Of a stretch of 64,000 nt of DNA, positions 1 to 64,000 are shown piece by piece. Position numbers and translations under genes: made by a program. The first letter of the stretch is position 1. Every line of letters starts with the position of its first letter. The notes beneath the pieces are model-generated. The model worked only from the letters and a program-made list of their open reading frames with translations. It did not search any database and was not told the DNA's origin. The stretch is from contig JBEKVV010000006.1 in the NCBI GenBank assembly GCA_049513715.1, positions 46,582-110,581 on the forward strand, in the 5' to 3' direction. The DNA is from Candidatus Bathyarchaeia archaeon (GTDB taxonomy: Archaea > Thermoproteota > Bathyarchaeia > 40CM-2-53-6).

Positions 1-3
1 AAA

Positions 4-831
4 ATGATAGTCCCCATAGTCGAACAACCCGATGGAACCTTCGCTGCCACCTTTCTAGGCAACTCACAAATCATGAAGACGCATGAAGAGCGTGATGCAC
101 TGGAGAAGAACATACGACATAGCGGTTACTACCCATACCGGACCACGCCGGCTGAAGTGGAGAAGCTTCAGGCCGACAAGAAAACTGTAGACGAACTGTT
201 CTCCAAAATAATGGTGGACGGAATCAGGCGGTGGGTTTCCATCGCGGAAGAGCGACTCAAAGGGTCGGAAGCTAAGTGCTACATCAGCCCCGGGAATGAT
301 GACCGATTTGATATCGACGAGGTTCTGAAGTCTTCGTCGGTGGTTCAGTGTCCTGAGGATGAAGTGGTCTGGGTTGATGACCACCACGAAATGATCACCA
401 GCGGGTGGACCAATGCTTCTCCCTGGAATAGCCCACGCGAAACCACTGAAGAGAAGCTAACGGAGATTTTCGATCGTATGATTTCCAAGGTTCAGCGAAT
501 GGAGAACTGTATCTTCAACCTCCATTCTCCACCATTTGACACTCCCCTGGATTTGGCGCCGGAACTCGACAAGACTCTGAAACCCATCGTTCGCAGCGGC
601 GGGGAAGTTAGTATGATTCATGTTGGGAGCAAAGCGGTAAGGCAGGTAATTGAAAAACACAAACCTTTCTTGGGGTTGCACGGACACATTCATGAGGCAC
701 GTGGTTTCGCCAAAATTGGCCGAACTCTATGTATAAACCCGGGCAGCGAATACGGCGAAGGAATATTGCGCGGAGCGCTACTGAATATCGATGAAAAAGG
801 CTTGAAGAGCTATCTGCTAACACAAGGATAG
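4..831 (+). CDS. Icc-related metallophosphoesterase (calcineurin-like), 5'-truncated by window edge
   Basis: PGNDD, HSPP, GHIHE and NPGSEY motifs; clear paralog of 27625..28608, whose N-terminal DxH/GGD motifs are missing here. Confidence 0.85.
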   Translation: MIVPIVEQPDGTFAATFLGNSQIMKTHEERDALEKNIRHSGYYPYRTTPAEVEKLQADKKTVDELFSKIMVDGIRRWVSIAEERLKGSEAKCYISPGNDDRFDIDEVLKSSSVVQCPEDEVVWVDDHHEMITSGWTNASPWNSPRETTEEKLTEIFDRMISKVQRMENCIFNLHSPPFDTPLDLAPELDKTLKPIVRSGGEVSMIHVGSKAVRQVIEKHKPFLGLHGHIHEARGFAKIGRTLCINPGSEYGEGILRGALLNIDEKGLKSYLLTQG

Positions 832-1042
832 CGAAAAATCAGCTGGAACTTTTGGGTTTCACCGTAGCCCGCCCCATCGAGTTAAAGAGGCTTTGAGGAA
901 TTTTGAGGCGCGAAAAACGCCGTGATAGCGTTTCGAATTCTCCTTTTTCTACTTACCGTGAGCCTGGGTAAGGTAGCATATGTTGCATAGTGCTAAATAT
1001 TGAAAGCCTACTGTTGAGAATTCATCATAGGGACGTTGTGAT

Positions 1043-2614
1043 TTGGAAAAGAAACCACCGGTTTTCGTCAGGGAGGCAACGGGCCTCATTCGGGAAGTTG
1101 GTGCTTGGTCTTCCTTTATGGCGGTGCTGGCACTTGTGACGGGAGGTGTTCCTGTCCTCTGGGTTGCTTTAATGTACGAGGCGCCGGGGGCAAATTGGCC
1201 GTTAGCCTTCTTGGTTGCCTACTTCCCAAGTCTCTTGATGGCCGGTTTGTTCACCTTAGTCGGAATCTCGATGCCAAGATCCGGAGGAGATTATGTCTTC
1301 ACAACCCGAGGAGTCAATCCTTATGTTGGATTCGTTAACTACTGGGGAATCGCGGCGGCTTTCGTTATCAATGCAGGCATATTCTCATTCTACACGGGTA
1401 ACTATGTTGGGTACGTGCTTGCAAGCCTAGGAGCTTTCTACAACAACCCCGGCATAGCTGCCTTAGGGTCGTCCCTGACTGAGCCGGTCCTTTCCTTTGT
1501 TTTGGCCACAGTGGTGTTAGTTATCTCATGCTTGCTCTCGATCATAAGGCCGCGAATTACTTGGGCGCTCGTTTTCTGGTCAGGAGTGATTTCGTTGATT
1601 GCTACCGTAATCATGTTCGTAGCGCTCGCGGGCATTGATGCCTCCACTTTTGCTGCCAGCTATAATTCGTTCATGGGTAATTCTACAGCATACGATGCCG
1701 TAATACAAACTGGAGGGATTACTGCACCTCCTAATGCGATGCTGGCCACAGCAGCCGCGCTTCCAATTGTTTGGTTCTACTACGTTTGGTATAATCTCCC
1801 AACAACATGGAGCGGAGAAATGAAGAATGTGAGAAGGTCTATGCCTATTGCAATTCTAGCTTCGCTGACCGCGATCGCGATCTTCTACGTGTTGCTCGTC
1901 CTAATTGTTACACATGCCTTTGGACAATCCTTCCTTGAGAATTGGGGCAGCCTTGCCGCAAATGGAAGTGAACCTGTTTCAGGCGTTGGAGGATTCATAC
2001 CGTTCTTCGCACTTCTGGTCTACAAGAGCCCTGCACTTTTCGGTGTGATGTTCCTAGCTCTCTGGCTCCCTATCTTCTTTGAGTTCCCGCCGCTACTGAT
2101 ATCGCAGACTAGATACTTGTTCGCATGGGCTTTTGACAGAATTCTGCCAGATCGTGTAGCATCGGTGAACGAGAGGTTCCACACCCCCGTGGTCGCCACC
2201 GTACTTGTGACTATTGGGGCGATAGTTGCAGCTGGAATAATGGCCTTCGCAGCTGATTCGGGAGAGTTCGCAACGTTGAGCTTCACAATGTTCTCGTTTG
2301 GTTTCATAATCCCCGCTATTGCCGCGATTCTATTTCCATTCAGGAAGAAACAGCTCTATGAAACCGCTTTTGTCGTGAAGAAGAAATTGGTGCTTCCCCT
2401 CATTAGCTGGCTAGGGATAGGATCGTTAGTCTACCTTACTTACTCAACGTACCTCTCCATTCAATCAGGGGGCCTGCCGATAGACAATGTCTCCATGACT
2501 ATGTACGGTACAATCTACGGTCTCGGTGTAATCGTCCTGGTCGTAGGTTACCTCAGAAACAGGAGTAGAGGACTACCGTTAGGATTGGTCTTCGCAGAAA
2601 TCCCGCCTGAATAA
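1043..2614 (+). CDS. APC-family amino acid/polyamine permease
   Basis: About 12 hydrophobic segments; FVREATGL, MPRSGGDY, RYLFAWAFDR, C-terminal EIPPE. Confidence 0.9.
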   Translation: MEKKPPVFVREATGLIREVGAWSSFMAVLALVTGGVPVLWVALMYEAPGANWPLAFLVAYFPSLLMAGLFTLVGISMPRSGGDYVFTTRGVNPYVGFVNYWGIAAAFVINAGIFSFYTGNYVGYVLASLGAFYNNPGIAALGSSLTEPVLSFVLATVVLVISCLLSIIRPRITWALVFWSGVISLIATVIMFVALAGIDASTFAASYNSFMGNSTAYDAVIQTGGITAPPNAMLATAAALPIVWFYYVWYNLPTTWSGEMKNVRRSMPIAILASLTAIAIFYVLLVLIVTHAFGQSFLENWGSLAANGSEPVSGVGGFIPFFALLVYKSPALFGVMFLALWLPIFFEFPPLLISQTRYLFAWAFDRILPDRVASVNERFHTPVVATVLVTIGAIVAAGIMAFAADSGEFATLSFTMFSFGFIIPAIAAILFPFRKKQLYETAFVVKKKLVLPLISWLGIGSLVYLTYSTYLSIQSGGLPIDNVSMTMYGTIYGLGVIVLVVGYLRNRSRGLPLGLVFAEIPPE

Positions 2615-2867
2615 GTCGATCTAAAGTCGACTAGCAACGCCTGGTCGCGCGTATCAACGTATCAAGATATCCCGTTCCTTGGCGGATCTTCATTATCTCG
2701 GTCCGCTCTTCAATAATCCGTTCACCAATCCCAACCATCTCCATTGAACCATTCTTCTTCATCGGCTTGGTGAGGGAGCCTATACTGTAATTGCTTTGCA
2801 GAGAATCAATTACAGATTTTGCAGACATTTTATAGATAGGGCGAGCATTATTGGGTCGGAGTTATTC

Positions 2868-4235
2868 TTGAGCGCTCTGCAAGACGTAGAAATGGCGAAA
2901 CTCGAAAAGAGAACACCCAAGTCTAAGGCGATTTACGAGAAGGCAAAGATCGATGTGCCCTTTGGTGTACACAGCACCTACAGGTATTCTGACCCATACC
3001 CACTCTACTTCACCCGTTCCAAAGGTACGAGGTTATGGGACGTAGACGGAAACGAGTACACAGACTACAACATGGGTTTCGGCGTCTTAGTCGCGGGACA
3101 TGCCCACCCCCTCGTTGTTGAGGCAATCAAAGAGCAAGCTGAGAAAGGCACAGACTTCGGCTTCGAATGGGAGGAAACCCCGAAATTCGCTAGAATGATC
3201 TGCGAGAGATTTGCCGTTGACCAAGTGAGGCTTTCCAACACAGGCGCGGAGGCGACCATGTACGCTGTCCGATTCGCGAGGAGTTTCACAGGAAAGAACA
3301 AAATCATCAAGTTTGAGGGCTGCTATCACGGTGGCAACGATGCATTGATCGTCAGCGTCAAGCCATCCAAAGCTAAAGAAGGTGACGCGCGATTCCCCAA
3401 CTCGGTGCCTTCTTCACAGGGCGTTCCTGAAGGATACTACAAGAATACACTTGTGGCGCCGTTCAATAACTTGGAAGCCGTCGAAGAAATAGTACGAAAG
3501 AACAGCTCCGATCTTGCGGGAATGATCCTGGAACCCATACCCATGAATATGGGCTACATACTTCCCAAACCAGGCTTCCTGGAAGGGTTGAGGAAGCTGG
3601 CCGACCAATACGGTTTCGTCCTGATCTTCGATGAGATCAAAACCTGTGGAAAATTCTACGGTGGAATGCGAGACTACGTCAACGTGAAGCCTGACCTAAT
3701 TACTTTGGGCAAAGCAATCGGAGGCGGCGTTCCAATCTCAGGGATAGCGGGTAAACGCAAGATCATGGAAACCATAGTACCTGGTGTTGTGAGTCACGCA
3801 GGGACATTCAACTCGAACCCACTATGCGTTGCCGCTGGCATCGTAACCTTATCGAAGGTCCTTACGAAAGACGCAATGGGCAAGGCTGCCAGATTCAGTG
3901 AGACCCTTGCAAAAGGATACCAGGATCTAATCAGAGACAATGGTCTTACAGCACACATGTCACAGGCAGGACTAAGTGGCGCAATCGCATTTTCCCAGAA
4001 GCCCATTACGGACTGGAGAAGCTTCCAAGAGGGCGATACTGGCAAGTGGTTCGCTTACTGCTTCGCCATGATGAACCGGGGAATAATCCCAGCCGGCCCT
4101 TCACCAGATGAACAATGGACAGTATCAGTTGTCCACACGAAGGAAGAGATTGACGAGCATCTGGAAGCATTCAAAGAAGTCGTTGGCTACGTCAAGAAAT
4201 ACGACAAGCCCGCAGAAGTAGTCGAAGCCATCTAA
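2868..4235 (+). CDS. Class III PLP aminotransferase, glutamate-1-semialdehyde aminomutase-like
   Basis: WDVDGNEY, FEGCYHG, LIFDEI, GKAIGGG (PLP Lys), AGTFNSNP; start TTG 2868 or ATG 2892 more likely than 2796. Confidence 0.85.
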   Translation: MSALQDVEMAKLEKRTPKSKAIYEKAKIDVPFGVHSTYRYSDPYPLYFTRSKGTRLWDVDGNEYTDYNMGFGVLVAGHAHPLVVEAIKEQAEKGTDFGFEWEETPKFARMICERFAVDQVRLSNTGAEATMYAVRFARSFTGKNKIIKFEGCYHGGNDALIVSVKPSKAKEGDARFPNSVPSSQGVPEGYYKNTLVAPFNNLEAVEEIVRKNSSDLAGMILEPIPMNMGYILPKPGFLEGLRKLADQYGFVLIFDEIKTCGKFYGGMRDYVNVKPDLITLGKAIGGGVPISGIAGKRKIMETIVPGVVSHAGTFNSNPLCVAAGIVTLSKVLTKDAMGKAARFSETLAKGYQDLIRDNGLTAHMSQAGLSGAIAFSQKPITDWRSFQEGDTGKWFAYCFAMMNRGIIPAGPSPDEQWTVSVVHTKEEIDEHLEAFKEVVGYVKKYDKPAEVVEAI

Positions 4236-4430
4236 GGCGCTGCTTTCAAGAGAGTTACAGCCTAAGCACCAAAACCGAAAATTCCAGAATAACCAGAGAC
4301 GGCTCTGAAAAGCCGTCCGTGTAGCAGCCTAAGAAGCTCAGAGAGAAGTCGAGTCCTTCGTACGGTCGGAAGTAATCCGTAAATATACCTCTTGCGCGAA
4401 AGACCCGAAACAATTTCAGAAGGTGATTTC

Positions 4431-4634
4431 TTGGACAAAACAATGGTTGCTGCAGGAGTCTTACTCACTTTGGCTGGCCTCACGGGACTGTTTTACGGCG
4501 CTGGAATCAACCTCCAAGGAATGTTGGCGAGGGGGGCATCGGACTTCTCCTTCATCACAGCGTACATCGCAGAATGGTTCCTGGTGCTCCTTGCCGGTTT
4601 GGCCTTGGCGATTGGCGGGGCACGCAAGAAATAG
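4431..4634 (+). CDS. Small two-TM membrane protein
   Basis: Two hydrophobic stretches, basic C-terminus; AGGTGA just upstream of TTG 4431. Confidence 0.55.
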   Translation: MDKTMVAAGVLLTLAGLTGLFYGAGINLQGMLARGASDFSFITAYIAEWFLVLLAGLALAIGGARKK

Positions 4635-4751
4635 AATAAGAGCTGGCCTAGATCTAATCGTCCGCGCTCACAGGTATGCGAAGGCTAACCCACACATTCT
4701 TTCGTAACTAGCCCTAGTGTGTATGCTCAATAGAGTGCAGAGGAATAGGAT

Positions 4752-4865
4752 TTGGAGAAATCAGAATTGTACCTCCAGCTCGCCAAAATCCTGATGATGG
4801 CGATTTTTCTGGGACTTTTCGTCGTTCTCCTGTTGTTGGGGAAGGTCACGATAAGAATCGGATAG
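4752..4865 (+). CDS. Putative 37-aa single-TM small protein (not in ORF track)
   Basis: TTG..TAG reads MEKSELYLQLAKILMMAIFLGLFVVLLLLGKVTIRIG; purine-rich AGGAATAGGA upstream. Confidence 0.45.
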   Translation: MEKSELYLQLAKILMMAIFLGLFVVLLLLGKVTIRIG

Positions 4866-4925
4866 GAACCCGGCGCGGAGAAAATTGCGGCCTATTGATT
4901 CAGACGGACATGGGATCGAAGGCCA

Positions 4926-5453
4926 CTAATCTGTCTGTGGGAAGTCTCCATGAAAGATTTCCTCGATGGCTTTGCGTGGGGTGGGTTGTGGTTCTTCGGC
5001 TGCGTAGCCTACGGCGAACATAGCTACGGGGCGGGCTGATTGTGCGCCGATAACTTCCCGTACTTTGTCCTCATCGAAGTCTCCTATCCACACTGTTGCG
5101 AGCCCTAGATCTGCGGCTGCGAGCATTGCGAAGGCGCCGGCTATTGTGGCGTCCTGCACACAATACAGTTCCGAGCCCCTTTTGCCATATCTTTCAGCAG
5201 AGCGCTCTGGGTCAGCGCAGAAGACGAGGCAGATTGGGGCCTGAGTGATGAACTTCTGGTCATAGGCGGCCTTCGTCAGAGCCTTTCGCTTGGCTTCCTC
5301 CTTGACAGTGTAGACTTGGTAGGCTTGCAAGTTACCAGCGGAGGGAGCCAAATTCGCCGCCTCAAATATGGACTTCAACTTGTCCTCCTCAACCATCTGG
5401 GATTTGTATGCGCGAACTGAACGCCTACGCTTTAAAACCTCCACAAATTCCAA
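4926..5453 (-). CDS. Nitroreductase family protein
   Basis: RRRSVRAY, APSAGNLQ, LGLATVWIG, VGY motifs. Confidence 0.9.
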   Translation of the reverse strand: MEFVEVLKRRRSVRAYKSQMVEEDKLKSIFEAANLAPSAGNLQAYQVYTVKEEAKRKALTKAAYDQKFITQAPICLVFCADPERSAERYGKRGSELYCVQDATIAGAFAMLAAADLGLATVWIGDFDEDKVREVIGAQSARPVAMFAVGYAAEEPQPTPRKAIEEIFHGDFPQTD

Positions 5454-5546
5454 CGCGTATCATGAAAGTACTCGTGTAAGAAGAATTAAACATACCAACT
5501 GGGTTTGCATCTTAGAAAGAAGTCAGCCAGAATGAGAGTGGGCAAA

Positions 5547-6605
5547 ATGTCTGCTGAATTCAAGGTTCAAGCAAAGTTTCTGGAGGCGTGTAAGTACAAT
5601 CTGCAGCTTAAGCCCGGCCAGAGGCTTCTCATCATCCATGACAGCACGAGCGAAAGCCTGCTCAACCTGTTGAAGCCGGCAATTGACAAGTCAGGCTACG
5701 CCACGGAAATTCTCAATATGGGTCCGAACCGGCCGTATGGGTCGATTCCAACGGAGCTTTCGAAGAGAATTTCAGACCATGAAGCGGTCATTGGCTTCTT
5801 TAATTACGAAGGGCACGACGACTGGAACAGGTCTGAGTTATCGTTCCGGATGGATCTGATTAATTTCATTCAAAGCAAGCCCATGCGGTACGCTCACGCA
5901 CCCGGGCTCAGTTTGGACATGCTGTCCAACGGCTCTTTCCAGTGCGATTTCAAAGAAATGGCTGAAAGTGCCAAGCATCTGCTTAGAGTCCTCGACGGAG
6001 CCAGGACAATTCATGTAATTGCGCCTGCAGGCACAGATTTCCATTTAGAGCTTGACCCGGGAATGCAGTTCGAAACAGATGCCATAATTGTTCCACCCGG
6101 CTTACAGGCACCGGGAAAGATGGGAAATTGGCCTCCAGGGGAGGTCTGGGTTGAATCATTCTCGAACGTACCCATCGCGGGAATTGTCCCGGCCCGCATA
6201 AGGTCTCACGGAAGAATAGTGTGTGACCTGTGTGTCGGAGGCATCCTCGCCAAGGTCAACCCGGCACAGCCTGTCGTGGTCGATGTAGGTGAGGATGGGT
6301 GGCTCAAGAAGTATGATTCGGCTGACGAGAGGTTCAGGCGGATCCAGCAGGACTATGATGAGGACTCGGCGAAGTGGAATGTCCAGCCTTACACTCAAGA
6401 GCTTGGATTAGGCCTGAACGACAAAGCTAGGGTAGGTACGGGGAACCTTCTCGAGGATGAAAAAGCTAAGAAAACATGCCATGTTGCGGTTGGAAGCTAC
6501 CGGACACACACAGATTTCCTAATCGGCAAACCCACGATCGATGTCACCTACAATAATCAAAGGACCTCTACCGTCTTGAAACACGGAGAACTGCAACTGA
6601 ACTAG
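5547..6605 (+). CDS. M29-like (thermophilic) aminopeptidase
   Basis: GNWPPGEV, ELGLGLN, EDEKAKKTCHVAVG, HTDF; ATG 5547 likely start. Confidence 0.7.
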   Translation: MSAEFKVQAKFLEACKYNLQLKPGQRLLIIHDSTSESLLNLLKPAIDKSGYATEILNMGPNRPYGSIPTELSKRISDHEAVIGFFNYEGHDDWNRSELSFRMDLINFIQSKPMRYAHAPGLSLDMLSNGSFQCDFKEMAESAKHLLRVLDGARTIHVIAPAGTDFHLELDPGMQFETDAIIVPPGLQAPGKMGNWPPGEVWVESFSNVPIAGIVPARIRSHGRIVCDLCVGGILAKVNPAQPVVVDVGEDGWLKKYDSADERFRRIQQDYDEDSAKWNVQPYTQELGLGLNDKARVGTGNLLEDEKAKKTCHVAVGSYRTHTDFLIGKPTIDVTYNNQRTSTVLKHGELQLN

Positions 6606-6668
6606 AAGCTGCAGACCACCAGCAGATTGTGGCTCGGTTATTCAAGCTGCGGTGTCCTCGGGCGGGTT

Positions 6669-7280
6669 CTAGTTAGAAGTTTTCTGTAATCCTGCGAGTT
6701 CTGACGCTCGCTTAACAACCGTCTCGTAAAGTCGTTCGAACCTTCCATCGGTCAACGCCTTTTCTAAGTCCGCGTAGTCAGTGAGGTCGATTCCGTAGAC
6801 ATCTGAATATTCCTCATGCAACAGGCCGCTGTCTATTGGATGCCGGTCAAGCATCGCATAGAATGTTGCTTTATGTAGAATCGTGACGAAAACGCCGGCC
6901 AGTCCACCTCTCTCGAGCAAGTCTTGTCGTTGACTCATGAAGGGACAGTTGGCGAACTTTTTGACGTTGCAGGATTGGTTCCTTTCGTCGAAGAGTCTTG
7001 CATAGATTTGAGCCACGGTGTTCAGGAATTGCGCGTCCGAGGAGAGTTCTTCAACGGACTTGGTGTTGGGTGAGGCCGTGCTGGCTTGGGCCTTGGTTTG
7101 CTGTAGTGTTATCACCGCCCTTTGTGCTTCGGAGGCCGAATGATCCTTGGACCAGAGCAGGCATGACCACTCGCACTTTTGCTCTGCTTTGGTATCCAGC
7201 CGGAGGTCTCGAATGAAATCAGCAGCAAATTTCCCGGCAGCGTGGCTCGCTTGATTTTCTGACAACACAACACATCTCAC
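6669..7280 (-). CDS. Hypothetical protein
   Basis: 203-aa ORF filling the gap, co-oriented with pyrD; no motif recognised. Confidence 0.55.
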   Translation of the reverse strand: MRCVVLSENQASHAAGKFAADFIRDLRLDTKAEQKCEWSCLLWSKDHSASEAQRAVITLQQTKAQASTASPNTKSVEELSSDAQFLNTVAQIYARLFDERNQSCNVKKFANCPFMSQRQDLLERGGLAGVFVTILHKATFYAMLDRHPIDSGLLHEEYSDVYGIDLTDYADLEKALTDGRFERLYETVVKRASELAGLQKTSN

Positions 7281-7337
7281 TGAAGTGTGGGCAATTTCAA
7301 ATTAGGTTTTGCATATAATTCCTTTGTCCAGTCATCA

Positions 7338-8378
7338 TTACAGACCGGATCCGATGATTTGGTTAAGGGAGCTTGACTTGGAGCTTTCTAGAAGGCTGAG
7401 AAGTTCCTTGTTTATCTTAGCAATTACACTTGGGCCCTCATAGATTAGGGCGGTGTAAAGTTGTACTGAGGAGGCGCCTGCTTCAAAGGCACGCCAAGCG
7501 TTTAGTCCAGACGATATGCCGCCGCATGCGTTGATTGGAATCTTGCCTTCCGTGTTTCGGTAAATGTCTGCTACGATTCTAAGCATGTCCTCGAAGATTG
7601 GAGGGCCACTGAGCCCACCTGTTCCAATGCTGGCTCGCGGTTCATTGATCATCTTTGTGTTAGCCGCGGTTATACCATCCACAGAGTTCTTTACGCAGGT
7701 TTCAACGAGGTCTAGGACGTTCTCGCGCTCTTTCTCAGTGAAATACGGTGGAACCTTCACCCAAACTGGTTTTCCACGGCTCCTAACCGCGTTTGTGGCG
7801 TCCAGCAGGCTAGTGAGAACCGCTGGGTCTTGAAAAACTCTCACACCCACAGTGTTCGGCGTACTTATGTTCAACTCAATTCCATCTGCTAATGGCTCCA
7901 TGACGCGGTAACAGCCTGTAAACTCCTCAACGCTCAACCCCGATACGCTTACTATGATTCGTCCACGATGGTTCTTCTTCTGCTGGAGATTTCCAGCGAT
8001 TTTTTCAGCTCCGTCGTTTGGGAGCCCCATCGAGTTTACTAGGGAGTTCCCTGGGTACCGCCACACCCTCGGCTTGGGGTTACCTTCGCGGGGGTTCAAT
8101 GTAACCGTGCCCAAAGTCAAGTAGCCAAAGCCCATTTTGAAAAGTGCCCTGACCATCTCACAATTCTTGTCGAACCCGGCCGCAAGCCCAACAGGGTTTG
8201 GAAATTCCAGATGGCCGACCGAAGCGTTCAACCGTTCATCGTCAACGCAGAAACGGGAACGCAAGAGCGTCCATAACCAAGAACGTTTGAAGAAGCACTT
8301 CGCAATGCTATGTGCGGTCTCTGGCGGTGTAAGAAACATCGCTGGCTTGGCGATTGTTTTGTATAAACTCAGTTTCAA
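7338..8378 (-). CDS. pyrD: Dihydroorotate dehydrogenase, class 2 (quinone)
   Basis: PETAH N-terminus, NPVGLAAGFDKN, GNPKPR, NSMG, NISTPNT, GGLSG, VQLYTALIYEGP. Confidence 0.9.
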   Translation of the reverse strand: MKLSLYKTIAKPAMFLTPPETAHSIAKCFFKRSWLWTLLRSRFCVDDERLNASVGHLEFPNPVGLAAGFDKNCEMVRALFKMGFGYLTLGTVTLNPREGNPKPRVWRYPGNSLVNSMGLPNDGAEKIAGNLQQKKNHRGRIIVSVSGLSVEEFTGCYRVMEPLADGIELNISTPNTVGVRVFQDPAVLTSLLDATNAVRSRGKPVWVKVPPYFTEKERENVLDLVETCVKNSVDGITAANTKMINEPRASIGTGGLSGPPIFEDMLRIVADIYRNTEGKIPINACGGISSGLNAWRAFEAGASSVQLYTALIYEGPSVIAKINKELLSLLESSKSSSLNQIIGSGL

Positions 8379-8500
8379 GGAAAACTACTCAGGTGAATTC
8401 GCGGCTACACATGGCGTGCTAACTGTTTCATCGGTAAAATAGCCTTCCAATCCCTCCCGGAGTTACCTGGCAACTGCACGCACGATATCCCACAAGTATG

Positions 8501-8589
8501 AGTGTGTGTCCCACACTCTAACAAGGGAGGATGGGTGGCAGCCACCTATGAGAGGGTGGCATACACCCTCACGAGGGGTGCGACACCCC
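8501..8589. repeat. Four tandem short inverted repeats
   Basis: AGTGTG-N5-CACACT (8501-8517), GGTGGC-A-GCCACC (8534-8546), GAGGGTG-N5-CACCCTC (8552-8570), GGGGTG-CGA-CACCCC (8575-8589). Confidence 0.75.
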
Positions 8590-8594
8590 CAAGG

Positions 8595-8700
8595 CACACA
8601 CACGAAAAGCCACCAGAATAGACGGTTCAATTTTGGATGCTCGCACCACTAGACCCACACACACAAAATTACATAAACGACGACGAACGACGGTTCAATT
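8595..8700 (+). repeat. Degenerate ~60-bp dispersed repeat units with tRNA-3'-like core
   Basis: CACACACACGAAAA..GGTTCAATTTTGGATGCTCGCACCA..CACACACACAAAA..GGTTCAATT; 8625-8648 identical (24 nt) to 17961-17984. Confidence 0.8.
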
Positions 8701-8762
8701 ATGCGCATGTCGCGTGTCGTTAGAAAGTCATAAGAAACAATACGCATTAGTCTTGTCGTGTC

Positions 8763-10466
8763 ATGTTGAGCATGCGAGAACGTCGGATCCATTTTTGCTG
8801 TAGACACCGATTGCTTCGCAGGTTTATGTGTCGACTGGAAGGCCTGATTCTAATCACACTATTTCTAGGCCTATTGCTCCATAATGTTGGGAACGTTAAT
8901 GGTGATTGGCCTCCCTTCGAACATGTTTTGGGAAAGCAAACGATACTTGTTATTACTGTTGACTTCTCTGACACAGAGCATTCAGTCACCAAATCCTACG
9001 TAGAAGACATGATCTTTTCCAAAGTGAGTTCATATTTTAGAGAGGCTTCGTTCAACCAGACCTGGATTGAAGGCCAGGTCACCGATCGCTGGTACCGTCT
9101 ATCTGGTACAGTTACCTCCTATGCCGAACGTAATGCCTTAGGGCGTGGTAATCCGTGGAAAGACATGCAGCGGCTCGTTAGAGATGTAGTGTCGATCGCG
9201 GATCATGACGTTGACTTTTCGAAGTTCCGCTATGTTGTAATCGTCCACTCAGGCGAACTAAACGGAGCATGGGGATTAATCAGTCCATACGAAATCGTCA
9301 CTAAGGAGGGACCGCTATCTCGGAATTTTGCAATTCTCTCTGAACGGCATTCCCTCAGCGTTTACGCGCACGAGTTTGGTCACCTTTTCGGTTACCTTCC
9401 GGACATGTATGCAGTTCCAAGCGGCAACCCTGCCTTCGCTGGGCCATGGGATCTGATGTCATGCACATGTTACAGCAGTCCACAACACTTTTCGGCCTGG
9501 AGCAAGATTAAGATGGGATGGATTCATCAAAATCAAGTACTCACCGTAGATTCCTCCGCCGTAACAAGATTGCGACTCGACGCTCAAGAGGTCGAATCCA
9601 ATGGAGTGCTTGCTATAAGAGTCCAATTACCGAGCACGAATGCATACTATCTCTTAGAATTGAGAACTAAGATTGGTTACGATTCAGTGTTACCAGACCA
9701 AGGTGTTGTCGCCTATCTTGTTGATGAGCGCAAGACTGACTGGGGAGAATCTGTCCTAAGTGTTGTACAATACAACACCTCTTCGCTTGAACATGCCACA
9801 TTTGACATGCGTCCAGGCAAGGTCCCCGGATTCTTGGACGAGCTACACGGGTTCGGGCTTGTAGTAATATCTTCGCACGGCTCGTCCAGAGAGCTCTTGA
9901 TAGGAAAACTTACGGCTACACGACCTGCGTTAACGGCGTCCGCGCATATTCAAATGGCTAACGCAACGATCGAATGGGCATGGAGTGAAGGACGAATTCA
10001 GGGACTGGAAGCGGCTCGCGAAAGCTTTCTGGCCTCCTTCGACGCCTTCAACAACACTCATTATGAAGAGGCCGACCGATTAGCAACAGCTGCTGCAACG
10101 CTCGCGGCAAAGGCAACACGACCATCCTCATACGAGCAAGCGGACCAGATGATCAATTCAGCAAGGCAATTGTTGCTCAACTCGTCGTTCACAGTTCCTG
10201 AGGCTCTGGAGCTTCGTCAGCAAGCAGCCATAGCCCTGCAGAATGCCACGTCTTTATTCTATACGAATCGCTTTGACGAGGCACTAGTTCAGGCTCAGCG
10301 TTCATTGGACTTGCTGCGCGAAGCCAGAAAGGTCGAGGCATCCGTTCTAGAACAAGCTAGGCAGGCTGGAAGTAATCAGCGGACAACGACCTTCTCAATC
10401 ATAGCGATCATTGCCGTCTCGGCTATGGTTCTGACCTTGACGTTGGGAAAGAAGAGAAAGAAATGA
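8763..10466 (+). CDS. Membrane-anchored secreted M6-family (immune inhibitor A-like) metalloprotease
   Basis: Signal-like segment (start probably ATG 8826), ITVDFSD, HEFGHLFGYLPDMY, GPWDLMS Met-turn, C-terminal TM + KKRKK. Confidence 0.8.
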   Translation: MLSMRERRIHFCCRHRLLRRFMCRLEGLILITLFLGLLLHNVGNVNGDWPPFEHVLGKQTILVITVDFSDTEHSVTKSYVEDMIFSKVSSYFREASFNQTWIEGQVTDRWYRLSGTVTSYAERNALGRGNPWKDMQRLVRDVVSIADHDVDFSKFRYVVIVHSGELNGAWGLISPYEIVTKEGPLSRNFAILSERHSLSVYAHEFGHLFGYLPDMYAVPSGNPAFAGPWDLMSCTCYSSPQHFSAWSKIKMGWIHQNQVLTVDSSAVTRLRLDAQEVESNGVLAIRVQLPSTNAYYLLELRTKIGYDSVLPDQGVVAYLVDERKTDWGESVLSVVQYNTSSLEHATFDMRPGKVPGFLDELHGFGLVVISSHGSSRELLIGKLTATRPALTASAHIQMANATIEWAWSEGRIQGLEAARESFLASFDAFNNTHYEEADRLATAAATLAAKATRPSSYEQADQMINSARQLLLNSSFTVPEALELRQQAAIALQNATSLFYTNRFDEALVQAQRSLDLLREARKVEASVLEQARQAGSNQRTTTFSIIAIIAVSAMVLTLTLGKKRKK

Positions 10467-10556
10467 GAAATTTGTGTTCTGATCTAGGTTTCGTGCGCGG
10501 TTTTCACATTAACCACCAGGTCCAGTCGGACCACTTAGCCTGACATAACTCCAAGA

Positions 10557-10645
10557 TGGTGCGGGTAAGCTTGAGTAAAGGTGTCCTGAATCGGACCGTT
10601 GTTTTCGTGTGTGTGAGCTAGTGGTGCGCACACACACTAAAAACC
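10557..10645 (-). repeat. Inverted copies of the dispersed repeat
   Basis: Reverse complement of 10602-10628 is CGCACCACTAGCTCACACACACGAAAA versus 8642-8668 CGCACCACTAGACCCACACACACAAAA; second TGGTGCG at 10557-10563. Confidence 0.75.
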
Positions 10646-10893
10646 AGGGTTGCGTCGTGAGGAATTCGTATGGCATTGCCCGTCATGGCTTCACTTACGG
10701 GATCGGTTCGCCATGATTGGGATAAATCGATGACCATGAAATCGCCGTTGGTTGCGGTACATAAAGAGGCGTGTGTGGTTATCAGGCGTGAATACTGGCA
10801 ATTGCTTCCATAGGCGTTTCTTCTTTCACCATGTTCGTTCTCATTTGTGGTAATTGTTGACGGTTCTATTATACGCCGCAGAAGTTACTTTCC

Positions 10894-11439
10894 ATGATCG
10901 TGATGAATAGGCCAGAGCATAGTTCTCTCTCTGAAATCATGACGAGTAAAGTCGTCACAGTGGACATTAGTGAACGGGTAGAGGAAGCGTTGCGGCTTAT
11001 GGTTAGGTTTGATGTGGGGTGCGTCATCGTTACTGATAGGTCAAAGCCTGTGGGCATTGTTACTGAGAGGGACGTCACAAGGGCAGCTCTGCGAGGCGAC
11101 AGCCTGCTCAAACTCCCGGTACGAAGCCTGATGTCTAGGCCGTTACAGACGGCTCCACCGGACATGGAGACATGGCGTGCTTTTGAGATCCTTTTGAAGA
11201 CCGGAGTCAGAAGATTGCCAGTCGTCGAAAATGACAGGCTGGTCGGAATTGTTACAGAAAACGACCTCACCCGATGGGTCCTTCGAATTTTCTACGAACC
11301 CAATCTACCACCCGAGATCCGAAACCTTGTTCACAACCCAAGAATCGAAGCCTTTGCAGGGCGAGTGAAATGCCCCAACTGTGGCCATTATCAGGACGAG
11401 TGCATCTGCGTTAGAACCGCCGTGGCTGCAGAAGAATAA
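10894..11439 (+). CDS. CBS-pair protein with C-terminal Cys-rich (zinc-ribbon-like) tail
   Basis: Two CBS repeats (GIVTERD, GIVTEND); CPNC..ECIC tail. Confidence 0.85.
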   Translation: MIVMNRPEHSSLSEIMTSKVVTVDISERVEEALRLMVRFDVGCVIVTDRSKPVGIVTERDVTRAALRGDSLLKLPVRSLMSRPLQTAPPDMETWRAFEILLKTGVRRLPVVENDRLVGIVTENDLTRWVLRIFYEPNLPPEIRNLVHNPRIEAFAGRVKCPNCGHYQDECICVRTAVAAEE

Positions 11440-11560
11440 ACTCCCCAGTCGGATTCATAATCATCGTCATCAGGGTAATCACCGCAGCGGGCACCGTTCA
11501 AGAGTGCGGTCTCCTGTGAAGATGGCTACAGCCGAGCAGTTATTTCCGTCGACCGTTTTT

Positions 11561-11848
11561 TCATTTGAATGCGTAGATTGAATAGATAATTACGGCGAAA
11601 CCTAAACTTGTGACCATTGTGCCCATCGCGATTGCGGCTAGAAGGGCTTCACCGAATATCACATAGAAAAGCCCTTCAACGACCGTTCCAGCGGTTATGA
11701 GACCAAAGCCTAAGGCTACGTATCGCAAAGGTTCGCTTCTGTTCCGTCTGTAGCCCCTGTAGGCTAAGTATACTATGAAAGCTCCCAAGACGAGAGCCAA
11801 AACCTTCGGGATAGTTGCGAGCCATACGTCCACGGTAAACTCAATCAT
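11561..11848 (-). CDS. Small 3-TM membrane protein paired with upstream HTH regulator
   Basis: Three hydrophobic segments, AYRGYRR, IIYSIY; ATG 11848 likely start. Confidence 0.7.
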   Translation of the reverse strand: MIEFTVDVWLATIPKVLALVLGAFIVYLAYRGYRRNRSEPLRYVALGFGLITAGTVVEGLFYVIFGEALLAAIAMGTMVTSLGFAVIIYSIYAFK

Positions 11849-11865
11849 TAATGCTTCCTTCAAAA

Positions 11866-12225
11866 CTATACCGTTGGTATTGATGTCCACATTCGCGTGA
11901 ATCGATCCGCCACGTGGTCGTTCACGATTACATCGATCCTAACATCGCCTTTCTCGAAGCTAACATCTATGCGTCGCAGCAGGCTTCTGTACAGATCGTA
12001 CCATTTGCCGTCCGTCGTACGCCCCGACTTGACAGCAGCAATCAGCCCCGCCTCGACCAGCTCTTCAATGCGGCGGTAGACCGTGGTAATCGGTATTTCA
12101 TACTTCTTGCTCAGCTCCAAGGCGCTCATTGGGGACTCGATGGTCGCAGTGAGTATTTTCCTAGAATACTCATCAGCCATCGCTGAGAGAATTCGTTGCT
12201 TTGCTGGTTCCTCGCTGACTATCAA
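11866..12225 (-). CDS. Winged-helix (ArsR-like, archaeal) transcriptional regulator
   Basis: ADEYSRKIL, SALELSKKYEIPITTVYRRIEELVEAGLI. Confidence 0.85.
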   Translation of the reverse strand: MIVSEEPAKQRILSAMADEYSRKILTATIESPMSALELSKKYEIPITTVYRRIEELVEAGLIAAVKSGRTTDGKWYDLYRSLLRRIDVSFEKGDVRIDVIVNDHVADRFTRMWTSIPTV

Positions 12226-12334
12226 AGGCGCGCCCTAATCCGCTGCTTATCAGGCTAGTAAGCTTGGTTGTATGCCTTTTAAGCTAACGTAAAATAAGCT
12301 CATCGTTAATGCCCGTCAGATCCGGGTGTGCTAA

Positions 12335-13486
12335 TTGCGAGTCGGCATTGTAGGTGTAGGACAGACACCTTTCGGAAAACTTTCGGATTCTTCAAGTCGT
12401 GAACTGGTGGCCGACGCTTTCAGGGAGGCTTTGTCAGACGCAGGCCTAGCTAGGAAGGATATTTCCACACTCATAGTATGCTCAGGATCGCAGTACGATA
12501 GGCAACGTTCCCCCGCGGGTATTATGGCGGAGTACGTTGGCCTGAACCCAACCCCGACGCTCCATGTGGAAGCAGCTTGTGCTTCCTCGGGCGTGGGGGT
12601 CAGAGTCGGTTGGTCGATGATACAGGCTGGTTTGCATGATACCGTCGCTGTTGTCGGCTTTCAGAAGATGACTGAGCTTGACGCAGCTGAGATTCAAGAC
12701 GTGATGAGTCGGTCGGGCGATGTTATGTGGGAATCCCCTTTCGGCCCCACCATGCCCGCATATTACGCTATGCACGCGAGGGCTCACATGAAACGGTATG
12801 GAACAACGGAGGAGCAATTCGCCCTCGTCTCGGTGAAGAACCATAAGTATGGTGCCACGAACCCGCTGGCGATGTTCAAGAAAGAGATCACAGTGGAAGA
12901 TGTGCTAAAGTCTCGGGTTGTGGCGAGCCCACTGAAGCTTCTTGATTGTTGCGCGAACGCCGATGGTGCAGCTTGCGTGATAATGGCAGGAGAGAAGTTT
13001 GCCAGAAAGACGACTGATAACCCGGTTTGGATTGCGGGCCTAGGATTGGCGTCCAGCCCCATGTCCCTCACAGGCCGTAGCGAGTTTGCGAGCTTCGAAT
13101 GCAGCGTCCACGCCGTGAAACAGGCCTACAAGATGGCCAAAGTGACGGCCCGCGACTTGGATGTGGCTGAGGTTCATGACAGTTTCACCTCTGCCGAGAT
13201 AATCGATTATGAAGACTTGGGTTTCTGCAGAAAGGGGATGGGAGGGAAACTAATCCAGGATGAACAAACATCCATTGGAGGAAGAATTCCCGTAAACGTT
13301 GATGGGGGGTTACTGGCTAAAGGCCACCCTGTTGGCGCAACAGGCGCGTCCCACATAATCTCAATTGTGAAGCAACTTAGGAATCAAGCGGGCCCCAACC
13401 AAGTTCCGAAGGCGAACGTCGGCTTGGCACACAACATTGGCGGAATCGGAATGTACGCCGTCTGTACAGTGCTTCGGGCAACTTGA
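12335..13486 (+). CDS. Thiolase / acetyl-CoA C-acetyltransferase (SCP-x type)
   Basis: EAACASS catalytic Cys, AEVHDSF, GGLLAKGHPVGATG, HNIGG. Confidence 0.9.
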   Translation: MRVGIVGVGQTPFGKLSDSSSRELVADAFREALSDAGLARKDISTLIVCSGSQYDRQRSPAGIMAEYVGLNPTPTLHVEAACASSGVGVRVGWSMIQAGLHDTVAVVGFQKMTELDAAEIQDVMSRSGDVMWESPFGPTMPAYYAMHARAHMKRYGTTEEQFALVSVKNHKYGATNPLAMFKKEITVEDVLKSRVVASPLKLLDCCANADGAACVIMAGEKFARKTTDNPVWIAGLGLASSPMSLTGRSEFASFECSVHAVKQAYKMAKVTARDLDVAEVHDSFTSAEIIDYEDLGFCRKGMGGKLIQDEQTSIGGRIPVNVDGGLLAKGHPVGATGASHIISIVKQLRNQAGPNQVPKANVGLAHNIGGIGMYAVCTVLRAT

Positions 13487-13514
13487 TTTTGACCAGATGG
13501 GAGGTTGTTAGAGT

Positions 13515-13943
13515 ATGGGGTTCGAGAAGTTTGGGTTCATATCTTTCTCCAGCCAAACCAAGGTAGCAAAATTCGTCGACTATTTACAGGATGGAAAAAT
13601 CTACGGCACCAAATGCAAGGAGTGCGGTCGTCTTCAATTTCCTCCAAGGGCACATTGCAATCGGTGCTTATCGAGCAAGTATGAATGGGAAGAACTGTCA
13701 GGCGACTGCACTCTCATAACATTCACGAAAGTCGAGGCCTCACCAGCCGCATTCAAGGAACAGTCGCCGTACGTGATTGGCCTTGCAGAATTTGTTGAGG
13801 GCCCAAAGGTTTTCGCATGGATGGACAAATCGATATCCGAAGGTGAAGTCACAATTGGAATGAAATTGAAGCTGAAATCCTCGAAGCTTCCAAATGGAAA
13901 CCTGTCGTACACTCTTTTCAGAACCGAAACAGAGCACGATTGA
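13515..13943 (+). CDS. DUF35 Zn-ribbon/OB-fold thiolase partner
   Basis: CKECG..FPPRAHCNRC, PYVIGL; directly after thiolase with GGAGG RBS. Confidence 0.9.
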   Translation: MGFEKFGFISFSSQTKVAKFVDYLQDGKIYGTKCKECGRLQFPPRAHCNRCLSSKYEWEELSGDCTLITFTKVEASPAAFKEQSPYVIGLAEFVEGPKVFAWMDKSISEGEVTIGMKLKLKSSKLPNGNLSYTLFRTETEHD

Positions 13944-14730
13944 TGGGTTGTACTGAATTCGAGGAGCGTGAACCCTAGCGCAGACGAGCCTATGAAGTTT
14001 AGAACTCAAACCGGGTGACTGTGTGGTCGCCCGTTACGGCAGCAAGCTGGCAAATACTCGTCGTCTATTTGTTCTTCGCTTGCTTGCGGTTTTTTCTCTG
14101 TCACGAAGCCCTCTCAACCATACTACGGCATCGCTTAAATGATTTTTCAAACAGAAAATTCCGCTAACAAGAAACTCGACGTTCAAATCAGGTGGCTCAG
14201 CCCAAGCTATCCAGAACTTAGGTCATGCATGCCGCAAGACGTCGATCAATTACGCGTCATTACTGAGGTATAGCGTGAGTTGGCCTTTCTTTTGGAACCA
14301 GTCAGTGACTTGGTATCCCCCATCGTCCAGTTTTGCGGATGTGAGTAAGCTCAAAAGCCCCTGTAAAATTGGTGAATCGTATTTTGTACCCGATAGATAC
14401 CAGAACCCATTCAAACCTAACAGAAGTATTTCAGAAACGGTCAATCTTCCTACGAACAACAGCTTCTTTCTGTACCGTCTAATGAAATGCAGGTACTGTC
14501 TAGTTCTGATTCGCTCGTAAATCAGGACTGGCACGCGTCTTTTGAGTTGGACGAGCTGTTCTAGGCTGGCCGAGGTTCTCGCCTCGATTAGCGCAAAACA
14601 TCAGTTTCCATACGGCATATATATGAAATATACAGCCGCCCGAAACTCAGCCTAACCTGTGCAGTTTGATGGGGTAGTTCACGGAGCAAGGAACATTTAG
14701 GTCTCCATCATCTAATGAGGCTCGCGTCTC

Positions 14731-15516
14731 ATGGGGCAGGAGTTCACACTGCGGCTATCAGGCAAAGTTGCCATCATCACAGGGTCGACCGGAGGAATAG
14801 GCCATGCTGCCGCGTTGGAATTGGCGAAGGAAGGTGCGAATATTGTTCTCCAATACAGGTCGAAGAAAGTTGAAGCGGATAATCTAGCGGGGAGGATTGC
14901 CGCCCTAGGCCGCAGAGCAATACTTGCGCAAGTCGATTTTACAAACGTGAGAACAGCTCCGAATGAAGTTGAGCAGATGGTTAATGGAACCATAGATCAG
15001 CTCGGCAGAATCGATGCACTAGTAAACCTAGCCGGCTACCCCGCAAAGGGTGAGTGGAACAAACGCTTCATGGATCTATCGCCTGAGGATTTCTTCAAAC
15101 CCATCAATGTTGACCTCTTCGGTTCTTACCTCTGCGCCCGAGCAGCAGCCCCTTACTTCCTGAAACAGAAGAGCGGGGTTATAGTGAATGTGAGTTCGAC
15201 ACCCGCGCTCAGCGGTCACGATAGAGGTTTTGCGTTTACTGTTGCGAAGGCAGGGGTGATTGGGTTAACGAAAGCCCTCGCCTTTGAACTCGCCCCTCAC
15301 GTGCGCGTGAACACTCTGGCTCTGGGAAATGTGGAGACCACATGGGTCAGCGAGCTGAGCAGTGAAGAGCTGAGCAAGCAGCGTCAGGATAACCTCATCA
15401 GAAGGTTTGGGTCCCCAGAAGAGATTGCTAAGAGTATTGTATTTCTTTGCTCCAACGAATCCTCGTTTCTAAATGGGCAGACGATAGTCCTCGATGGTGG
15501 GAGCACACTTCACTAA
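14731..15516 (+). CDS. SDR-family oxidoreductase (atypical, FxxxK)
   Basis: TGSTGGIG, NLAG, VNVSS, FTVAK, VRVN, GQTIVLDGG. Confidence 0.85.
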   Translation: MGQEFTLRLSGKVAIITGSTGGIGHAAALELAKEGANIVLQYRSKKVEADNLAGRIAALGRRAILAQVDFTNVRTAPNEVEQMVNGTIDQLGRIDALVNLAGYPAKGEWNKRFMDLSPEDFFKPINVDLFGSYLCARAAAPYFLKQKSGVIVNVSSTPALSGHDRGFAFTVAKAGVIGLTKALAFELAPHVRVNTLALGNVETTWVSELSSEELSKQRQDNLIRRFGSPEEIAKSIVFLCSNESSFLNGQTIVLDGGSTLH

Positions 15517-15550
15517 CGTGGTACGAAACTGCGAGTGGAGCTGGGATTGA

Positions 15551-16432
15551 ATGAATCACGCAGTAGAGGATGACAAGACCCGTTTCGGGTTATTGGCTGT
15601 CATCCTAATTCTCATCGCAGTCTTCGCGGTTTTCCGGTTCGCATTGTACACTCTGGAGAGTGTGTACGGCATCTCAGTGCCCTTCCCGCAAGTCACGATT
15701 GCTCTAACGTGGGCAGTGTTGGGGCTCGTCGGAGCGTATGTGGTTGGCCGTACGATTCAGACCACGACAGCACCGCTCATCGGAGCCCGAGGCGCGTCCA
15801 CGGCCCGCAAGGTGGTCACCGTGACACTGATCTTTGCAGTCTTGATTGTAACCCTGGTGAACCTGCGCGTCGACGTTTCGGGATATTTGGTGAGCCTCGG
15901 AATCAGTGCCGTTGTGATTGGGTTTGCTGCGCAGGCTACCATTGGGAACTTGATCTCGGGAGTTTTGGTGTTGATTAGCAAGCCTTTCCGGAAGGGTGAC
16001 TACATCAAGGTCAACATGCCCGGAGCCCCCATAGAGGGAACGATTGACGAGATATCGTTCCTGCGAAGCCGGATTTTCACTAATGATGGGGTTTCAATTT
16101 CCGTCCCAAACACAGTCATGCTCGCCGTTCCGATTAGCAATTTCACGGTCTTCGAGCACCGCCCCCTTGTCCTCAACATATCACTCGAACGCAATGTCTC
16201 CGTAGATGATTTCAAGAGCAAAATTGAGTCGGCAATGCTCGCGAATGGGGAAAATATGCACGAGGTTCGCCTGTACGTGAAGGGTCTAGATCAAGATTCA
16301 ACGAACATGGAACTCTGGGTTCATGTTGCAACCCAAAGTTTTCTCAAAGAACGAAGTCTCATCGTACAGAGCATCAAGAAAATCTGCGAAAAAGAAAACA
16401 TACCCTTAAAGAAAATCGAACTCCAAAGCTAA
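15551..16432 (+). CDS. MscS small-conductance mechanosensitive channel
   Basis: TM segments, GFAAQATIGNLISG, KPFRKGDYI, VPN. Confidence 0.88.
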   Translation: MNHAVEDDKTRFGLLAVILILIAVFAVFRFALYTLESVYGISVPFPQVTIALTWAVLGLVGAYVVGRTIQTTTAPLIGARGASTARKVVTVTLIFAVLIVTLVNLRVDVSGYLVSLGISAVVIGFAAQATIGNLISGVLVLISKPFRKGDYIKVNMPGAPIEGTIDEISFLRSRIFTNDGVSISVPNTVMLAVPISNFTVFEHRPLVLNISLERNVSVDDFKSKIESAMLANGENMHEVRLYVKGLDQDSTNMELWVHVATQSFLKERSLIVQSIKKICEKENIPLKKIELQS

Positions 16433-16705
16433 CCAACAGAAACCAAGCAGCACCCAGCCTTCAGAACTTTACGCTGGGAGCTATATTGTTCCAGTTGTCC
16501 TTTATTGTGGTCGACGCAAATGCGCTCGCAGTCTACGTCCTCGGCGCTGCAGGGCTCCTTCAATCACTAATGAATTGGGCAGACTGGGCATTCTTCTAAT
16601 TGCAGCCGACTAGAGGCCAGTTTTCGTATTCCACATTCACGAGGTGGAATACAAGAACTCAAGACCTGCAAGCGGATGGTCGAGGAAAACGGCTCCTCTA
16701 TTTAT

Positions 16706-16842
16706 CGCACCCACACTAAATTGAACTAACGACCGGTTAGAATTCTCTTGTCCGCACCATTGATCTCACACGCACAAGAAACTACTAGAATCATGGTTCA
16801 ATTTCTGCCGGTCGCACCAGCTATACTGCACACACGAAAACG
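16706..16842 (+). repeat. Tandem 60-bp-period copies of the dispersed repeat
   Basis: GGTT at 16735 and 16795; CGCACCA at 16753 and 16813; CACAC..AAA tracts near 16708, 16767 and 16829. Confidence 0.75.
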
Positions 16843-16847
16843 TATAA

Positions 16848-17840
16848 TCAATTGACCCTGTCCGAGATAGGCTCGCCCTTCAGAAATCGCTTTACATTTT
16901 CCGCGGCATGAATCATGGCATTTTGCAGGGAGCCTGGCACTATGGCCGAGTTATGTGGTGAACCAAGAAAATTCGGTAGATCGAAAAACGGGTAGTTTAC
17001 GTGAAAGTCTCCCGTGGTGTACGGCTCATGCCACCAAGCGTCCAGCGCCGCAGAGAACCGGGGATGAGTCTTGAGGTGCTCGAATAGCGCCTTTTCTTGA
17101 ATAATCGCACCGCGAGACACATTCACCAGTATGGCGTCTTCCCTCATCCATCCCAGTTCTCTGACTCCTAGAAGCCCATTAGTTGAGCTGGTCAAAGGAA
17201 GGGCGATGAGGACGATATCGGCCACCCGCAACACTCGCTCAAGGTCTTTGAGGGTTCCAACGAATTCCACGGGTTCACTTGTGTTACCGGTCGTGTTGAT
17301 CGCAAATATCTTGACGTCGAAGCATCGCAAGAGTCGGCCTGTAGCTTTCCCAATTCCACCAAAGCCCAAGATTGCGCAAGTAGAGCCGTGAAGCATACGA
17401 TTCATGTTGTGTTGGTCGAAGTTGGCGGCTTTGAGTTTACTATGCCGGTCCAAGAGGTTCTTTTCGAGGGCTAAGATCATTGCTAGGGCGTGTTCTGCCA
17501 TAGGTTCTGCATAGGCTCCAGCGTTGCTCGCAACTAGAATGTTGGGAGGTAGCCTGGAGAAGGGTACTTGGTCAGCTCCGGCAGAGAGAAGTTGCATTAT
17601 TCGTGCACCCGTGATTCCTGCGAATTCCTCGGCGTTTCTCAGCTCGCGGTCGGGGAACCATGTCAAGATGGCGTCAGCTCTTCTAAGTTGCACCAGTCGC
17701 TCTTCTTGTCGAAGTTCAGGGAGAAACACAACTTGAGCCGTTTTGCCGAAAACGTTGCTGAGCGTGGTTCGGTCTTCTTTGTCTGTGTCAAAGGTGACCG
17801 CGATCACGTGATCGACGCGTCCATTGGAGCTTGCTTTCAT
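16848..17840 (-). CDS. D-isomer-specific 2-hydroxyacid dehydrogenase
   Basis: SAGAD, ILGFGGIG, LVNVSRG, LDAWWHEP, SPHNS. Confidence 0.88.
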   Translation of the reverse strand: MKASSNGRVDHVIAVTFDTDKEDRTTLSNVFGKTAQVVFLPELRQEERLVQLRRADAILTWFPDRELRNAEEFAGITGARIMQLLSAGADQVPFSRLPPNILVASNAGAYAEPMAEHALAMILALEKNLLDRHSKLKAANFDQHNMNRMLHGSTCAILGFGGIGKATGRLLRCFDVKIFAINTTGNTSEPVEFVGTLKDLERVLRVADIVLIALPLTSSTNGLLGVRELGWMREDAILVNVSRGAIIQEKALFEHLKTHPRFSAALDAWWHEPYTTGDFHVNYPFFDLPNFLGSPHNSAIVPGSLQNAMIHAAENVKRFLKGEPISDRVN

Positions 17841-17916
17841 AAACTTTCGTCCATCGTCTCTTTGATGCCGACGTAAGGTATGTTGGCTTATATCTCAAGC
17901 TTCTGACTTCAAGTGA

Positions 17917-17984
17917 TTTGCTTGTGTGCAATCATCATGGTGCGCACACACACAACTGGAGTTCAATTTTGGATGCTCGCACCA
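17917..17984. repeat. Back-to-back inverted and direct copies of the dispersed repeat
   Basis: TGTGTGCAATCATCATGGTGCG then CACACACAC..GTTCAATTTTGGATGCTCGCACCA; 17938-17953 identical (16 nt) to 10622-10637. Confidence 0.8.
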
Positions 17985-18051
17985 GCATAATCGTCATCAT
18001 CGCGCACCGGCAGATCCACAGAAGTGTATTTATTTCTCGTAATAGCGTTTT

Positions 18052-19524
18052 TTGCAAGGCTTCAGATTGATTCGTCGGTTAGTTGCACTGTTCCTACTGA
18101 TCTTGGTTCTATCGTGCTACTTTTCGGCAACGTCTGAGGCGCAAGCAGCGGCTACCGTTCCGGATATCAGCTACGTGTTCGGCTCGCCCGTCACCTTCGC
18201 GACGCACACCGAGCTCGTGGGCTATGGCTTCTCCTTTGGCCCCTCAGACGGTCAGTTCGGAGCAATCCCCGCGGGCGGCGCGAGCTACACCTTCTACGGC
18301 ACCGCCGGCTCCACGCGTTCGTGCGCCGGAACTCCAAACGTCAAGGGCGCATTTACGTTCGCGGGCACGCTTGATCATGTGACCGGAAGCAATGGCTGTA
18401 GGAGGCTGTTTGGTCATGGAGATGGCCCGGCGGGTTGGGTCTTCGACGCGGACTATGCGGGCGGCGGTCAGATCGTGCGCTTCGAGGGTGGAGGAAAGAA
18501 GGGGTGGCTGATGCCCTTCCACGGCGAGGTCTGGTGGCAGAACCCGGCGACCCCGGATCACAAATGCAACAACGTGAACTGCTTCTACTCATCGCTTGGG
18601 TTGGCGGCGTCAACCGATGACGGGAAGACCTTCAAGGTTGTGGGGCAGATCCTCCAGCCGAGCCAGCCCATGTCAGTCTTCACCGGCGGAGGCAAGAACA
18701 TGGCGGTCGGTTACGGCTCGCTGGTCGTCGCTGATGCGAACGGCAAACACCTCGACAATCCGCCAGCAGACCCTCGCCGTGCCTACTTCTATCTCTTCTA
18801 TACTGACCTCTTGCCGGGGTTGCCTGGCGTGTGCGCCAATGCGATCTGCATGGGTGCCGCGCGTGCACCGTACGCCGACGTGATAGCGGCCGCGCTCTCC
18901 AGCGACCCGCACAAAGCCGCGAAGGTGTTCCACAAGTACGACGGAGCTTCACCGAACCCTTGGACCCAGCCCGCTACCAGCGACACGCCCGACCTGTCGG
19001 GGACCGCTGGGAAGTACGCGCCTCTCTGGACCGACGAGCCCGGAGGCGCCGAAGTGATCTACGACAGCAGCTTCGATGTGTACCTAGCCGTCTACCAGTC
19101 CAGTGCCGGCATCAAGCTGCGAGCCTCAAGCGATCTGATCCATTGGTCCGGACCGATCGGCGCCCCATATCACGAGGCAGGCCGCACACTGTATTACCCG
19201 ACCCTCATGGGCGAAACCGGAGACCCAACCATCGCGGGACCGGCACCGCGAGTTTATTTCAGCAGTTTCCTCACCGGTTCATTCCCGGACTACGCAACGT
19301 CGGTCTTCGAGAGCGTCAGCTGTACGCTCTCGACCCAGACCTCGTTGACCACGACAAGTGTAAGGACTAGCGCCTCGGTGTCTAGTTTTGCAACAACATC
19401 ATCTGTTACGATGCCAAGCTTACAGTACTCTTGGCAAGGCGAGATTGGATTACTCGTGACGGCTGTTGTAGCTGGCGTTCTCGGGGGCATAATCGTTTTG
19501 AGAAAACGCGGAAGAAAGCCCTAG
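18052..19524 (+). CDS. Secreted, C-terminally anchored Asp-box/beta-propeller protein (glycosidase-like)
   Basis: Signal peptide, Asp-box STDDGKTF, SSDLIHWS, Ser/Thr linker, TM + RKRGRKP. Confidence 0.7.
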   Translation: MQGFRLIRRLVALFLLILVLSCYFSATSEAQAAATVPDISYVFGSPVTFATHTELVGYGFSFGPSDGQFGAIPAGGASYTFYGTAGSTRSCAGTPNVKGAFTFAGTLDHVTGSNGCRRLFGHGDGPAGWVFDADYAGGGQIVRFEGGGKKGWLMPFHGEVWWQNPATPDHKCNNVNCFYSSLGLAASTDDGKTFKVVGQILQPSQPMSVFTGGGKNMAVGYGSLVVADANGKHLDNPPADPRRAYFYLFYTDLLPGLPGVCANAICMGAARAPYADVIAAALSSDPHKAAKVFHKYDGASPNPWTQPATSDTPDLSGTAGKYAPLWTDEPGGAEVIYDSSFDVYLAVYQSSAGIKLRASSDLIHWSGPIGAPYHEAGRTLYYPTLMGETGDPTIAGPAPRVYFSSFLTGSFPDYATSVFESVSCTLSTQTSLTTTSVRTSASVSSFATTSSVTMPSLQYSWQGEIGLLVTAVVAGVLGGIIVLRKRGRKP

Positions 19525-19744
19525 TCTCCACGTCTCCGTCTTTCATGAGTGGGTCACGTTATGGCAAGTCTGGCCGTTGCAAATAATACCGCCGCTAGAA
19601 GTCATTGGCTGAACGTGAAGTTGCAGTATAGCTGTTCGCAGGGCGGGGGCATCGCGAGACGGAGTTCTATTTGAATGAGCCGATATCTATGAAAGACAGG
19701 CTAGAGGCCATGATGAGGTTTCGAAACTTCTTCCGATGGCAGAA

Positions 19745-19962
19745 TGTGTTGGTGTGATGGTGCGACGACGACGAAAAAACGGTAACGAGTGGTCGCGGTT
19801 TCTTGTTGCGTGGTGTGTGGTTGCTGGTGTGCTAGAATGCGCTTCAACAGATGTCAGCCGTAGGTGATCATCAGAGCTACGGTTTCAGTGTTGCAGGCGC
19901 CGTCTTGGAATACTTCCTAACAAGAAGAAGGATTCTGCGTGTGGTACTATTGGTGTGTGTGC
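19745..19962. repeat. More degenerate copies of the dispersed repeat
   Basis: TGGTGCG-ACGACGACGAAAAAACGGT (19758-19783); GTGTGG..TGGTGTG tracts at about 19810-19831 and 19938-19961. Confidence 0.5.
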
Positions 19963-20380
19963 AACAGCTGACCCATCAGAGGGGGCGTAAGTCTCCACAT
20001 GCACGATTTTGTCGTTTGGGCATCAAAACCTCGACCCACAAGAACGGGGAGTGAAACTGAGAATGAAGGGGGGGGTCCACCCTTTTGCCGAAAATGCAGC
20101 AAACTGAGAAAGCCGTATCGGACAGATGAAATGGGCCCTCTTTCTACACGAAATGGGCCTACTTCATCGGAAAGTGGTCTCTACGCATACACACCCTCAC
20201 CAGCCCAGTATCCGAAGGGAACTGTCTACGGATTGAGCTTGGCTTGTCTGCAGACTTTAGTCTACAGCAAACCCCACAGAAGTCTATGAACCTAGCAGGT
20301 TGCTTTGCACGAAAATGATGTCTAGCCTATGTTATACACTGAAGCAGAGTGGAATCCACGATCCGAACAGGTTTCGTGTT

Positions 20381-20707
20381 CTAGAATCTGAACAAGACTT
20401 TCTCGAAGTCTACGATTTTTCCGTCACTGACTTCGACATCTTCTTCTCTTAACATTCGAATCTTCTTTTCCACGGTTTTTCCGGAGGTTTTCCCTGAGAA
20501 ACCTCCAATTGACCCGTCGGATTTTACTACTCTGTGGCAGGGTACTCTTGGGGCGTAGGGATTGTGTCGACAAGCGTTCCCAACCGCTTGGTAAGCTCTG
20601 GTGTTCAGTTTCTTAGCAATCTGGCCGTAAGTCGTAACTTTACCTTTTGGGATTCTCTCCATCAGTTTCCAGACTTTCTCCTCGAACTTCAACCTGAAGG
20701 TCACCAC
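20381..20707 (-). CDS. ogt: O6-alkylguanine-DNA alkyltransferase (single-domain MGMT)
   Basis: IPKGKVTTYGQIA, AVGNA, NP..VPCHRVV active site. Confidence 0.85.
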   Translation of the reverse strand: MVTFRLKFEEKVWKLMERIPKGKVTTYGQIAKKLNTRAYQAVGNACRHNPYAPRVPCHRVVKSDGSIGGFSGKTSGKTVEKKIRMLREEDVEVSDGKIVDFEKVLFRF

Positions 20708-20912
20708 GTCTCATATGTCGATTGTTCCAAGCTAAAAGTGATAGTGGTTCTCTGAGTAGATTCTCCAGCACCTTGCAGTGCAGATGCCCGTAAAATTCTA
20801 GGGAACGCTTAAAGGCGCAGCAAATTCCCCGTACCATGATTTCGCTTGTCCGCCCCCCCATGCTGAGCCAAACATTTTCCCCGGCAACTGGACGGTTAAG
20901 ACACAACAACTG

Positions 20913-21833
20913 TTGCGCATGTACGAGCAATCTTTCGTTCAGGACTGGAACCCGGTTACCCTGTCTTGGGACTCGTTGGACCCGACGGGTTTGGATTTGA
21001 AGGAACGGGTTGCTCAGGCTTATTGGATGGCGAAGCTCGCATTATTCGAAAAATCCGGCATTGGAGCCTTCGGCACAGCTATGCTGAAAGCAGCCATGTA
21101 TGACATGGAGGACCCAACCAAGAAATTCCTAGCCGCCGTAACCTTCGACGAATGCAGGCACGACGAAGTCTGCCGCAGAGCATGCAACAAACTCTGCCCC
21201 AACTTCCCCTACAAATACAATCCCACAACCAACTTCGAAAAAAGGGCGCTGAAGAACATTCAAGCCCTGTATGAAAATGGGAAACGCTACTGGAAAGGCT
21301 TCATGATGGCCTGGGACAAATATCCTCTGGAACTGATCTTCTCAAGCTTCTTCTTCGCCGAAATCGGGGCACAATTAATCTTCAACACCGTAAGCGATCT
21401 ATCAAACATTAAACTCTACAAAGAAGCGTTTCAAAACGTCACAATCGACGAATCCCGCCACCTAGCAGGAACCATGTCTCTGCTCGATAATCTCGTGAGA
21501 GATTTCCCAGCTGAACAGAAACTAATGATAACCCGCCAGATGAAACACGGCTTCATCTTCCTCTCACCCCTACTCTACAAACCCATGTCGATATTCTGGC
21601 AACTACCAAAAGACTTTGAACAAATCGACCGAGAAATGGAAGAAGTGGCACGCAACTCGGGCCTAGGCGTCCCCACCATGGACGAAAAGTCGAAGGGCTG
21701 GTTGAAAGCAATAGAGCGACGAAGGGAACAGATCGAAAAACTAGGCGTCCTGATTCCAGCTATTCACGAAATCAACTTGGAAGGAGAAGAAGTGGACATT
21801 AGAAAAGACGAACCAGTGGCTACACCATTCTAG
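20913..21833 (+). CDS. Ferritin-like diiron carboxylate protein
   Basis: Two E...ExxH sets (LFEK..DECRH; AEIG..DESRH). Confidence 0.75.
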   Translation: MRMYEQSFVQDWNPVTLSWDSLDPTGLDLKERVAQAYWMAKLALFEKSGIGAFGTAMLKAAMYDMEDPTKKFLAAVTFDECRHDEVCRRACNKLCPNFPYKYNPTTNFEKRALKNIQALYENGKRYWKGFMMAWDKYPLELIFSSFFFAEIGAQLIFNTVSDLSNIKLYKEAFQNVTIDESRHLAGTMSLLDNLVRDFPAEQKLMITRQMKHGFIFLSPLLYKPMSIFWQLPKDFEQIDREMEEVARNSGLGVPTMDEKSKGWLKAIERRREQIEKLGVLIPAIHEINLEGEEVDIRKDEPVATPF

Positions 21834-21865
21834 GCGCTTTCTGCAAAGTACTCCTGGTAAGGCCA

Positions 21866-22672
21866 TCATTTGCCCGTGAAGACTGGTTTCCGTTTCTCGA
21901 AGAACGCTTTCACAGCTTCAATATGGTCCGAAGTTGCTCCAGCAATCTCCTGAAGATAACTCTCATACCCAAGCACCGTTTCCAAGTCTGATGATATGGA
22001 TTTGTTGAGGGCTCGCTTCGTGAGAGCGATGCCCCTAGGCGACCCTGCAGCGAATTTCGCTGCAAGCTCGCGGGCAGTGGACATCAGTTGATCCGCTGGA
22101 ACCACTTTCGAGACTATACCAAACCGTTCAGCATCTTTACTCGACAATTCGTCTCCGGAAAGCGCCAATTCCAGAGCTTTTGAGAACCCAACCAGTCGTG
22201 GAAGAAAGAAACTTGTTCCAGAATCTGGGGCAAGCCCTATCTTGACAAAGGCTTGAAAGAACTTGGCTGTGTCGGAGGCTATGCGAAGGTCGCATGAATA
22301 GGCAATCCCAGCTCCCGCACCTGCTGCAGCACCATTCACTGCTGCAATGACCGGTTTCTCCATTCCTCGGATTCGGCGAATTATCGGATTGTATTTGTAG
22401 AGAAGTCTCTCGCCGAGTTTCGGGTTCTCACCTCGCTCATACTGTCCCTTCAAGGCCTGGATGTCCTCTCCGGCACAGAACGCGCGTCCCTTTCCTGTTA
22501 TGATCAGGCATCGAATCTCAGGATCCCGCTCAGCAATCTTCAGGGCTTCTTGAAGCTCTTGCCCCATCTTCTCATTCACTGCATTGAGAACATCCGGCCT
22601 GTTGAGTGTGATCGTTGCGATGCCCTGTGACTTTTCGTAAATGATGGTCTGAGAAGTTGGCGAAGCCGTCAC
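21866..22672 (-). CDS. Enoyl-CoA hydratase/isomerase, PaaG-like
   Basis: LNRPDVLNA, FCAGED, AVNGAAAGAG, FVKIGLAPDSG. Confidence 0.85.
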   Translation of the reverse strand: MTASPTSQTIIYEKSQGIATITLNRPDVLNAVNEKMGQELQEALKIAERDPEIRCLIITGKGRAFCAGEDIQALKGQYERGENPKLGERLLYKYNPIIRRIRGMEKPVIAAVNGAAAGAGAGIAYSCDLRIASDTAKFFQAFVKIGLAPDSGTSFFLPRLVGFSKALELALSGDELSSKDAERFGIVSKVVPADQLMSTARELAAKFAAGSPRGIALTKRALNKSISSDLETVLGYESYLQEIAGATSDHIEAVKAFFEKRKPVFTGK

Positions 22673-22681
22673 ATGTCTGGC

Positions 22682-23455
22682 CTACCTTTCTTTGAAAACA
22701 GGTTTTCGTTTCTCCAGAAACGCTTTCATGCCTTCCCGGGCGTCTTCGGTGGCGAAGAGTGTGTAGAAGGCCTTCCGCTCAAAGTCCAGACCAACTTCTA
22801 GCGTTGTGTCCTGCGCATGGAGAATCGCCTCCTTTGCAGCCCTAACTGAGATGGGAGGTTTGGAGGCAATTTCGTTTGCCATCTTCTTCGCCTCATCCAT
22901 CAAGCTCTCGACTGGGACGACTCGATTTACGAGGCCGATTCTGTAAGCTTCGTCTGCAGAGATCGATTTGCCGATTAGAATCATCTCCATTGCCTTCTGC
23001 TTCCCAACAAGCCGAGGTAGTCGTTGTGTGCCACCTGCACCGGGCATTATTCCCACGTTCACTTCCGGCTGGCCGAAGCTAGCTGTCTCCGACGCGATGA
23101 TGATGTCGCAATTCATGGCCAACTCGTTTCCGCCGCCTAGGCAGTAACCGCTGACGGCCGCTATGATGGGTTTTGAAATCTTCCTGAACCTATCCCAGTA
23201 TTCGAAGCGTCTTCCCAGCAGCAGGCTTACGGGGGTTGCATCGGACATTTCCTTCAGGTCCGCGCCTGCTGCGAAAGCCTTCTCGTCACCGGTGAGCACG
23301 ACAACGTAGACACTGTGGTCCTTGTCCAAGTCTTCCAAAGCTTCAACAAGTTCGCGCACCATGTCTAAACTAAGCGCGTTGAGAACTTTGGGCCGGTTCA
23401 GTCTTACTATTCCGATGGGTCCCTCTTTACTTGCGAGTATGTGTTGATAATTCAA
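22682..23455 (-). CDS. Enoyl-CoA hydratase, PaaF-like
   Basis: FAAGADL, GGGNELA, FGQPEVNVGIMPGAGGTQRL. Confidence 0.88.
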   Translation of the reverse strand: MNYQHILASKEGPIGIVRLNRPKVLNALSLDMVRELVEALEDLDKDHSVYVVVLTGDEKAFAAGADLKEMSDATPVSLLLGRRFEYWDRFRKISKPIIAAVSGYCLGGGNELAMNCDIIIASETASFGQPEVNVGIMPGAGGTQRLPRLVGKQKAMEMILIGKSISADEAYRIGLVNRVVPVESLMDEAKKMANEIASKPPISVRAAKEAILHAQDTTLEVGLDFERKAFYTLFATEDAREGMKAFLEKRKPVFKER

Positions 23456-23511
23456 ACCTTACGCCGGACACATGGTCGTCGCTTATTGAACTTAAGCTTC
23501 ACCGAAAACAG

Positions 23512-24510
23512 TCACGCAGTGCTAGCGGACCCGCGTGTGAGTTCAATCCAGCTTGGAACGTTGTTGAGGCTTTGTGCCGCCTTCACGCTTCTGACAACGG
23601 CTCGTGCAACGCAACGAGTTGCCGTGTAACCCAAAATGTCCACCATGCGTTTGGATTCGCGCACTCCCGCAATCTTTGCCGTGGAGGCGGCGAAGAGCGT
23701 GTCCCCGTCCCGAGACATATGGACCGGCCTAACCGACATCGCCAACCCATCATGGGCCATTTGCGCAATTCGAATCATGCCTTCATGTGATATGTCCACG
23801 TTGGTCGCAACGATACCTATCGTGGTTTTGCTTCGCGGGATCTCTTCACGCAAATATTCCGGAATAACGTCGTCGAGTTCGAGAAATCCTCCGCCGGCAT
23901 TTCGGGTTCCAACCACAATCTTACCGTCAGCATCAAGGTCGTATATGTTTCCAACCGAGTTGGTAATGATCAAAGCCCCTACTACGATGTCGTTCGGCAA
24001 GTGCGCGGCGTAGGATCCGCAGCCGCCTTTGCACGCGAAATTCAATCCCTTCAACTTGCCAACGGTCGCTCCTTTTCCCGCACCCACGTTACCCTCAGCT
24101 ACTGGGTCGGAGGACGCGTTCAGACCTGCGGAGTAGCCTAGGTCGGGGTAGTTTGCCTCATGTATGTTTGCGAATTCCAGGTCCCAAATGTTCGCGCCCA
24201 GTATGCCCGGAACTTTTCCCGCACCGCCAAGTGCTGCCAATTTCTTTTCGATGAGGAATCTTCTTACACCCATTGCTGTGTCAAGACCAAAGATATCCCC
24301 ACCAGTCAAGAACACCGCGTGTTTCTTGACGTACGTTTTTCCCACGTCGACTGAGTGGGTGTCGTAGGTTCCAGGCCAACCACCTCGCGGGTCGCATCCA
24401 ACATCTGCTTCAGATTCGAAGAGGATTACGGTGCAACCAGTGCGGGCGTGGTCGCTGTGGGCGTGACCAACCTTCACTCCGTCAACAGCTGTCAGTGTCT
24501 CGTTCGTCAA
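23512..24510 (-). CDS. P1/S58 family (DmpA-like) peptidase
   Basis: VKVGH, TGCTVI, EGNVGAGKG, TTIGIVATN, AHDGLA, DGDTLF. Confidence 0.85.
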   Translation of the reverse strand: MTNETLTAVDGVKVGHAHSDHARTGCTVILFESEADVGCDPRGGWPGTYDTHSVDVGKTYVKKHAVFLTGGDIFGLDTAMGVRRFLIEKKLAALGGAGKVPGILGANIWDLEFANIHEANYPDLGYSAGLNASSDPVAEGNVGAGKGATVGKLKGLNFACKGGCGSYAAHLPNDIVVGALIITNSVGNIYDLDADGKIVVGTRNAGGGFLELDDVIPEYLREEIPRSKTTIGIVATNVDISHEGMIRIAQMAHDGLAMSVRPVHMSRDGDTLFAASTAKIAGVRESKRMVDILGYTATRCVARAVVRSVKAAQSLNNVPSWIELTRGSASTA

Positions 24511-24644
24511 TGCAGTGTCGCCGCCACTGCCTGCTGAAGGGCAGACTTAACGTTTCGCGCGTGTTCGCGTTGTCCAAAAGGTGCCAACACTAGAAAGCGA
24601 GTTCTCCTTCGCCCCTGTATTCCTGCACAGGGTTAGCGCCGTCT

Positions 24645-24676
24645 TCTAGGGAGTCATGTAGGAAATGACTCCTAGA
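24645..24676. other. Intergenic stem-loop
   Basis: TCTAGGGAGTCAT-N7-ATGACTCCTAGA (one bulged G) just downstream of the ALDH stop; possible terminator or processing hairpin. Confidence 0.55.
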
Positions 24677-24704
24677 TGACTACACGGGTGTCGTGAGTTT
24701 TGGG

Positions 24705-26021
24705 TTAGTTCACCCAGACTGTTCTCTTAGCTGTGAATTCAAGCAACCCGTAGCGAGATAGCTCTGATCCAATTCCGCTCTTCTTCACGCCTCCGAACGG
24801 TAGACGTGGGTCTGAAGCGACTACTTTGTTTATGAAGACCAAGCCAGCTTCGATGTATGGAACGAGTTTCTCCGCCTTCTCTGCCTCCCCCCACATCGAA
24901 GCGCCTAAGCCGAACGGTGTCTCATTTGCGATTCTGACAGCCTCTTCAGTGGTCTTGAATTTCTTGAGCACTGCGACCGGCCCGAATACTTCTTCATCGA
25001 ATAGGGGTTCAATCCTTGCCACGGTTGGCGGAATGAAGTTCCCTTTGAGTCCTTGTGCGAGTTCTTCTACTGGGCCCATTGTTTTGAGTTTCTTGATTTG
25101 CTCAGCCACTGTGTCTTTTTGTTCTTTGCTGGATAGTGGTCCTAGGAACGTGTTGGTGTCGAGGGGGTCGCCGATTTTGACTTTGGAGAATTCTTCTTTC
25201 ATTCCTTTGTAGAACTGTTCGAACACACTCTCGTGAACGATGAATCTTTTGGAAGCGATGCACGATTGACCGTTGTTCTGCATTCGTGCGTAAACGCAGT
25301 TCTTAATCGCTTGGTCAAGGTTCGAGCCGTCGAGAACAATGTACGGATCTGATCCGCCGAGCTCGAGCACTACTTTCTTGAGGTGTTTTCCTGCCTCTCC
25401 GGCTACCATTTCGCCAACTTCAGTGGATCCCGTCAATGAAACACCATCGGAGTACTTGATCGCCTCCAATGCTACCGGCCCGCGAGCAACCGTCGATTTG
25501 AAGACGTCCACGTCGAAGATTTCCTGCATCTTGAGGCTGGTGCCGGTGACTATTGATGCGTGTTTGAGGAGGACGGCGTTGCCTGCTGCTAGGGCTGGAA
25601 TCGCTGCACGTATGAATTGCCATGCGGGGAAATTCCATGGCATTATCAGAAAGACTACTCCGAGTGGGTCGAACCTGATATAGCTTTTCTTGGCCTCAGT
25701 TTTCACGTGCTCGGGCGCCAACATCTTTTCCGCGTTTTCTACAATGTAATCGGTTGTCCAAATGCACTTCTTGAGTTCGGCTTCGCTCTGAGTTACGGGT
25801 TTTCCCATCTCAGTACTCATCAGTTGAGCGAGTTCCTTTGAGTTGGCTTCGAATCTCTTTCTTACTTCCTTGAGCTGCCGCAGTCTCTCGTCGATGTCGA
25901 GCCTCCATTGCTGCTGAGCTTTCCTTAAGCCAGCGATTTTCGTTTTGATGTCTTCGATGGACTCTTCCTTGTATTCGTGTAGCATCTTTTCTGTGTAAGG
26001 ATTCGTCGTTTTGACGGTCAT
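24705..26021 (-). CDS. NAD(P)-dependent aldehyde dehydrogenase (succinate-semialdehyde dehydrogenase-like)
   Basis: IMPWNFP, LKHAS, LTGS, LELGGSD, GQSCIA, EEVFGPV, PFGGVKKSG. Confidence 0.9.
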   Translation of the reverse strand: MTVKTTNPYTEKMLHEYKEESIEDIKTKIAGLRKAQQQWRLDIDERLRQLKEVRKRFEANSKELAQLMSTEMGKPVTQSEAELKKCIWTTDYIVENAEKMLAPEHVKTEAKKSYIRFDPLGVVFLIMPWNFPAWQFIRAAIPALAAGNAVLLKHASIVTGTSLKMQEIFDVDVFKSTVARGPVALEAIKYSDGVSLTGSTEVGEMVAGEAGKHLKKVVLELGGSDPYIVLDGSNLDQAIKNCVYARMQNNGQSCIASKRFIVHESVFEQFYKGMKEEFSKVKIGDPLDTNTFLGPLSSKEQKDTVAEQIKKLKTMGPVEELAQGLKGNFIPPTVARIEPLFDEEVFGPVAVLKKFKTTEEAVRIANETPFGLGASMWGEAEKAEKLVPYIEAGLVFINKVVASDPRLPFGGVKKSGIGSELSRYGLLEFTAKRTVWVN

Positions 26022-26056
26022 CTCAGATCACCGTCTATTCCGAGGTCAAGCGAGGT

Positions 26057-27421
26057 TCAGATTGACTTTACCGCTTTCTCGTAGACGTTGAGTCCCTTTT
26101 GCATCAAATTCTCGCTGATGATAAGCGGAGCCATGAATCTCATTACATTCCCGAAGTGGCCGCATGTGTGCATTAGCAATCCGTTCTCGAACATTGTTTT
26201 CCGAAGTCGCACCGCCAAATCCTTCGCGGGTACCTTGCTGTCCTTTGATCCCACGATTTCATTGCCGATCATGAATCCTATTCCTCTGACCTCTCCGACA
26301 TTCTTGCTGGCATTGGCAATTCGTTCAAATTCCGACTTCGCCTTCGCACCTTGCTTCTCAGCTTTGCTGAGTAGGTTCTCTTGTTTGATGTAGTCGATGG
26401 TTGCTGCTCCCGCTGCCATGGCGAGAGGGTTTCCGCGATAAGTGCCGAGATGGAATCCATCTGGAAGATTCTGATCGTATTCTTCGCGGTAGGTAATTAG
26501 TGAGAGTGGTAATCCGGCCCCGACAGATTTTGAGATGCACATTATGTCCGGGGAAGTGTTTGTTACTTCACAGCCCCAGAATTTTCCTGTTCTTCCGAAT
26601 CCGGTTTGCACTTCATCAATGATGAGCGGGATTTGGTACTTGTCCGCTAATTCCCTTAATCCTGGAAGGAAGTCGCTTGGTGGAATAATGTAGCCTCCCT
26701 CACCTTGGATTGGTTCAACCAATATGCCCGCGGGCATGTCGAGGCCCGAGTGTTCGTCAGATAGCAGATTCTCTAGGTACCTAAGGATCACTTTGCCCTC
26801 GTCTCCTTTGTGCTCGACTGGAAACGGAAAGCGGTAGGAATAGGGGAAGGGCATGTGGAAGACTCCGTGCCTAACAGTTCCCGAGCTTTTCAGATATCCT
26901 CGGCTGGCTGTGAGGCTCACGATGCCCTGGTGTATGCCATGATATGATCCTCCGAATGCGACGATCGTGCTTCTTCCCGTGACATGTTTTGCTAGGCTGA
27001 TCGCCGCTTCACACGCGTCTCCTCCAGTAACCGTTATGAGCGCTTTCGAGTGGCCTCGCAATTTCCCTGGGAGAACAGAGTTCACCTTCTCAAGAAATTG
27101 AATTCTAATCTCAGTGGGGATTTCAAGCGCATGCCAGATTCGGTCCATCTGAGCTTTGACAGCCGCGGTCACAGCTGGGTTGTTGTGTCCGACGTTTAGG
27201 ACACAAATGCCGCTCAACCAGTCAATGAACGTGTTACCATCAACATCTTTGATGGTTGCCCCTCGAGCTGAATCAATCGCGAACGGGAAAGCCTTGCTGT
27301 AAATCACGGCTCGGGTTTCAAATTGCGATTGTTTCGAGAGGAGTTGTTTCGATTTTGGCCCAGGCGGTGTTACAAGTATCCGGGGCGCGTCTTCGTCACT
27401 TAATTCCTGAATAGTCACCAA
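26057..27421 (-). CDS. Class III aminotransferase (4-aminobutyrate/diaminobutyrate-type)
   Basis: DVDGNTFID, EPIQGEGG, DEVQTGFGRTG, SKSVGAG, GTYRGNP. Confidence 0.88.
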   Translation of the reverse strand: MVTIQELSDEDAPRILVTPPGPKSKQLLSKQSQFETRAVIYSKAFPFAIDSARGATIKDVDGNTFIDWLSGICVLNVGHNNPAVTAAVKAQMDRIWHALEIPTEIRIQFLEKVNSVLPGKLRGHSKALITVTGGDACEAAISLAKHVTGRSTIVAFGGSYHGIHQGIVSLTASRGYLKSSGTVRHGVFHMPFPYSYRFPFPVEHKGDEGKVILRYLENLLSDEHSGLDMPAGILVEPIQGEGGYIIPPSDFLPGLRELADKYQIPLIIDEVQTGFGRTGKFWGCEVTNTSPDIMCISKSVGAGLPLSLITYREEYDQNLPDGFHLGTYRGNPLAMAAGAATIDYIKQENLLSKAEKQGAKAKSEFERIANASKNVGEVRGIGFMIGNEIVGSKDSKVPAKDLAVRLRKTMFENGLLMHTCGHFGNVMRFMAPLIISENLMQKGLNVYEKAVKSI

Positions 27422-27624
27422 GACAAACCCTCACGAGAATGAGCGAAAACGTATCAAACGGGGTTATATGATTAAGGGATGACTATCGCCCGCAACTATC
27501 ACGGCGTAAATTAGGTCGCTGTGCGGGAAATCTAAGATAGCTCGCATTTCCTCTGGCGAGTGGCCTGATGCAAAGCCTTAACTTTCAACAACTTGAGCAT
27601 TCCCAAATCGTGGCCGGGTCCGCA

Positions 27625-28608
27625 ATGTCGAAACAGCAAAGGAACAGGAAGTTTCACAAACTCTTCTTTTCAACTGATGTGCATGCTTCTGAGGTCGCTT
27701 TCAGGAAGTTCATTAGCGCAGCCAAGTTTTACGAGGTCGACACTCTGGTTATGGGTGGAGATATTACTGGGAAAACCGTGGTTCCTCTTGTTCAAGCTCC
27801 GAATGGAAGGTACCATTTCAACTTCCAAGGGCAAGAATTCAACGACGTTCCTGCTGAGGCTTTGGCGGATCACGAGTCCGGAATGATGAACGCCGGCCTG
27901 TACCCCTCTAGGGTCTCAGAAAGCGAGTACGATTCGTTGAAATCTAACCCGGATAAAGTCACGGTGCTTTTTGAGAAACTAATGAAAGACCGCCTGACGC
28001 ATTGGGCGGACATGGCTGAGGAGAACTTGGCTCCGCTTGGGGTGAAGTGTTATTGGACAGGTGGTAATGATGACCGGCAGGACGTACTTGAAGGTGCAAA
28101 GAGCACCGAACACTACGTGAACGTAGACGGCAAAGTTGTAACATTAGAAAGTGGGCATGAAATGATCAACGTTGGTTGGAGCAATCGAACCCCATGGAAG
28201 ACCCCCAGGGAATGTACGGAGGAAGAAATAGCTGCCAAACTCGAACCCCTCGTGAGTAAGGTCAAGGAGTCTTCGAGTTGCATCTACAACGTGCACGTAC
28301 CGCCTTTCGATTCGTCCTTAGACATCGCGGCAAAGCTCGACGAAAGTTATGACCCTCCGAAACCGATCATTCAAGGTGGTCAACAGGTTCTGATTCCTGT
28401 TGGTAGCACCGCCGTTCGCACATCGATTGAAAAAGTGCAACCTCTATTGATGCTCTGCGGACATATTCACGAAGCGAAGAATGCGGTCAAAATAAAGCGA
28501 ACCACTTGCATAAACCCAGGGTCCGAATACGCATCAGGGCTTCTACGCGGAGTCATAGTCAACCTGCTGAAGGACAAGGTTTTGAGTTATCAGTTCACAT
28601 CAGGATAG
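27625..28608 (+). CDS. Icc-related metallophosphoesterase
   Basis: TDVH, GGDITGK, GGNDD, HVPP, GHIHE, NPGSEY. Confidence 0.88.
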   Translation: MSKQQRNRKFHKLFFSTDVHASEVAFRKFISAAKFYEVDTLVMGGDITGKTVVPLVQAPNGRYHFNFQGQEFNDVPAEALADHESGMMNAGLYPSRVSESEYDSLKSNPDKVTVLFEKLMKDRLTHWADMAEENLAPLGVKCYWTGGNDDRQDVLEGAKSTEHYVNVDGKVVTLESGHEMINVGWSNRTPWKTPRECTEEEIAAKLEPLVSKVKESSSCIYNVHVPPFDSSLDIAAKLDESYDPPKPIIQGGQQVLIPVGSTAVRTSIEKVQPLLMLCGHIHEAKNAVKIKRTTCINPGSEYASGLLRGVIVNLLKDKVLSYQFTSG

Positions 28609-28637
28609 AATAGAAAAAAAAGAGAAAAAGGAAGGGG
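28609..28637 (-). terminator. Oligo-T-rich archaeal-type terminator for the APC permease
   Basis: Minus strand reads CCCCTTCCTTTTTCTCTTTTTTTTCTATT between convergent genes. Confidence 0.5.
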
Positions 28638-28647
28638 ATCGAGGGAT

Positions 28648-30273
28648 CTAGACTGGTGGAATTTCTTTGAAAGCTAAGTCTAGGTTGATGCCGATCCTCT
28701 TCAGCCACCAACGTCTAATGAAGAAGTAGGCAACCCAGAACAGGAAGATTGCTACCATTATTATGGCTGATGTCAGGTTTTGGAAGTTAATCACGCCGAG
28801 TCCTGGAACTGTAATGTACCAGTAGAGCATCCAAGCGCTGAACACTGTGGCGATGATTCCGCAGATCGTTATCACCGGAATTCCCGCAATCTTGTACTTC
28901 GCCATCGGAGATGTATTGTAGACTTCCTTTCTTGTCCACGGGAAGATTGCACCGCCCATTGCTGTTCCAATATACATCACGGTAGCGACCGCCGTCACTG
29001 CGAGCGTTAATAGGATGTAGCCTGGGACGAAGTTGTAGATCCAGCTGTACACTACTCCGCCTGCTACCGCGAAGAATATGTGGGCGTTCACTGGGGTATG
29101 AGTTCGTTCGTTAACTGCGCTGACGACTTTGGGAAAGACTCCGTCGATAGACATGGCTACGGATACTCTTGTCCAACCAATTATGACGTTCCAGACAACC
29201 TGCACTGCATTTAGCAAGATTCCTATGATCATAAAGAAGATCAGGAACGGGTTATCGGTCAGCACGGCAGCGAGGTTGCTGAACCATGGTGGAATTGGCA
29301 TGCTCACGGTTCCCGTAATGAAGTTCCCGTATGCTGCGCTGGCCAACCAATCTTGCCCAACCGTGTGGATGAAGGAATACGCCAGTATCATCATTAGAAC
29401 TGTGCTGAAGAGTCCACCGCCCAGGTTGATGAAGAGTTGGTTCTTGAAGCTTGAAGCTCCCTGAATTTCACCAGCTTGTTCTTGCGTATACCCAACCCAA
29501 CCCAGACTTGTCAATGCAACTGGGATGACGAATAGTGTTGAGATGAGGGAGATGCCTGCGACTGGTGCGAAGCCGTTTGCGATTGCTTGCGTAGTAACGC
29601 TATGGTAGAAGTCGACCGTGCCAGGCGCTATAACGCTCATTTCTTGGTTGAATCGCTGAATGAACACCGCCTTGGGCGTCATGAGGAAGAGGGCTACCAT
29701 TATGACGAAGCTAAGTAGGAAACCGTACCACATGACCCATTGTATTTGAACGAACAATTTGAAGCCCTTAATCAGAACAACAGCGCCGACCAAAGATGTG
29801 ACTATGCTAGTGATCCAAATGCCATAAGGTGTCGTGAACCAGAGTCCTAGATCCAGCATTTGCGTGTTGCCTGTCGAGAGCCCTAAGCCTGTGAACATTG
29901 GTGCCAATCCCAAGACCGAGGTTAACCATCCTCCCAGTGCCTCCCAGTGGAGGAAGAAGGTGGGAATCATTGTTGCGACTATTGCGAAGCCGATCCAAGG
30001 TTTGAGCGTGCGGCTTTGGAAGACGTAGTCGCCGCCAGTTCTGGGCATTGCAGCTGCGAGGCCTGAGTAGACAACGGCCAAGAATGCTGTGAGGATTCCG
30101 CAGATCATTATCCCCGTCGGGACATCTGCGTCGGGCCAGACGCCTAGCGATAGGAGGTAGACCCATGGAAAGATTACGCCGATGTTCAGGACATTGTATG
30201 CGAATGCTGAGTATGGTGACATCACTCTGACGAGGCCGGATGACTTTCTTGCGAATACTTGGGTACTTTTCAT
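28648..30273 (-). CDS. APC-family amino acid/polyamine permease
   Basis: FARKSSGLVR, MPRTGGDY, about 12 TM segments, C-terminal FKEIPPV; same subfamily as 1043..2614. Confidence 0.9.
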   Translation of the reverse strand: MKSTQVFARKSSGLVRVMSPYSAFAYNVLNIGVIFPWVYLLSLGVWPDADVPTGIMICGILTAFLAVVYSGLAAAMPRTGGDYVFQSRTLKPWIGFAIVATMIPTFFLHWEALGGWLTSVLGLAPMFTGLGLSTGNTQMLDLGLWFTTPYGIWITSIVTSLVGAVVLIKGFKLFVQIQWVMWYGFLLSFVIMVALFLMTPKAVFIQRFNQEMSVIAPGTVDFYHSVTTQAIANGFAPVAGISLISTLFVIPVALTSLGWVGYTQEQAGEIQGASSFKNQLFINLGGGLFSTVLMMILAYSFIHTVGQDWLASAAYGNFITGTVSMPIPPWFSNLAAVLTDNPFLIFFMIIGILLNAVQVVWNVIIGWTRVSVAMSIDGVFPKVVSAVNERTHTPVNAHIFFAVAGGVVYSWIYNFVPGYILLTLAVTAVATVMYIGTAMGGAIFPWTRKEVYNTSPMAKYKIAGIPVITICGIIATVFSAWMLYWYITVPGLGVINFQNLTSAIIMVAIFLFWVAYFFIRRWWLKRIGINLDLAFKEIPPV

Positions 30274-30406
30274 GAACGGGCGATTGCGGTCGATTCCGTA
30301 TATTACACTTTCCCAGCGCGAAGGTGAGAATTCGAGGTTAGCCGCGTCAAAAACAGAGATATGAGAACTTAGGGACAAGCATTGAGGGAGTATGTACTGT
30401 AACTGT

Positions 30407-31189
30407 TCAACGATTCACTTCTTCTACGTCCTTGTACCACTTACCCTTTGGCCCGACTTTAGCTCTCAGCCGCCATGAAAGCGCTTTTGGCTCTTTCTCT
30501 ATTGCAGCAAGTAATTCCTCGATCTTACCGGATATATCGGCGCGATCGTCCACGCTCAATTCCACGAGTTGGGCCAGTCCACTTTCGATTTTCTGAAGGT
30601 TCGTGGTCATGGTGTAGTAGAAGCCCCAATCGCCTGATAGGAGCTTGGATATGTAACTAGCATCGATAGTCCTCTGAGCGTGACCTTTCACAATCGCGTG
30701 TTCACGCAAAATCATGATTGTATCTATGATGTCCTTCTGATTGATGTGGACAATCTGCATTTTCTCTAGCAACATGTCGGCAAGCGGGATAGTTAGGTCG
30801 TCAATATCCAGGCGTCTCTCGAAGGGAATGTCGTGGTTCATCTCCAACTTGTCGAAGAAGATGTCGGCATGGTGTCCATTTGATTTGTTATCCCAAATCA
30901 TACGCCTGTGTCCGAACAGGGCTGTGACGGTTGGTTCGTCGGCATACCCGAATTCTTTCATCATTTCAGCCACTTTGTTTCCCTCCCTGCTGTACCCCGC
31001 GAAGTCGAGGTCGGTAAGGATCCTGTTGAGCTTTCGACTCAGATAGTTGTATTTTGGGCATTGAATTTGGAATGCTATGGCGCCTAGAAGGCGCAAGTGT
31101 AGGTTGCGTTCCTTTGCTCCAGCAATTATGCGTCTTGCCTCCGCAATCATCGCCTCTGTTCGCTGTACATTATTCACTGTATTTTCCAA
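30407..31189 (-). CDS. Nucleotidyltransferase-like hypothetical protein
   Basis: LRLLGAIAF...TDLDF and later ADIF resemble the Pol-beta-superfamily hG[GS]..DxD..D layout; LLEK..KDIID helical tail. Confidence 0.6.
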   Translation of the reverse strand: MENTVNNVQRTEAMIAEARRIIAGAKERNLHLRLLGAIAFQIQCPKYNYLSRKLNRILTDLDFAGYSREGNKVAEMMKEFGYADEPTVTALFGHRRMIWDNKSNGHHADIFFDKLEMNHDIPFERRLDIDDLTIPLADMLLEKMQIVHINQKDIIDTIMILREHAIVKGHAQRTIDASYISKLLSGDWGFYYTMTTNLQKIESGLAQLVELSVDDRADISGKIEELLAAIEKEPKALSWRLRAKVGPKGKWYKDVEEVNR

Positions 31190-31324
31190 TTTGTTGACCT
31201 GCAGTGTTTTTCGATAGACATTAGGATCGTGAATCTTGGTGGTCTTCGTGTGGTTTCCTCACGTAGCGTTCCATCAGATCGCTTTAATGTTTGTGAATTC
31301 CAGTAGCCCGCGTTTCCCGGTTTG

Positions 31325-33211
31325 TCACTTCTGCCGATGCTGAGCTCCCAATTCAGCTAACCCAAGTTCCTGAATTCCGACCGCCGTGGGCTTTCCTTGG
31401 TCGTCCCAGCCCCAGATGTGGTAGTATTCGGTGAGCATTTTCTCGAAGTCTTGAGTGGTGACAACTTTTCCTTTCGCGTTGCCATCGGGGAGGGGGTCGA
31501 GGTACATCCGAGGCGGCATTATGTCGTCCTTCTTGGAGAAGCCCTCTCTCACGTTGAAGAGCCGCGCCAATGTCCAGATACGCTTCCCCATGGTTTTCAT
31601 GGTCTCCTCGGTGTAGTTGGTTTCGCATGCTACGTTTAGGAGTCTTGCGCATAGGGCGAGGTTTGCAGCGAGGAAGTCGCACATTTCTATGCTCCATTTC
31701 ACACTCGTTCGAATTTGATCTGTTTGAACGATCTCGGCTTTGCCGTCTGGTGTGAATGGGTCAAGCTTTCCGAAAGCGTCGTAGCCAACCGGCCACGCCC
31801 TATTGTGGTCCGCGCCTCTCTCAGATGTTGCATAGGCTAGGGCCATTCCGAATGTTGCTCGAGGGTCGTAGCCAGGGTACTCCAGCCCTTTCGCGTGCAC
31901 TGCGTATCTTTCTGAGCTTTTTCCTATCTGCTTTGATGCTTGTGCGACGCCCTCAGCTAGCACGTTTCCGATGCTTTTTCTCGTAGCGATGAGTTGAGGA
32001 AGTGCCACCGCTGCTTCCACGTTTCCGAACTTAAGATCTAATCCACCGGTATCTTTCTTGGTCAAGATTCCTCTTTCGAAGAGTTCCATTGCCCATGCAC
32101 AGACATTGCCTGCTGATATTGTGTCGAGGCCCATGTTCGAGCAATCTTCGTTGAACTTCAAAATGACTCGTATGTCTCCGATGCCCATGTTAGAGCCGCA
32201 TAACGCCAACGTTTCATACTCGGGTCCCTCGCCTTCTAAGCCCGCGTATTGGCCGTCTTTGATTTTTGTAATGTTGCGGCATCCTATTGAACAGCTGTAG
32301 CAAGTTGTTGTATGCCGGACAAGTATCTGGTCGGAGAGCGCGTCAGCGTTTATTTGATCGGCTTGAGCGAAGGTGCCAGCTTGGAAATTCCTTGTGGGAA
32401 GTAGGCCTGCGCCTTGGCTCAGAGCCACTATTCCCGGCGTTCCTGTTTTCATGAGCATTTCTTCATCGGGGTTTTCACGGATGTCTTTCTTGATGACTTC
32501 CCTGACCATGGTTAGGAAGGCTGGGTCAGAGTTTATGCTAAGGGCCTTGGCTTGTTTCGTTCCGCGCGCGGAAATTGCTTTCAGGTTCTTCGAACCCATG
32601 ACGGCACCGGTCCCGCCTCTGCCGGCAAAGTGGTGCCCGTCGTATGCGATTGCTGCGAATCTCACCTTGTTTTCCCCTGCAGGTCCAATGCAGCCGACTT
32701 TGGGGCCGTCTGCGTAGTGGCGGGGGTTCTCGCCTGACTCTTTCACAATCAAATCGGTGGTTTCGAACACACCTTTGCCCCAGAGATGGCTTGCGTCTCT
32801 CAATTCCGCTTTTCCATCTTTGATTGCTAGATGTACGGGTTTGGGCGATCGTCCTTTGATAATGACTCCGTCGAATCCTGCGAATTTGAGTTCAGCGGGG
32901 AAGTACCCGCCGGAGTGACTGTCGCTCATAGTCCCACTCAGGGGTGACTTGGTCACATTTGCCATGCGTGACATTGTGGAGGCCACTGTTCCTGTGAGCG
33001 GCCCAGTCATCAGAATGATGGGGTTCTCAGGGGCGAAAGGATCAGTTCCCGGCCTGATGAGGTCATACAGATATCGGATACCAAGCCCTTTTCCTCCAAT
33101 GAATTGCTCCGCCCAGTCAAATCGGAGTGGCTCTTCTCGCGTTTCGCCTTTCGTAAGGTCAACGGATAGGATTCTTCCGCAATATGCGCGGCCCGCTTTC
33201 AACATATACAT
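31325..33211 (-). CDS. aor: Tungsten-containing aldehyde:ferredoxin oxidoreductase
   Basis: GGKGLG, KSPLSG, IGPAGE, AGRGGTGAVMGSKNLKA, CYSCSIGC, EGPEYET, GLDTIS. Confidence 0.9.
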   Translation of the reverse strand: MYMLKAGRAYCGRILSVDLTKGETREEPLRFDWAEQFIGGKGLGIRYLYDLIRPGTDPFAPENPIILMTGPLTGTVASTMSRMANVTKSPLSGTMSDSHSGGYFPAELKFAGFDGVIIKGRSPKPVHLAIKDGKAELRDASHLWGKGVFETTDLIVKESGENPRHYADGPKVGCIGPAGENKVRFAAIAYDGHHFAGRGGTGAVMGSKNLKAISARGTKQAKALSINSDPAFLTMVREVIKKDIRENPDEEMLMKTGTPGIVALSQGAGLLPTRNFQAGTFAQADQINADALSDQILVRHTTTCYSCSIGCRNITKIKDGQYAGLEGEGPEYETLALCGSNMGIGDIRVILKFNEDCSNMGLDTISAGNVCAWAMELFERGILTKKDTGGLDLKFGNVEAAVALPQLIATRKSIGNVLAEGVAQASKQIGKSSERYAVHAKGLEYPGYDPRATFGMALAYATSERGADHNRAWPVGYDAFGKLDPFTPDGKAEIVQTDQIRTSVKWSIEMCDFLAANLALCARLLNVACETNYTEETMKTMGKRIWTLARLFNVREGFSKKDDIMPPRMYLDPLPDGNAKGKVVTTQDFEKMLTEYYHIWGWDDQGKPTAVGIQELGLAELGAQHRQK

Positions 33212-33432
33212 CAGGACATAGTGGTTCGGTTTCCGGTAAAAGAATTCATCGTATTCATAGTATTGTTTGCCAAGAAAGACAGGTTGTCTCGCAGAGAAAA
33301 TGGTCGTGGAGATTAGGAGCGCGCCCGCACGCTTGAAGAGGAGGAAGGTGGGGGGGGGGGTTTACTTTCGTGGGGACAACCTGTTACCTTGCCCAGGATG
33401 CTTGACAACGTGTTGTCTTTGCGACGACGAGC

Positions 33433-33720
33433 CTAACCCCCTGATGTGGGGGGAAAAATCATCATGGTGGCGTCTTCTGTGACTTCTGCTGAGAACCCGC
33501 CCATCATGGAAACTGACCGACCGTTCAAAAGAAATTGAAGATGAGGTCTTGGGTTGCCAGATTCAGGGTCAAAGAGGTACTCCTTCAGCTTGTCGCCGTG
33601 CCTAGCGGCGAGTGCTTTCAGAATCTCTAGGACTGTGGTGGCGCCTTCAAGCTGCAATGTCTCCTCCCGAACCCCGGCTTTTTCGCGGGCAGCTGCAAGG
33701 AATTTCACTGTCACTTTCAA
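33433..33720 (-). CDS. MoaD/ThiS/SAMP ubiquitin-like sulfur carrier
   Basis: VTVKFLA, LNG, C-terminal FPPTSGG; TTG 33720 likely start. Confidence 0.85.
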   Translation of the reverse strand: MKVTVKFLAAAREKAGVREETLQLEGATTVLEILKALAARHGDKLKEYLFDPESGNPRPHLQFLLNGRSVSMMGGFSAEVTEDATMMIFPPTSGG

Positions 33721-33849
33721 ATCGGAGGTTCCCTTAGCGTAAATTTGCGAGTAATGGTTCCAGCGGTTACCCATAAACAATACCTGCCCGCAGGCGATTG
33801 CTTGTGTTGGGGTCCGGTGTCCGGATGGTCAGAGACAGTCTACGGATTC

Positions 33850-33869
33850 TATATAACGAACGTTAAATA
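33850..33869. promoter_or_regulatory. Palindromic operator copy 1, overlapping a TATA-like box
   Basis: TATATAACG-AA-CGTTAAATA; 19/20 identical to 35336-35355. Confidence 0.7.
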
Positions 33870-33933
33870 GCGTACTTGACCGTGCCTGAAACATTCGAGG
33901 ATTCAAACGCTGCTCGGAGTTGACAAACTTAAC

Positions 33934-35082
33934 TTGACAAGGCCGCCATGGACCATGCGCACGAACCTAAGTGAGGCACCGATTTTCGTCTGTTGGGAAA
34001 CAACCAAAGCCTGTTTACTCGCGTGCAGGCATTGTAGGGCTAAAGCAATCAGAAAATCCCTACCAGAAGAACTGAGCCACGAGCAGGGAATAGCCCTAAT
34101 TGACCAATTGGTAGAATTCGGGGAACCATACCCGGCACTGCTCTTGACGGGCGGGGATCCTTTGATGCGTGAGGATTTCTTCGACCTCATCGCACACGCC
34201 AAGAAACTTGGAATCTACGTTGCAGTAGCGGCTAGCGTAACACCAAAACTGAACGAAGATTCAATCAAGCGAATGAAGGAGCTTGACGTTGACATAATGT
34301 CCGTAAGCCTCGACGGATCAACACCCAAAACTCACGATAAACTCCGAGGTGTCCCAGGGACATGGGCCGAGACAGTAAGATCCCTCAAACTTGCTAGGGA
34401 TCGAGGGTTGAGAGCTCAGATCAACACCACAGTAATGCGGAGCAACATTGAGGAGTTGCCTGACATTTTCCACATAGTGAGAGAGGCTGGTTCGGTCGCT
34501 TGGGAAGTTTTCTTCCTCATACGCACAGGCCGAGGCGCGGCCCTAGAGAGTCTCGAACCCGCTGAGTGTGAAGAGGTGATGCATTTCCTCTACGAGGCCG
34601 CTCAGTATGGCATCCCAGTGAGGACTGCGGAGGGCCCACACTTCAGAAGAGTTCGGGCTCAGCGTGAGAGCAATCAGGCCACTCCAAACGGGGAACTTTA
34701 CGAGCGGCTCAAGGCGAAACTATTGGACCTGGAGGGGAAGCCCACCAACCCACCCTCCCTGAAGATGACGCCGACAAGAGATGGCAAAGGCATAGTATTC
34801 ATCGCGCATAATGGGGAAGTACATCCTAGCGGCTTTCTCCCAATCAAATCAGGCAAGGTGCCAGAGGCTCACCTGACCACGATTTACAGAACCAACCCCC
34901 TCTTCGTGTCTCTAAGAGATCCTTCGCAGCTGAAAGGACGTTGTGGAAGATGCGAATACAACACAATTTGTGGCGGCTCAAGGTCAAGAGCATTCGCCGA
35001 ATTCGGCGACCCACTCGGAGAAGACCCGGCCTGCATGTATACCCCCAATTCTGTAGACATGACCCAAGCGATGACCGCATGA
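33934..35082 (+). CDS. Radical SAM/SPASM protein, NirJ/AhbD-like (resembles TIGR04053 family)
   Basis: WETTKACLLACRHCRA, TGGDPL, SLDG, EGPHFRRV, HPSGFLP, CGRCEYNTICGGSRSRA..DPAC. Confidence 0.85.
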   Translation: MTRPPWTMRTNLSEAPIFVCWETTKACLLACRHCRAKAIRKSLPEELSHEQGIALIDQLVEFGEPYPALLLTGGDPLMREDFFDLIAHAKKLGIYVAVAASVTPKLNEDSIKRMKELDVDIMSVSLDGSTPKTHDKLRGVPGTWAETVRSLKLARDRGLRAQINTTVMRSNIEELPDIFHIVREAGSVAWEVFFLIRTGRGAALESLEPAECEEVMHFLYEAAQYGIPVRTAEGPHFRRVRAQRESNQATPNGELYERLKAKLLDLEGKPTNPPSLKMTPTRDGKGIVFIAHNGEVHPSGFLPIKSGKVPEAHLTTIYRTNPLFVSLRDPSQLKGRCGRCEYNTICGGSRSRAFAEFGDPLGEDPACMYTPNSVDMTQAMTA

Positions 35083-35118
35083 GTTGAACAGGAGCCTTTA
35101 GAGCAAGATGCCGATGAA

Positions 35119-35271
35119 TTGGGCAGGTCAACATTGCTGCCGGGAGAATTCTGTGGGTTCTGTGGGCGCGCACTAGAAGCTCCTTTGAAGACATGCAAGA
35201 ACTGTGCCAATACGATGTGCGAGCTTTGCATCGTGGAGCACGAAAGAACATGCCTCGCCAAGCAGAGCTAG
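35119..35271 (+). CDS. Small Cys/His-rich zinc-finger protein (not in ORF track)
   Basis: CGFC-x10-CKNC-x4-CELC-x3-H-x3-C; TTG at 35119 or 35134. Confidence 0.6.
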   Translation: MGRSTLLPGEFCGFCGRALEAPLKTCKNCANTMCELCIVEHERTCLAKQS

Positions 35272-35335
35272 TTCTTATGCCTGAATAGAAATCGAATGCG
35301 GTTGGGCTTCGTTCGGGTTCTTAATGCACGAGAAG

Positions 35336-35355
35336 TATATAACGAACGTTATATA
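35336..35355. promoter_or_regulatory. Palindromic operator copy 2
   Basis: Perfect TATATAACG-AA-CGTTATATA upstream of the tetR-hem operon. Confidence 0.75.
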
Positions 35356-35446
35356 GAACGCCATTCCAGAAAACGAAACGTCGAGTTGACCACTCACGAC
35401 TCCAAACGAATCCTCTGAGCAACACATACTCGAAGTCGCGAAAGCA

Positions 35447-35989
35447 TTGTTCACGGAACGCGGCTTTGCTAATGTGTCAGTTCGCGATATCTGTCGCAAA
35501 GCGCGCGTGACGGCCCCAACAGTCTACTATCATTTCAAAAACAAGGAAGGCCTGTTCGACGCGGTGGTTCGCGAAACAGTAACCATGGCCGAATTCACTT
35601 CTGAATTAGAGCAGGAGTGCGGAAAGGCATTGCACTCCACTGACAAGATTAAGGCTTTCACCGAGATGTATCTGTCTTCGTTTCCTATCAAGCTGATAAA
35701 CACCGGCCTCTACCTCAAAGGCTCAACTGCGCTTGACGCTGTGGGCGCAAGTACGCTGATGTCCGAGTTCGCGCGCATACAATCAATTCTCGTTCAGATA
35801 ATCCGCTCAGGGATTGCGTCTGGGGAACTCAGGAAGACTGACGCTAATATGGCGTCCGAATGCTTACTTGGAATGATGCATAGGTTCGTGTTTCAGCGAA
35901 TCCACTTCCAACGTGGTTACAACCCATCAGAAGCGGCCTCCTACTTGTCTGAGTTCTTCTTGAAGGCCATGAAACGGGCAGAGAGTTGA
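35447..35989 (+). CDS. TetR/AcrR family regulator
   Basis: (ILEVAKAL)FTERGFANVSVRDICRKARVTAPTVYYHFKNKEGLF; true start probably upstream. Confidence 0.88.
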   Translation: MFTERGFANVSVRDICRKARVTAPTVYYHFKNKEGLFDAVVRETVTMAEFTSELEQECGKALHSTDKIKAFTEMYLSSFPIKLINTGLYLKGSTALDAVGASTLMSEFARIQSILVQIIRSGIASGELRKTDANMASECLLGMMHRFVFQRIHFQRGYNPSEAASYLSEFFLKAMKRAES

Positions 35990-36010
35990 CATCAGTCAGG
36001 GAAGACCAGA

Positions 36011-36925
36011 ATGAAGACTCGTCTGCTTCTGGGCACGCGGGGGAGCCCTCTTGCGCTCGCACAGACAAATGAAGTGATTGAATCGTTGAAGAATGTCGCC
36101 CCTAGCATGCGGTTCGAGGTTGTGCCGATTAAGACAAAGGGAGACAAACTGCACGACACAGGAATAACCGTCGAGGGGAAGAGCATCTTCACAAAGGAGA
36201 TAGAGGAATCTCTCGCGAAAGCAGAGATCGATGTAGCTATTCACAGCATGAAAGACCTAGTTGTTGAGTTGCCGCCTGGTTTAGTTATAGCGGCCGTTCC
36301 GAAAAGGGTTAACCCAAGGGACGCATTGATTTCTCGGAACAAACGGAAGCTCAACGATCTTCCAGGCGGGGCGCGAGTTGGGACAAGCAGCCCAAGACGG
36401 AAAGCGCAGCTCCTAGCCGCACGCGGGGACTTGGAGATTCTAGATGCGCGCGGGAACATCGGTACACGGCTCGTCAAGTTGAAGGACGGCGAATATGATG
36501 CCGTTGTGTTGGCAGCTGCAGGGCTCATCAGACTAGGCTTGGAGAGGGAAGTCACTGAGTTCATCTCAACAAGCGTCATGTTGCCCGCAGTCGGTCAAGG
36601 AGCACTAGCGATTGAAGCCAAAGAAACTGACGAACAAACGATAGGGCTTCTCTCGAAAATCGACGACAAACCAAGCCACATGGCAATTGAAGCTGAGAGA
36701 GCGTTCGCACGGAAATTGGGTGCCGATTGCAAAAAGCCGATAGCTGCATATGCTAAGTTAGAATCAGGAAAATTAAGCATCGAAGGCATGGTGGCCGCCC
36801 CGACCGGGAAAATGCTCGTGCGAGGTCGGATTATTTTCGACAGTCCGGACGCAAAGGAAGCTGGCGAGGCATTGGCCGAGGATATGCTCAGCAAAGGTGC
36901 AGCATCTGTTCTGGAGGCCTCATGA
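36011..36925 (+). CDS. hemC: Hydroxymethylbilane synthase (porphobilinogen deaminase)
   Basis: GTRGSPLALAQ, HSMKD, GTSSPRR, RGNIGTR, LPAVGQGAL, ADC cofactor Cys. Confidence 0.95.
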   Translation: MKTRLLLGTRGSPLALAQTNEVIESLKNVAPSMRFEVVPIKTKGDKLHDTGITVEGKSIFTKEIEESLAKAEIDVAIHSMKDLVVELPPGLVIAAVPKRVNPRDALISRNKRKLNDLPGGARVGTSSPRRKAQLLAARGDLEILDARGNIGTRLVKLKDGEYDAVVLAAAGLIRLGLEREVTEFISTSVMLPAVGQGALAIEAKETDEQTIGLLSKIDDKPSHMAIEAERAFARKLGADCKKPIAAYAKLESGKLSIEGMVAAPTGKMLVRGRIIFDSPDAKEAGEALAEDMLSKGAASVLEAS

Positions 36926-37704
36926 TGCAAACTGCGTCCATGAAGCGACTGTCTGGAATCAAGATCATGGTCACGCGCCCCAAAGAACAGACACAGGAAC
37001 TCTCCGAACAGCTGCGAGCGCTAGGGGGCACTGTGATTGAGCTTCCCACAATCGAAATCCTGCCGCCAGCTGAGCTAGCTCCATTGGACGACGCTGCCCA
37101 GAATCTGAGGAACTATGACTGGGTAATATTCACGAGCGTGCATGGCGTCCGGTCATTCCTTTCGCGGTTGAAGTCGCTGAATATTCCAATTCGGAATCTC
37201 GGTTTAACGAAGGTAGCAGCAATTGGGCCTGTGACAGCTTCAGCTCTCAAGAGCGTTGCGATTGAGCCAAAGTACGTGCCTAGCGAATACCTGCCCGAAC
37301 GCATAGTTCAAGGTTTAGGCAACGTGCGCGGAAAACGAATACTCCTCCCGCGAGCTGACATAGCATCAAAGGTGCTTCCGACCTTACTTCGAGAGAATGG
37401 CGCCATAGTTGCTGAAGTCGCCGCGTATCGAACAGTTGTCCCACAAGAGCTGACCCTTGAAAGAGTCAAAGGGCTCTTCGCTGACGGCATTGACCTAGTG
37501 ACTTTCACGAGCCCCTCCACCGTAAGAAACCTAGTTCAAGTTGTTGGGAAAAATGAGTTGGTAGAGTTCTTGAGTAAAGTGAAACTGGCGTGCATTGGAC
37601 CTGTGACTGTTGAAGCGGTAAGAGAGTTGGGTTTGGATGTTGAAATCATTAGTAGAGAACACACGGTCAATGGTTTAGTTGAGGCGATAGCGAATGAAAT
37701 CTGA
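36922..37704 (+). CDS. hemD: Uroporphyrinogen-III synthase
   Basis: [35 protein letters not shown]. Confidence 0.92.
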
Positions 37705-38704
37705 ACTCTATGAAACGAAACTCAAGTTTGCTTTAACCGAGAGACCGAGGCGGCTGAGAAAGCTTCCATTACTCAGAGCCCTCGTGCAAGAAACCAGACT
37801 CTCCGCTGCAGACTTTGTCTATCCAATCTTTGTCGACCAGCGTCTAGCGAAGCGCGAGGAAATATCCTCGATGCCTGAGATATACCGGCTCGCAATGAAG
37901 GACATCCCCGCCGAAATTGAGGAAGTCAAGTCTCTAGAGATCTCAGCGGTACTGGTCTTTGGGTTGCCGGACCAGAAAAATCCGATGGCCACCGAAGCCT
38001 ACGCTTGGGACGGAGTTGTGCAGCAAGCTATCAGGGCCATAAAAAAGGCGGCTCCCGAGCTGATCGTTGTCGCAGACCTCTGTCTTTGCGAATATACTGA
38101 CCATGGCCATTGTGGCGTAGTTCAAGGCGGAAAAATAGACAATGACCAAACGTTAGAGCTACTCTCGAAGACTGCGGTTTCTCAAGCTGAAGCCGGCGCG
38201 GACATTGTGGCACCTAGCGGAATGATGGACGGCCAAGTCAAAGCAATTCGTACAGGGCTAGACGAGGGGGGGTTCGCGGATACTACCATAATGTCTTACG
38301 CGGCAAAGTACGCATCCTCATTCTACGGACCGTTCCGCGAGGCAGCTGAATGTGCCCCCGTCTGGGGGGATAGGCGAAGCTACCAAATGGATCCGCCAAA
38401 CAGACGAGAGGCCCTGAAAGAAATCGCAATGGATATCGACCAGGGGGCAGACATAGTCATGGTTAAACCTGCTCTGAGCTACTTGGACGTGATCCACGCC
38501 GCGCGAGCCGAATTCCAAGTACCAATAGCCGCTTACAATGTGAGCGGCGAGTACGCCATGGTCAAAGCCGCGGCCCGCAATGGTTGGCTTAATGAAAGAT
38601 CCATCGCCCTAGAAATCCTAACGGGCATCAAGCGGGCAGGCGCAGACATCATCATCACATATTTCGCGAAGCAAGCATCGCGATGGTTGCAGGAAAACAA
38701 GTAA
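37694..38704 (+). CDS. hemB: Porphobilinogen synthase (Zn-type ALA dehydratase)
   Basis: [43 protein letters not shown]. Confidence 0.96.
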
Positions 38705-39423
38705 TGAAAACACAGATTTCAACGGAAACAAAACCTGTCGAGACGACAGAAAGAGAGTTCCTCAAGTACACGTTCTTCAAAGTCGGCTCTCAATGGCGTG
38801 GACTGGACAGAAGTGAGAAGGAAGCTTCCAAGCAACAGTTCACCTCCATCGTCGAAAATTTCGCGGAAGAGAATCTTCTGAAGAGTTATTCACTCGTCGG
38901 CATTCGTGGCGATGCAGATATCATGCTGTGGAGAATCAGCAAAGAGCTCGAAGCGTTCCAGGACTTCACTTCGCAGCTCCTTGCATCACGGTTGGGTGAA
39001 TTTCTTGAAATTCCGTACTCGTACCTTGCAATGTCTAGACAATCCGAATACCTCGGGAGCCACCATCATGAAGGACAAGAAGCCCCCACCCATTTTCCGA
39101 GTGATTCGAAGTACCTCTTCGTCTACCCGTTCGTCAAGAAGCGCGAGTGGTATTTCCTACCACATGAAGAAAGAAGACTCATGATGGCCCAACACTTCAA
39201 AATCGGCCACAAATACCCCTCCGTGAAAATCCACACAGGATATTCATTCGGACTCGACGATCAAGAATTCGTGTTGGCCTTCGAAACCGACAAACCTGCA
39301 GATTTCTCTGAACTCGTGATGGAGCTTCGGAGCAGCGAAGCAGGCCGTTACACCGCCCTTGAAACTCCATTGTTCACATGCATAGCGATGGATATCAACG
39401 AAATTCTCAACCTACTCGGATAG
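38704..39423 (+). CDS. chdC: Coproheme decarboxylase / chlorite dismutase family
   Basis: YSLVGIRGDAD, YPFVKKREWY, MAQHFKIG, YSFGLDDQEFV; TAATG overlap with hemB; heme operon context. Confidence 0.85.
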   Translation: MKTQISTETKPVETTEREFLKYTFFKVGSQWRGLDRSEKEASKQQFTSIVENFAEENLLKSYSLVGIRGDADIMLWRISKELEAFQDFTSQLLASRLGEFLEIPYSYLAMSRQSEYLGSHHHEGQEAPTHFPSDSKYLFVYPFVKKREWYFLPHEERRLMMAQHFKIGHKYPSVKIHTGYSFGLDDQEFVLAFETDKPADFSELVMELRSSEAGRYTALETPLFTCIAMDINEILNLLG

Positions 39424-39513
39424 AATCCTACACCACTTCAATTTCATTGTGAAACCCTTGACGGTACAACAGTGCACGAAAAAACTACCAAGAAGAACAC
39501 AGCCGTGTAGGCC

Positions 39514-40545
39514 TTGAATGATCGCTTTCTGAAAGCTTGCAGGCGTCAAGTCGTTGACGAAACACCTGTCTGGTTCATGCGTCAAGCGGGTAGATACCTG
39601 CCGCAGTACAGGAAGATCAGGGAGAAACATGATGTAGTGTCCATTTGCAAAGACCCTGACTTGTGCTCCCAAGTCACCACACTTCCCGTTGACGTGCTCG
39701 GCGTGGATGCGGCCATAATGTTCGCGGACATAATGCTCCCCCTCGAAGGCTTGGGCGTGGAATTTGAAATCAAGGAAGGCGTGGGACCAATTATCCAAAA
39801 ACCGATCCGAGACCTGCAGACAGCTCAGTCCCTAAGTGATCTCGATCCGAAGAACGATGTTCCATTCGTACTCGAAGCAATCAAGGAAACCAAGAAGCGT
39901 TTGGGCGGCCGAGTTCCGCTGATCGGTTTTTGCGGCGCACCGTTCACATTAGCCAGCTACATGATTGAAGGCCGGCCATCTCGAGATTTCGTGAACACGA
40001 AGACCTTGATGTACCGAGATCCGAAAACATGGCAGCTCCTAATGGATGCACTGTCAACTGGAATGTCCCTCTACCTGCAAGCCCAGATTCGTGCAGGTGT
40101 TGACGCCGTACAGCTTTTTGACAGTTGGGTAGGCTGCCTGAGCCCGCAAGATTACCGGGAATACGTGCTCCCGTATTCACGACGGATTATGAAGGACCTT
40201 GAGGGAACAGGTGTGCCACGTATTCATTTTGGGACTGGGACATCAAACTTCCTTGTCGAGATGAAAGAGGCGGGAGGGGATGTATTCAGCATAGATTGGA
40301 GAATCCCGATCGATGTAGCTTGGCAGAGGTTGGGTACGGATGTCGCAATTCAAGGAAATCTGGACCCAACGGTTCTTATGGCTGACCAAACCCTGATCGA
40401 ATCTCAAGCCGCTGCAATCCTTAAGCGGGTCGGGGGGAGGCCCGGGCACATATTCAACTTAGGTCATGGTATGCTGCCAGAAGTCCCAACCGAGAAAGTT
40501 GTAGAGCTAGTGAAATTCGTTCACGAATCAACCAAACGAACATAA
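39514..40545 (+). CDS. hemE: Uroporphyrinogen decarboxylase
   Basis: PVWFMRQAGRYLPQY, GFCGAPFTLASY, QLFDSW, QGNLDP, FNLGHG. Confidence 0.95.
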   Translation: MNDRFLKACRRQVVDETPVWFMRQAGRYLPQYRKIREKHDVVSICKDPDLCSQVTTLPVDVLGVDAAIMFADIMLPLEGLGVEFEIKEGVGPIIQKPIRDLQTAQSLSDLDPKNDVPFVLEAIKETKKRLGGRVPLIGFCGAPFTLASYMIEGRPSRDFVNTKTLMYRDPKTWQLLMDALSTGMSLYLQAQIRAGVDAVQLFDSWVGCLSPQDYREYVLPYSRRIMKDLEGTGVPRIHFGTGTSNFLVEMKEAGGDVFSIDWRIPIDVAWQRLGTDVAIQGNLDPTVLMADQTLIESQAAAILKRVGGRPGHIFNLGHGMLPEVPTEKVVELVKFVHESTKRT

Positions 40546-40561
40546 CTAAAGACCATCCAAG

Positions 40562-41494
40562 GTGAACAGTCTGTCCAAGACAGCCGTACTTCTCATGGCT
40601 TACGGGACGCCACGCTCAACAGCCGAGATTGAGCCGTACCTCACCAACATACGCAGGGGTCGGAAACCAACCCCACAAGTGGTGGAGGAGCTCAAGGAAC
40701 GGTACCGCAAGATTGGGGGGAAATCACCCCTTCTCGAAATCACAAACAACCAGGCCTCAGCGTTGGAAGTCTCACTGAAAACAGGTGGGCTTGATGCTCG
40801 CGTCTACGTTGGCATGAAGCATTGGCACCCCTACGTCAAAGAAGTCGTTCCGAAAATTGCGGATGATGGCTTCCAACGAATAATCGCCTTGGCCCTAGCA
40901 CCACACTATTCCGAAATCAGCATCGGTGGTTATCGGGAGGCTCTCCAAGAAGCCCTGCGGCAATTCCCGAAAGTGGAGCTCGATTTTATTGAGAGTTGGT
41001 TTGACAACTCATTGTTTCGTAGAGCAGTCGCCGACAAGGTTAAGGAAGGTCTCAAGAAGTTCCCAGCTTCCTCTGAGGTTCAAATGGTGTTCACAGCGCA
41101 CAGTCTCCCGGAACGAATACTACAGAAAAACGACCCATACCCAGACCAACTGCGCTCATCCTGCGAAGGTGTAGCGAGGCTTCTAGATCTCGACGATTGG
41201 GCTTTCGCCTACCAGAGCGCAGGCCAAACAGACGAGAAATGGCTAGGGCCAGACATCCTAAAGTACCTCGGCCAGTTAGACTCCAACGCTAACGCGACAA
41301 GAAACATCTTAGTGATTCCGATCGGTTTCGTGGCGGACCACTTGGAAATCCTGTACGACATCGACATAGAGGCACAAGAATTCGCCAAAACTCACGGGTT
41401 GAACCTCAGCAGAACAGGTTCCCTAAACGCAACACCAACCTTCATCGCAGCACTCGCAGACATAGTCATGAAGCACGTGAACAGGACCAGCTAA
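40562..41494 (+). CDS. hemH: Ferrochelatase (coproporphyrin/CpfC-like)
   Basis: LMAYGTP, GMKHWHP, LAPHYS, FTAHSLP, WLGPD, GFVADHLEILYDID. Confidence 0.93.
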   Translation: MNSLSKTAVLLMAYGTPRSTAEIEPYLTNIRRGRKPTPQVVEELKERYRKIGGKSPLLEITNNQASALEVSLKTGGLDARVYVGMKHWHPYVKEVVPKIADDGFQRIIALALAPHYSEISIGGYREALQEALRQFPKVELDFIESWFDNSLFRRAVADKVKEGLKKFPASSEVQMVFTAHSLPERILQKNDPYPDQLRSSCEGVARLLDLDDWAFAYQSAGQTDEKWLGPDILKYLGQLDSNANATRNILVIPIGFVADHLEILYDIDIEAQEFAKTHGLNLSRTGSLNATPTFIAALADIVMKHVNRTS

Positions 41495-41702
41495 TCCGTC
41501 AACACTCTCAACGCCGAATTCAAGGAAACTATAACCATCAACGATGAAGGATTTCAATTTCGCCCTAGGCTGCATGAAAGAAGAAATGTGAGAGTTGGCT
41601 AACACTGTGGGGACGCGGTTCTGTTCTGCCGGCTGCATGCCATACAGCGTTGGTGTAAGTAATTACATTCGAGCGATGAGGACTCAACACAGCCCTCGGT
41701 GA

Positions 41703-42866
41703 TCAGACTACAACCTTTGTTACGATCTCTTCTTTATATCCCGTGATTACCCGCCTGTACCCCGACAGCATTTCGTTCAGATCGACATCGCCCGTGTCCA
41801 AGCGAAGTGTTTTTCCTCCTTGAATCGAAGAGAGCTTGTTTCGAGTCGCTATAATCCACACGTTTTCGACGCCGACTTTTCGTATGACTTTGGGGCTGAT
41901 TTGTTGGTTTCCCCTCCCAAAGATGAACCCCTGTCGCCCAATAGGCGAAACAACAATCTTCACTTTCCTCCCCTCAATCACCCTCAGTAACTGCTCCTCG
42001 TTCGCATCAGACAGAACAGTTTTTCCTCTGTTTACGACATCGATACCGAGGAGTGTTTTTGTCGCCGTGAGACGATCAGCAACTGCTTTTACAGTGGTTC
42101 CTGGGCCCAAGACGTAGTACCACTCGTCCTCCATCAGTTCCGCAACATAATCAGCAATGATCTGTTGACTCATTTTCTCGTCGAGTAGTGCGGAGCTCTC
42201 CCCTTTCGTCGATTGAATGAGCTCCTCCTCGTAAGGAACGCGCAGGTAACCGTATAGTTTCGCCGAAACGCGCCCCATTCGGAATGCTTCTTCATCAATA
42301 TCCATCACTTCAGCTTCTCGCAGTTTAGTCTCACCCCGTAGAAATTTCGCTGCCAGCTCTCCAGCTTTTTGTGAGGTGACGCCGAAAACCCCCGAGTGGA
42401 TCTTGACACCTGCCGGCACACCCAAAACGGGAACTGATTGCCCGACTGATTCGTATACATCCCTCGCGGTCCCGTCTCCCCCAACGAACATGATTAGTTC
42501 GACGTGCATGTTCATCATTTCTCTGGCCGCCGCTTTTGTGTCTGCCGCAGAAGTTGCACCCGATGATATTCCACTCACAACTTTGAAATCAAATCCGCAT
42601 TCTCTCACTTCATCCTCACCCATGCCGAGGGGGCAAGTTACGATCTCGAAATCGCCCCTCAGGGGTAAGAGACTTTGGAGAGCCTCAACAGCCCTCGCAG
42701 GTGAGACCTCAATTGCGCCAAGCTCTCTTGCTTTTTGAACTGTTGCCTTGCCGTCAGTCCCCTTAAGACCCACTTTCCCTCCCATTCCGGCAATCGGGTT
42801 CACGATGAGCCCCAGCTTTCTTGACTTTGAATCGGTGGTCTCACTCTTGAGATCTTCAATTCTCAC
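41703..42866 (-). CDS. ATP-NAD kinase-like / AcoX family protein
   Basis: IVNPIAGMGG..LKGTDG, GGDGTARD, PAGVKIHS, QGFIFGRGNQQ, LDTGD; GTG 42866 likelier than 43052. Confidence 0.85.
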   Translation of the reverse strand: MRIEDLKSETTDSKSRKLGLIVNPIAGMGGKVGLKGTDGKATVQKARELGAIEVSPARAVEALQSLLPLRGDFEIVTCPLGMGEDEVRECGFDFKVVSGISSGATSAADTKAAAREMMNMHVELIMFVGGDGTARDVYESVGQSVPVLGVPAGVKIHSGVFGVTSQKAGELAAKFLRGETKLREAEVMDIDEEAFRMGRVSAKLYGYLRVPYEEELIQSTKGESSALLDEKMSQQIIADYVAELMEDEWYYVLGPGTTVKAVADRLTATKTLLGIDVVNRGKTVLSDANEEQLLRVIEGRKVKIVVSPIGRQGFIFGRGNQQISPKVIRKVGVENVWIIATRNKLSSIQGGKTLRLDTGDVDLNEMLSGYRRVITGYKEEIVTKVVV

Positions 42867-43136
42867 CTGCTCAGTCTGTCGGCCGTTGTCTACAGGCTTG
42901 ATTCTAGCTAGACTTCCGCAGAAATTGCCCGACGCATCAGGGTTGCCGGTAATCATGCTACCTGCGAATACCTCGGTCTCATAATGCTGCGACTGGTGAA
43001 TAGTAGATGCGCTAGGAATTAGTGTGCTTACTCGACGAATGTATCTAGCCAACTACATTCACTCGCAATGAGTCAATATGTGGGATAAAATTCCTCTTTA
43101 TGAATGCCCCCTAGAACCTCTAACCAATCTGGGGCG

Positions 43137-43595
43137 TTAAGGCTCAGAGGCTTGTCCATCATGGTCGCCAAGTACCATGTATGTTACAAGGCCTTTCGCG
43201 ATTAGGAACCCAGCTTTGTCTCTAACGTTAGCTTCGCCGACCGCTGTACGTTTTCCTTTGTGTAAGATTCGGCCCTTTGCTCTGAGGAGCCCAGGTTTGG
43301 CTGGTGCGATGAAATTGACCTTCAACTCTATGGTCGTGATGAACTCGGGGCCAGCAAGCATCGTGCACAGTGCCAATCCGACGGCTGAGTCAATGAGGGT
43401 GGCGGCTACGCCTCCGTGAGCAGCGCCCTTACCTTGTGTGAGATTTCTTCTCACATTCACTTGGATCGTGGATTGGCCGTAACTGACTCTCTGTAGAGTT
43501 ATTCCCAGATACCTGTAAAAGGGCATGTCCTTCGCGGTTCGTCGAATCCAAGCGGCCTGATTAGTGGACAATCTCCTAGTCAACCAACGACACAT
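43137..43595 (-). CDS. PaaI-family (hotdog) thioesterase
   Basis: HGGVAATLID, TIELKVNFIAP. Confidence 0.85.
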   Translation of the reverse strand: MCRWLTRRLSTNQAAWIRRTAKDMPFYRYLGITLQRVSYGQSTIQVNVRRNLTQGKGAAHGGVAATLIDSAVGLALCTMLAGPEFITTIELKVNFIAPAKPGLLRAKGRILHKGKRTAVGEANVRDKAGFLIAKGLVTYMVLGDHDGQASEP

Positions 43596-43664
43596 CCAAC
43601 CGGAGTAGCGTCCGACTGGAAGTACGGAAAAATAAGGGTGCGTTTGTTGGGGCCAGATCGCAGG

Positions 43665-44396
43665 TCAGCGTGGGGGTTTTTCGGCTAACCAAGCGACGCT
43701 TTTTACAGTGACGCCACCTGAGCAACAGCTTTCAGGAAGAGCAGGGCTTTCGTCGAGAGGTTTGATTTTCTGGAACCCTACTTCCTGCAGCAATCTTTCA
43801 TATTCTTCCATGGTCACCGCGCCTGCAATGCATTCGGCCCACTCGTCAGGATCGATCGGTTGTGTGAACTTACTCGAAGCTACCATGTCAGATACTGCGA
43901 TCCTGCCGCCGGGTTTGAGCACGCGATAGATTTCTTTGAATGCAAGAGCTTTGTCGGGAACAAGGTTCAGGACACAGTTGCTGATCACAACATCTATCGA
44001 GTCGCTTTCAACTGGCAAGTGTTCGATCTCGCCCAAACGAAATTCCACGTTTTCGTAAGCGTACTTCTTGGCTAACTCTCTGGCTTTGAAGATCATCTCA
44101 GGGGTAGAATCAATCCCGATAACCTTCCCGGTTGGGCCAACCAACTTTGATGCGCGGAAGACATCAATTCCTCCACCGCTTCCAAGGTCAACTACAATTT
44201 CGCCTTGGCGTAGTGATGCGTGTAATACTGGGCTTCCGCAGCTCGCGGCCGACGCCACAGACTCCTTTGGAAGTCTTTCGCCAGCGGTGATCACTTGCTC
44301 ACCACAGCAAGCTTCGTTGCGGGCCACCCCAGCATACTTTCGCCTTACCGCCTCTTTGATCTGCACTTCGGTTAATTCTGCCAAGGGCGAATTCAC
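43665..44396 (-). CDS. arsM: Arsenite S-adenosylmethionine methyltransferase-like
   Basis: ACCG, SCGSP, VDLGSGGGID, ISNCVLNL, WAECIAGA, C-terminal SCC. Confidence 0.8.
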   Translation of the reverse strand: MNSPLAELTEVQIKEAVRRKYAGVARNEACCGEQVITAGERLPKESVASAASCGSPVLHASLRQGEIVVDLGSGGGIDVFRASKLVGPTGKVIGIDSTPEMIFKARELAKKYAYENVEFRLGEIEHLPVESDSIDVVISNCVLNLVPDKALAFKEIYRVLKPGGRIAVSDMVASSKFTQPIDPDEWAECIAGAVTMEEYERLLQEVGFQKIKPLDESPALPESCCSGGVTVKSVAWLAEKPPR

Positions 44397-44477
44397 CTAC
44401 TGCTTACAGGTAGTAGAAGATGATAAAAAGCCTGCCCAACTGGTTCTACGGAGAACAAGGAGAACTCCGGTCTTCTT

Positions 44478-45257
44478 CTAGCTCCTGTAGCAGCAACGGG
44501 GGCTCTCGAAATACTCGCGGCTCATGTGCACGATAACTGAGTCCTGAGTCAAGATGGCGTGGCATCGCTCAGTCTTCCACTCGGACGAGGAGATCACAGT
44601 TCTGCCATCGACGAGAGTGATCCAACAGTCCTGACAATTCGATGTCGTCTCTCGGGTTTCAGTGAAGCGCGCTCGGTCGACCTTTTTCAGGATTTTCTTT
44701 GGAGCAGCGAGCCTCACTTTCACCCCACGTTTGTGGAGGTTGGCCAAATGTGGTTCTAACCTGTCATAGATGGCCAGTTCAGGGATGAATGTGATGGCCT
44801 CGTGGGTAGCGCTCTTGAGGAGTTCAACTGTTCTGGTGAGTACGTTTTCGAGCCCTTTCACGACATACGCTAGTTCAACATCGTTCCGCTCCTTCCGCGT
44901 GTAGAGTGGTTCAAGAAGAATCGTAAGTTTGTTGAGTCTGTCAACTCGGCTCTCATAATCTTGAGTCATCATGGACTTCAACTTGCCAAGGGCCTCTTTT
45001 GGGGGCAAAGCTCTGTAATGCTTCGGAACACCCTCGCTGACCACAACTAGGCCTTTCTTCTGAAGCTCTTCTAAGGCGAAGTAGATCTTTGAATCTGGAA
45101 TGCTTGCCTCAGTGCACAACTGCGTCGCAGAAACATCTTGGTTCCGAGTAAGGGCTAGGTACGCCTGGGCTTCGTAAGTTGTAAGACCTGAATCACGCAA
45201 CTGATTCAGTACACTCTTCGTTGCTTCACTAGTAAGCCTACTCTGGACGGATGCCAT
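44478..45257 (-). CDS. TrmB-family transcriptional regulator with Cys-rich effector domain
   Basis: GLTTYEAQAY, IPDSKIY..L.KKGLV; CQDC, RCH, C-terminal CC. Confidence 0.85.
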   Translation of the reverse strand: MASVQSRLTSEATKSVLNQLRDSGLTTYEAQAYLALTRNQDVSATQLCTEASIPDSKIYFALEELQKKGLVVVSEGVPKHYRALPPKEALGKLKSMMTQDYESRVDRLNKLTILLEPLYTRKERNDVELAYVVKGLENVLTRTVELLKSATHEAITFIPELAIYDRLEPHLANLHKRGVKVRLAAPKKILKKVDRARFTETRETTSNCQDCWITLVDGRTVISSSEWKTERCHAILTQDSVIVHMSREYFESPRCCYRS

Positions 45258-45461
45258 GCTTCGCACACCAGGTGCAGAGACGCCGTTTGTACAAGATAAC
45301 GTTTCTCCTTACTAGTGGTAGTAGCCAGCTGATTCACATGTATCTTTCCTCTTTAATGGGGTAGCTTTGGCGATTGCACGCCCAGCATGTTCCGATTGCT
45401 ACTACAGACGTAGGAGGAAGATTTTAATACATGAAAATCCATTCGGCCCACTTGATGAGAA

Positions 45462-45902
45462 ATGACCTCGAAACTAATGGCATTCATGTTCCCCAAAGCC
45501 ACGAGTAAGGGTCAATACGCATACGTCGCTCTCAGGCTGGCTATTGCCGCGTTTTGGCTCAACTCTGATCTGCCACGTTGGGTTAGCTTAGCTGCTGGAA
45601 ACCCACAAGCGAACGGCATCGTTCGAAACCTCTTCGGAGCCAGCATGGTTGTACCTCTAACTTACCTTTTCACAACCCTAGAAACTCTCGGAGCAATTGC
45701 CCTAATCCTAGGGCTACTCACAAGACTGACCTCCGTCTGGGCAATTGTGGAATTCGCAATAACGGGCACTACTGGCGTCATGGGCGGCAGCGCAGGGCTG
45801 GCCAAGGACTTCGGCCTGTTGGCTGGCGCTTTGGTGTTGCTCGCGAATGGAAGCCCGCTGCTGAGTATTGACGGGCTAATCGCGAAGAAAACCAACAAAT
45901 AG
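45462..45902 (+). CDS. DoxX-family membrane protein
   Basis: LRLAIA, ETLGAIALILGLLTR, KDFGLL, GSPLLSID. Confidence 0.75.
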   Translation: MTSKLMAFMFPKATSKGQYAYVALRLAIAAFWLNSDLPRWVSLAAGNPQANGIVRNLFGASMVVPLTYLFTTLETLGAIALILGLLTRLTSVWAIVEFAITGTTGVMGGSAGLAKDFGLLAGALVLLANGSPLLSIDGLIAKKTNK

Positions 45903-46842
45903 CGCAGAACATGGGTACCCAAACGCTGACTAGACAGCCCTCAACACATTCCCTGGCCACCTACGGAAGGTCGTCTAGGCACTGGACATCATGTAGAATT
46001 ACGAGAGCTTACAGTATTCACCTATGCAATTCATAAGAAGCAACCGAAAAGGAGATTCTCTGGTCGCTTGCCGCGTCGCAATGATGGAAAGATCTTCAAT
46101 CTCTGATTTTTGTTCTCTTTAACAAACTCCGCCTAAAGTAACGAACGGAAGAATGTTGCCTGCCACGTTAGCTCACGTTCCGCATTCCATCCTTGAGTGA
46201 TGGAGGCACGATGAAAAAGCGCAGAGTGCTCCACTAAGTAGAAACACGTTTTTGTTTTCCGGAGGCGATATATTGAGGATTGAAAATGAAACGCAATCCA
46301 GGAGCAATGGCCATCCCGGCTCCCTCGATGATGGTTATCGGAACACCGCCTTTGAAAGCGCCAGCGTGGGCATGCTTGGGATCATTCGACTGGATGAATC
46401 ATCCTCAGCGCTTAAAGCGCATGCAATTCTGATTCCTTCGGAGAAGTGAGAACGCATGTCTGGCGTGTGGGGTAAGATTGATGCGGCGATGAACTGGATA
46501 GCTACTAACGCAAGGTCGTTCAGTTACTTGCTTCCAGACACATTGGAGCTGGCACTCTATCTAACCCTAGTAGCATACCTGTCAATCCAACTTGCACAAC
46601 AACAAATGTAAACGGCAGGTCGTAGAGTAAGATACCAAACATACTGATTTCAAAAAACTGCAGTCGACATGCTTGAGTTTCCGTTACCGCGCCTCCGAAA
46701 AAGACTGCGAAAATCACTGGATACTCAAGTAACAAATTGTATGCTCTTCACTCCAAATCAGCATACACTTCAAGTTCACTTAAATGCTGGACGTTAGGTG
46801 TTCCCCGTAACGCACAGCTTCACATTCATCAATGTGTGGCAA

Positions 46843-47154
46843 TCAATTGATCGGGTATTCATCGATGAATAGCGTTGTCATCTTGCTCGTAAAAGTCTCC
46901 GAATCTTTCTGCGTCAGTTGGCCTTCTGACGAGGCGAAAGCTTTCTTCATGCTGTCCGTGTCATCAAACCACAGCTCAACGAGCCCGTTGTATTCTGGTT
47001 CCCGATTCGGCCGACGCTTGACCACATTCACAACATACTTTCTAAGCCCGGGCATTTTCCTAGCGATGGGCGAGTGAATATTCAGCCAATATTCTGAGAA
47101 CTGTTCCTCTGTCATATTGTCCTTCTTGTTCAAGAGGATGATTAACTTGAACAT
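46843..47154 (-). CDS. EthD-family protein
   Basis: EQFSEYWLNIHSPIARKMPGLRKY, ELWFD. Confidence 0.85.
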   Translation of the reverse strand: MFKLIILLNKKDNMTEEQFSEYWLNIHSPIARKMPGLRKYVVNVVKRRPNREPEYNGLVELWFDDTDSMKKAFASSEGQLTQKDSETFTSKMTTLFIDEYPIN

Positions 47155-47193
47155 TCAACGTCACCCGCGGAGGCGATTTAGCCGTGGTTGCTG

Positions 47194-48093
47194 TTAACGG
47201 TTTTCATTCGACTTCTCGCTGAATGAGATTAGTAGAATGCTGCTGATTATCAACGCTAGGCCGACGAGTGAGTCATAGGAAAGTGTCTCTCCAAAGAACA
47301 GGAATGCCAACGAAACTGCTCCAATCGGTTCCGTGATAGCGAAGACGCTCGCCTTGGTCGCATCAACCAATTTCAACCCAGTCAGGTAGAACATGTAAGC
47401 CATTGTTGTAGGTATGATTCCAACCGCGGCCACAAGTTCCCACGCGAGCAGACTTTGAGGCAATCGAGTAGCCTCCAACGCAACCACTAGTGGGACGAAA
47501 AATACGGCCCCGAATAATAGTGCGAAGAATGACGTTACCGCGGCCTCGCGATTTCTTCCCAGGACCTTACCAAAAATATACCAAGTGGCATAGGCCAAGC
47601 CTGAACCTAAGGCGAGCCAATCACCAACCTGGGTTCTGGACGCGAACAGGTGCTCTCCTCGAAGCAAACCCATGATCAGAAATGCACCTGAAATGGAAAG
47701 CACGACTGCGACAATCTTCCGTCGGGTCAACTTCTCCTTCAGAACAAACCATGACAGTACTGCTACAAACCCCGGAGCGGTATACAGTAAAGCGGCGGCG
47801 TGTTGGACGCTTGTATAAGCAAATGAGGTGAAATAGAGAGACTCGAACACGGTGAGGCTGCAGAATCCAAAGGCCAGGAATAGCAAGAGCTCGCGGCGGT
47901 TCAGGGAGAATGAAGCGTGCCGTGTTGTTGCGAGAAGGCCTAGCATTGGTAGGGCAATTAAGATTCGTAGCCACGCAAGTGAAATCGGCCCTATGGTGGT
48001 ATTGGCGTAGGTCCATTTCGCAAGTATGCCTGTTGTTCCCCAGAGTAAACCTGCCACCATAACCAAGATCGCTCCTCTGGTTTGATTGTTCAA
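47194..48093 (-). CDS. DMT/EamA transporter
   Basis: About 10 TM segments, LWG, LLYTAP, LKEK, EP..FFGE. Confidence 0.88.
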   Translation of the reverse strand: MNNQTRGAILVMVAGLLWGTTGILAKWTYANTTIGPISLAWLRILIALPMLGLLATTRHASFSLNRRELLLFLAFGFCSLTVFESLYFTSFAYTSVQHAAALLYTAPGFVAVLSWFVLKEKLTRRKIVAVVLSISGAFLIMGLLRGEHLFASRTQVGDWLALGSGLAYATWYIFGKVLGRNREAAVTSFFALLFGAVFFVPLVVALEATRLPQSLLAWELVAAVGIIPTTMAYMFYLTGLKLVDATKASVFAITEPIGAVSLAFLFFGETLSYDSLVGLALIISSILLISFSEKSNENR

Positions 48094-48203
48094 TGCAACT
48101 TCCTCAATGGGGCCCGGGAACAGTTTGGAATTGTGACCTCTAAATAGCCATTCGGATGTCTAGGGTCGAGCGAACTTTAGACGCAAATGAGGGCTGTCCC
48201 TAA

Positions 48204-49073
48204 ATGTTTCCATCGAAGGGTATCGGGGCACTGTTAGTTGCGTCGGTTTCTTTCGGCTCCAGCGCAATTTTGGTCAGGTTCGCAACCGAGGCATCAACAG
48301 TCTCGTTGACGTTCTTTCGGCTTTCGATTGCAGCTTTCGCCATGATTCTCCTTGCCCTTTCCAGTCGCAGCCTAAGGCGTCTAGATAGGCACGACTTAAT
48401 GCTTGTCGCTGTTGCGGGCGCGTTTCTCAGCCTGCATTTCGCTACGTTCATTTTAGCGGTTAAGGAGACCACCGTGGCTAACGCGACTTTTCTCGTGAAC
48501 ACGGGCCCTGTAATGCTGGCAATTCTCTCCCCGATCGTAATCAAAGAACGGACAACTTCACGGGAAGTGGTTGGGGTAGTCGTCGCGACTTTAGGAGTTC
48601 TGTTGATTGCTTATGCGGGGAACGGTTTCCGCACATTCGGGTTAGGCGATATTTCTGCAATCGCGGCGGCCTTCTTGGTTGCTGTGTACTCGCTTGTTGG
48701 CCGGCACCTACGCACAGGTGGTGTGAGCACCCAGTGTTACACATCCTATGTTTACGCCGCTGCGACTCTAGTATCACTAGCCATGACTCAACTCCTAGGC
48801 GGTGGCACGTTCAGGTCTTACAATACGGTCAACATAGTCGCGATATTGGGTCTCGGAATCGTACCTACCTTAGTTGGGCATTCACTCTACAACTACTCCC
48901 TTGGTTCGGTGAAGGTTGTTACTGCAAATCTCTTCCCGCTCCTCGAGCCCATCATAGCTTCTATTCTGGCTGTTTTGTTATTCAGCGAAATTCCAACTCT
49001 CGCGCAGATCGGTGGATATTCACTAGTCCTAGTATCGGTCGCGATAGTTGTCACCAGCCTACAGAAAGGATGA
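48204..49073 (+). CDS. DMT/EamA transporter
   Basis: About 10 TM segments, FFR, TTVANA, IKER, GHSLYN, LEP. Confidence 0.88.
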   Translation: MFPSKGIGALLVASVSFGSSAILVRFATEASTVSLTFFRLSIAAFAMILLALSSRSLRRLDRHDLMLVAVAGAFLSLHFATFILAVKETTVANATFLVNTGPVMLAILSPIVIKERTTSREVVGVVVATLGVLLIAYAGNGFRTFGLGDISAIAAAFLVAVYSLVGRHLRTGGVSTQCYTSYVYAAATLVSLAMTQLLGGGTFRSYNTVNIVAILGLGIVPTLVGHSLYNYSLGSVKVVTANLFPLLEPIIASILAVLLFSEIPTLAQIGGYSLVLVSVAIVVTSLQKG

Positions 49074-49326
49074 TCATCGGGAATTCACCTTTACAACTCT
49101 GGAATTCGCGACAACGAAAATTCATTCTATCACCGAAAAGGGTGCTGCGCTTAATTGGGGCACTTGAGAATTGGCGTTTGCTGAGTGGGTGTTGATGTTC
49201 CGCTAACCATGACAGGCGAACCACTTGTTGGCGCAGTTTGGTGGGTAAAGCAACCTTTCAAAAGCAACCGTTCTGTACAACTTGGATGGGACAACACAGA
49301 CGCTGTGCGCAACCAAGGTGAGGATT

Positions 49327-50613
49327 ATGCTTGAGATGAAGTTCGTTCGCGAAAACCCAGGTGCCGTAAGGGAGAACCTGGAACGCAGGGGCAACCCTGA
49401 ACAGGTTGCTTGGGTAGACAGACTACTTGAGAATGACAAGAATTGGCGGAGCCTCCGCACCCAAGCAGACAACCTTCGAAGCAAGAGAAACAAGCTCACC
49501 GAGGAAATCGCCAAGCTACGCAGACAAAAGACCGATACTGCGGAACTCGTCAAACAAGCTGAACAAATACCTGACCAAATCAAAGCAATTGAAAATCAGA
49601 CCCAAGAGATTGAAGGTCAGATCACGACTACGCTGATGCAGTTACCAAACATCATACACGAAAGTGTTCCTATTGGAAAGGATGAGAGCGATAACGTGGA
49701 AGTGAAGAGATGGGGTGAGCCTCCAAGATTCGATTTCACACCGAAAGACCATATTGACCTAGCCGCCAAGCTCGGCCTAGTCGATTTGGAACGCGCAGCG
49801 AAAGTCGCCGGTGCTAGGTTCTACTACTTAAGGGGCGATTTGGTGAAGCTCAATTACTCCCTGATCAAGTTCGCATTGGACTTCATAGATTTGAAAGGTT
49901 TCAGGTTGATTCAGCCCCCATACATGATGCGGCGCGACGCGATTGGGGGCGCAGTCGCCCTAACTGACTTCGAGGACGTGATCTACAAGATCGAAGGTGA
50001 AGACCTCTACCTTCTCGCCACAGCGGAGCATGGGTTGCTGGCCCAGCACATGGACGAAATACTTGACGGAAAATCGCTTCCGCTTAGGTACGCTGGCGTT
50101 AGTCCATGCTTCCGAAAAGAGGCTGGCGCGCACGGGCGGGATACTAAGGGGATCTTCAGGATTCACCAATTCGAGAAGGTTGAGCAGTTCGTTTTCTGTA
50201 AACCCGAAGATTCTTGGCAAGAGCACGAGAAGCTCATCGCGAATGCTGAACAACTTTTCCAGGAATTGAAGATCCCGTATCGGGTTGTGAACGTTTGCAC
50301 AGGGGATCTTGGGACGGTTGCGGCTAAGAAGTACGATCTTGAGGCTTGGCTTCCGGGGCAGGGTAAGTACCGGGAGGTTGTTTCTTGCAGCAACTGTACC
50401 TCATATCAAGCAGTACGCTCCAAGATTAGGTTCCGAGATAGGCCTGATGAACCAACCAAATGGGTTCACACTCTGAACAGCACATTGATTGCCACAGAAA
50501 GAGCCTTAGTCGCGATTATGGAGAACTATCAAACAAAAGACGGCTCAATCACAATACCTGAGACGCTTCAAGTGTACATGGGCGGGGCCACTAGAATCGA
50601 GCCTGCAACGTAA
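49327..50613 (+). CDS. serS: Seryl-tRNA synthetase
   Basis: N-terminal coiled coil, LATAE, FRKEAGAHGRDTKGIFRIHQFEKVE, EVVSCSNCT, TLNST..TER. Confidence 0.96.
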   Translation: MLEMKFVRENPGAVRENLERRGNPEQVAWVDRLLENDKNWRSLRTQADNLRSKRNKLTEEIAKLRRQKTDTAELVKQAEQIPDQIKAIENQTQEIEGQITTTLMQLPNIIHESVPIGKDESDNVEVKRWGEPPRFDFTPKDHIDLAAKLGLVDLERAAKVAGARFYYLRGDLVKLNYSLIKFALDFIDLKGFRLIQPPYMMRRDAIGGAVALTDFEDVIYKIEGEDLYLLATAEHGLLAQHMDEILDGKSLPLRYAGVSPCFRKEAGAHGRDTKGIFRIHQFEKVEQFVFCKPEDSWQEHEKLIANAEQLFQELKIPYRVVNVCTGDLGTVAAKKYDLEAWLPGQGKYREVVSCSNCTSYQAVRSKIRFRDRPDEPTKWVHTLNSTLIATERALVAIMENYQTKDGSITIPETLQVYMGGATRIEPAT

Positions 50614-50660
50614 CAGTAAATGGTATATTCACAGTAACTCTACGACTGAACGAAGACATA

Positions 50661-51860
50661 ATGAGAAACCCCTCGCGGCGCCTAGAAAACGCTCACATGT
50701 CTCCAATCCGTAAAGTTGCCGGGCTGCTTGATGAGGCCCGCGAACGCGGCGACATGATTTCTTTCGGCGGAGGCGCCCCAAGCGTTCCGCCCCCACAACC
50801 ATTTCTTGACGAATGCATACGCCTACTCAAGAAAAACCCGTTAAGAAGTTGCGGCTACACCGGGACACGTGGTATTCCACAACTCCGCGAGGCCATCGCG
50901 GAAGATGCGAAGAAATATGGGCGAGTTGACTTTGACCCATCTACTGAAATCATTCTGACTTCTGGAGCGACTGAGGCAATCTTCAACGTGCTCATGTCTC
51001 ATGTTGATTCCGGCGACGAGGTCGTATTAACCGACCCGACTTACCTCGGCTATCGCGAGATAATTCAACTGGCTCAAGGCAAACCCACTTGGCTTCCTGT
51101 CACTGTAGAAGAAGGCTACCAGCCCAGCGCTGAGGGGCTCAAGGAGATTGTCACTAAGAAGACGAAGGCTGTGATGGTCTTGTCTCCTGACAATCCTACC
51201 GGGAGGATATTGAATGAAGGTTTCGTCAAGGCACTCGTAGATCTCGCACAAGACTATGACTTCTGGATCATAAGCGACGACATCTACAAACACATCATCT
51301 ATGAGGGCGAGCACGTCTGGATTAGTCGATTTCCACGCGCGAAAGAGCGTACCATCACGGTTTGCAGTTTCTCCAAGGAAGCCGGTATCCCTGGATTGAG
51401 GCTCGGTTACACATTGGCTCCTGCTCAGATCATAGAGTCCATGGAGAAGATGCAACAATACAGCACATTAGCCCCTGAAAGCTTAGGGCAATTTGCCCTC
51501 GTGAAATTCCTGAAAGAAAACATGAAAGAACCGTACATGAATACAGTCATACCATACTACGCAAAGAAACGAGACTTCATGGGGAAAATGCTGCAGGAGC
51601 ATCTGCCACTAGCCAAAACAGTCAGACCGCAAGGAGCCTTCTACTACTTCGTCGACATCCGGCCATACCTTACCAAGATGCACATGAATGAAGAGGAATT
51701 CGCCGCGCGGCTACTGAAGGAAACTCGGGTCGCTGTCATACCGGGTCGATTCTTCGGCGACAACGGAGCCGGACATGTCCGGCTTACTTTTGTCAGTGAG
51801 CCAGAGGAAAAAATAGAGGCAGGCATGAGAAAGTTGTCCGAGTTCACCGCACGAGTATGA
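50661..51860 (+). CDS. Class I/II PLP-dependent aminotransferase
   Basis: TSGATEA, PDNPTG, SDDIY, SFSKEAGIPGLRLG, GAFY. Confidence 0.9.
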   Translation: MRNPSRRLENAHMSPIRKVAGLLDEARERGDMISFGGGAPSVPPPQPFLDECIRLLKKNPLRSCGYTGTRGIPQLREAIAEDAKKYGRVDFDPSTEIILTSGATEAIFNVLMSHVDSGDEVVLTDPTYLGYREIIQLAQGKPTWLPVTVEEGYQPSAEGLKEIVTKKTKAVMVLSPDNPTGRILNEGFVKALVDLAQDYDFWIISDDIYKHIIYEGEHVWISRFPRAKERTITVCSFSKEAGIPGLRLGYTLAPAQIIESMEKMQQYSTLAPESLGQFALVKFLKENMKEPYMNTVIPYYAKKRDFMGKMLQEHLPLAKTVRPQGAFYYFVDIRPYLTKMHMNEEEFAARLLKETRVAVIPGRFFGDNGAGHVRLTFVSEPEEKIEAGMRKLSEFTARV

Positions 51861-51948
51861 CCATGGTCAAGCGCTTGGGGAGTTATCGGACTGTAGCAGT
51901 ACAGTTCGCGGGGATTGCTTAGTGAGCTGAATTCTGGTAGGTTGGGAG

Positions 51949-52650
51949 TTAAGCGCCTTGCTGCATTTTCGAAAGATAGCTCTTGACTCCAGGCCACCCC
52001 CTATCAGTCTTGGATCTTACGACAGCGAAGGCATCTTTTCCATTGAGAGTTCTCGGTTCTTCTCCTGTTACCTCTCGGATCATGAACCGCGCTGCGCTGA
52101 GCACGTCGCCGTTGAGTTTGGCTTCGCTGTCGTCCGCAATATGGCATATCAATGCCTCAATAGTCATAGGTCCAATTGGCCCGAACTCGCGGCCGTGGCT
52201 GGCAGCCACAACGTGAACAGCGTCTAAAGGAAAGCCGCGCCGAATCAACTCGGCACTCGCCAACGTCAAGTGGTCGAGGCGCTCAGCAAGAAGAGAGCGC
52301 CGGTATCCACTCCCATCTCGCTCAGCGTACGTGGCGGGTTTGAATATGTCGTGTAGCAGAACGCCGCAAATCACCAAATCCTTGTCCACCCTACATTTGT
52401 AGATCGTCTGGACAATTCGTGACAGGGCCATACTGAGTTGGAATAGGGCCATGGTGTGCTCGATGAATCCGCCTGGATAGTTGTGATGGTGCCCGATGCT
52501 CGCAGGCGATCTGTTAAGTGGGATTCCGGAAAAGGTTTTACCGCCGATCTTAGTGGAGGGATGGGCTAGTAGTTCGTACACTTTCTGGCGCAGTTTCTTG
52601 TCTTGGATTTTGTTGACTATTTTCAGTAGGCGTTTGTCCAAAGAAATCAA
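51949..52650 (-). CDS. HD-domain phosphohydrolase (YhaM-like)
   Basis: PASIGHHHNYPGGFIEHT, LLHDIFK, ASHG, EALICHIAD. Confidence 0.82.
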   Translation of the reverse strand: MISLDKRLLKIVNKIQDKKLRQKVYELLAHPSTKIGGKTFSGIPLNRSPASIGHHHNYPGGFIEHTMALFQLSMALSRIVQTIYKCRVDKDLVICGVLLHDIFKPATYAERDGSGYRRSLLAERLDHLTLASAELIRRGFPLDAVHVVAASHGREFGPIGPMTIEALICHIADDSEAKLNGDVLSAARFMIREVTGEEPRTLNGKDAFAVVRSKTDRGWPGVKSYLSKMQQGA

Positions 52651-52802
52651 AGCGTCAGTTGCTGCTTTGGCAAATAAAGTTGAGCAAAGGCTCAGCAAGC
52701 GTCATCGCTGTGGCATTGAACGGTTGAGTGGTTGCTTCTGTAATCATCTGAGGTGATCGCTTCGCTCCCAAGAAGACATGGGGAAGATATGATGGGGGCT
52801 TT

Positions 52803-55800
52803 TCAGGAGCAGGCGCCCCATCTGCACTCGGGGCAGATGTAGCATCCTTCCTGAAAGACTACAGTGGTTTGGCACTGTGGACAAAGTTTCAGCTGCTCAG
52901 TTTCCCCATGAGACCCACCCACTAGTGGGACTGTCACAAGTTGAAGAGTTCGAACAGTGTTTTCTCCTTCTGAGTTGTGAGACTCGCTGTTCCCTTCTTG
53001 TTTCTTGCGGGGGGAAACTAGTACCTGTTCTTTGATAGAAGTGTCTCTGAACACAGTCACGTCCTTGCAGCCCAGTTTGTATGCGAGTAAGTAAGAATCA
53101 CGCATGTCCTCTATCGTAGCGTTTGCGGGGAAGTTGTTCGTTTTTGAGATTGATGAATCGGTCCATTTCTGGAATCCTGCTAGTGCCCGTATGTGGTCCT
53201 CGGGGCGGATGTCCATGGCCGTGATGTAGATTCGTTTCAGGTCTTCTGGTATGTAGCTTATCTTCTGAATAGACCCACCGTGCTCGTTAACGTCCCTGAG
53301 CAGATCATCGCCGAAGAGTCCTTCCTCTGTCATGACGCGTTCGAAGACGGGATCTATGTAGTAGAAGCTTCCAACCTTCACATGTTTCTCGTAGACCATG
53401 GAGTAAACGGGTTCCATTCCGCTACTGCAGCCGGCTATCATGGATATGCTGCCGGTCGGCGCGATTACCGTCGTGTAGCCATTGCGTATACCATGTTTCT
53501 TGATCTTTTCCGCTATCTTGTCCCATTCGAAATGCCAAGATTTCTTGTCATAGAACCCGGCAAATGGAAGTTTCCCTTCTGGGTAGAAGCTCTTGTCGTA
53601 GTATAGTAGTGGGCCGCGTTCCCTAGCCATCTCAACGGAAGCTATTTTTGAGTGATAGTTGATGAATTCCATGAGTTCCTCCATGAGTTTCCTGCCTTCG
53701 TCACTGTTGTAAGGCGAACGCAATTCTAGGAGCAAGTCGGCAAGGCCCATTACGCCCAATCCGATTTTTCGGGTTGCGAGTGTCATCTCCTCTATTGCTT
53801 TGAGTGGGAAGTTGTTGACGTCGATGACATTGTCAAGGAATCTAGATGCTAAGTAGACCGCTTCGCGTAGTCCGTCCCAATCGTATGTGACTTTGCCGTT
53901 CTCATCGCGTTTCACAAACGCCCATACATTGATGCTGCCTAGGTTGCAGGATTCGTTCGGGTAGAGGAGGACTTCGCCGCACGGGTTCGTTGTGACTATT
54001 GGGCCGAGGTGTTTGTAGAATGGGTTGTGCTCGTTCACGTGGTCGAAGAAGATCACACCAGGCTCGGCGCTTTCCCAGGCTTGGTATACAATCATGTCGA
54101 ACAGGAGGCGCGGGTTGACTTGACGAACTACCTGCCCTGTTCGAGGATTGATGAGTGGGTAAGGTTTGTTGTTCTTGAAGCTGTCCCAGAATTCAGGCAT
54201 TATGAGGACTGAGATGTTGAAGTTACGTAGCGCCTTGTTCCCTTTCTTCGCCGTTACGAATTTCTCAATGTCTGGGTGGTTACTATTGTGGACGAATACG
54301 CCGTTGGCAACGAAGTTCGGCCAGTCTGGCATTACAATGTCAAACACTTCATGGATTCCATCAAGTGGCTCCACGCTGACGACCTTGTGGTTTGGTCGGG
54401 AGAACTGGTTGCCGAACCCGTCCTCATAATGTCGCTTGTAGTCTTCGCCCGTGAGTCCGCTGTTCCACGGTGTGCGGCGTTTGGCGGCATCGCTCATTCT
54501 CATCCTCCATTCTCTGGCTTTTTCTGCTCCATAGACGGCTTCCAGAGTCTTGCCCTTTCTCCTAGAGGCGATCTCCTCTTGCAGCTGCGCCAGGTTATCG
54601 GCGTGGATTTTGCCGTGCTCCGAAACCGTCACGATTTTCAGGTTTTCGGGGTTGTTGTTCAGAGAGTTTCCGTCGAGGTGGTGGACGCAGAGGTTGCCAG
54701 GTTTCCTTCTCTTTCCGTTTTGAGAGATCAGTTTGCCCGTGAAGCATTCGGCGGCGACTATGTGCTCTGGCACAAGATCGCTGCGCGTCGAACCTACGAA
54801 GTATTTTTCGTTCAGGATTTTCTTGTGGAAAGCGGTTACGCTATCGAGTTGGTGTAGTTCCTTTGCCTCGACGTATTTTCCGTTGGACATCATGATTCTG
54901 TGATTCGGGGTGCAGTCTATGTGTGTGTCGTCGTCGAAGTGGACTCTGACAAGTTTCTGTTCGCCGCTTTTAGCTATGAGCTCCGCCTGTCTTATCCTAA
55001 CCTCGCCTTTATCGTTCAGACAATACAAATATGGCTTTTGACCGACAAGATCCCTAATCATGAAGCGGCCGTTTAGGGTCGAAACCACAATTTCCCCGGA
55101 CAGGCAGTTCAGAATCCCCATGTTGGCTCCTCTTCGTATCCCTCCTTGTTTGATGACGTCGGTCATCGTGTCGAATAGCATCATGAAACTGATTGGACCG
55201 GATGCAACTCCTGAGGTGGAGCTTACGTAGTCGCCTTCGGGCCTGAGGTGCGAGAAGTTGTAACCCATTCCCCCTCCAGCCTTGAAGACGACGGCGGTTT
55301 GCTTCAGAGTCTCCATGATGCTTTCGATGGAATCATCAACGCCTAACACGAAGCACGCTGAGCCCATCCCGAGAACGTTTCCGAAGTTGGCAATGGCTGG
55401 TGTATTCGGCATGAATTTGCGGGAGACCATTATGTCATAGAAAGATTGGATTCTTTGCTCGTACTTGCTGAAATAACCTGTCTTGAGTAATTCGAAGAAT
55501 CGGGACCACGAGGTCTTCATCGTGTGGTCGCGGTTGAAGCGGTCATACATGCGCTTCAAGGCTTCAAGGTGGTACCGGTTCAGCGCATACTGGCCAACGG
55601 TGACCTTTCCATCATTTTGAATCGGGTCGAAGTTCTCGGAATCGTGAGCTTCCTGTTTCTTGCTTACGTCGAAAACCTCATCGTCGTAGAGGAGATCTGG
55701 AAGGGATCCATGGACTGCGATTCTTGTAAACAGCTGTTTGGGTGTCTCGGTTAGTTTGCCCGTTTCATCCTTCTTCAGGTATCTTGCCTTGAGCACCCGC

Positions 55801-56204
55801 AGTGCATTTAGGTCGAATGCTTTATCGACCTCATCAATTGATTCCTTCTCGAGCACCCGCTGTTTCTCGAGCCTGATCTCAGCTCTCTTCTGTCGGTAGA
55901 TGATGTAATCCTTTGCCACTTTCGCATGGCCGTTTTCAACTAGCACCCTCTCAACAACGTCCTGAACATCTTCGACGGCAGGAATCGCTTCGGACCCGTA
56001 CTTCTCGTCAAGTAGCTCGACGACGCGAGTTGATAATGATTCGGCTAGTGAGCGGTCTCTTCCACCGGTTGCGAGTACAGCGCGGTAAATTGCGCTTGTG
56101 ATTTTTTCATTGTTGAATGGGACGATACGCCCATCCCTCTTTCGTATCTGAGTAATTCTCAAGGCCAAGGGATCCTTCTTCGATGTTAGAGCGCGGTCTG
56201 CCAA
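52803..56204 (-). CDS. nrdJ: Class II (B12-dependent) ribonucleotide reductase with ATP-cone and intein
   Basis: [14 protein letters not shown]-cone, [31 protein letters not shown]-terminal [17 protein letters not shown] 56204 likely start. Confidence 0.93.
54285..55106 (-). mobile_element. 274-aa intein with HNH homing endonuclease
   Basis: [36 protein letters not shown]; internal [19 protein letters not shown] and NUMOD3-like [13 protein letters not shown]. Confidence 0.92.
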
Positions 56205-56513
56205 TTTGATTCTTGCTCCCCAAAAGGTTAGAAAACAAACTAGTTCAGTTATGCACTTTAATAGTTTTCGACAGAATTGTATAAAATATTGTATTGCCTT
56301 GGACGGAAAATGCGTCGCCATGGTCAAAGACCTTGGCTAGACCTACTGGAAAGTGAGTAGTTTTCCATCCCAAGCCATGAACATTCCGAGAAGACTTTTG
56401 CTGATTATACGGACTGCGATAGAGGAACGGCCTAGATTTTTCGAATCGTTTTCTCATGTTGTCGGTCTTAGCAGGTCGAAGATTGGGGAAGTTCATTTGC
56501 GTGGTCAACCGCT

Positions 56514-57263
56514 TCATCTCGAGACGTTTGTGTACGTAAGTGGGTCTGGGACACCTACGTCGTGAAACGCTTTCTGCCTGGTGCGGCATCCCCGACACTT
56601 TCCGCAGGGAGTTGAAGCGTCTCCATAGCAACTCCACGTTAATTCCAGTGGAACGTTCAACTTCAAAGCTAGCCGCAATACGTTGTTCTTGTTGTATCCC
56701 ATTAGTGGGTTCACGATATCGATCGTGCCGCCCTCGTGGCCGGTTTTGGTTCCGATTCTGAGCAACTCATTCATGAGTCGAACGAACTCGGGCCGGGCGT
56801 CTGGCAACTCCTTCGCATCGTCCGAGTTGGAGCCAAAAACGACTCTGTCAGCGCCGAGAGTTTCAGCGTATGCCGCTGCAATGCCATAGAAGACTATGTT
56901 GCGTGCTGGGATGTAGGCTGGGCTGATCTCGGTGGAAGGCGAGGGATGATACCGTTTCTCAAGATCCTTGTAGAAGGGGAGGTAGATGCCCAAGTGTTCT
57001 CTGACTTGGGCCGCAGCCGCCAAGCGCTTTGAAGCTTCGGCCTCGCTGTCATGGGCCTCCGTGTAGATCATGTTCAATGTGTAGATTTCGTCTGTTTCTT
57101 GTCTTGTCAAGTAGAGTGCAGTCGCTGAATCTATGCCTCCGGATAGAAGGACGACAGCTCCGTGCAATTGCCCACTCTCGGGCAGAGACGAGGGTTGCTC
57201 GGCATTAAGATGAACGGCGAACACATACCGGGAGACTGAAAAGAGTAAGAATTCTCCGTGCAA
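56514..57263 (-). CDS. queC: 7-cyano-7-deazaguanine synthase
   Basis: LLSGGIDS, YIPARN, PDARPEF, TWSCY..PCGKCRGC; start probably downstream of 57263. Confidence 0.9.
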   Translation of the reverse strand: MHGEFLLFSVSRYVFAVHLNAEQPSSLPESGQLHGAVVLLSGGIDSATALYLTRQETDEIYTLNMIYTEAHDSEAEASKRLAAAAQVREHLGIYLPFYKDLEKRYHPSPSTEISPAYIPARNIVFYGIAAAYAETLGADRVVFGSNSDDAKELPDARPEFVRLMNELLRIGTKTGHEGGTIDIVNPLMGYNKNNVLRLALKLNVPLELTWSCYGDASTPCGKCRGCRTRQKAFHDVGVPDPLTYTNVSR

Positions 57264-57331
57264 CTAGGTGGGTTCCATTGCCCCAAGATCGACTTAGGGA
57301 GGTCTCTGAGTGGAGGCCACCGAGAGCCCGC

Positions 57332-57529
57332 CTAGGGAGAGGGGCGGGTTCTTGGTGCTAGTGTGCTTTTCATGAACGTAGCGATCGAATCTTTTCTGCA
57401 TTGAGGGCAGATCTTCAAGTGATATCGATCGTTGGGGAGTGCCTGGTGGCACCACTCACACCGTTTGATTCTCGGGGTCTCCATCTCAGGGATTTCTTCG
57501 AACAGCAATCTTTCGAGGTCTTCAACCAT
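57332..57529 (-). CDS. Small zinc-ribbon protein
   Basis: CEWC..CPQC. Confidence 0.55.
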   Translation of the reverse strand: MVEDLERLLFEEIPEMETPRIKRCEWCHQALPNDRYHLKICPQCRKDSIATFMKSTLAPRTRPSP

Positions 57530-57702
57530 TTTGATTTCCTTCTTTTTTCTAGCCCATGTTCCAAGTTTGCGTGTGCAAACTAGGCAAGCATGTACTACAG
57601 GTTAAGGGGTGTTAAAAGAATTAACAAGATTTATAAGAAAGCAACGTTAACAGTGTTATCAGGATATCAGATTAAGCACGGTAACTTTGTGAGTTGGCTA
57701 TC

Positions 57703-58113
57703 ATGGCAAACAATGCGGTCTTGATTCGCGGGATGGATCGAGATATCTACAACACAGTGATAGCCAAGGCAAAACAACAAGGAAAGAACGTCGCAGAGCT
57801 CGTAAACGAAGCTCTGCGCCAATACTTGGATGAATCTCCAGGCGAGAACCACGATGTCTTTGACACAAAGAAGCTAGTGATAGCCGGATCCGTACTCCTA
57901 TCCAAGGCAGACATCCTAGGGCTACACAAGGAGCTCGGCAAATTCCACTTGGAGAACAGTGGGGAGCTCACGTTCGACAAGGACGTCGACCAAGAAGCCT
58001 TCCAAAAGATTGAGCACATCCAGAACACAGGTAAGCTCCGGGTACCAACCGATGTCCACCACTTCGCCCTACTGAAGGCAGGGAACATACGCGGAGAAGT
58101 CGAAAAGTACTAG
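57703..58113 (+). CDS. Ribbon-helix-helix DNA-binding protein with extra C-terminal domain
   Basis: VLIRGMDRDIY..KAKQQGKNVAELVNEALRQYL. Confidence 0.7.
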   Translation: MANNAVLIRGMDRDIYNTVIAKAKQQGKNVAELVNEALRQYLDESPGENHDVFDTKKLVIAGSVLLSKADILGLHKELGKFHLENSGELTFDKDVDQEAFQKIEHIQNTGKLRVPTDVHHFALLKAGNIRGEVEKY

Positions 58114-58150
58114 GTCAACGTACCCAAAATTGCTGGGTTTGTAGCCGAAT

Positions 58151-58486
58151 TTATACTGTCTCAACGCCGAACTTTCCAGTCTCCCATAGCTCAATCTTGA
58201 CGGGGGTCTTGAAGAAGTTACTGAGCTGTTCTTGTAACTGCCTTGCCAACTTCTCACAGCTCATATTTCCCATATCCTTGTGGTCGTATTGTTCGTCGAT
58301 GAACTGGTCCACCTTGCGTTTGATGTTTTCGAAATCCAGCCACTCGTCACTGTTTCCATAGACTTTTGCTAGGAGCTGGTAGTTGTGGCCGTGCATGCGG
58401 CCGCACTTGGGATGGCCCTGAATTATGTGGGCAGCAGCGAATTCACGCTTGTAAAGCCGCGCAATGTCTGGCTCGGAGGGTGCCAA
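58151..58486 (-). CDS. queD: 6-carboxy-5,6,7,8-tetrahydropterin synthase
   Basis: FAAAH..KCGRMHGHNY, DF..IK, DH, SCEKLA, ELWET. Confidence 0.88.
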   Translation of the reverse strand: MAPSEPDIARLYKREFAAAHIIQGHPKCGRMHGHNYQLLAKVYGNSDEWLDFENIKRKVDQFIDEQYDHKDMGNMSCEKLARQLQEQLSNFFKTPVKIELWETGKFGVETV

Positions 58487-58492
58487 GTTTGC

Positions 58493-59044
58493 CTACAGCT
58501 CCTTTCGAAGCATCTCGAAGAACTCATTTCGGGTCTCGAATTTCTCGAATTGGCCGCGTATCTCTGAGGTGATTATGTCCGCGCCGCTCTTTACTCCGCG
58601 CATTTCCATGCACAAATGCCTCGCCTGAACAACAACCACAACTCCGTATGGGTGCAAGATGTCATTGAGTGCGTCCGCGATTTGTTTGGTCATGCGTTCC
58701 TGCAGCTGAAGCCTTTTGCTGAAACAATCAACGAGCCGAACAAGCTTAGAAAGCCCCACCACCGCCTTCGAAGGAATATACCCTATGTGCACTTTGCCGT
58801 AAAATGGGAGTAGATGATGTTCACAGAGAGAGAAGAACCCGATTTCTTTGGCCACGACCATACCAGAGACCTCATTCCATTCGCGCGCAAGGATATCTCT
58901 CGGGTTCATCGCGTAGCCCTCTGTAAGTTCAACGTACATGTCTGCCACACGCCTCGGTGTGTCACGGAGGCCTTCGCGTTTCGGATCCTCACCCATCTCC
59001 TCAAGTAAGGACCTTGTCAGATTTTGCATTCTAGCTTTATCCAT
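58493..59044 (-). CDS. folE: GTP cyclohydrolase I (FolE type)
   Basis: REGLRDTPRRV, SLCEHHLLPF, GLSKLVR, QERMT, HLCMEMRG. Confidence 0.95.
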   Translation of the reverse strand: MDKARMQNLTRSLLEEMGEDPKREGLRDTPRRVADMYVELTEGYAMNPRDILAREWNEVSGMVVAKEIGFFSLCEHHLLPFYGKVHIGYIPSKAVVGLSKLVRLVDCFSKRLQLQERMTKQIADALNDILHPYGVVVVVQARHLCMEMRGVKSGADIITSEIRGQFEKFETRNEFFEMLRKEL

Positions 59045-59223
59045 AAGTTTCGCATCCGACTTGATACATTACTACGGGCCTGCCAAGATCGGCGAGCGAG
59101 CAACCGCTATCTGCGGTTTGGAATTAAGCCTTACGTTCGTTTGCGGGTCGCAGAGTGGCATCTGAGCCCTGTCGACTGAGGATAAGGGCAATTGAGCGAG
59201 ATGAGAGCAGGAGTGGGCAGGGA

Positions 59224-59838
59224 TTGAAAGTATTGACCTTGACTAGGGATTTCTACGGCAGGGACACCGTACGGGTTGCCAAGGAGTTGCTTGGCACATA
59301 TTTGGTTCGAGTGAAAGGAAAGAGTCGGATGGTGGGTAGAATAGTTGAGGTCGAGGCGTATAGGGGTAGTGACGATCCGGCAAGCCATGCTTTTCGCGGA
59401 TTGACGCTTAGAAATGAACCGATGTTCGGTGAACCCGGCCATGCGTACATTTACTTCACCTATGGAAACCATTACTGCCTGAATGTGACGACTCAGAAAA
59501 GCGGGACACCCGGCGCGGTACTAGTTCGCGCCTTAGAACCGCTACAAGGGCTTGTCACAATGAGGTGGCTGCGCCCCAAAGTCTCTGACATCGAATTGAC
59601 GAATGGCCCCGGCAAACTCACGAAAGCTTTTGGAATAGACAAGTCGTTGAACAAAGTCGACTTGACGCAACCAGGACCGCTCTTCATCTCGCCCGGCTCC
59701 GGAGAACCGCTGAAAATAGTTCGCTCGACTCGCGTTGGAATCAGAGAGGGTACCGACCGCCTGTGGAGATTCTACATCGCAGACTGCCAATACGTGTCGA
59801 AGCATAGACGCGAGAAACCTGGATTTCAAAGTACTTGA
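59224..59838 (+). CDS. 3-methyladenine DNA glycosylase (AAG/MPG)
   Basis: GRIVEVEAY, DPASH, AYIYFTYGNHYCLNV, AVLVRA, NGPGKL, RVGI. Confidence 0.92.
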   Translation: MKVLTLTRDFYGRDTVRVAKELLGTYLVRVKGKSRMVGRIVEVEAYRGSDDPASHAFRGLTLRNEPMFGEPGHAYIYFTYGNHYCLNVTTQKSGTPGAVLVRALEPLQGLVTMRWLRPKVSDIELTNGPGKLTKAFGIDKSLNKVDLTQPGPLFISPGSGEPLKIVRSTRVGIREGTDRLWRFYIADCQYVSKHRREKPGFQST

Positions 59839-59905
59839 TCTGACAGAATTGTGTCGCTACACGTAAATTCAACAGATTAGCTGTCATGCGCTTCTGCAAG
59901 ATCGA

Positions 59906-60883
59906 GTGACCTCGCGCATGGCAATTGTGCGAATAATTGACCTCACCAAGAAATACGGTTCAACGTTGGCAGTAGACCACCTCAACCTTGAGGTTCAAGA
60001 GGGCGAAATCCTCGGCCTACTAGGTCCGAATGGGGCCGGAAAAAGCTCCGTCCTTATGATTTTATCGACGATAATCAAACCCACCGCGGGCACAGCTGAA
60101 GTGGGAGGCTACGATGTTCGCAAGAATCCGTACGAAGTCCGAGAACTTATCGGAATCGCTTTCCAAGAGCCGAAGCTTTTCTGGATGAACACGCCTTGGG
60201 AGATACTCAATTGGCACGCGAGAGTATGCGGCGTCAAGAACCCCAAGCAGAAAGTCGAGACCATGCTCAAAGAACTCGAGCTTTGGGATGCAAGGAAAAA
60301 ACTCTCCCATGAACTCTCCGGGGGAATGAAAAAACGGGTAGAAGTTGCCAAAGTCCTAATTCAACGCCCCAAAGTGGCAATTGTTGATGAGCCCACTGCT
60401 CAGATTGATGTGGGCGGAAAGTATCAGATTTGGGATATGATTCGTGCGTTACGAAACGATGGGTCCACAATCATTCTCGCCACGAATGAGCTGAGCGAAG
60501 CTGACCGCCTTTCCGATAGAGTCGCAATAATGTTCCATGGCCGACTCAGAATCTGTGATACACCGAGGAACTTGAAGGACAGCATACAGGGCGGAGACGT
60601 AATTGACATACGACTTGATGCGCCTATTGAGGACAAGGCTCTTTCAGAGCTGAAGGGCATAGGCGGCATCGTTGATCTTGTCGTCGTCAAACCTACTCAC
60701 GTGCGAATTTACCTGAATCGGGCGGAGAAGATGTTACCGAAGATCATGAACGTCCTCTCTGTCTTGGGTGTTGGGATTAGTTCGATTAACATGAAGGAAC
60801 CCTCCCTCGATGATGTCTTTTTCCATTACACTGGAACCGTTCTCGATGAGGATAACGGAAACCCGGGAGTTACCAGTGCGTGA
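59906..60883 (+). CDS. ABC-2 exporter ATP-binding subunit (DrrA-like)
   Basis: GPNGAGKS, LSGGMK, IVDEPT, EPSLDDVF. Confidence 0.92.
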   Translation: MTSRMAIVRIIDLTKKYGSTLAVDHLNLEVQEGEILGLLGPNGAGKSSVLMILSTIIKPTAGTAEVGGYDVRKNPYEVRELIGIAFQEPKLFWMNTPWEILNWHARVCGVKNPKQKVETMLKELELWDARKKLSHELSGGMKKRVEVAKVLIQRPKVAIVDEPTAQIDVGGKYQIWDMIRALRNDGSTIILATNELSEADRLSDRVAIMFHGRLRICDTPRNLKDSIQGGDVIDIRLDAPIEDKALSELKGIGGIVDLVVVKPTHVRIYLNRAEKMLPKIMNVLSVLGVGISSINMKEPSLDDVFFHYTGTVLDEDNGNPGVTSA

Positions 60884-61638
60884 GCAAGCTTCTCCTAGTC
60901 ATAGAACGCGACATGCGCTCACTGATTCGACGTAAGAGCATCTTGGTGATGCGTTGGTTCTTCGTGATAGTGCAGATTGGAATTTTCGGATTGGCTGTTT
61001 CGAGAATAGTCGTTGCAATGCAGGACTATTATTACTACTACGCCATGGGCGTCATAGTCATGACGATGTATTCCGTGGCGATTTTTCTTGGCTACGAGAT
61101 TTACGATGAAGCTGACGAAGGATACGTGGAATACCTACTGAGTCTTCCGATCACAAGACGCGAGCTAGTGATAGGCCGTTCACTTGCGGGGGGGCTCCGG
61201 AGTTTCATTTTCATGTCTCCTATCATTGCCGGTTTTCTAATCATAATCGGTATTGAGGATCCACTCAAGATATTGACCGCGCTCGTGGCCCTCTACGGGT
61301 TCGCTTTCGGCGTGTCAGGGTTGAGTATCACGCTCGCTGTAGGTTTGAAGTCCGGCGATAGGTTCGACATCATAATGGGCGCGCTGGACGCATTCATAGT
61401 CAGGTTGAGTTCAGCGCTGTACCCGCAGGCATTCATGCCTGGACCGATAGCGATAATGTCCCAGTTCAACCCTCTGACATACGCGACCGACCTATTCAGG
61501 TGGTCGTTGAATTTCGACGTGAGTTACTTGGCGAACCCAGGACTTGCGCTGGTTGTGCTTTTGCTTTTCCTTGTGACTTTCAACTTCGCTGGAATCATAA
61601 TGTACGAACATAACCTTGAGGGCGGAAATTGGAGGTGA
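60880..61638 (+). CDS. ABC-2 type permease
   Basis: About 6 TM segments, LLSLPITR, NPLTY. Confidence 0.88.
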   Translation: MSKLLLVIERDMRSLIRRKSILVMRWFFVIVQIGIFGLAVSRIVVAMQDYYYYYAMGVIVMTMYSVAIFLGYEIYDEADEGYVEYLLSLPITRRELVIGRSLAGGLRSFIFMSPIIAGFLIIIGIEDPLKILTALVALYGFAFGVSGLSITLAVGLKSGDRFDIIMGALDAFIVRLSSALYPQAFMPGPIAIMSQFNPLTYATDLFRWSLNFDVSYLANPGLALVVLLLFLVTFNFAGIIMYEHNLEGGNWR

Positions 61639-61642
61639 TGAA

Positions 61643-62395
61643 ATGCTACGCGGGATGGCTTACGTCATAGCGCACGATTTTAGTGTCTTTTTCAAGTACA
61701 GATGGTTTCTTGCTGGCTTAATCAGCATGAACCTTGCAGACTTGCTCATTATGGGGGTTGTCTTCACGAAGATGGTTTCATTCAATTACTTCAAGTTCTT
61801 GGCGCCGGGAATTGCAACGATGGGGCTCTTCGCAGCCGCGTTCGTGATAGGAAGGGAGGTTAACATGGAAACCAGGCGGGGCTACAACCAATACCTGCTA
61901 AGTCTCCCCTTGAGGCGGTCAGAACTTGTTTTCGGGCGCATGGTGGCAGGTGGCGCTAGGGGACTTCTCTACGCCATTCCACTTCTCATTTTGGCCATGG
62001 TGATTCTCAGGTTTCCTTCCGCAATAGAGATAGGCCTAATCTTGTTCGCAATGTACCTTCTAGGAATGGGCATCTCAGGGCTAGCCATCAGCCTCGCAGT
62101 GGCCCTGAGAAGCTTTGAGAGATTCACCACTGCGCGAAGTCTGCTCTACCTACTGCTCGTCTTTTGCAGCACCGTCTTCTACCCCATTTCAGTCCTTCAA
62201 CAGGTCCTGAACGGGCCCTTGATTTTGTTCGCGCGAATAAACCCACTCAGCACAGTTTCCGACCTGCTCAGGGGCTACATGATGGGAACCCCACCAGTAA
62301 CATTGCTCAGCTGGCTCGAATTGCTCACCTTCTCGACAGTGTTCATTTTGGGTGGCGCTGGCCTATACGCGCTTGCAATTCAGCGATCGGTGTAG
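61643..62395 (+). CDS. ABC-2 type permease
   Basis: LAPG, LLSLPLRR, STVFYP, NPLS; GGAGGTGA RBS before ATG 61643. Confidence 0.88.
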   Translation: MLRGMAYVIAHDFSVFFKYRWFLAGLISMNLADLLIMGVVFTKMVSFNYFKFLAPGIATMGLFAAAFVIGREVNMETRRGYNQYLLSLPLRRSELVFGRMVAGGARGLLYAIPLLILAMVILRFPSAIEIGLILFAMYLLGMGISGLAISLAVALRSFERFTTARSLLYLLLVFCSTVFYPISVLQQVLNGPLILFARINPLSTVSDLLRGYMMGTPPVTLLSWLELLTFSTVFILGGAGLYALAIQRSV

Positions 62396-62446
62396 GACGA
62401 CGCAACTCATCGAAATCGAAGACGCACATGATTCTTCATGTTGGGT

Positions 62447-63220
62447 TCATGAAACCAAGAACTTGAAAGCGTAGTACAAATTCCTCATTCGGAACATGAA
62501 ACTGAATTTCGTCGAACCTTTTCGTAATCTGAATCCCACTGGAACCTCACAAACGCGCAAACGTTCTTTGAGTACTCTCACGAAAAGCTCTAACTCAATC
62601 TCGAAACCCGTGGCGTGAATGTTTTCGTACAGCCGTTCTACTGCTTCCCTTGTGAAAACCCAGTATCCAGTCTGAATGTCTGTGAACAGTCTTCCGAATT
62701 TCATGCTGAGGAGGAAGGATACTGTAAGATTGGAGGCAAGGCTCAAGAGAGGCATCGCGCCTCGCTCTCTTGGCCCACGAGTGCGCGAACCAAGAACCAC
62801 ATCGGCGTGGTCGGAGGTCGCCAGTTTCACCATCGGGTTAAGGAATGATGGGACATTGGTTCCGTCACCATCGATAATGCAGAGAAATTCCGCTTTTCCA
62901 TCCAGAAATGCCTTCATCCCAGTTCGAACGCCGCAACCTTTTCCTTTTCCAAAATCCTGAAGGATTACTGTTGCACCGGACTGTTCCGCTATGGTTCTGG
63001 TCTGGTCGGAGCTGAAGCCATCTACTACGACAGCATTTGTGAAGCCTGCAGCACGTGCCTCAATGACCAGTGAACCAATGGCCTCCTCTTCATCCAGCGT
63101 TGGGATCATCAGCATGACTCGGGCGCCCCATTGGTTATCTTTTTGAGTGTACGCAGGAGGAGCTCCTGAGTCGATGTAGGTCGCCATGCGGGCCACAAAC
63201 ATACTCATTCTGATTTGCAT
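62447..63220 (-). CDS. GT2 glycosyltransferase (Dol-P-Man synthase-like)
   Basis: IPTLDEE, VVDGFSSD, GKG, IDGDG, VLGSR, DIQTGY, FEIELE; start probably downstream of 63220. Confidence 0.88.
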   Translation of the reverse strand: MQIRMSMFVARMATYIDSGAPPAYTQKDNQWGARVMLMIPTLDEEEAIGSLVIEARAAGFTNAVVVDGFSSDQTRTIAEQSGATVILQDFGKGKGCGVRTGMKAFLDGKAEFLCIIDGDGTNVPSFLNPMVKLATSDHADVVLGSRTRGPRERGAMPLLSLASNLTVSFLLSMKFGRLFTDIQTGYWVFTREAVERLYENIHATGFEIELELFVRVLKERLRVCEVPVGFRLRKGSTKFSFMFRMRNLYYAFKFLVS

Positions 63221-63623
63221 TTTGGTTAGTCTTTACAGTTGGACGGTGGACCCTGCCTTTGTTGAGAGCAACCTTGCCTTCAGTCTTAAGAACGTACTAG
63301 AGGGTAGGTTATGGACCGTTGTCACTGCAATCTTTGTTCACGCCAATTTGCTTCATTTGCTGGGGAATATGATATTCCTCTACGTTTTCGGAAACACGTT
63401 GGAAAGCGTCACAAATTCCAGGCGCATGCTCCTCGCGTTCTTTTTGGGAGGACTGCTCAGTTTTCCTTTGAGCCTTCCATTCTTTCCCTCCAATGCCATT
63501 TTCGTGGGAGCTTCTGCTGCAATATTCACCTTAACAGCTGTAGTGATGCTGCTGAAACCACTGAGGTTCTCTTGGCTGTTGCTAATGCCCGTCGGGCTTG
63601 TGGCCGTGCTGTACTTTCTTTAG
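63186..63623 (+). pseudogene. Rhomboid intramembrane protease, C-terminally truncated
   Basis: HANLLHLLGNM and GASAAI (catalytic Ser) present; ORF stops at the IS end before the helix carrying the catalytic His. Confidence 0.7.
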
Positions 63624-64000
63624 GTTCTGTTAACTTGTCGGCGCATGTGCCTTTGAGTTAACTCACTCCCATCGACTTTCAGGATTACCCGCAGTTCGGT
63701 TTTCCTGTACCGTTGCTTCGGTTGGGAGCGCGATTGGCGCGAACCTCACGCCTCTCGCCAGAATATTTCTGGCGGCGTTTACGTCTCGGTCTACGGTGAA
63801 TCCACAGGAACGGCATTTCAGTTGTCGGTTCTCTTCAGGTTTCATTCTTGACCCACATATCGAACACTTCACCGAAGTCCCGTACGGATTCACATAGATG
63901 ACAGGTATGCCTTCCCATCTGGCCTTGTATTCGATTTGTCTTTGAAGCTCTGCGTAGCTCCAAGAGTTCATTCGGCCACGATACGTTCGACCCTGACCGT
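63623..64000 (-). mobile_element. IS200/IS605-family element right end (tnpB 3' part and putative omega-RNA region)
   Basis: TnpB C-terminus followed by hairpin GTTAACT..AGTTAAC (63629-63662), ending ..CAGAACC at the rhomboid break. Confidence 0.75.
63663..64000 (-). CDS. tnpB: TnpB RNA-guided endonuclease, C-terminal part (runs off window)
   Basis: WSYAELQRQIEYKA, VNPYGTS, CSICG..CRSCG, DRDVNAARNI. Confidence 0.9.
   Translation of the reverse strand, partial: GQGRTYRGRMNSWSYAELQRQIEYKARWEGIPVIYVNPYGTSVKCSICGSRMKPEENRQLKCRSCGFTVDRDVNAARNILARGVRFAPIALPTEATVQENRTAGNPESRWE

Follow-up and report, generated by a model that had tools for sequence, protein, structure and literature searches.

A lineage-specific, tRNA-Gly-like repeat at the borders of acquired gene modules in a peat-soil bathyarchaeon

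Several genes in a 64,000-nt stretch of the genome of a peat-soil archaeon (Candidatus Bathyarchaeia archaeon, GCA_049513715.1, contig JBEKVV010000006.1, positions 46,582–110,581; hereafter the window) are flanked by short, similar motifs, which raises the question of whether these motifs are sites of gene capture. A preliminary description, made from the sequence alone, had seen one motif family in five intergenic regions and had considered an integron- or pdif-like capture system that uses tRNA-derived sites, or the ends of non-autonomous elements.

A repeat family of one bathyarchaeotal lineage

The motifs belong to a genuine, genome-wide repeat family, as became clear from the profile scan of this genome and its relatives that had been proposed. 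A 55-nt model (R1) derived from 34 genomic copies matches the 2.8-Mb genome 62 times and relatives as many as 84 times, and an nhmmer search of the genome returned 51 matches at E <1e-3; copies thus number in the dozens. The unit consists of three conserved blocks with variable 5-nt spacers between them (consensus GGTTCAA(A)TT-N5-GCYCGCACCA-N5-CCCACACACAC-AAAA), and the full unit has neither dyad symmetry nor a fold, the 34 aligned copies giving no consensus structure and no predicted pairs. Within one Bathyarchaeota family the repeat is confined to two genera, R1 matching 20 of 22 genomes in one and 10 of 10 in the other; three further genera of that family have lone weak matches only (3/22, 2/3 and 0/1 genomes). 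The repeat family is lineage-specific and far better conserved than neighbouring intergenic DNA: R1 still scores E about 1e-13 across species with gene identities of only about 70% and with intergenic DNA that cannot be aligned.

Within the window, all seven R1 matches at E ≤1 lie between 8620 and 19957, and the remaining ~52 kb has none. The pattern GGTTCAATT-N9-CGCACCA (≤2 mismatches) occurs three times (8624, 16795 and 17960; 0.06 expected, with three or more in 0 of 100 shuffles) and CACACACGAAAA (≤1 mismatch) four times (0.41 expected, with four or more in 0 of 100 shuffles), while TCGCACCA alone barely exceeds chance (6 against 2.1 expected; six or more in 5 of 100 shuffles). Four of the five intergenic regions initially described do contain the family; the fifth, at 19.8 kb, holds degenerate pieces only. 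Genome-wide, sites comprise 29 full copies, 15 with the left part only and 46 with the right part only, and the junction is always GCACCA, a half-site pattern that would arise from recombination between a full site and an unrelated one. There is also a hairpin form, GTGTGTG-CGCACCA-N5-CACACAC, with 22 copies and GT/CA arms of 9–14 bp, and composite copies have inverted arms of 20–28 nt. Tandem units are common, spaced about 50–65 nt apart with no cargo in between, at least two units occur at 43 of 80 metagenomic unit loci, and identical N5 variants turn up again at distant loci.

Two insertions in a conserved gene order

Eight relatives keep the gene order pyrD-CBS-thiolase-SDR-(MscS)-next gene, and the unit clusters coincide with the only two departures of this genome from it, namely the insertion of an M6 peptidase gene (insertion 1) and that of a 2-hydroxyacid dehydrogenase gene together with a gene for a 490-aa protein (insertion 2). 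Eleven gene junctions of the block are kept across the eight relatives, and units occur only at the two junctions with insertions. The relatives' pyrD-CBS and MscS junctions contain no unit, so the insertions here were not made into a genus-conserved site. The features are as follows.

8488–8596, plus: leader that runs into the first unit and contains three hairpin-like palindromes of the form GGTG..CACC (sequence read)
8597–8668, plus: full unit, the best R1 match of the genome (59.5 bits, E 2.8e-17)
8686–8704, plus: weak G-block-like piece GACGGTTCAATTATGCGC (R1 E = 1 only)
8763–10466, plus: M6-family metallopeptidase gene, cargo of insertion 1 (PF05547, TIGR03296)
10557–10597, minus: degenerate unit GGTCCGATT...CCCGCACCA (read by eye; R1 silent at E ≤1)
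10602–10643, minus: hairpin form TTTTAGTGTGTGTG-CGCACCA-ctagc-TCACACACACGAAAA (R1 match 10600–10628, minus, E 0.0041)
10645–10731, minus: remnant of a gene, first ~29 codons (tblastx against relative's locus L013, 2592–2678)
16734–16781, plus: diverged unit GGTTAGAATT...CCGCACCA ttgatCTCACACGCAC (R1 21.9 bits, E 1.5e-5)
16790–16841, plus: full unit (R1 37.8 bits, E 1.7e-10)
16848–17840, minus: D-2-hydroxyacid dehydrogenase gene, cargo of insertion 2 (PF02826, PF00389)
17938–17953, no strand given: inverted arm TGGTGCG joined to CACACACAC, identical to 10622–10637
17956–17992, plus: G-only half-site (R1 positions 3–39 only, E 1.7e-8)
18052–19524, plus: gene for a secreted, membrane-anchored 490-aa protein, cargo of insertion 2
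19740–19830, minus: degenerate tail and core pieces (TCGCACCA, CACACCA and CCACACACCA runs; under the R1 threshold)
19933–19957, minus: tail-like piece (R1 14.3 bits, E 0.0038)
20381–20707, minus: ogt-like gene (methylated-DNA-protein-cysteine methyltransferase domain), within insertion 2 (TIGR00589, E 4.8e-23)

The full unit ahead of the M6 gene is made up of a head (CACACACGAAAA, 8597–8608), a G block (GGTTCAATTTTGGATGCT, 8624–8641), the core CGCACCA (8642–8648) and a tail (ctagaCCCACACACACAAAA, 8649–8668), and its leader is 85% identical over 178 nt to C6:1568–1743, which likewise ends in a unit; comparable palindromes adjoin a unit at C1:544.7 kb. The weak piece at 8686–8704, 59 nt ahead of the M6 start codon, may be a promoter rather than a unit, given its likeness to the conserved segment of the CBS promoter at 10858. 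At that position, GACGGTTCTATTATACGCC was rejected as a sixth copy of the motif, being the conserved CBS promoter region found in the intergenic sequences of seven of seven relatives. The M6 gene is missing between pyrD and CBS in all seven relatives in which that junction was examined, and tblastn of 21 candidate stretches from a pattern scan of species-representative genomes gave no close relative of it. On its far side, the hairpin element (counted as a T-only site preceded by GTGTGTG) has a single-stranded DNA fold of −12.8 kcal/mol (z −3.2) and forms the inverted repeat I7 with 8584–8608. The truncated-gene remnant starts 2 nt from this element; its intact counterpart lies in relative G020, where it occupies the pyrD-CBS junction (62% identity across 29 aa, E 5.7e-9).

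At insertion 2, the tail of the second plus-strand unit stops 7 nt from the dehydrogenase stop codon. None of the eight relatives has the dehydrogenase at this position; a 62% identical homologue lies elsewhere in G017 (L016), beside an ogt-like gene that is directly downstream of it, the reverse of the gene order here. The half-site at 17956–17992 shares its G block and CGCACCA with 8625–8648 but lacks the CACACAC tail after CCA. The 490-aa protein, previously described as an Asp-box protein, matched no Pfam or NCBIfam family, so that this assignment was not confirmed. Its gene is foreign cargo, judging from base composition (G+C 0.609 over 18001–19000 against about 0.51 for the genome) and close bacterial homologues: those at 60–82% amino acid identity come from MAGs labelled Acidobacteriota, Nitrospirota, Binatia, Chloroflexia, Verrucomicrobiia, Gemmatimonadales and others, with one from a Bathyarchaeota MAG, and the 80% identical copy in G017 again has units on its flanks. 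In the region to its right, TCGCACCA occurs at 19758–19765 on the minus strand.

The two identities noted in the preliminary description, 24 nt between 8625–8648 and 17961–17984 and 16 nt between 10622–10637 and 17938–17953, hold, the latter on reading the sequence. Its rule that each gene has plus-oriented copies on the left and minus-oriented copies on the right applies cleanly to the M6 gene only: the dehydrogenase has plus-oriented units on both sides in addition to the short inverted arm at 17938–17953, and the right-hand side of the 490-aa gene is degenerate. Its reading of the bracketed genes as accessory was borne out, since comparison with relatives identified them not as syntenic core genes but as insertions in an otherwise conserved order, with one breakpoint at the motif edge.

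Units also lie at module borders elsewhere. A unit at C1:544.8 kb parts a core block of 11 kb, which shares about 70% identity with relatives, from a gene that is 84–88% identical in two other species, and the start of C2, which is rich in units, is a mosaic of modules 90–98% identical to other species. Units in these places border modules 84–98% identical between species whose core genes are ~70% identical. In one relative, a module starts 10 nt past a tail, where this genome has an extra glyoxalase gene. Several module borders lie away from units, and contigs of four public runs contain the present arrangement only. The units thus border horizontally acquired, often single-gene modules, with at least one border exactly at a unit edge, and the position of copies at the edges of inserted genes suggests a mechanism of gene capture.

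Relation to tRNA-Gly and to integrases

The unit looks like the segment of tRNA-Gly that runs from T loop to CCA, followed by the trailer. The 25-nt spacing from GGTT to CCA reported at 8624, 16735 and 16795 is real, and the proposed kinship of the cores with a tRNA-Gly 3′ end is supported by a genuine tRNA-Gly(GCC) gene of this genome (Rfam tRNA, 42.4 bits), whose 3′ end GGTTCAAATCCCGGCGGCCGCACCA is followed by ctggaCCCACACACAAAA, the same trailer as in the unit. Four tRNA-Gly-like ends with the unit tail occur in this genome, and such ends are present in 9 of 22 genomes of the genus. The unit is not a tRNA and does not fold like one: an Rfam search of units gave no family at E ≤1, ARAGORN found no tRNA in the window, and the would-be T-stem positions vary without pairing among aligned copies. 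The copies also carry derived characters found in no resident tRNA (ATT for ATCC, GCYCGC for GGCCGC), and longer, more tRNA-like fragments lie at C5:182.5 kb and C6:5.05 kb.

No recombinase is encoded in the window, as noted before, nor on its contig. The suggested link to tyrosine integrases stands for one head-tailed virus contig, on which such an integrase lies 256 nt from a unit and has a 49% identical counterpart encoded in this genome, but does not hold generally. Of 15 loci of this integrase family, just one has a unit within about 3 kb, which is estimated to be about the chance rate, and homologues of three integrases were found at none of 80 metagenomic unit loci. The integrase family is present in only 12 of 59 genomes and absent from two with 55 and 35 units, and no integrase-bearing element flanked by direct units came to light. 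IS200/IS605-type Y1 transposase (or RAYT) genes are likewise absent.

Competing explanations and known systems

As the best explanation, we tentatively propose that the units may be sites at which integrative elements that target tRNA-Gly recombine in trans, or the scars of such events. In its favour are the spread of the family, its tRNA-Gly origin, the unit-marked module borders, the foreign cargo, the half-sites and the virus contig. These elements would be viruses and smaller modules of this Bathyarchaeota lineage, and the site used would be a copy of the tRNA-Gly 3′ end plus trailer. Head-tailed viruses, such as the one with a unit beside its integrase, could provide in trans the tyrosine integrase that would join DNA at units. 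Each event would yield full units or half-sites with the common invariant heptamer CGCACCA, and after several such rounds and the loss of most of the element, captured genes would remain bracketed by units. Cargo-less tandem units and the hairpin form are left unexplained by the integrative-element model; the tandems count against it because simple integration and excision do not yield them, and the hairpin form is more reminiscent of a transposable or REP-type repeat. Further points against it are the scarcity of integrases near units, the unit-free junctions of relatives, the module borders away from units and the single arrangement in the public-run contigs.

Rather unlikely, yet a serious competitor, is a selfish, non-autonomous MITE- or REP-like repeat that copies itself, mobilised by an enzyme encoded elsewhere or lost. 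Its copies would gather between the genes of variable regions, where the genome tolerates insertions; their match with cassette borders would reflect repeats seeding rearrangements or simply piling up in islands, and the tRNA-Gly likeness would go back to the origin of a master copy. The many copies with tight conservation across species, the inverted arms of hairpin and composite copies, the clustering and the recurring N5 variants all fit, as do the lack of a recurrent neighbour gene (511 ORFs, the largest family in just 3 of 80 loci) and a distribution close to background over 53 intergenic regions (13 convergent, 13 divergent, 27 tandem). Against it stand the absence of target-site duplications in the six composite copies read, of a Y1 transposase, of any autonomous element found with such ends and of symmetry in the full unit, as well as half-sites that break exactly at CGCACCA, unlike the leftovers of cut-and-paste transposition.

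A host cis-acting DNA signal kept by selection beside accessory genes (a terminator, an insulator, a chromatin-protein site or a promoter recognised by one of many TBP/TFB paralogues) is improbable. The blocks and spacers resemble a composite protein-binding site, GGTTCAA(A)TT is similar to the TATA-like part of the conserved CBS promoter, unit-rich regions contain TBP and TFB genes, and 32 of 49 units with a downstream gene share its direction; but the other 17 face the next gene's 3′ end, distances to start codons show no preference (from 40 nt to more than 1000 nt), convergent regions have no deficit of units, the genes next to units have nothing in common and orthologous junctions in relatives lack units. 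Very improbable, too, are inert, decaying tRNA-Gly gene fragments from old integrations, with no present activity and an accidental cassette look. Integration is known to leave displaced tRNA fragments behind (PMC4383910), and the tRNA-Gly likeness and the longer tRNA-like pieces agree with this, but independent decay would not yield the shared derived characters or the R1 scores in distant species. That the units are small-RNA genes or processing signals, such as tRNA-like 3′ ends for RNA processing, is hardly credible: the exact T-loop-to-CCA spacing and the encoded CCA favour it, while the Rfam, ARAGORN and alignment results contradict it.

For recombination sites or scars of integrative elements, the nearest parallel is the tRNA-gene att site. 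She et al. in 2001 reportedly described 'gene capture in archaeal chromosomes', with displaced tRNA 3′ fragments flanking integrated elements, and Williams in 2002 is said to have treated sublocations of att sites within tRNA genes; both works are cited in PMC8371274. Like these, the unit derives from a tRNA 3′ part and extends into the trailer, and copies edge acquired DNA, one virus copy lying beside its tyrosine integrase. Here, however, units number about 60–90 per genome, mostly far from tRNA genes, form a sequence family of their own unlike resident tRNAs, occur also as cargo-less tandems, inverted pairs and the hairpin form, almost never adjoin an integrase and often enclose one gene.

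No tested feature fits the integron or pdif system first suggested. Integrons carry gene cassettes with attC sites and a platform of integrase gene, attI and promoter; shared with them are diverse gene-sized modules bracketed by a repeated site, with the recombinase outside the cassette, but there is no integron-type arrangement or platform, both strands carry cassette genes, units point either way, the full unit lacks an attC-like imperfect palindrome and sites are dispersed rather than in one array. In pdif modules of Acinetobacter plasmids, XerC/XerD sites form inverted pairs, as around the M6 gene, but the unit is not dif-like (inverted 11-nt arms around a 6-nt spacer) and in many modules the units are direct or single. 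REP/BIME elements with RAYT transposases and MITEs are short, intergenic, high-copy, lineage-specific repeats, as are the units with their tandem or inverted clusters and folding hairpin form; the differences are the missing Y1/RAYT gene and target duplications and a most strongly conserved form that is non-palindromic and tRNA-derived. CIME/ICE tandems, in which cis-mobilisable elements accrete in direct orientation at a single chromosomal att site, likewise produce module arrays split by att copies without their own integrase through serial integration, whereas the units are scattered in both orientations; a phage-ICE tandem is the subject of PMC13651849. In another account (PMC5495485), the integrase of Thermococcales pTN3 drives chromosome rearrangement; there too, the integrase of a mobile element remodels the host chromosome by way of tRNA-like sequences, although through large inversions between tRNA genes, in contrast to dispersed repeats around single genes. 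If our reading is true, the units would represent gene capture using tRNA-Gly-derived sites, with the enzyme supplied in trans.

Architecture of the repeat and its relation to tRNA-Gly

The intergenic repeat unit of the window looks like a linear DNA motif in which three blocks are conserved: a G block (GGTTCAA...), a CGCACCA core and, five nucleotides further on, a CACACAC-type tail. The spaced pattern GGTTCAATT-N9-CGCACCA, pointed out in a preliminary description of this DNA, occurs three times in the window against 0.06 expected, and CACACACGAAAA four times against 0.41 expected; the 24-nt and 16-nt identities between copies are likewise as first reported. The family had been placed in five intergenic regions, which is real in the core, but the region at 19.8 kb holds merely a degenerate trace. 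A look-alike at 10858 was rejected, being the conserved promoter region of the CBS gene. A 55-position sequence model of the unit (R1), based on 34 copies from the window and other parts of the genome, gave seven matches in the window at E ≤ 1, all within 8620–19957.

Aligned copies yield the consensus (t)GAC-GGTTCAA(A)TT-nnGnT-GCYCGCACCA-ctaga-CCCACACACAC-(G)AAAA, and many are preceded by CACACACAC-AAAA and then by a spacer often reading AACGCCTGAACTGAC. Copies occur singly, in tandem about 50–65 nt apart, or with an inverted CGCACCA-N5-CCCACACAC part on the left; this inverted arm, which gives terminal inverted repeats to composite copies only, was read in about 14 copies and is present in 23 of 147 metagenomic copies. 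Sorting all GCACCA sites by their neighbours gave 29 full units, 15 sites with the left (tRNA-like) block only and 46 with the right (tail) block only. GTGTGTG precedes 22 of the 46 tail-only sites, and these 22 therefore form a hairpin with GT/CA arms. The arms lie 12–14 nt apart, and in two of three examples this form folds better than shuffled sequences (z −3.2 and −3.9), which the full unit as single-stranded DNA does not (z −0.6). RNAalifold on 34 copies returned 0 pairs, with no consensus fold or dyad for the full unit. ARAGORN found no tRNA gene in the window and Rfam no match to the units, either at the gathering score or at E ≤ 1; because RNAalifold, Rfam and ARAGORN were all empty, the unit is not a tRNA-like RNA (RF00005).

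Runs of two or three GGGTG-N5-CACCC palindromes were observed beside units at three loci:

Window 8515–8590: palindrome run beside units
C6:1600–1680 (on the contig holding the window): palindrome run beside units
C1:544.72–544.78 kb (another contig of the genome; 18725–18775 of fetched locus L041): palindrome run beside units

The tRNA genes of this genome are full of introns. A genuine tRNA-Gly(GCC) gene (Rfam 42.4 bits; acceptor GCGGCCG) has the 3′ end GGTTCAAATCCCGGCGGCCGCACCA followed by ctggaCCCACACACAAAA, and has GGTTCAAAT (T loop), CGCACCA and the trailer in common with the unit. After another Gly-like gene, whose anticodon was read by eye as CCC, come the tail and then two tandem units. 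The unit departs from every listed tRNA end of the genome at T-stem and acceptor positions; since the units carry their own derived letters between the shared blocks, they go back to a common master, not to separate decay. A CACAC-rich trailer follows tRNA-Gly ends in 9 of the 22 genomes of this unit-bearing genus, in 2 of the 10 of the second one and, as a weak match, in 5 of the 22 of a genus that lacks units; the trailer may be either native or element-borne.

Two further observations concern repeats of this genome. A second repeat family, consisting of TATATGTACCGGTAAATTGGGG and then a tRNA-like T arm (GGGGTCAAAATCCCC...), has 38 copies at ≤3 mismatches, on C5, C4, C7, C10 and C6 (with examples at C2:8914 and C5:206483) and none in the window; it occupies the same islands as the units, in many cases immediately next to one of them or after the 3′ end of a genuine tRNA. 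A module of two units and a 164-aa ORF is duplicated at 97.6% identity (C5:175026–175801 and C6:4217–5000). Its C6 copy directly adjoins a long tRNA-Gly(CCC)-like fragment (C6:5.05 kb), while on C5 the module is separated from such a fragment (182.5 kb) by about 7 kb containing three large genes.

Distribution and genomic setting

The window lies on contig C6 of a 2.79-Mb, 11-contig assembly of ~51% G+C (completeness 99.4%, contamination 8.8%). Searching this genome with nhmmer gave 73 matches at E ≤ 1, 51 of them at E < 1e-3, and R1 gave 62. Across its own genus R1 matched 20 of 22 genomes (up to 84 copies) and across a second genus all 10 (up to 73 copies); three other genera of the family returned only single weak matches, in 3/22, 2/3 and 0/1 genomes. 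A strict unit pattern matched at least 125 metagenome stretches. DNA of the window occurs in wetland and peat metagenomes, with positions 7900–11400 present in full in 24 public DNA runs and no RNA holder listed.

Unit copies are enriched at contig ends and on small contigs. Several of the small contigs are repeat-rich and have ends common to one another, so that some may be mobile elements or strain variants rather than chromosome. TnpB/Cas12f-like zinc-ribbon matches were also seen at contig ends (window 63762–63956, i.e. C6:110343–110537; C7:92903–93097; C8:65342; C8:75165), and the ends of C6 and C7 are 92% identical over ~300 nt.

With crude ORF calls, intergenic DNA makes up 16.7% of the genome and holds 69 of the 90 sites; of the rest, 19 fall within ORFs of ≥100 aa and 2 at contig ends. 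The 53 site-holding intergenic regions (27 tandem, 13 convergent, 13 divergent) are close to the background of intergenic bases (54%, 19% and 27%, respectively). Of 49 units, 32 share the orientation of the gene that follows and 17 have the opposite one, and the distance to that gene is not constant. The units do not look like promoters or terminators, no bias having been found by orientation, distance or intergenic type. Gene neighbours are mixed and include virus remains (RusA, a terminase fragment and an HNH nuclease), and clustering of 511 ORFs from 80 metagenomic unit loci revealed no recurrent neighbour protein.

Genes for TBP are present in many paralogous copies per genome, with 74–90% nucleotide identity across species, and some of these copies are found in unit-rich islands; near units there are also genes for TFB, TFIIS-like and Spt5 proteins.

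C2:4274–4843 (fetched locus L025, 4274–4843): TBP gene; others at many loci in relatives

Acquired genes and the borders of modules

The gene block of the window was compared, by DNA search and then tblastn, with fetched loci of eight same-genus genomes. The order common to the relatives is g6669, pyrD, CBS, two small genes, thiolase, OB-fold protein, a small gene, SDR, (MscS), g20913 and enoyl-CoA hydratase. The genes flanked by units had been taken for accessory ones, and the comparison bears this out at both places. An M6 peptidase gene stands between pyrD and CBS in none of the relatives, five of which have a gap of 139–140 nt there, and the dehydrogenase, 490-aa and ogt-like genes are in no relative between MscS or SDR and g20913. 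Units occur in this genome at only two of the 11 block junctions, those with the insertions; the corresponding loci of the relatives are free of units.

At the right edge of the M6 insertion a hairpin element ends at 10643, and the first 29 codons of a minus-strand gene, truncated here and intact at the same place in the relative G020, begin at 10645; the breakpoint therefore lies at the edge of the element. The left edge is near 8460, ~135 nt ahead of the first unit, so not every edge is a unit. In the second insertion, the tail of the unit at 16790–16841 ends 7 nt from the dehydrogenase stop codon. Inverted pairs of units had been described around three genes of the window; the pairing is clean at one of the three, and the orientation of the window units is mixed. 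Contigs of four runs covering 6500–22000 showed no differences, with no cassette-free form and no circle, rare variants not being visible in contigs. Listed 'joints' in the run contigs were rejected as other repeat copies, their sides measuring just 21–34 nt.

Units also stand at borders elsewhere in the genome. At C1:526–546 kb, an 11-kb block ~70% identical to all relatives is followed by a unit pair (18856–18959 of the locus) and then by a gene that is 84–88% identical in two other species, where it is located elsewhere, in one of them again near units. The first 11 kb of C2, with two unit pairs, form a mosaic of modules with 90–98% identity to other species, in which each has different surroundings. 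In the relative G008 one such module begins 10 nt past a tail, at a position where the present genome carries an additional glyoxalase gene. Several edges of modules were located 12 nt past a stop codon, with no unit in the vicinity.

The cargo is foreign. The 490-aa gene (window 18052–19524) lies in a stretch of 61% G+C, and its product, with a predicted signal peptide and C-terminal anchor, would be secreted and anchored; it matched no Pfam or NCBIfam family. Homologues of 60–82% identity occur in MAGs of at least eight bacterial groups, spanning many soil phyla, and in one Bathyarchaeota MAG, and judged by sequence this is a conserved and widely exchanged gene. The relative G017 has an 80% identical copy between units, in a 16-kb stretch with nine unit matches, and a second copy without units. 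In G017 the dehydrogenase and ogt-like genes are neighbours, in the order opposite to that of the present genome (dehydrogenases 62% identical); a circular intermediate could produce such a reversal, seen in this single case. The M6 peptidase has no close relative in the species-representative genomes scanned.

Candidate enzymes, competing readings and known systems

The absence of a tyrosine recombinase near the array, noted from the window, extends to the whole of C6: PF00589 has five matches in the genome and none on this contig. PF16795 gave no match. Two IMG/VR contigs carry a unit, one of them from a head-tailed virus with genes for major head, adaptor and neck proteins; its tyrosine integrase (363 aa) starts 256 nt from the unit. 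An integrase of 369 aa at C1:532 kb is 49% identical to it, and the virus-type family is present in 12 of 59 genomes of the family. A recombinase beside a unit is thus seen in one virus contig and, within ~3 kb, at 1 of 15 genomic integrase loci, but not generally: 0 of 80 metagenomic unit loci contain integrase homologues, and none of the 15 integrase loci scanned has an integrase-bearing element flanked by (direct) units. Four TnpB-like loci were found, none beside a unit, and a DDE gene of the IS240 type was seen 900 nt away from one. Separately, a 159-aa ORF adjoining the unit on the virus contig (locus L042, 19385–19864) has three homologues in this genome (C2:54.1, 76.7 and 420.2 kb), each within ~330 nt of a tRNA gene.

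Taken as a site of joining, the unit would be a recombination site of integrative elements, the likelier of two readings, though at somewhat less than even odds. Pointing this way are the derivation of the sequence from a tRNA, the location of units where acquired DNA begins or ends, the invariant heptamer at which the half-sites meet, and the copy in the virus; sites of this kind are treated in a review of archaeal tyrosine recombinases (PMC8371274). As a passenger, the unit would be a self-propagating selfish repeat, which we consider rather unlikely; the scarcity of integrases nearby, the cargo-free tandems, the hairpin form and insertions at places without a unit in relatives all fit this better. 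In six copies read by eye, no target-site duplication was seen. Under both readings, the repeat is a product and a marker of mobile DNA. A more far-reaching possibility is a dispersed, platform-free, integron-like cassette exchange in two genera of peat Bathyarchaeota, in which tRNA-Gly-tail sites and a recombinase acting in trans would allow single genes, some of bacterial origin, to be taken up, reshuffled and exchanged among species; this seems to us improbable.

Neither system to which the array was initially compared fits as a label on the features tested. Integrons have an integrase platform and, in each cassette, an imperfectly palindromic attC; here no tyrosine recombinase is on the contig, the full unit has no attC-type palindrome and only the separate hairpin form folds. 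A pdif/Xer module is bounded by inverted pairs of dif-like sites, each of two inverted arms with a 6–8-nt spacer, whereas the full unit here is without a dyad, the hairpin arms are spaced more widely and clean inverted pairing is confined to one window gene. REP/RAYT systems need a Y1 (IS200-type) transposase, and PF01797 had 0 matches in this 99.4% complete genome, with controls positive in 6 of 14 genomes. The att sites of tRNA-integrating elements form direct repeats around an integrase-encoding element, an arrangement not seen in the window.

Gene capture at tRNA genes is a familiar phenomenon, as are displaced tRNA fragments. Bathyarchaeota, an uncultured group, are abundant in peat and sediments, where they cycle carbon; to our knowledge, little has been established about how they acquire genes. 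The papers listed in literature searches include general work on tRNA att sites and archaeal integrases, and no title or abstract among them deals with this repeat; a conserved family of many dispersed copies bracketing single acquired genes is a variant not seen there. A repeat family lying at the edges of single-gene acquisitions would serve as a sequence handle for mapping the flexible genome of this lineage in metagenomes and would help to find the responsible enzyme. Even if merely selfish, the repeats are a useful island marker, and assemblies of these genomes often break because of them. Active sites would represent a gene-capture route distinct from integrons, transposons and classical tRNA-gene islands.
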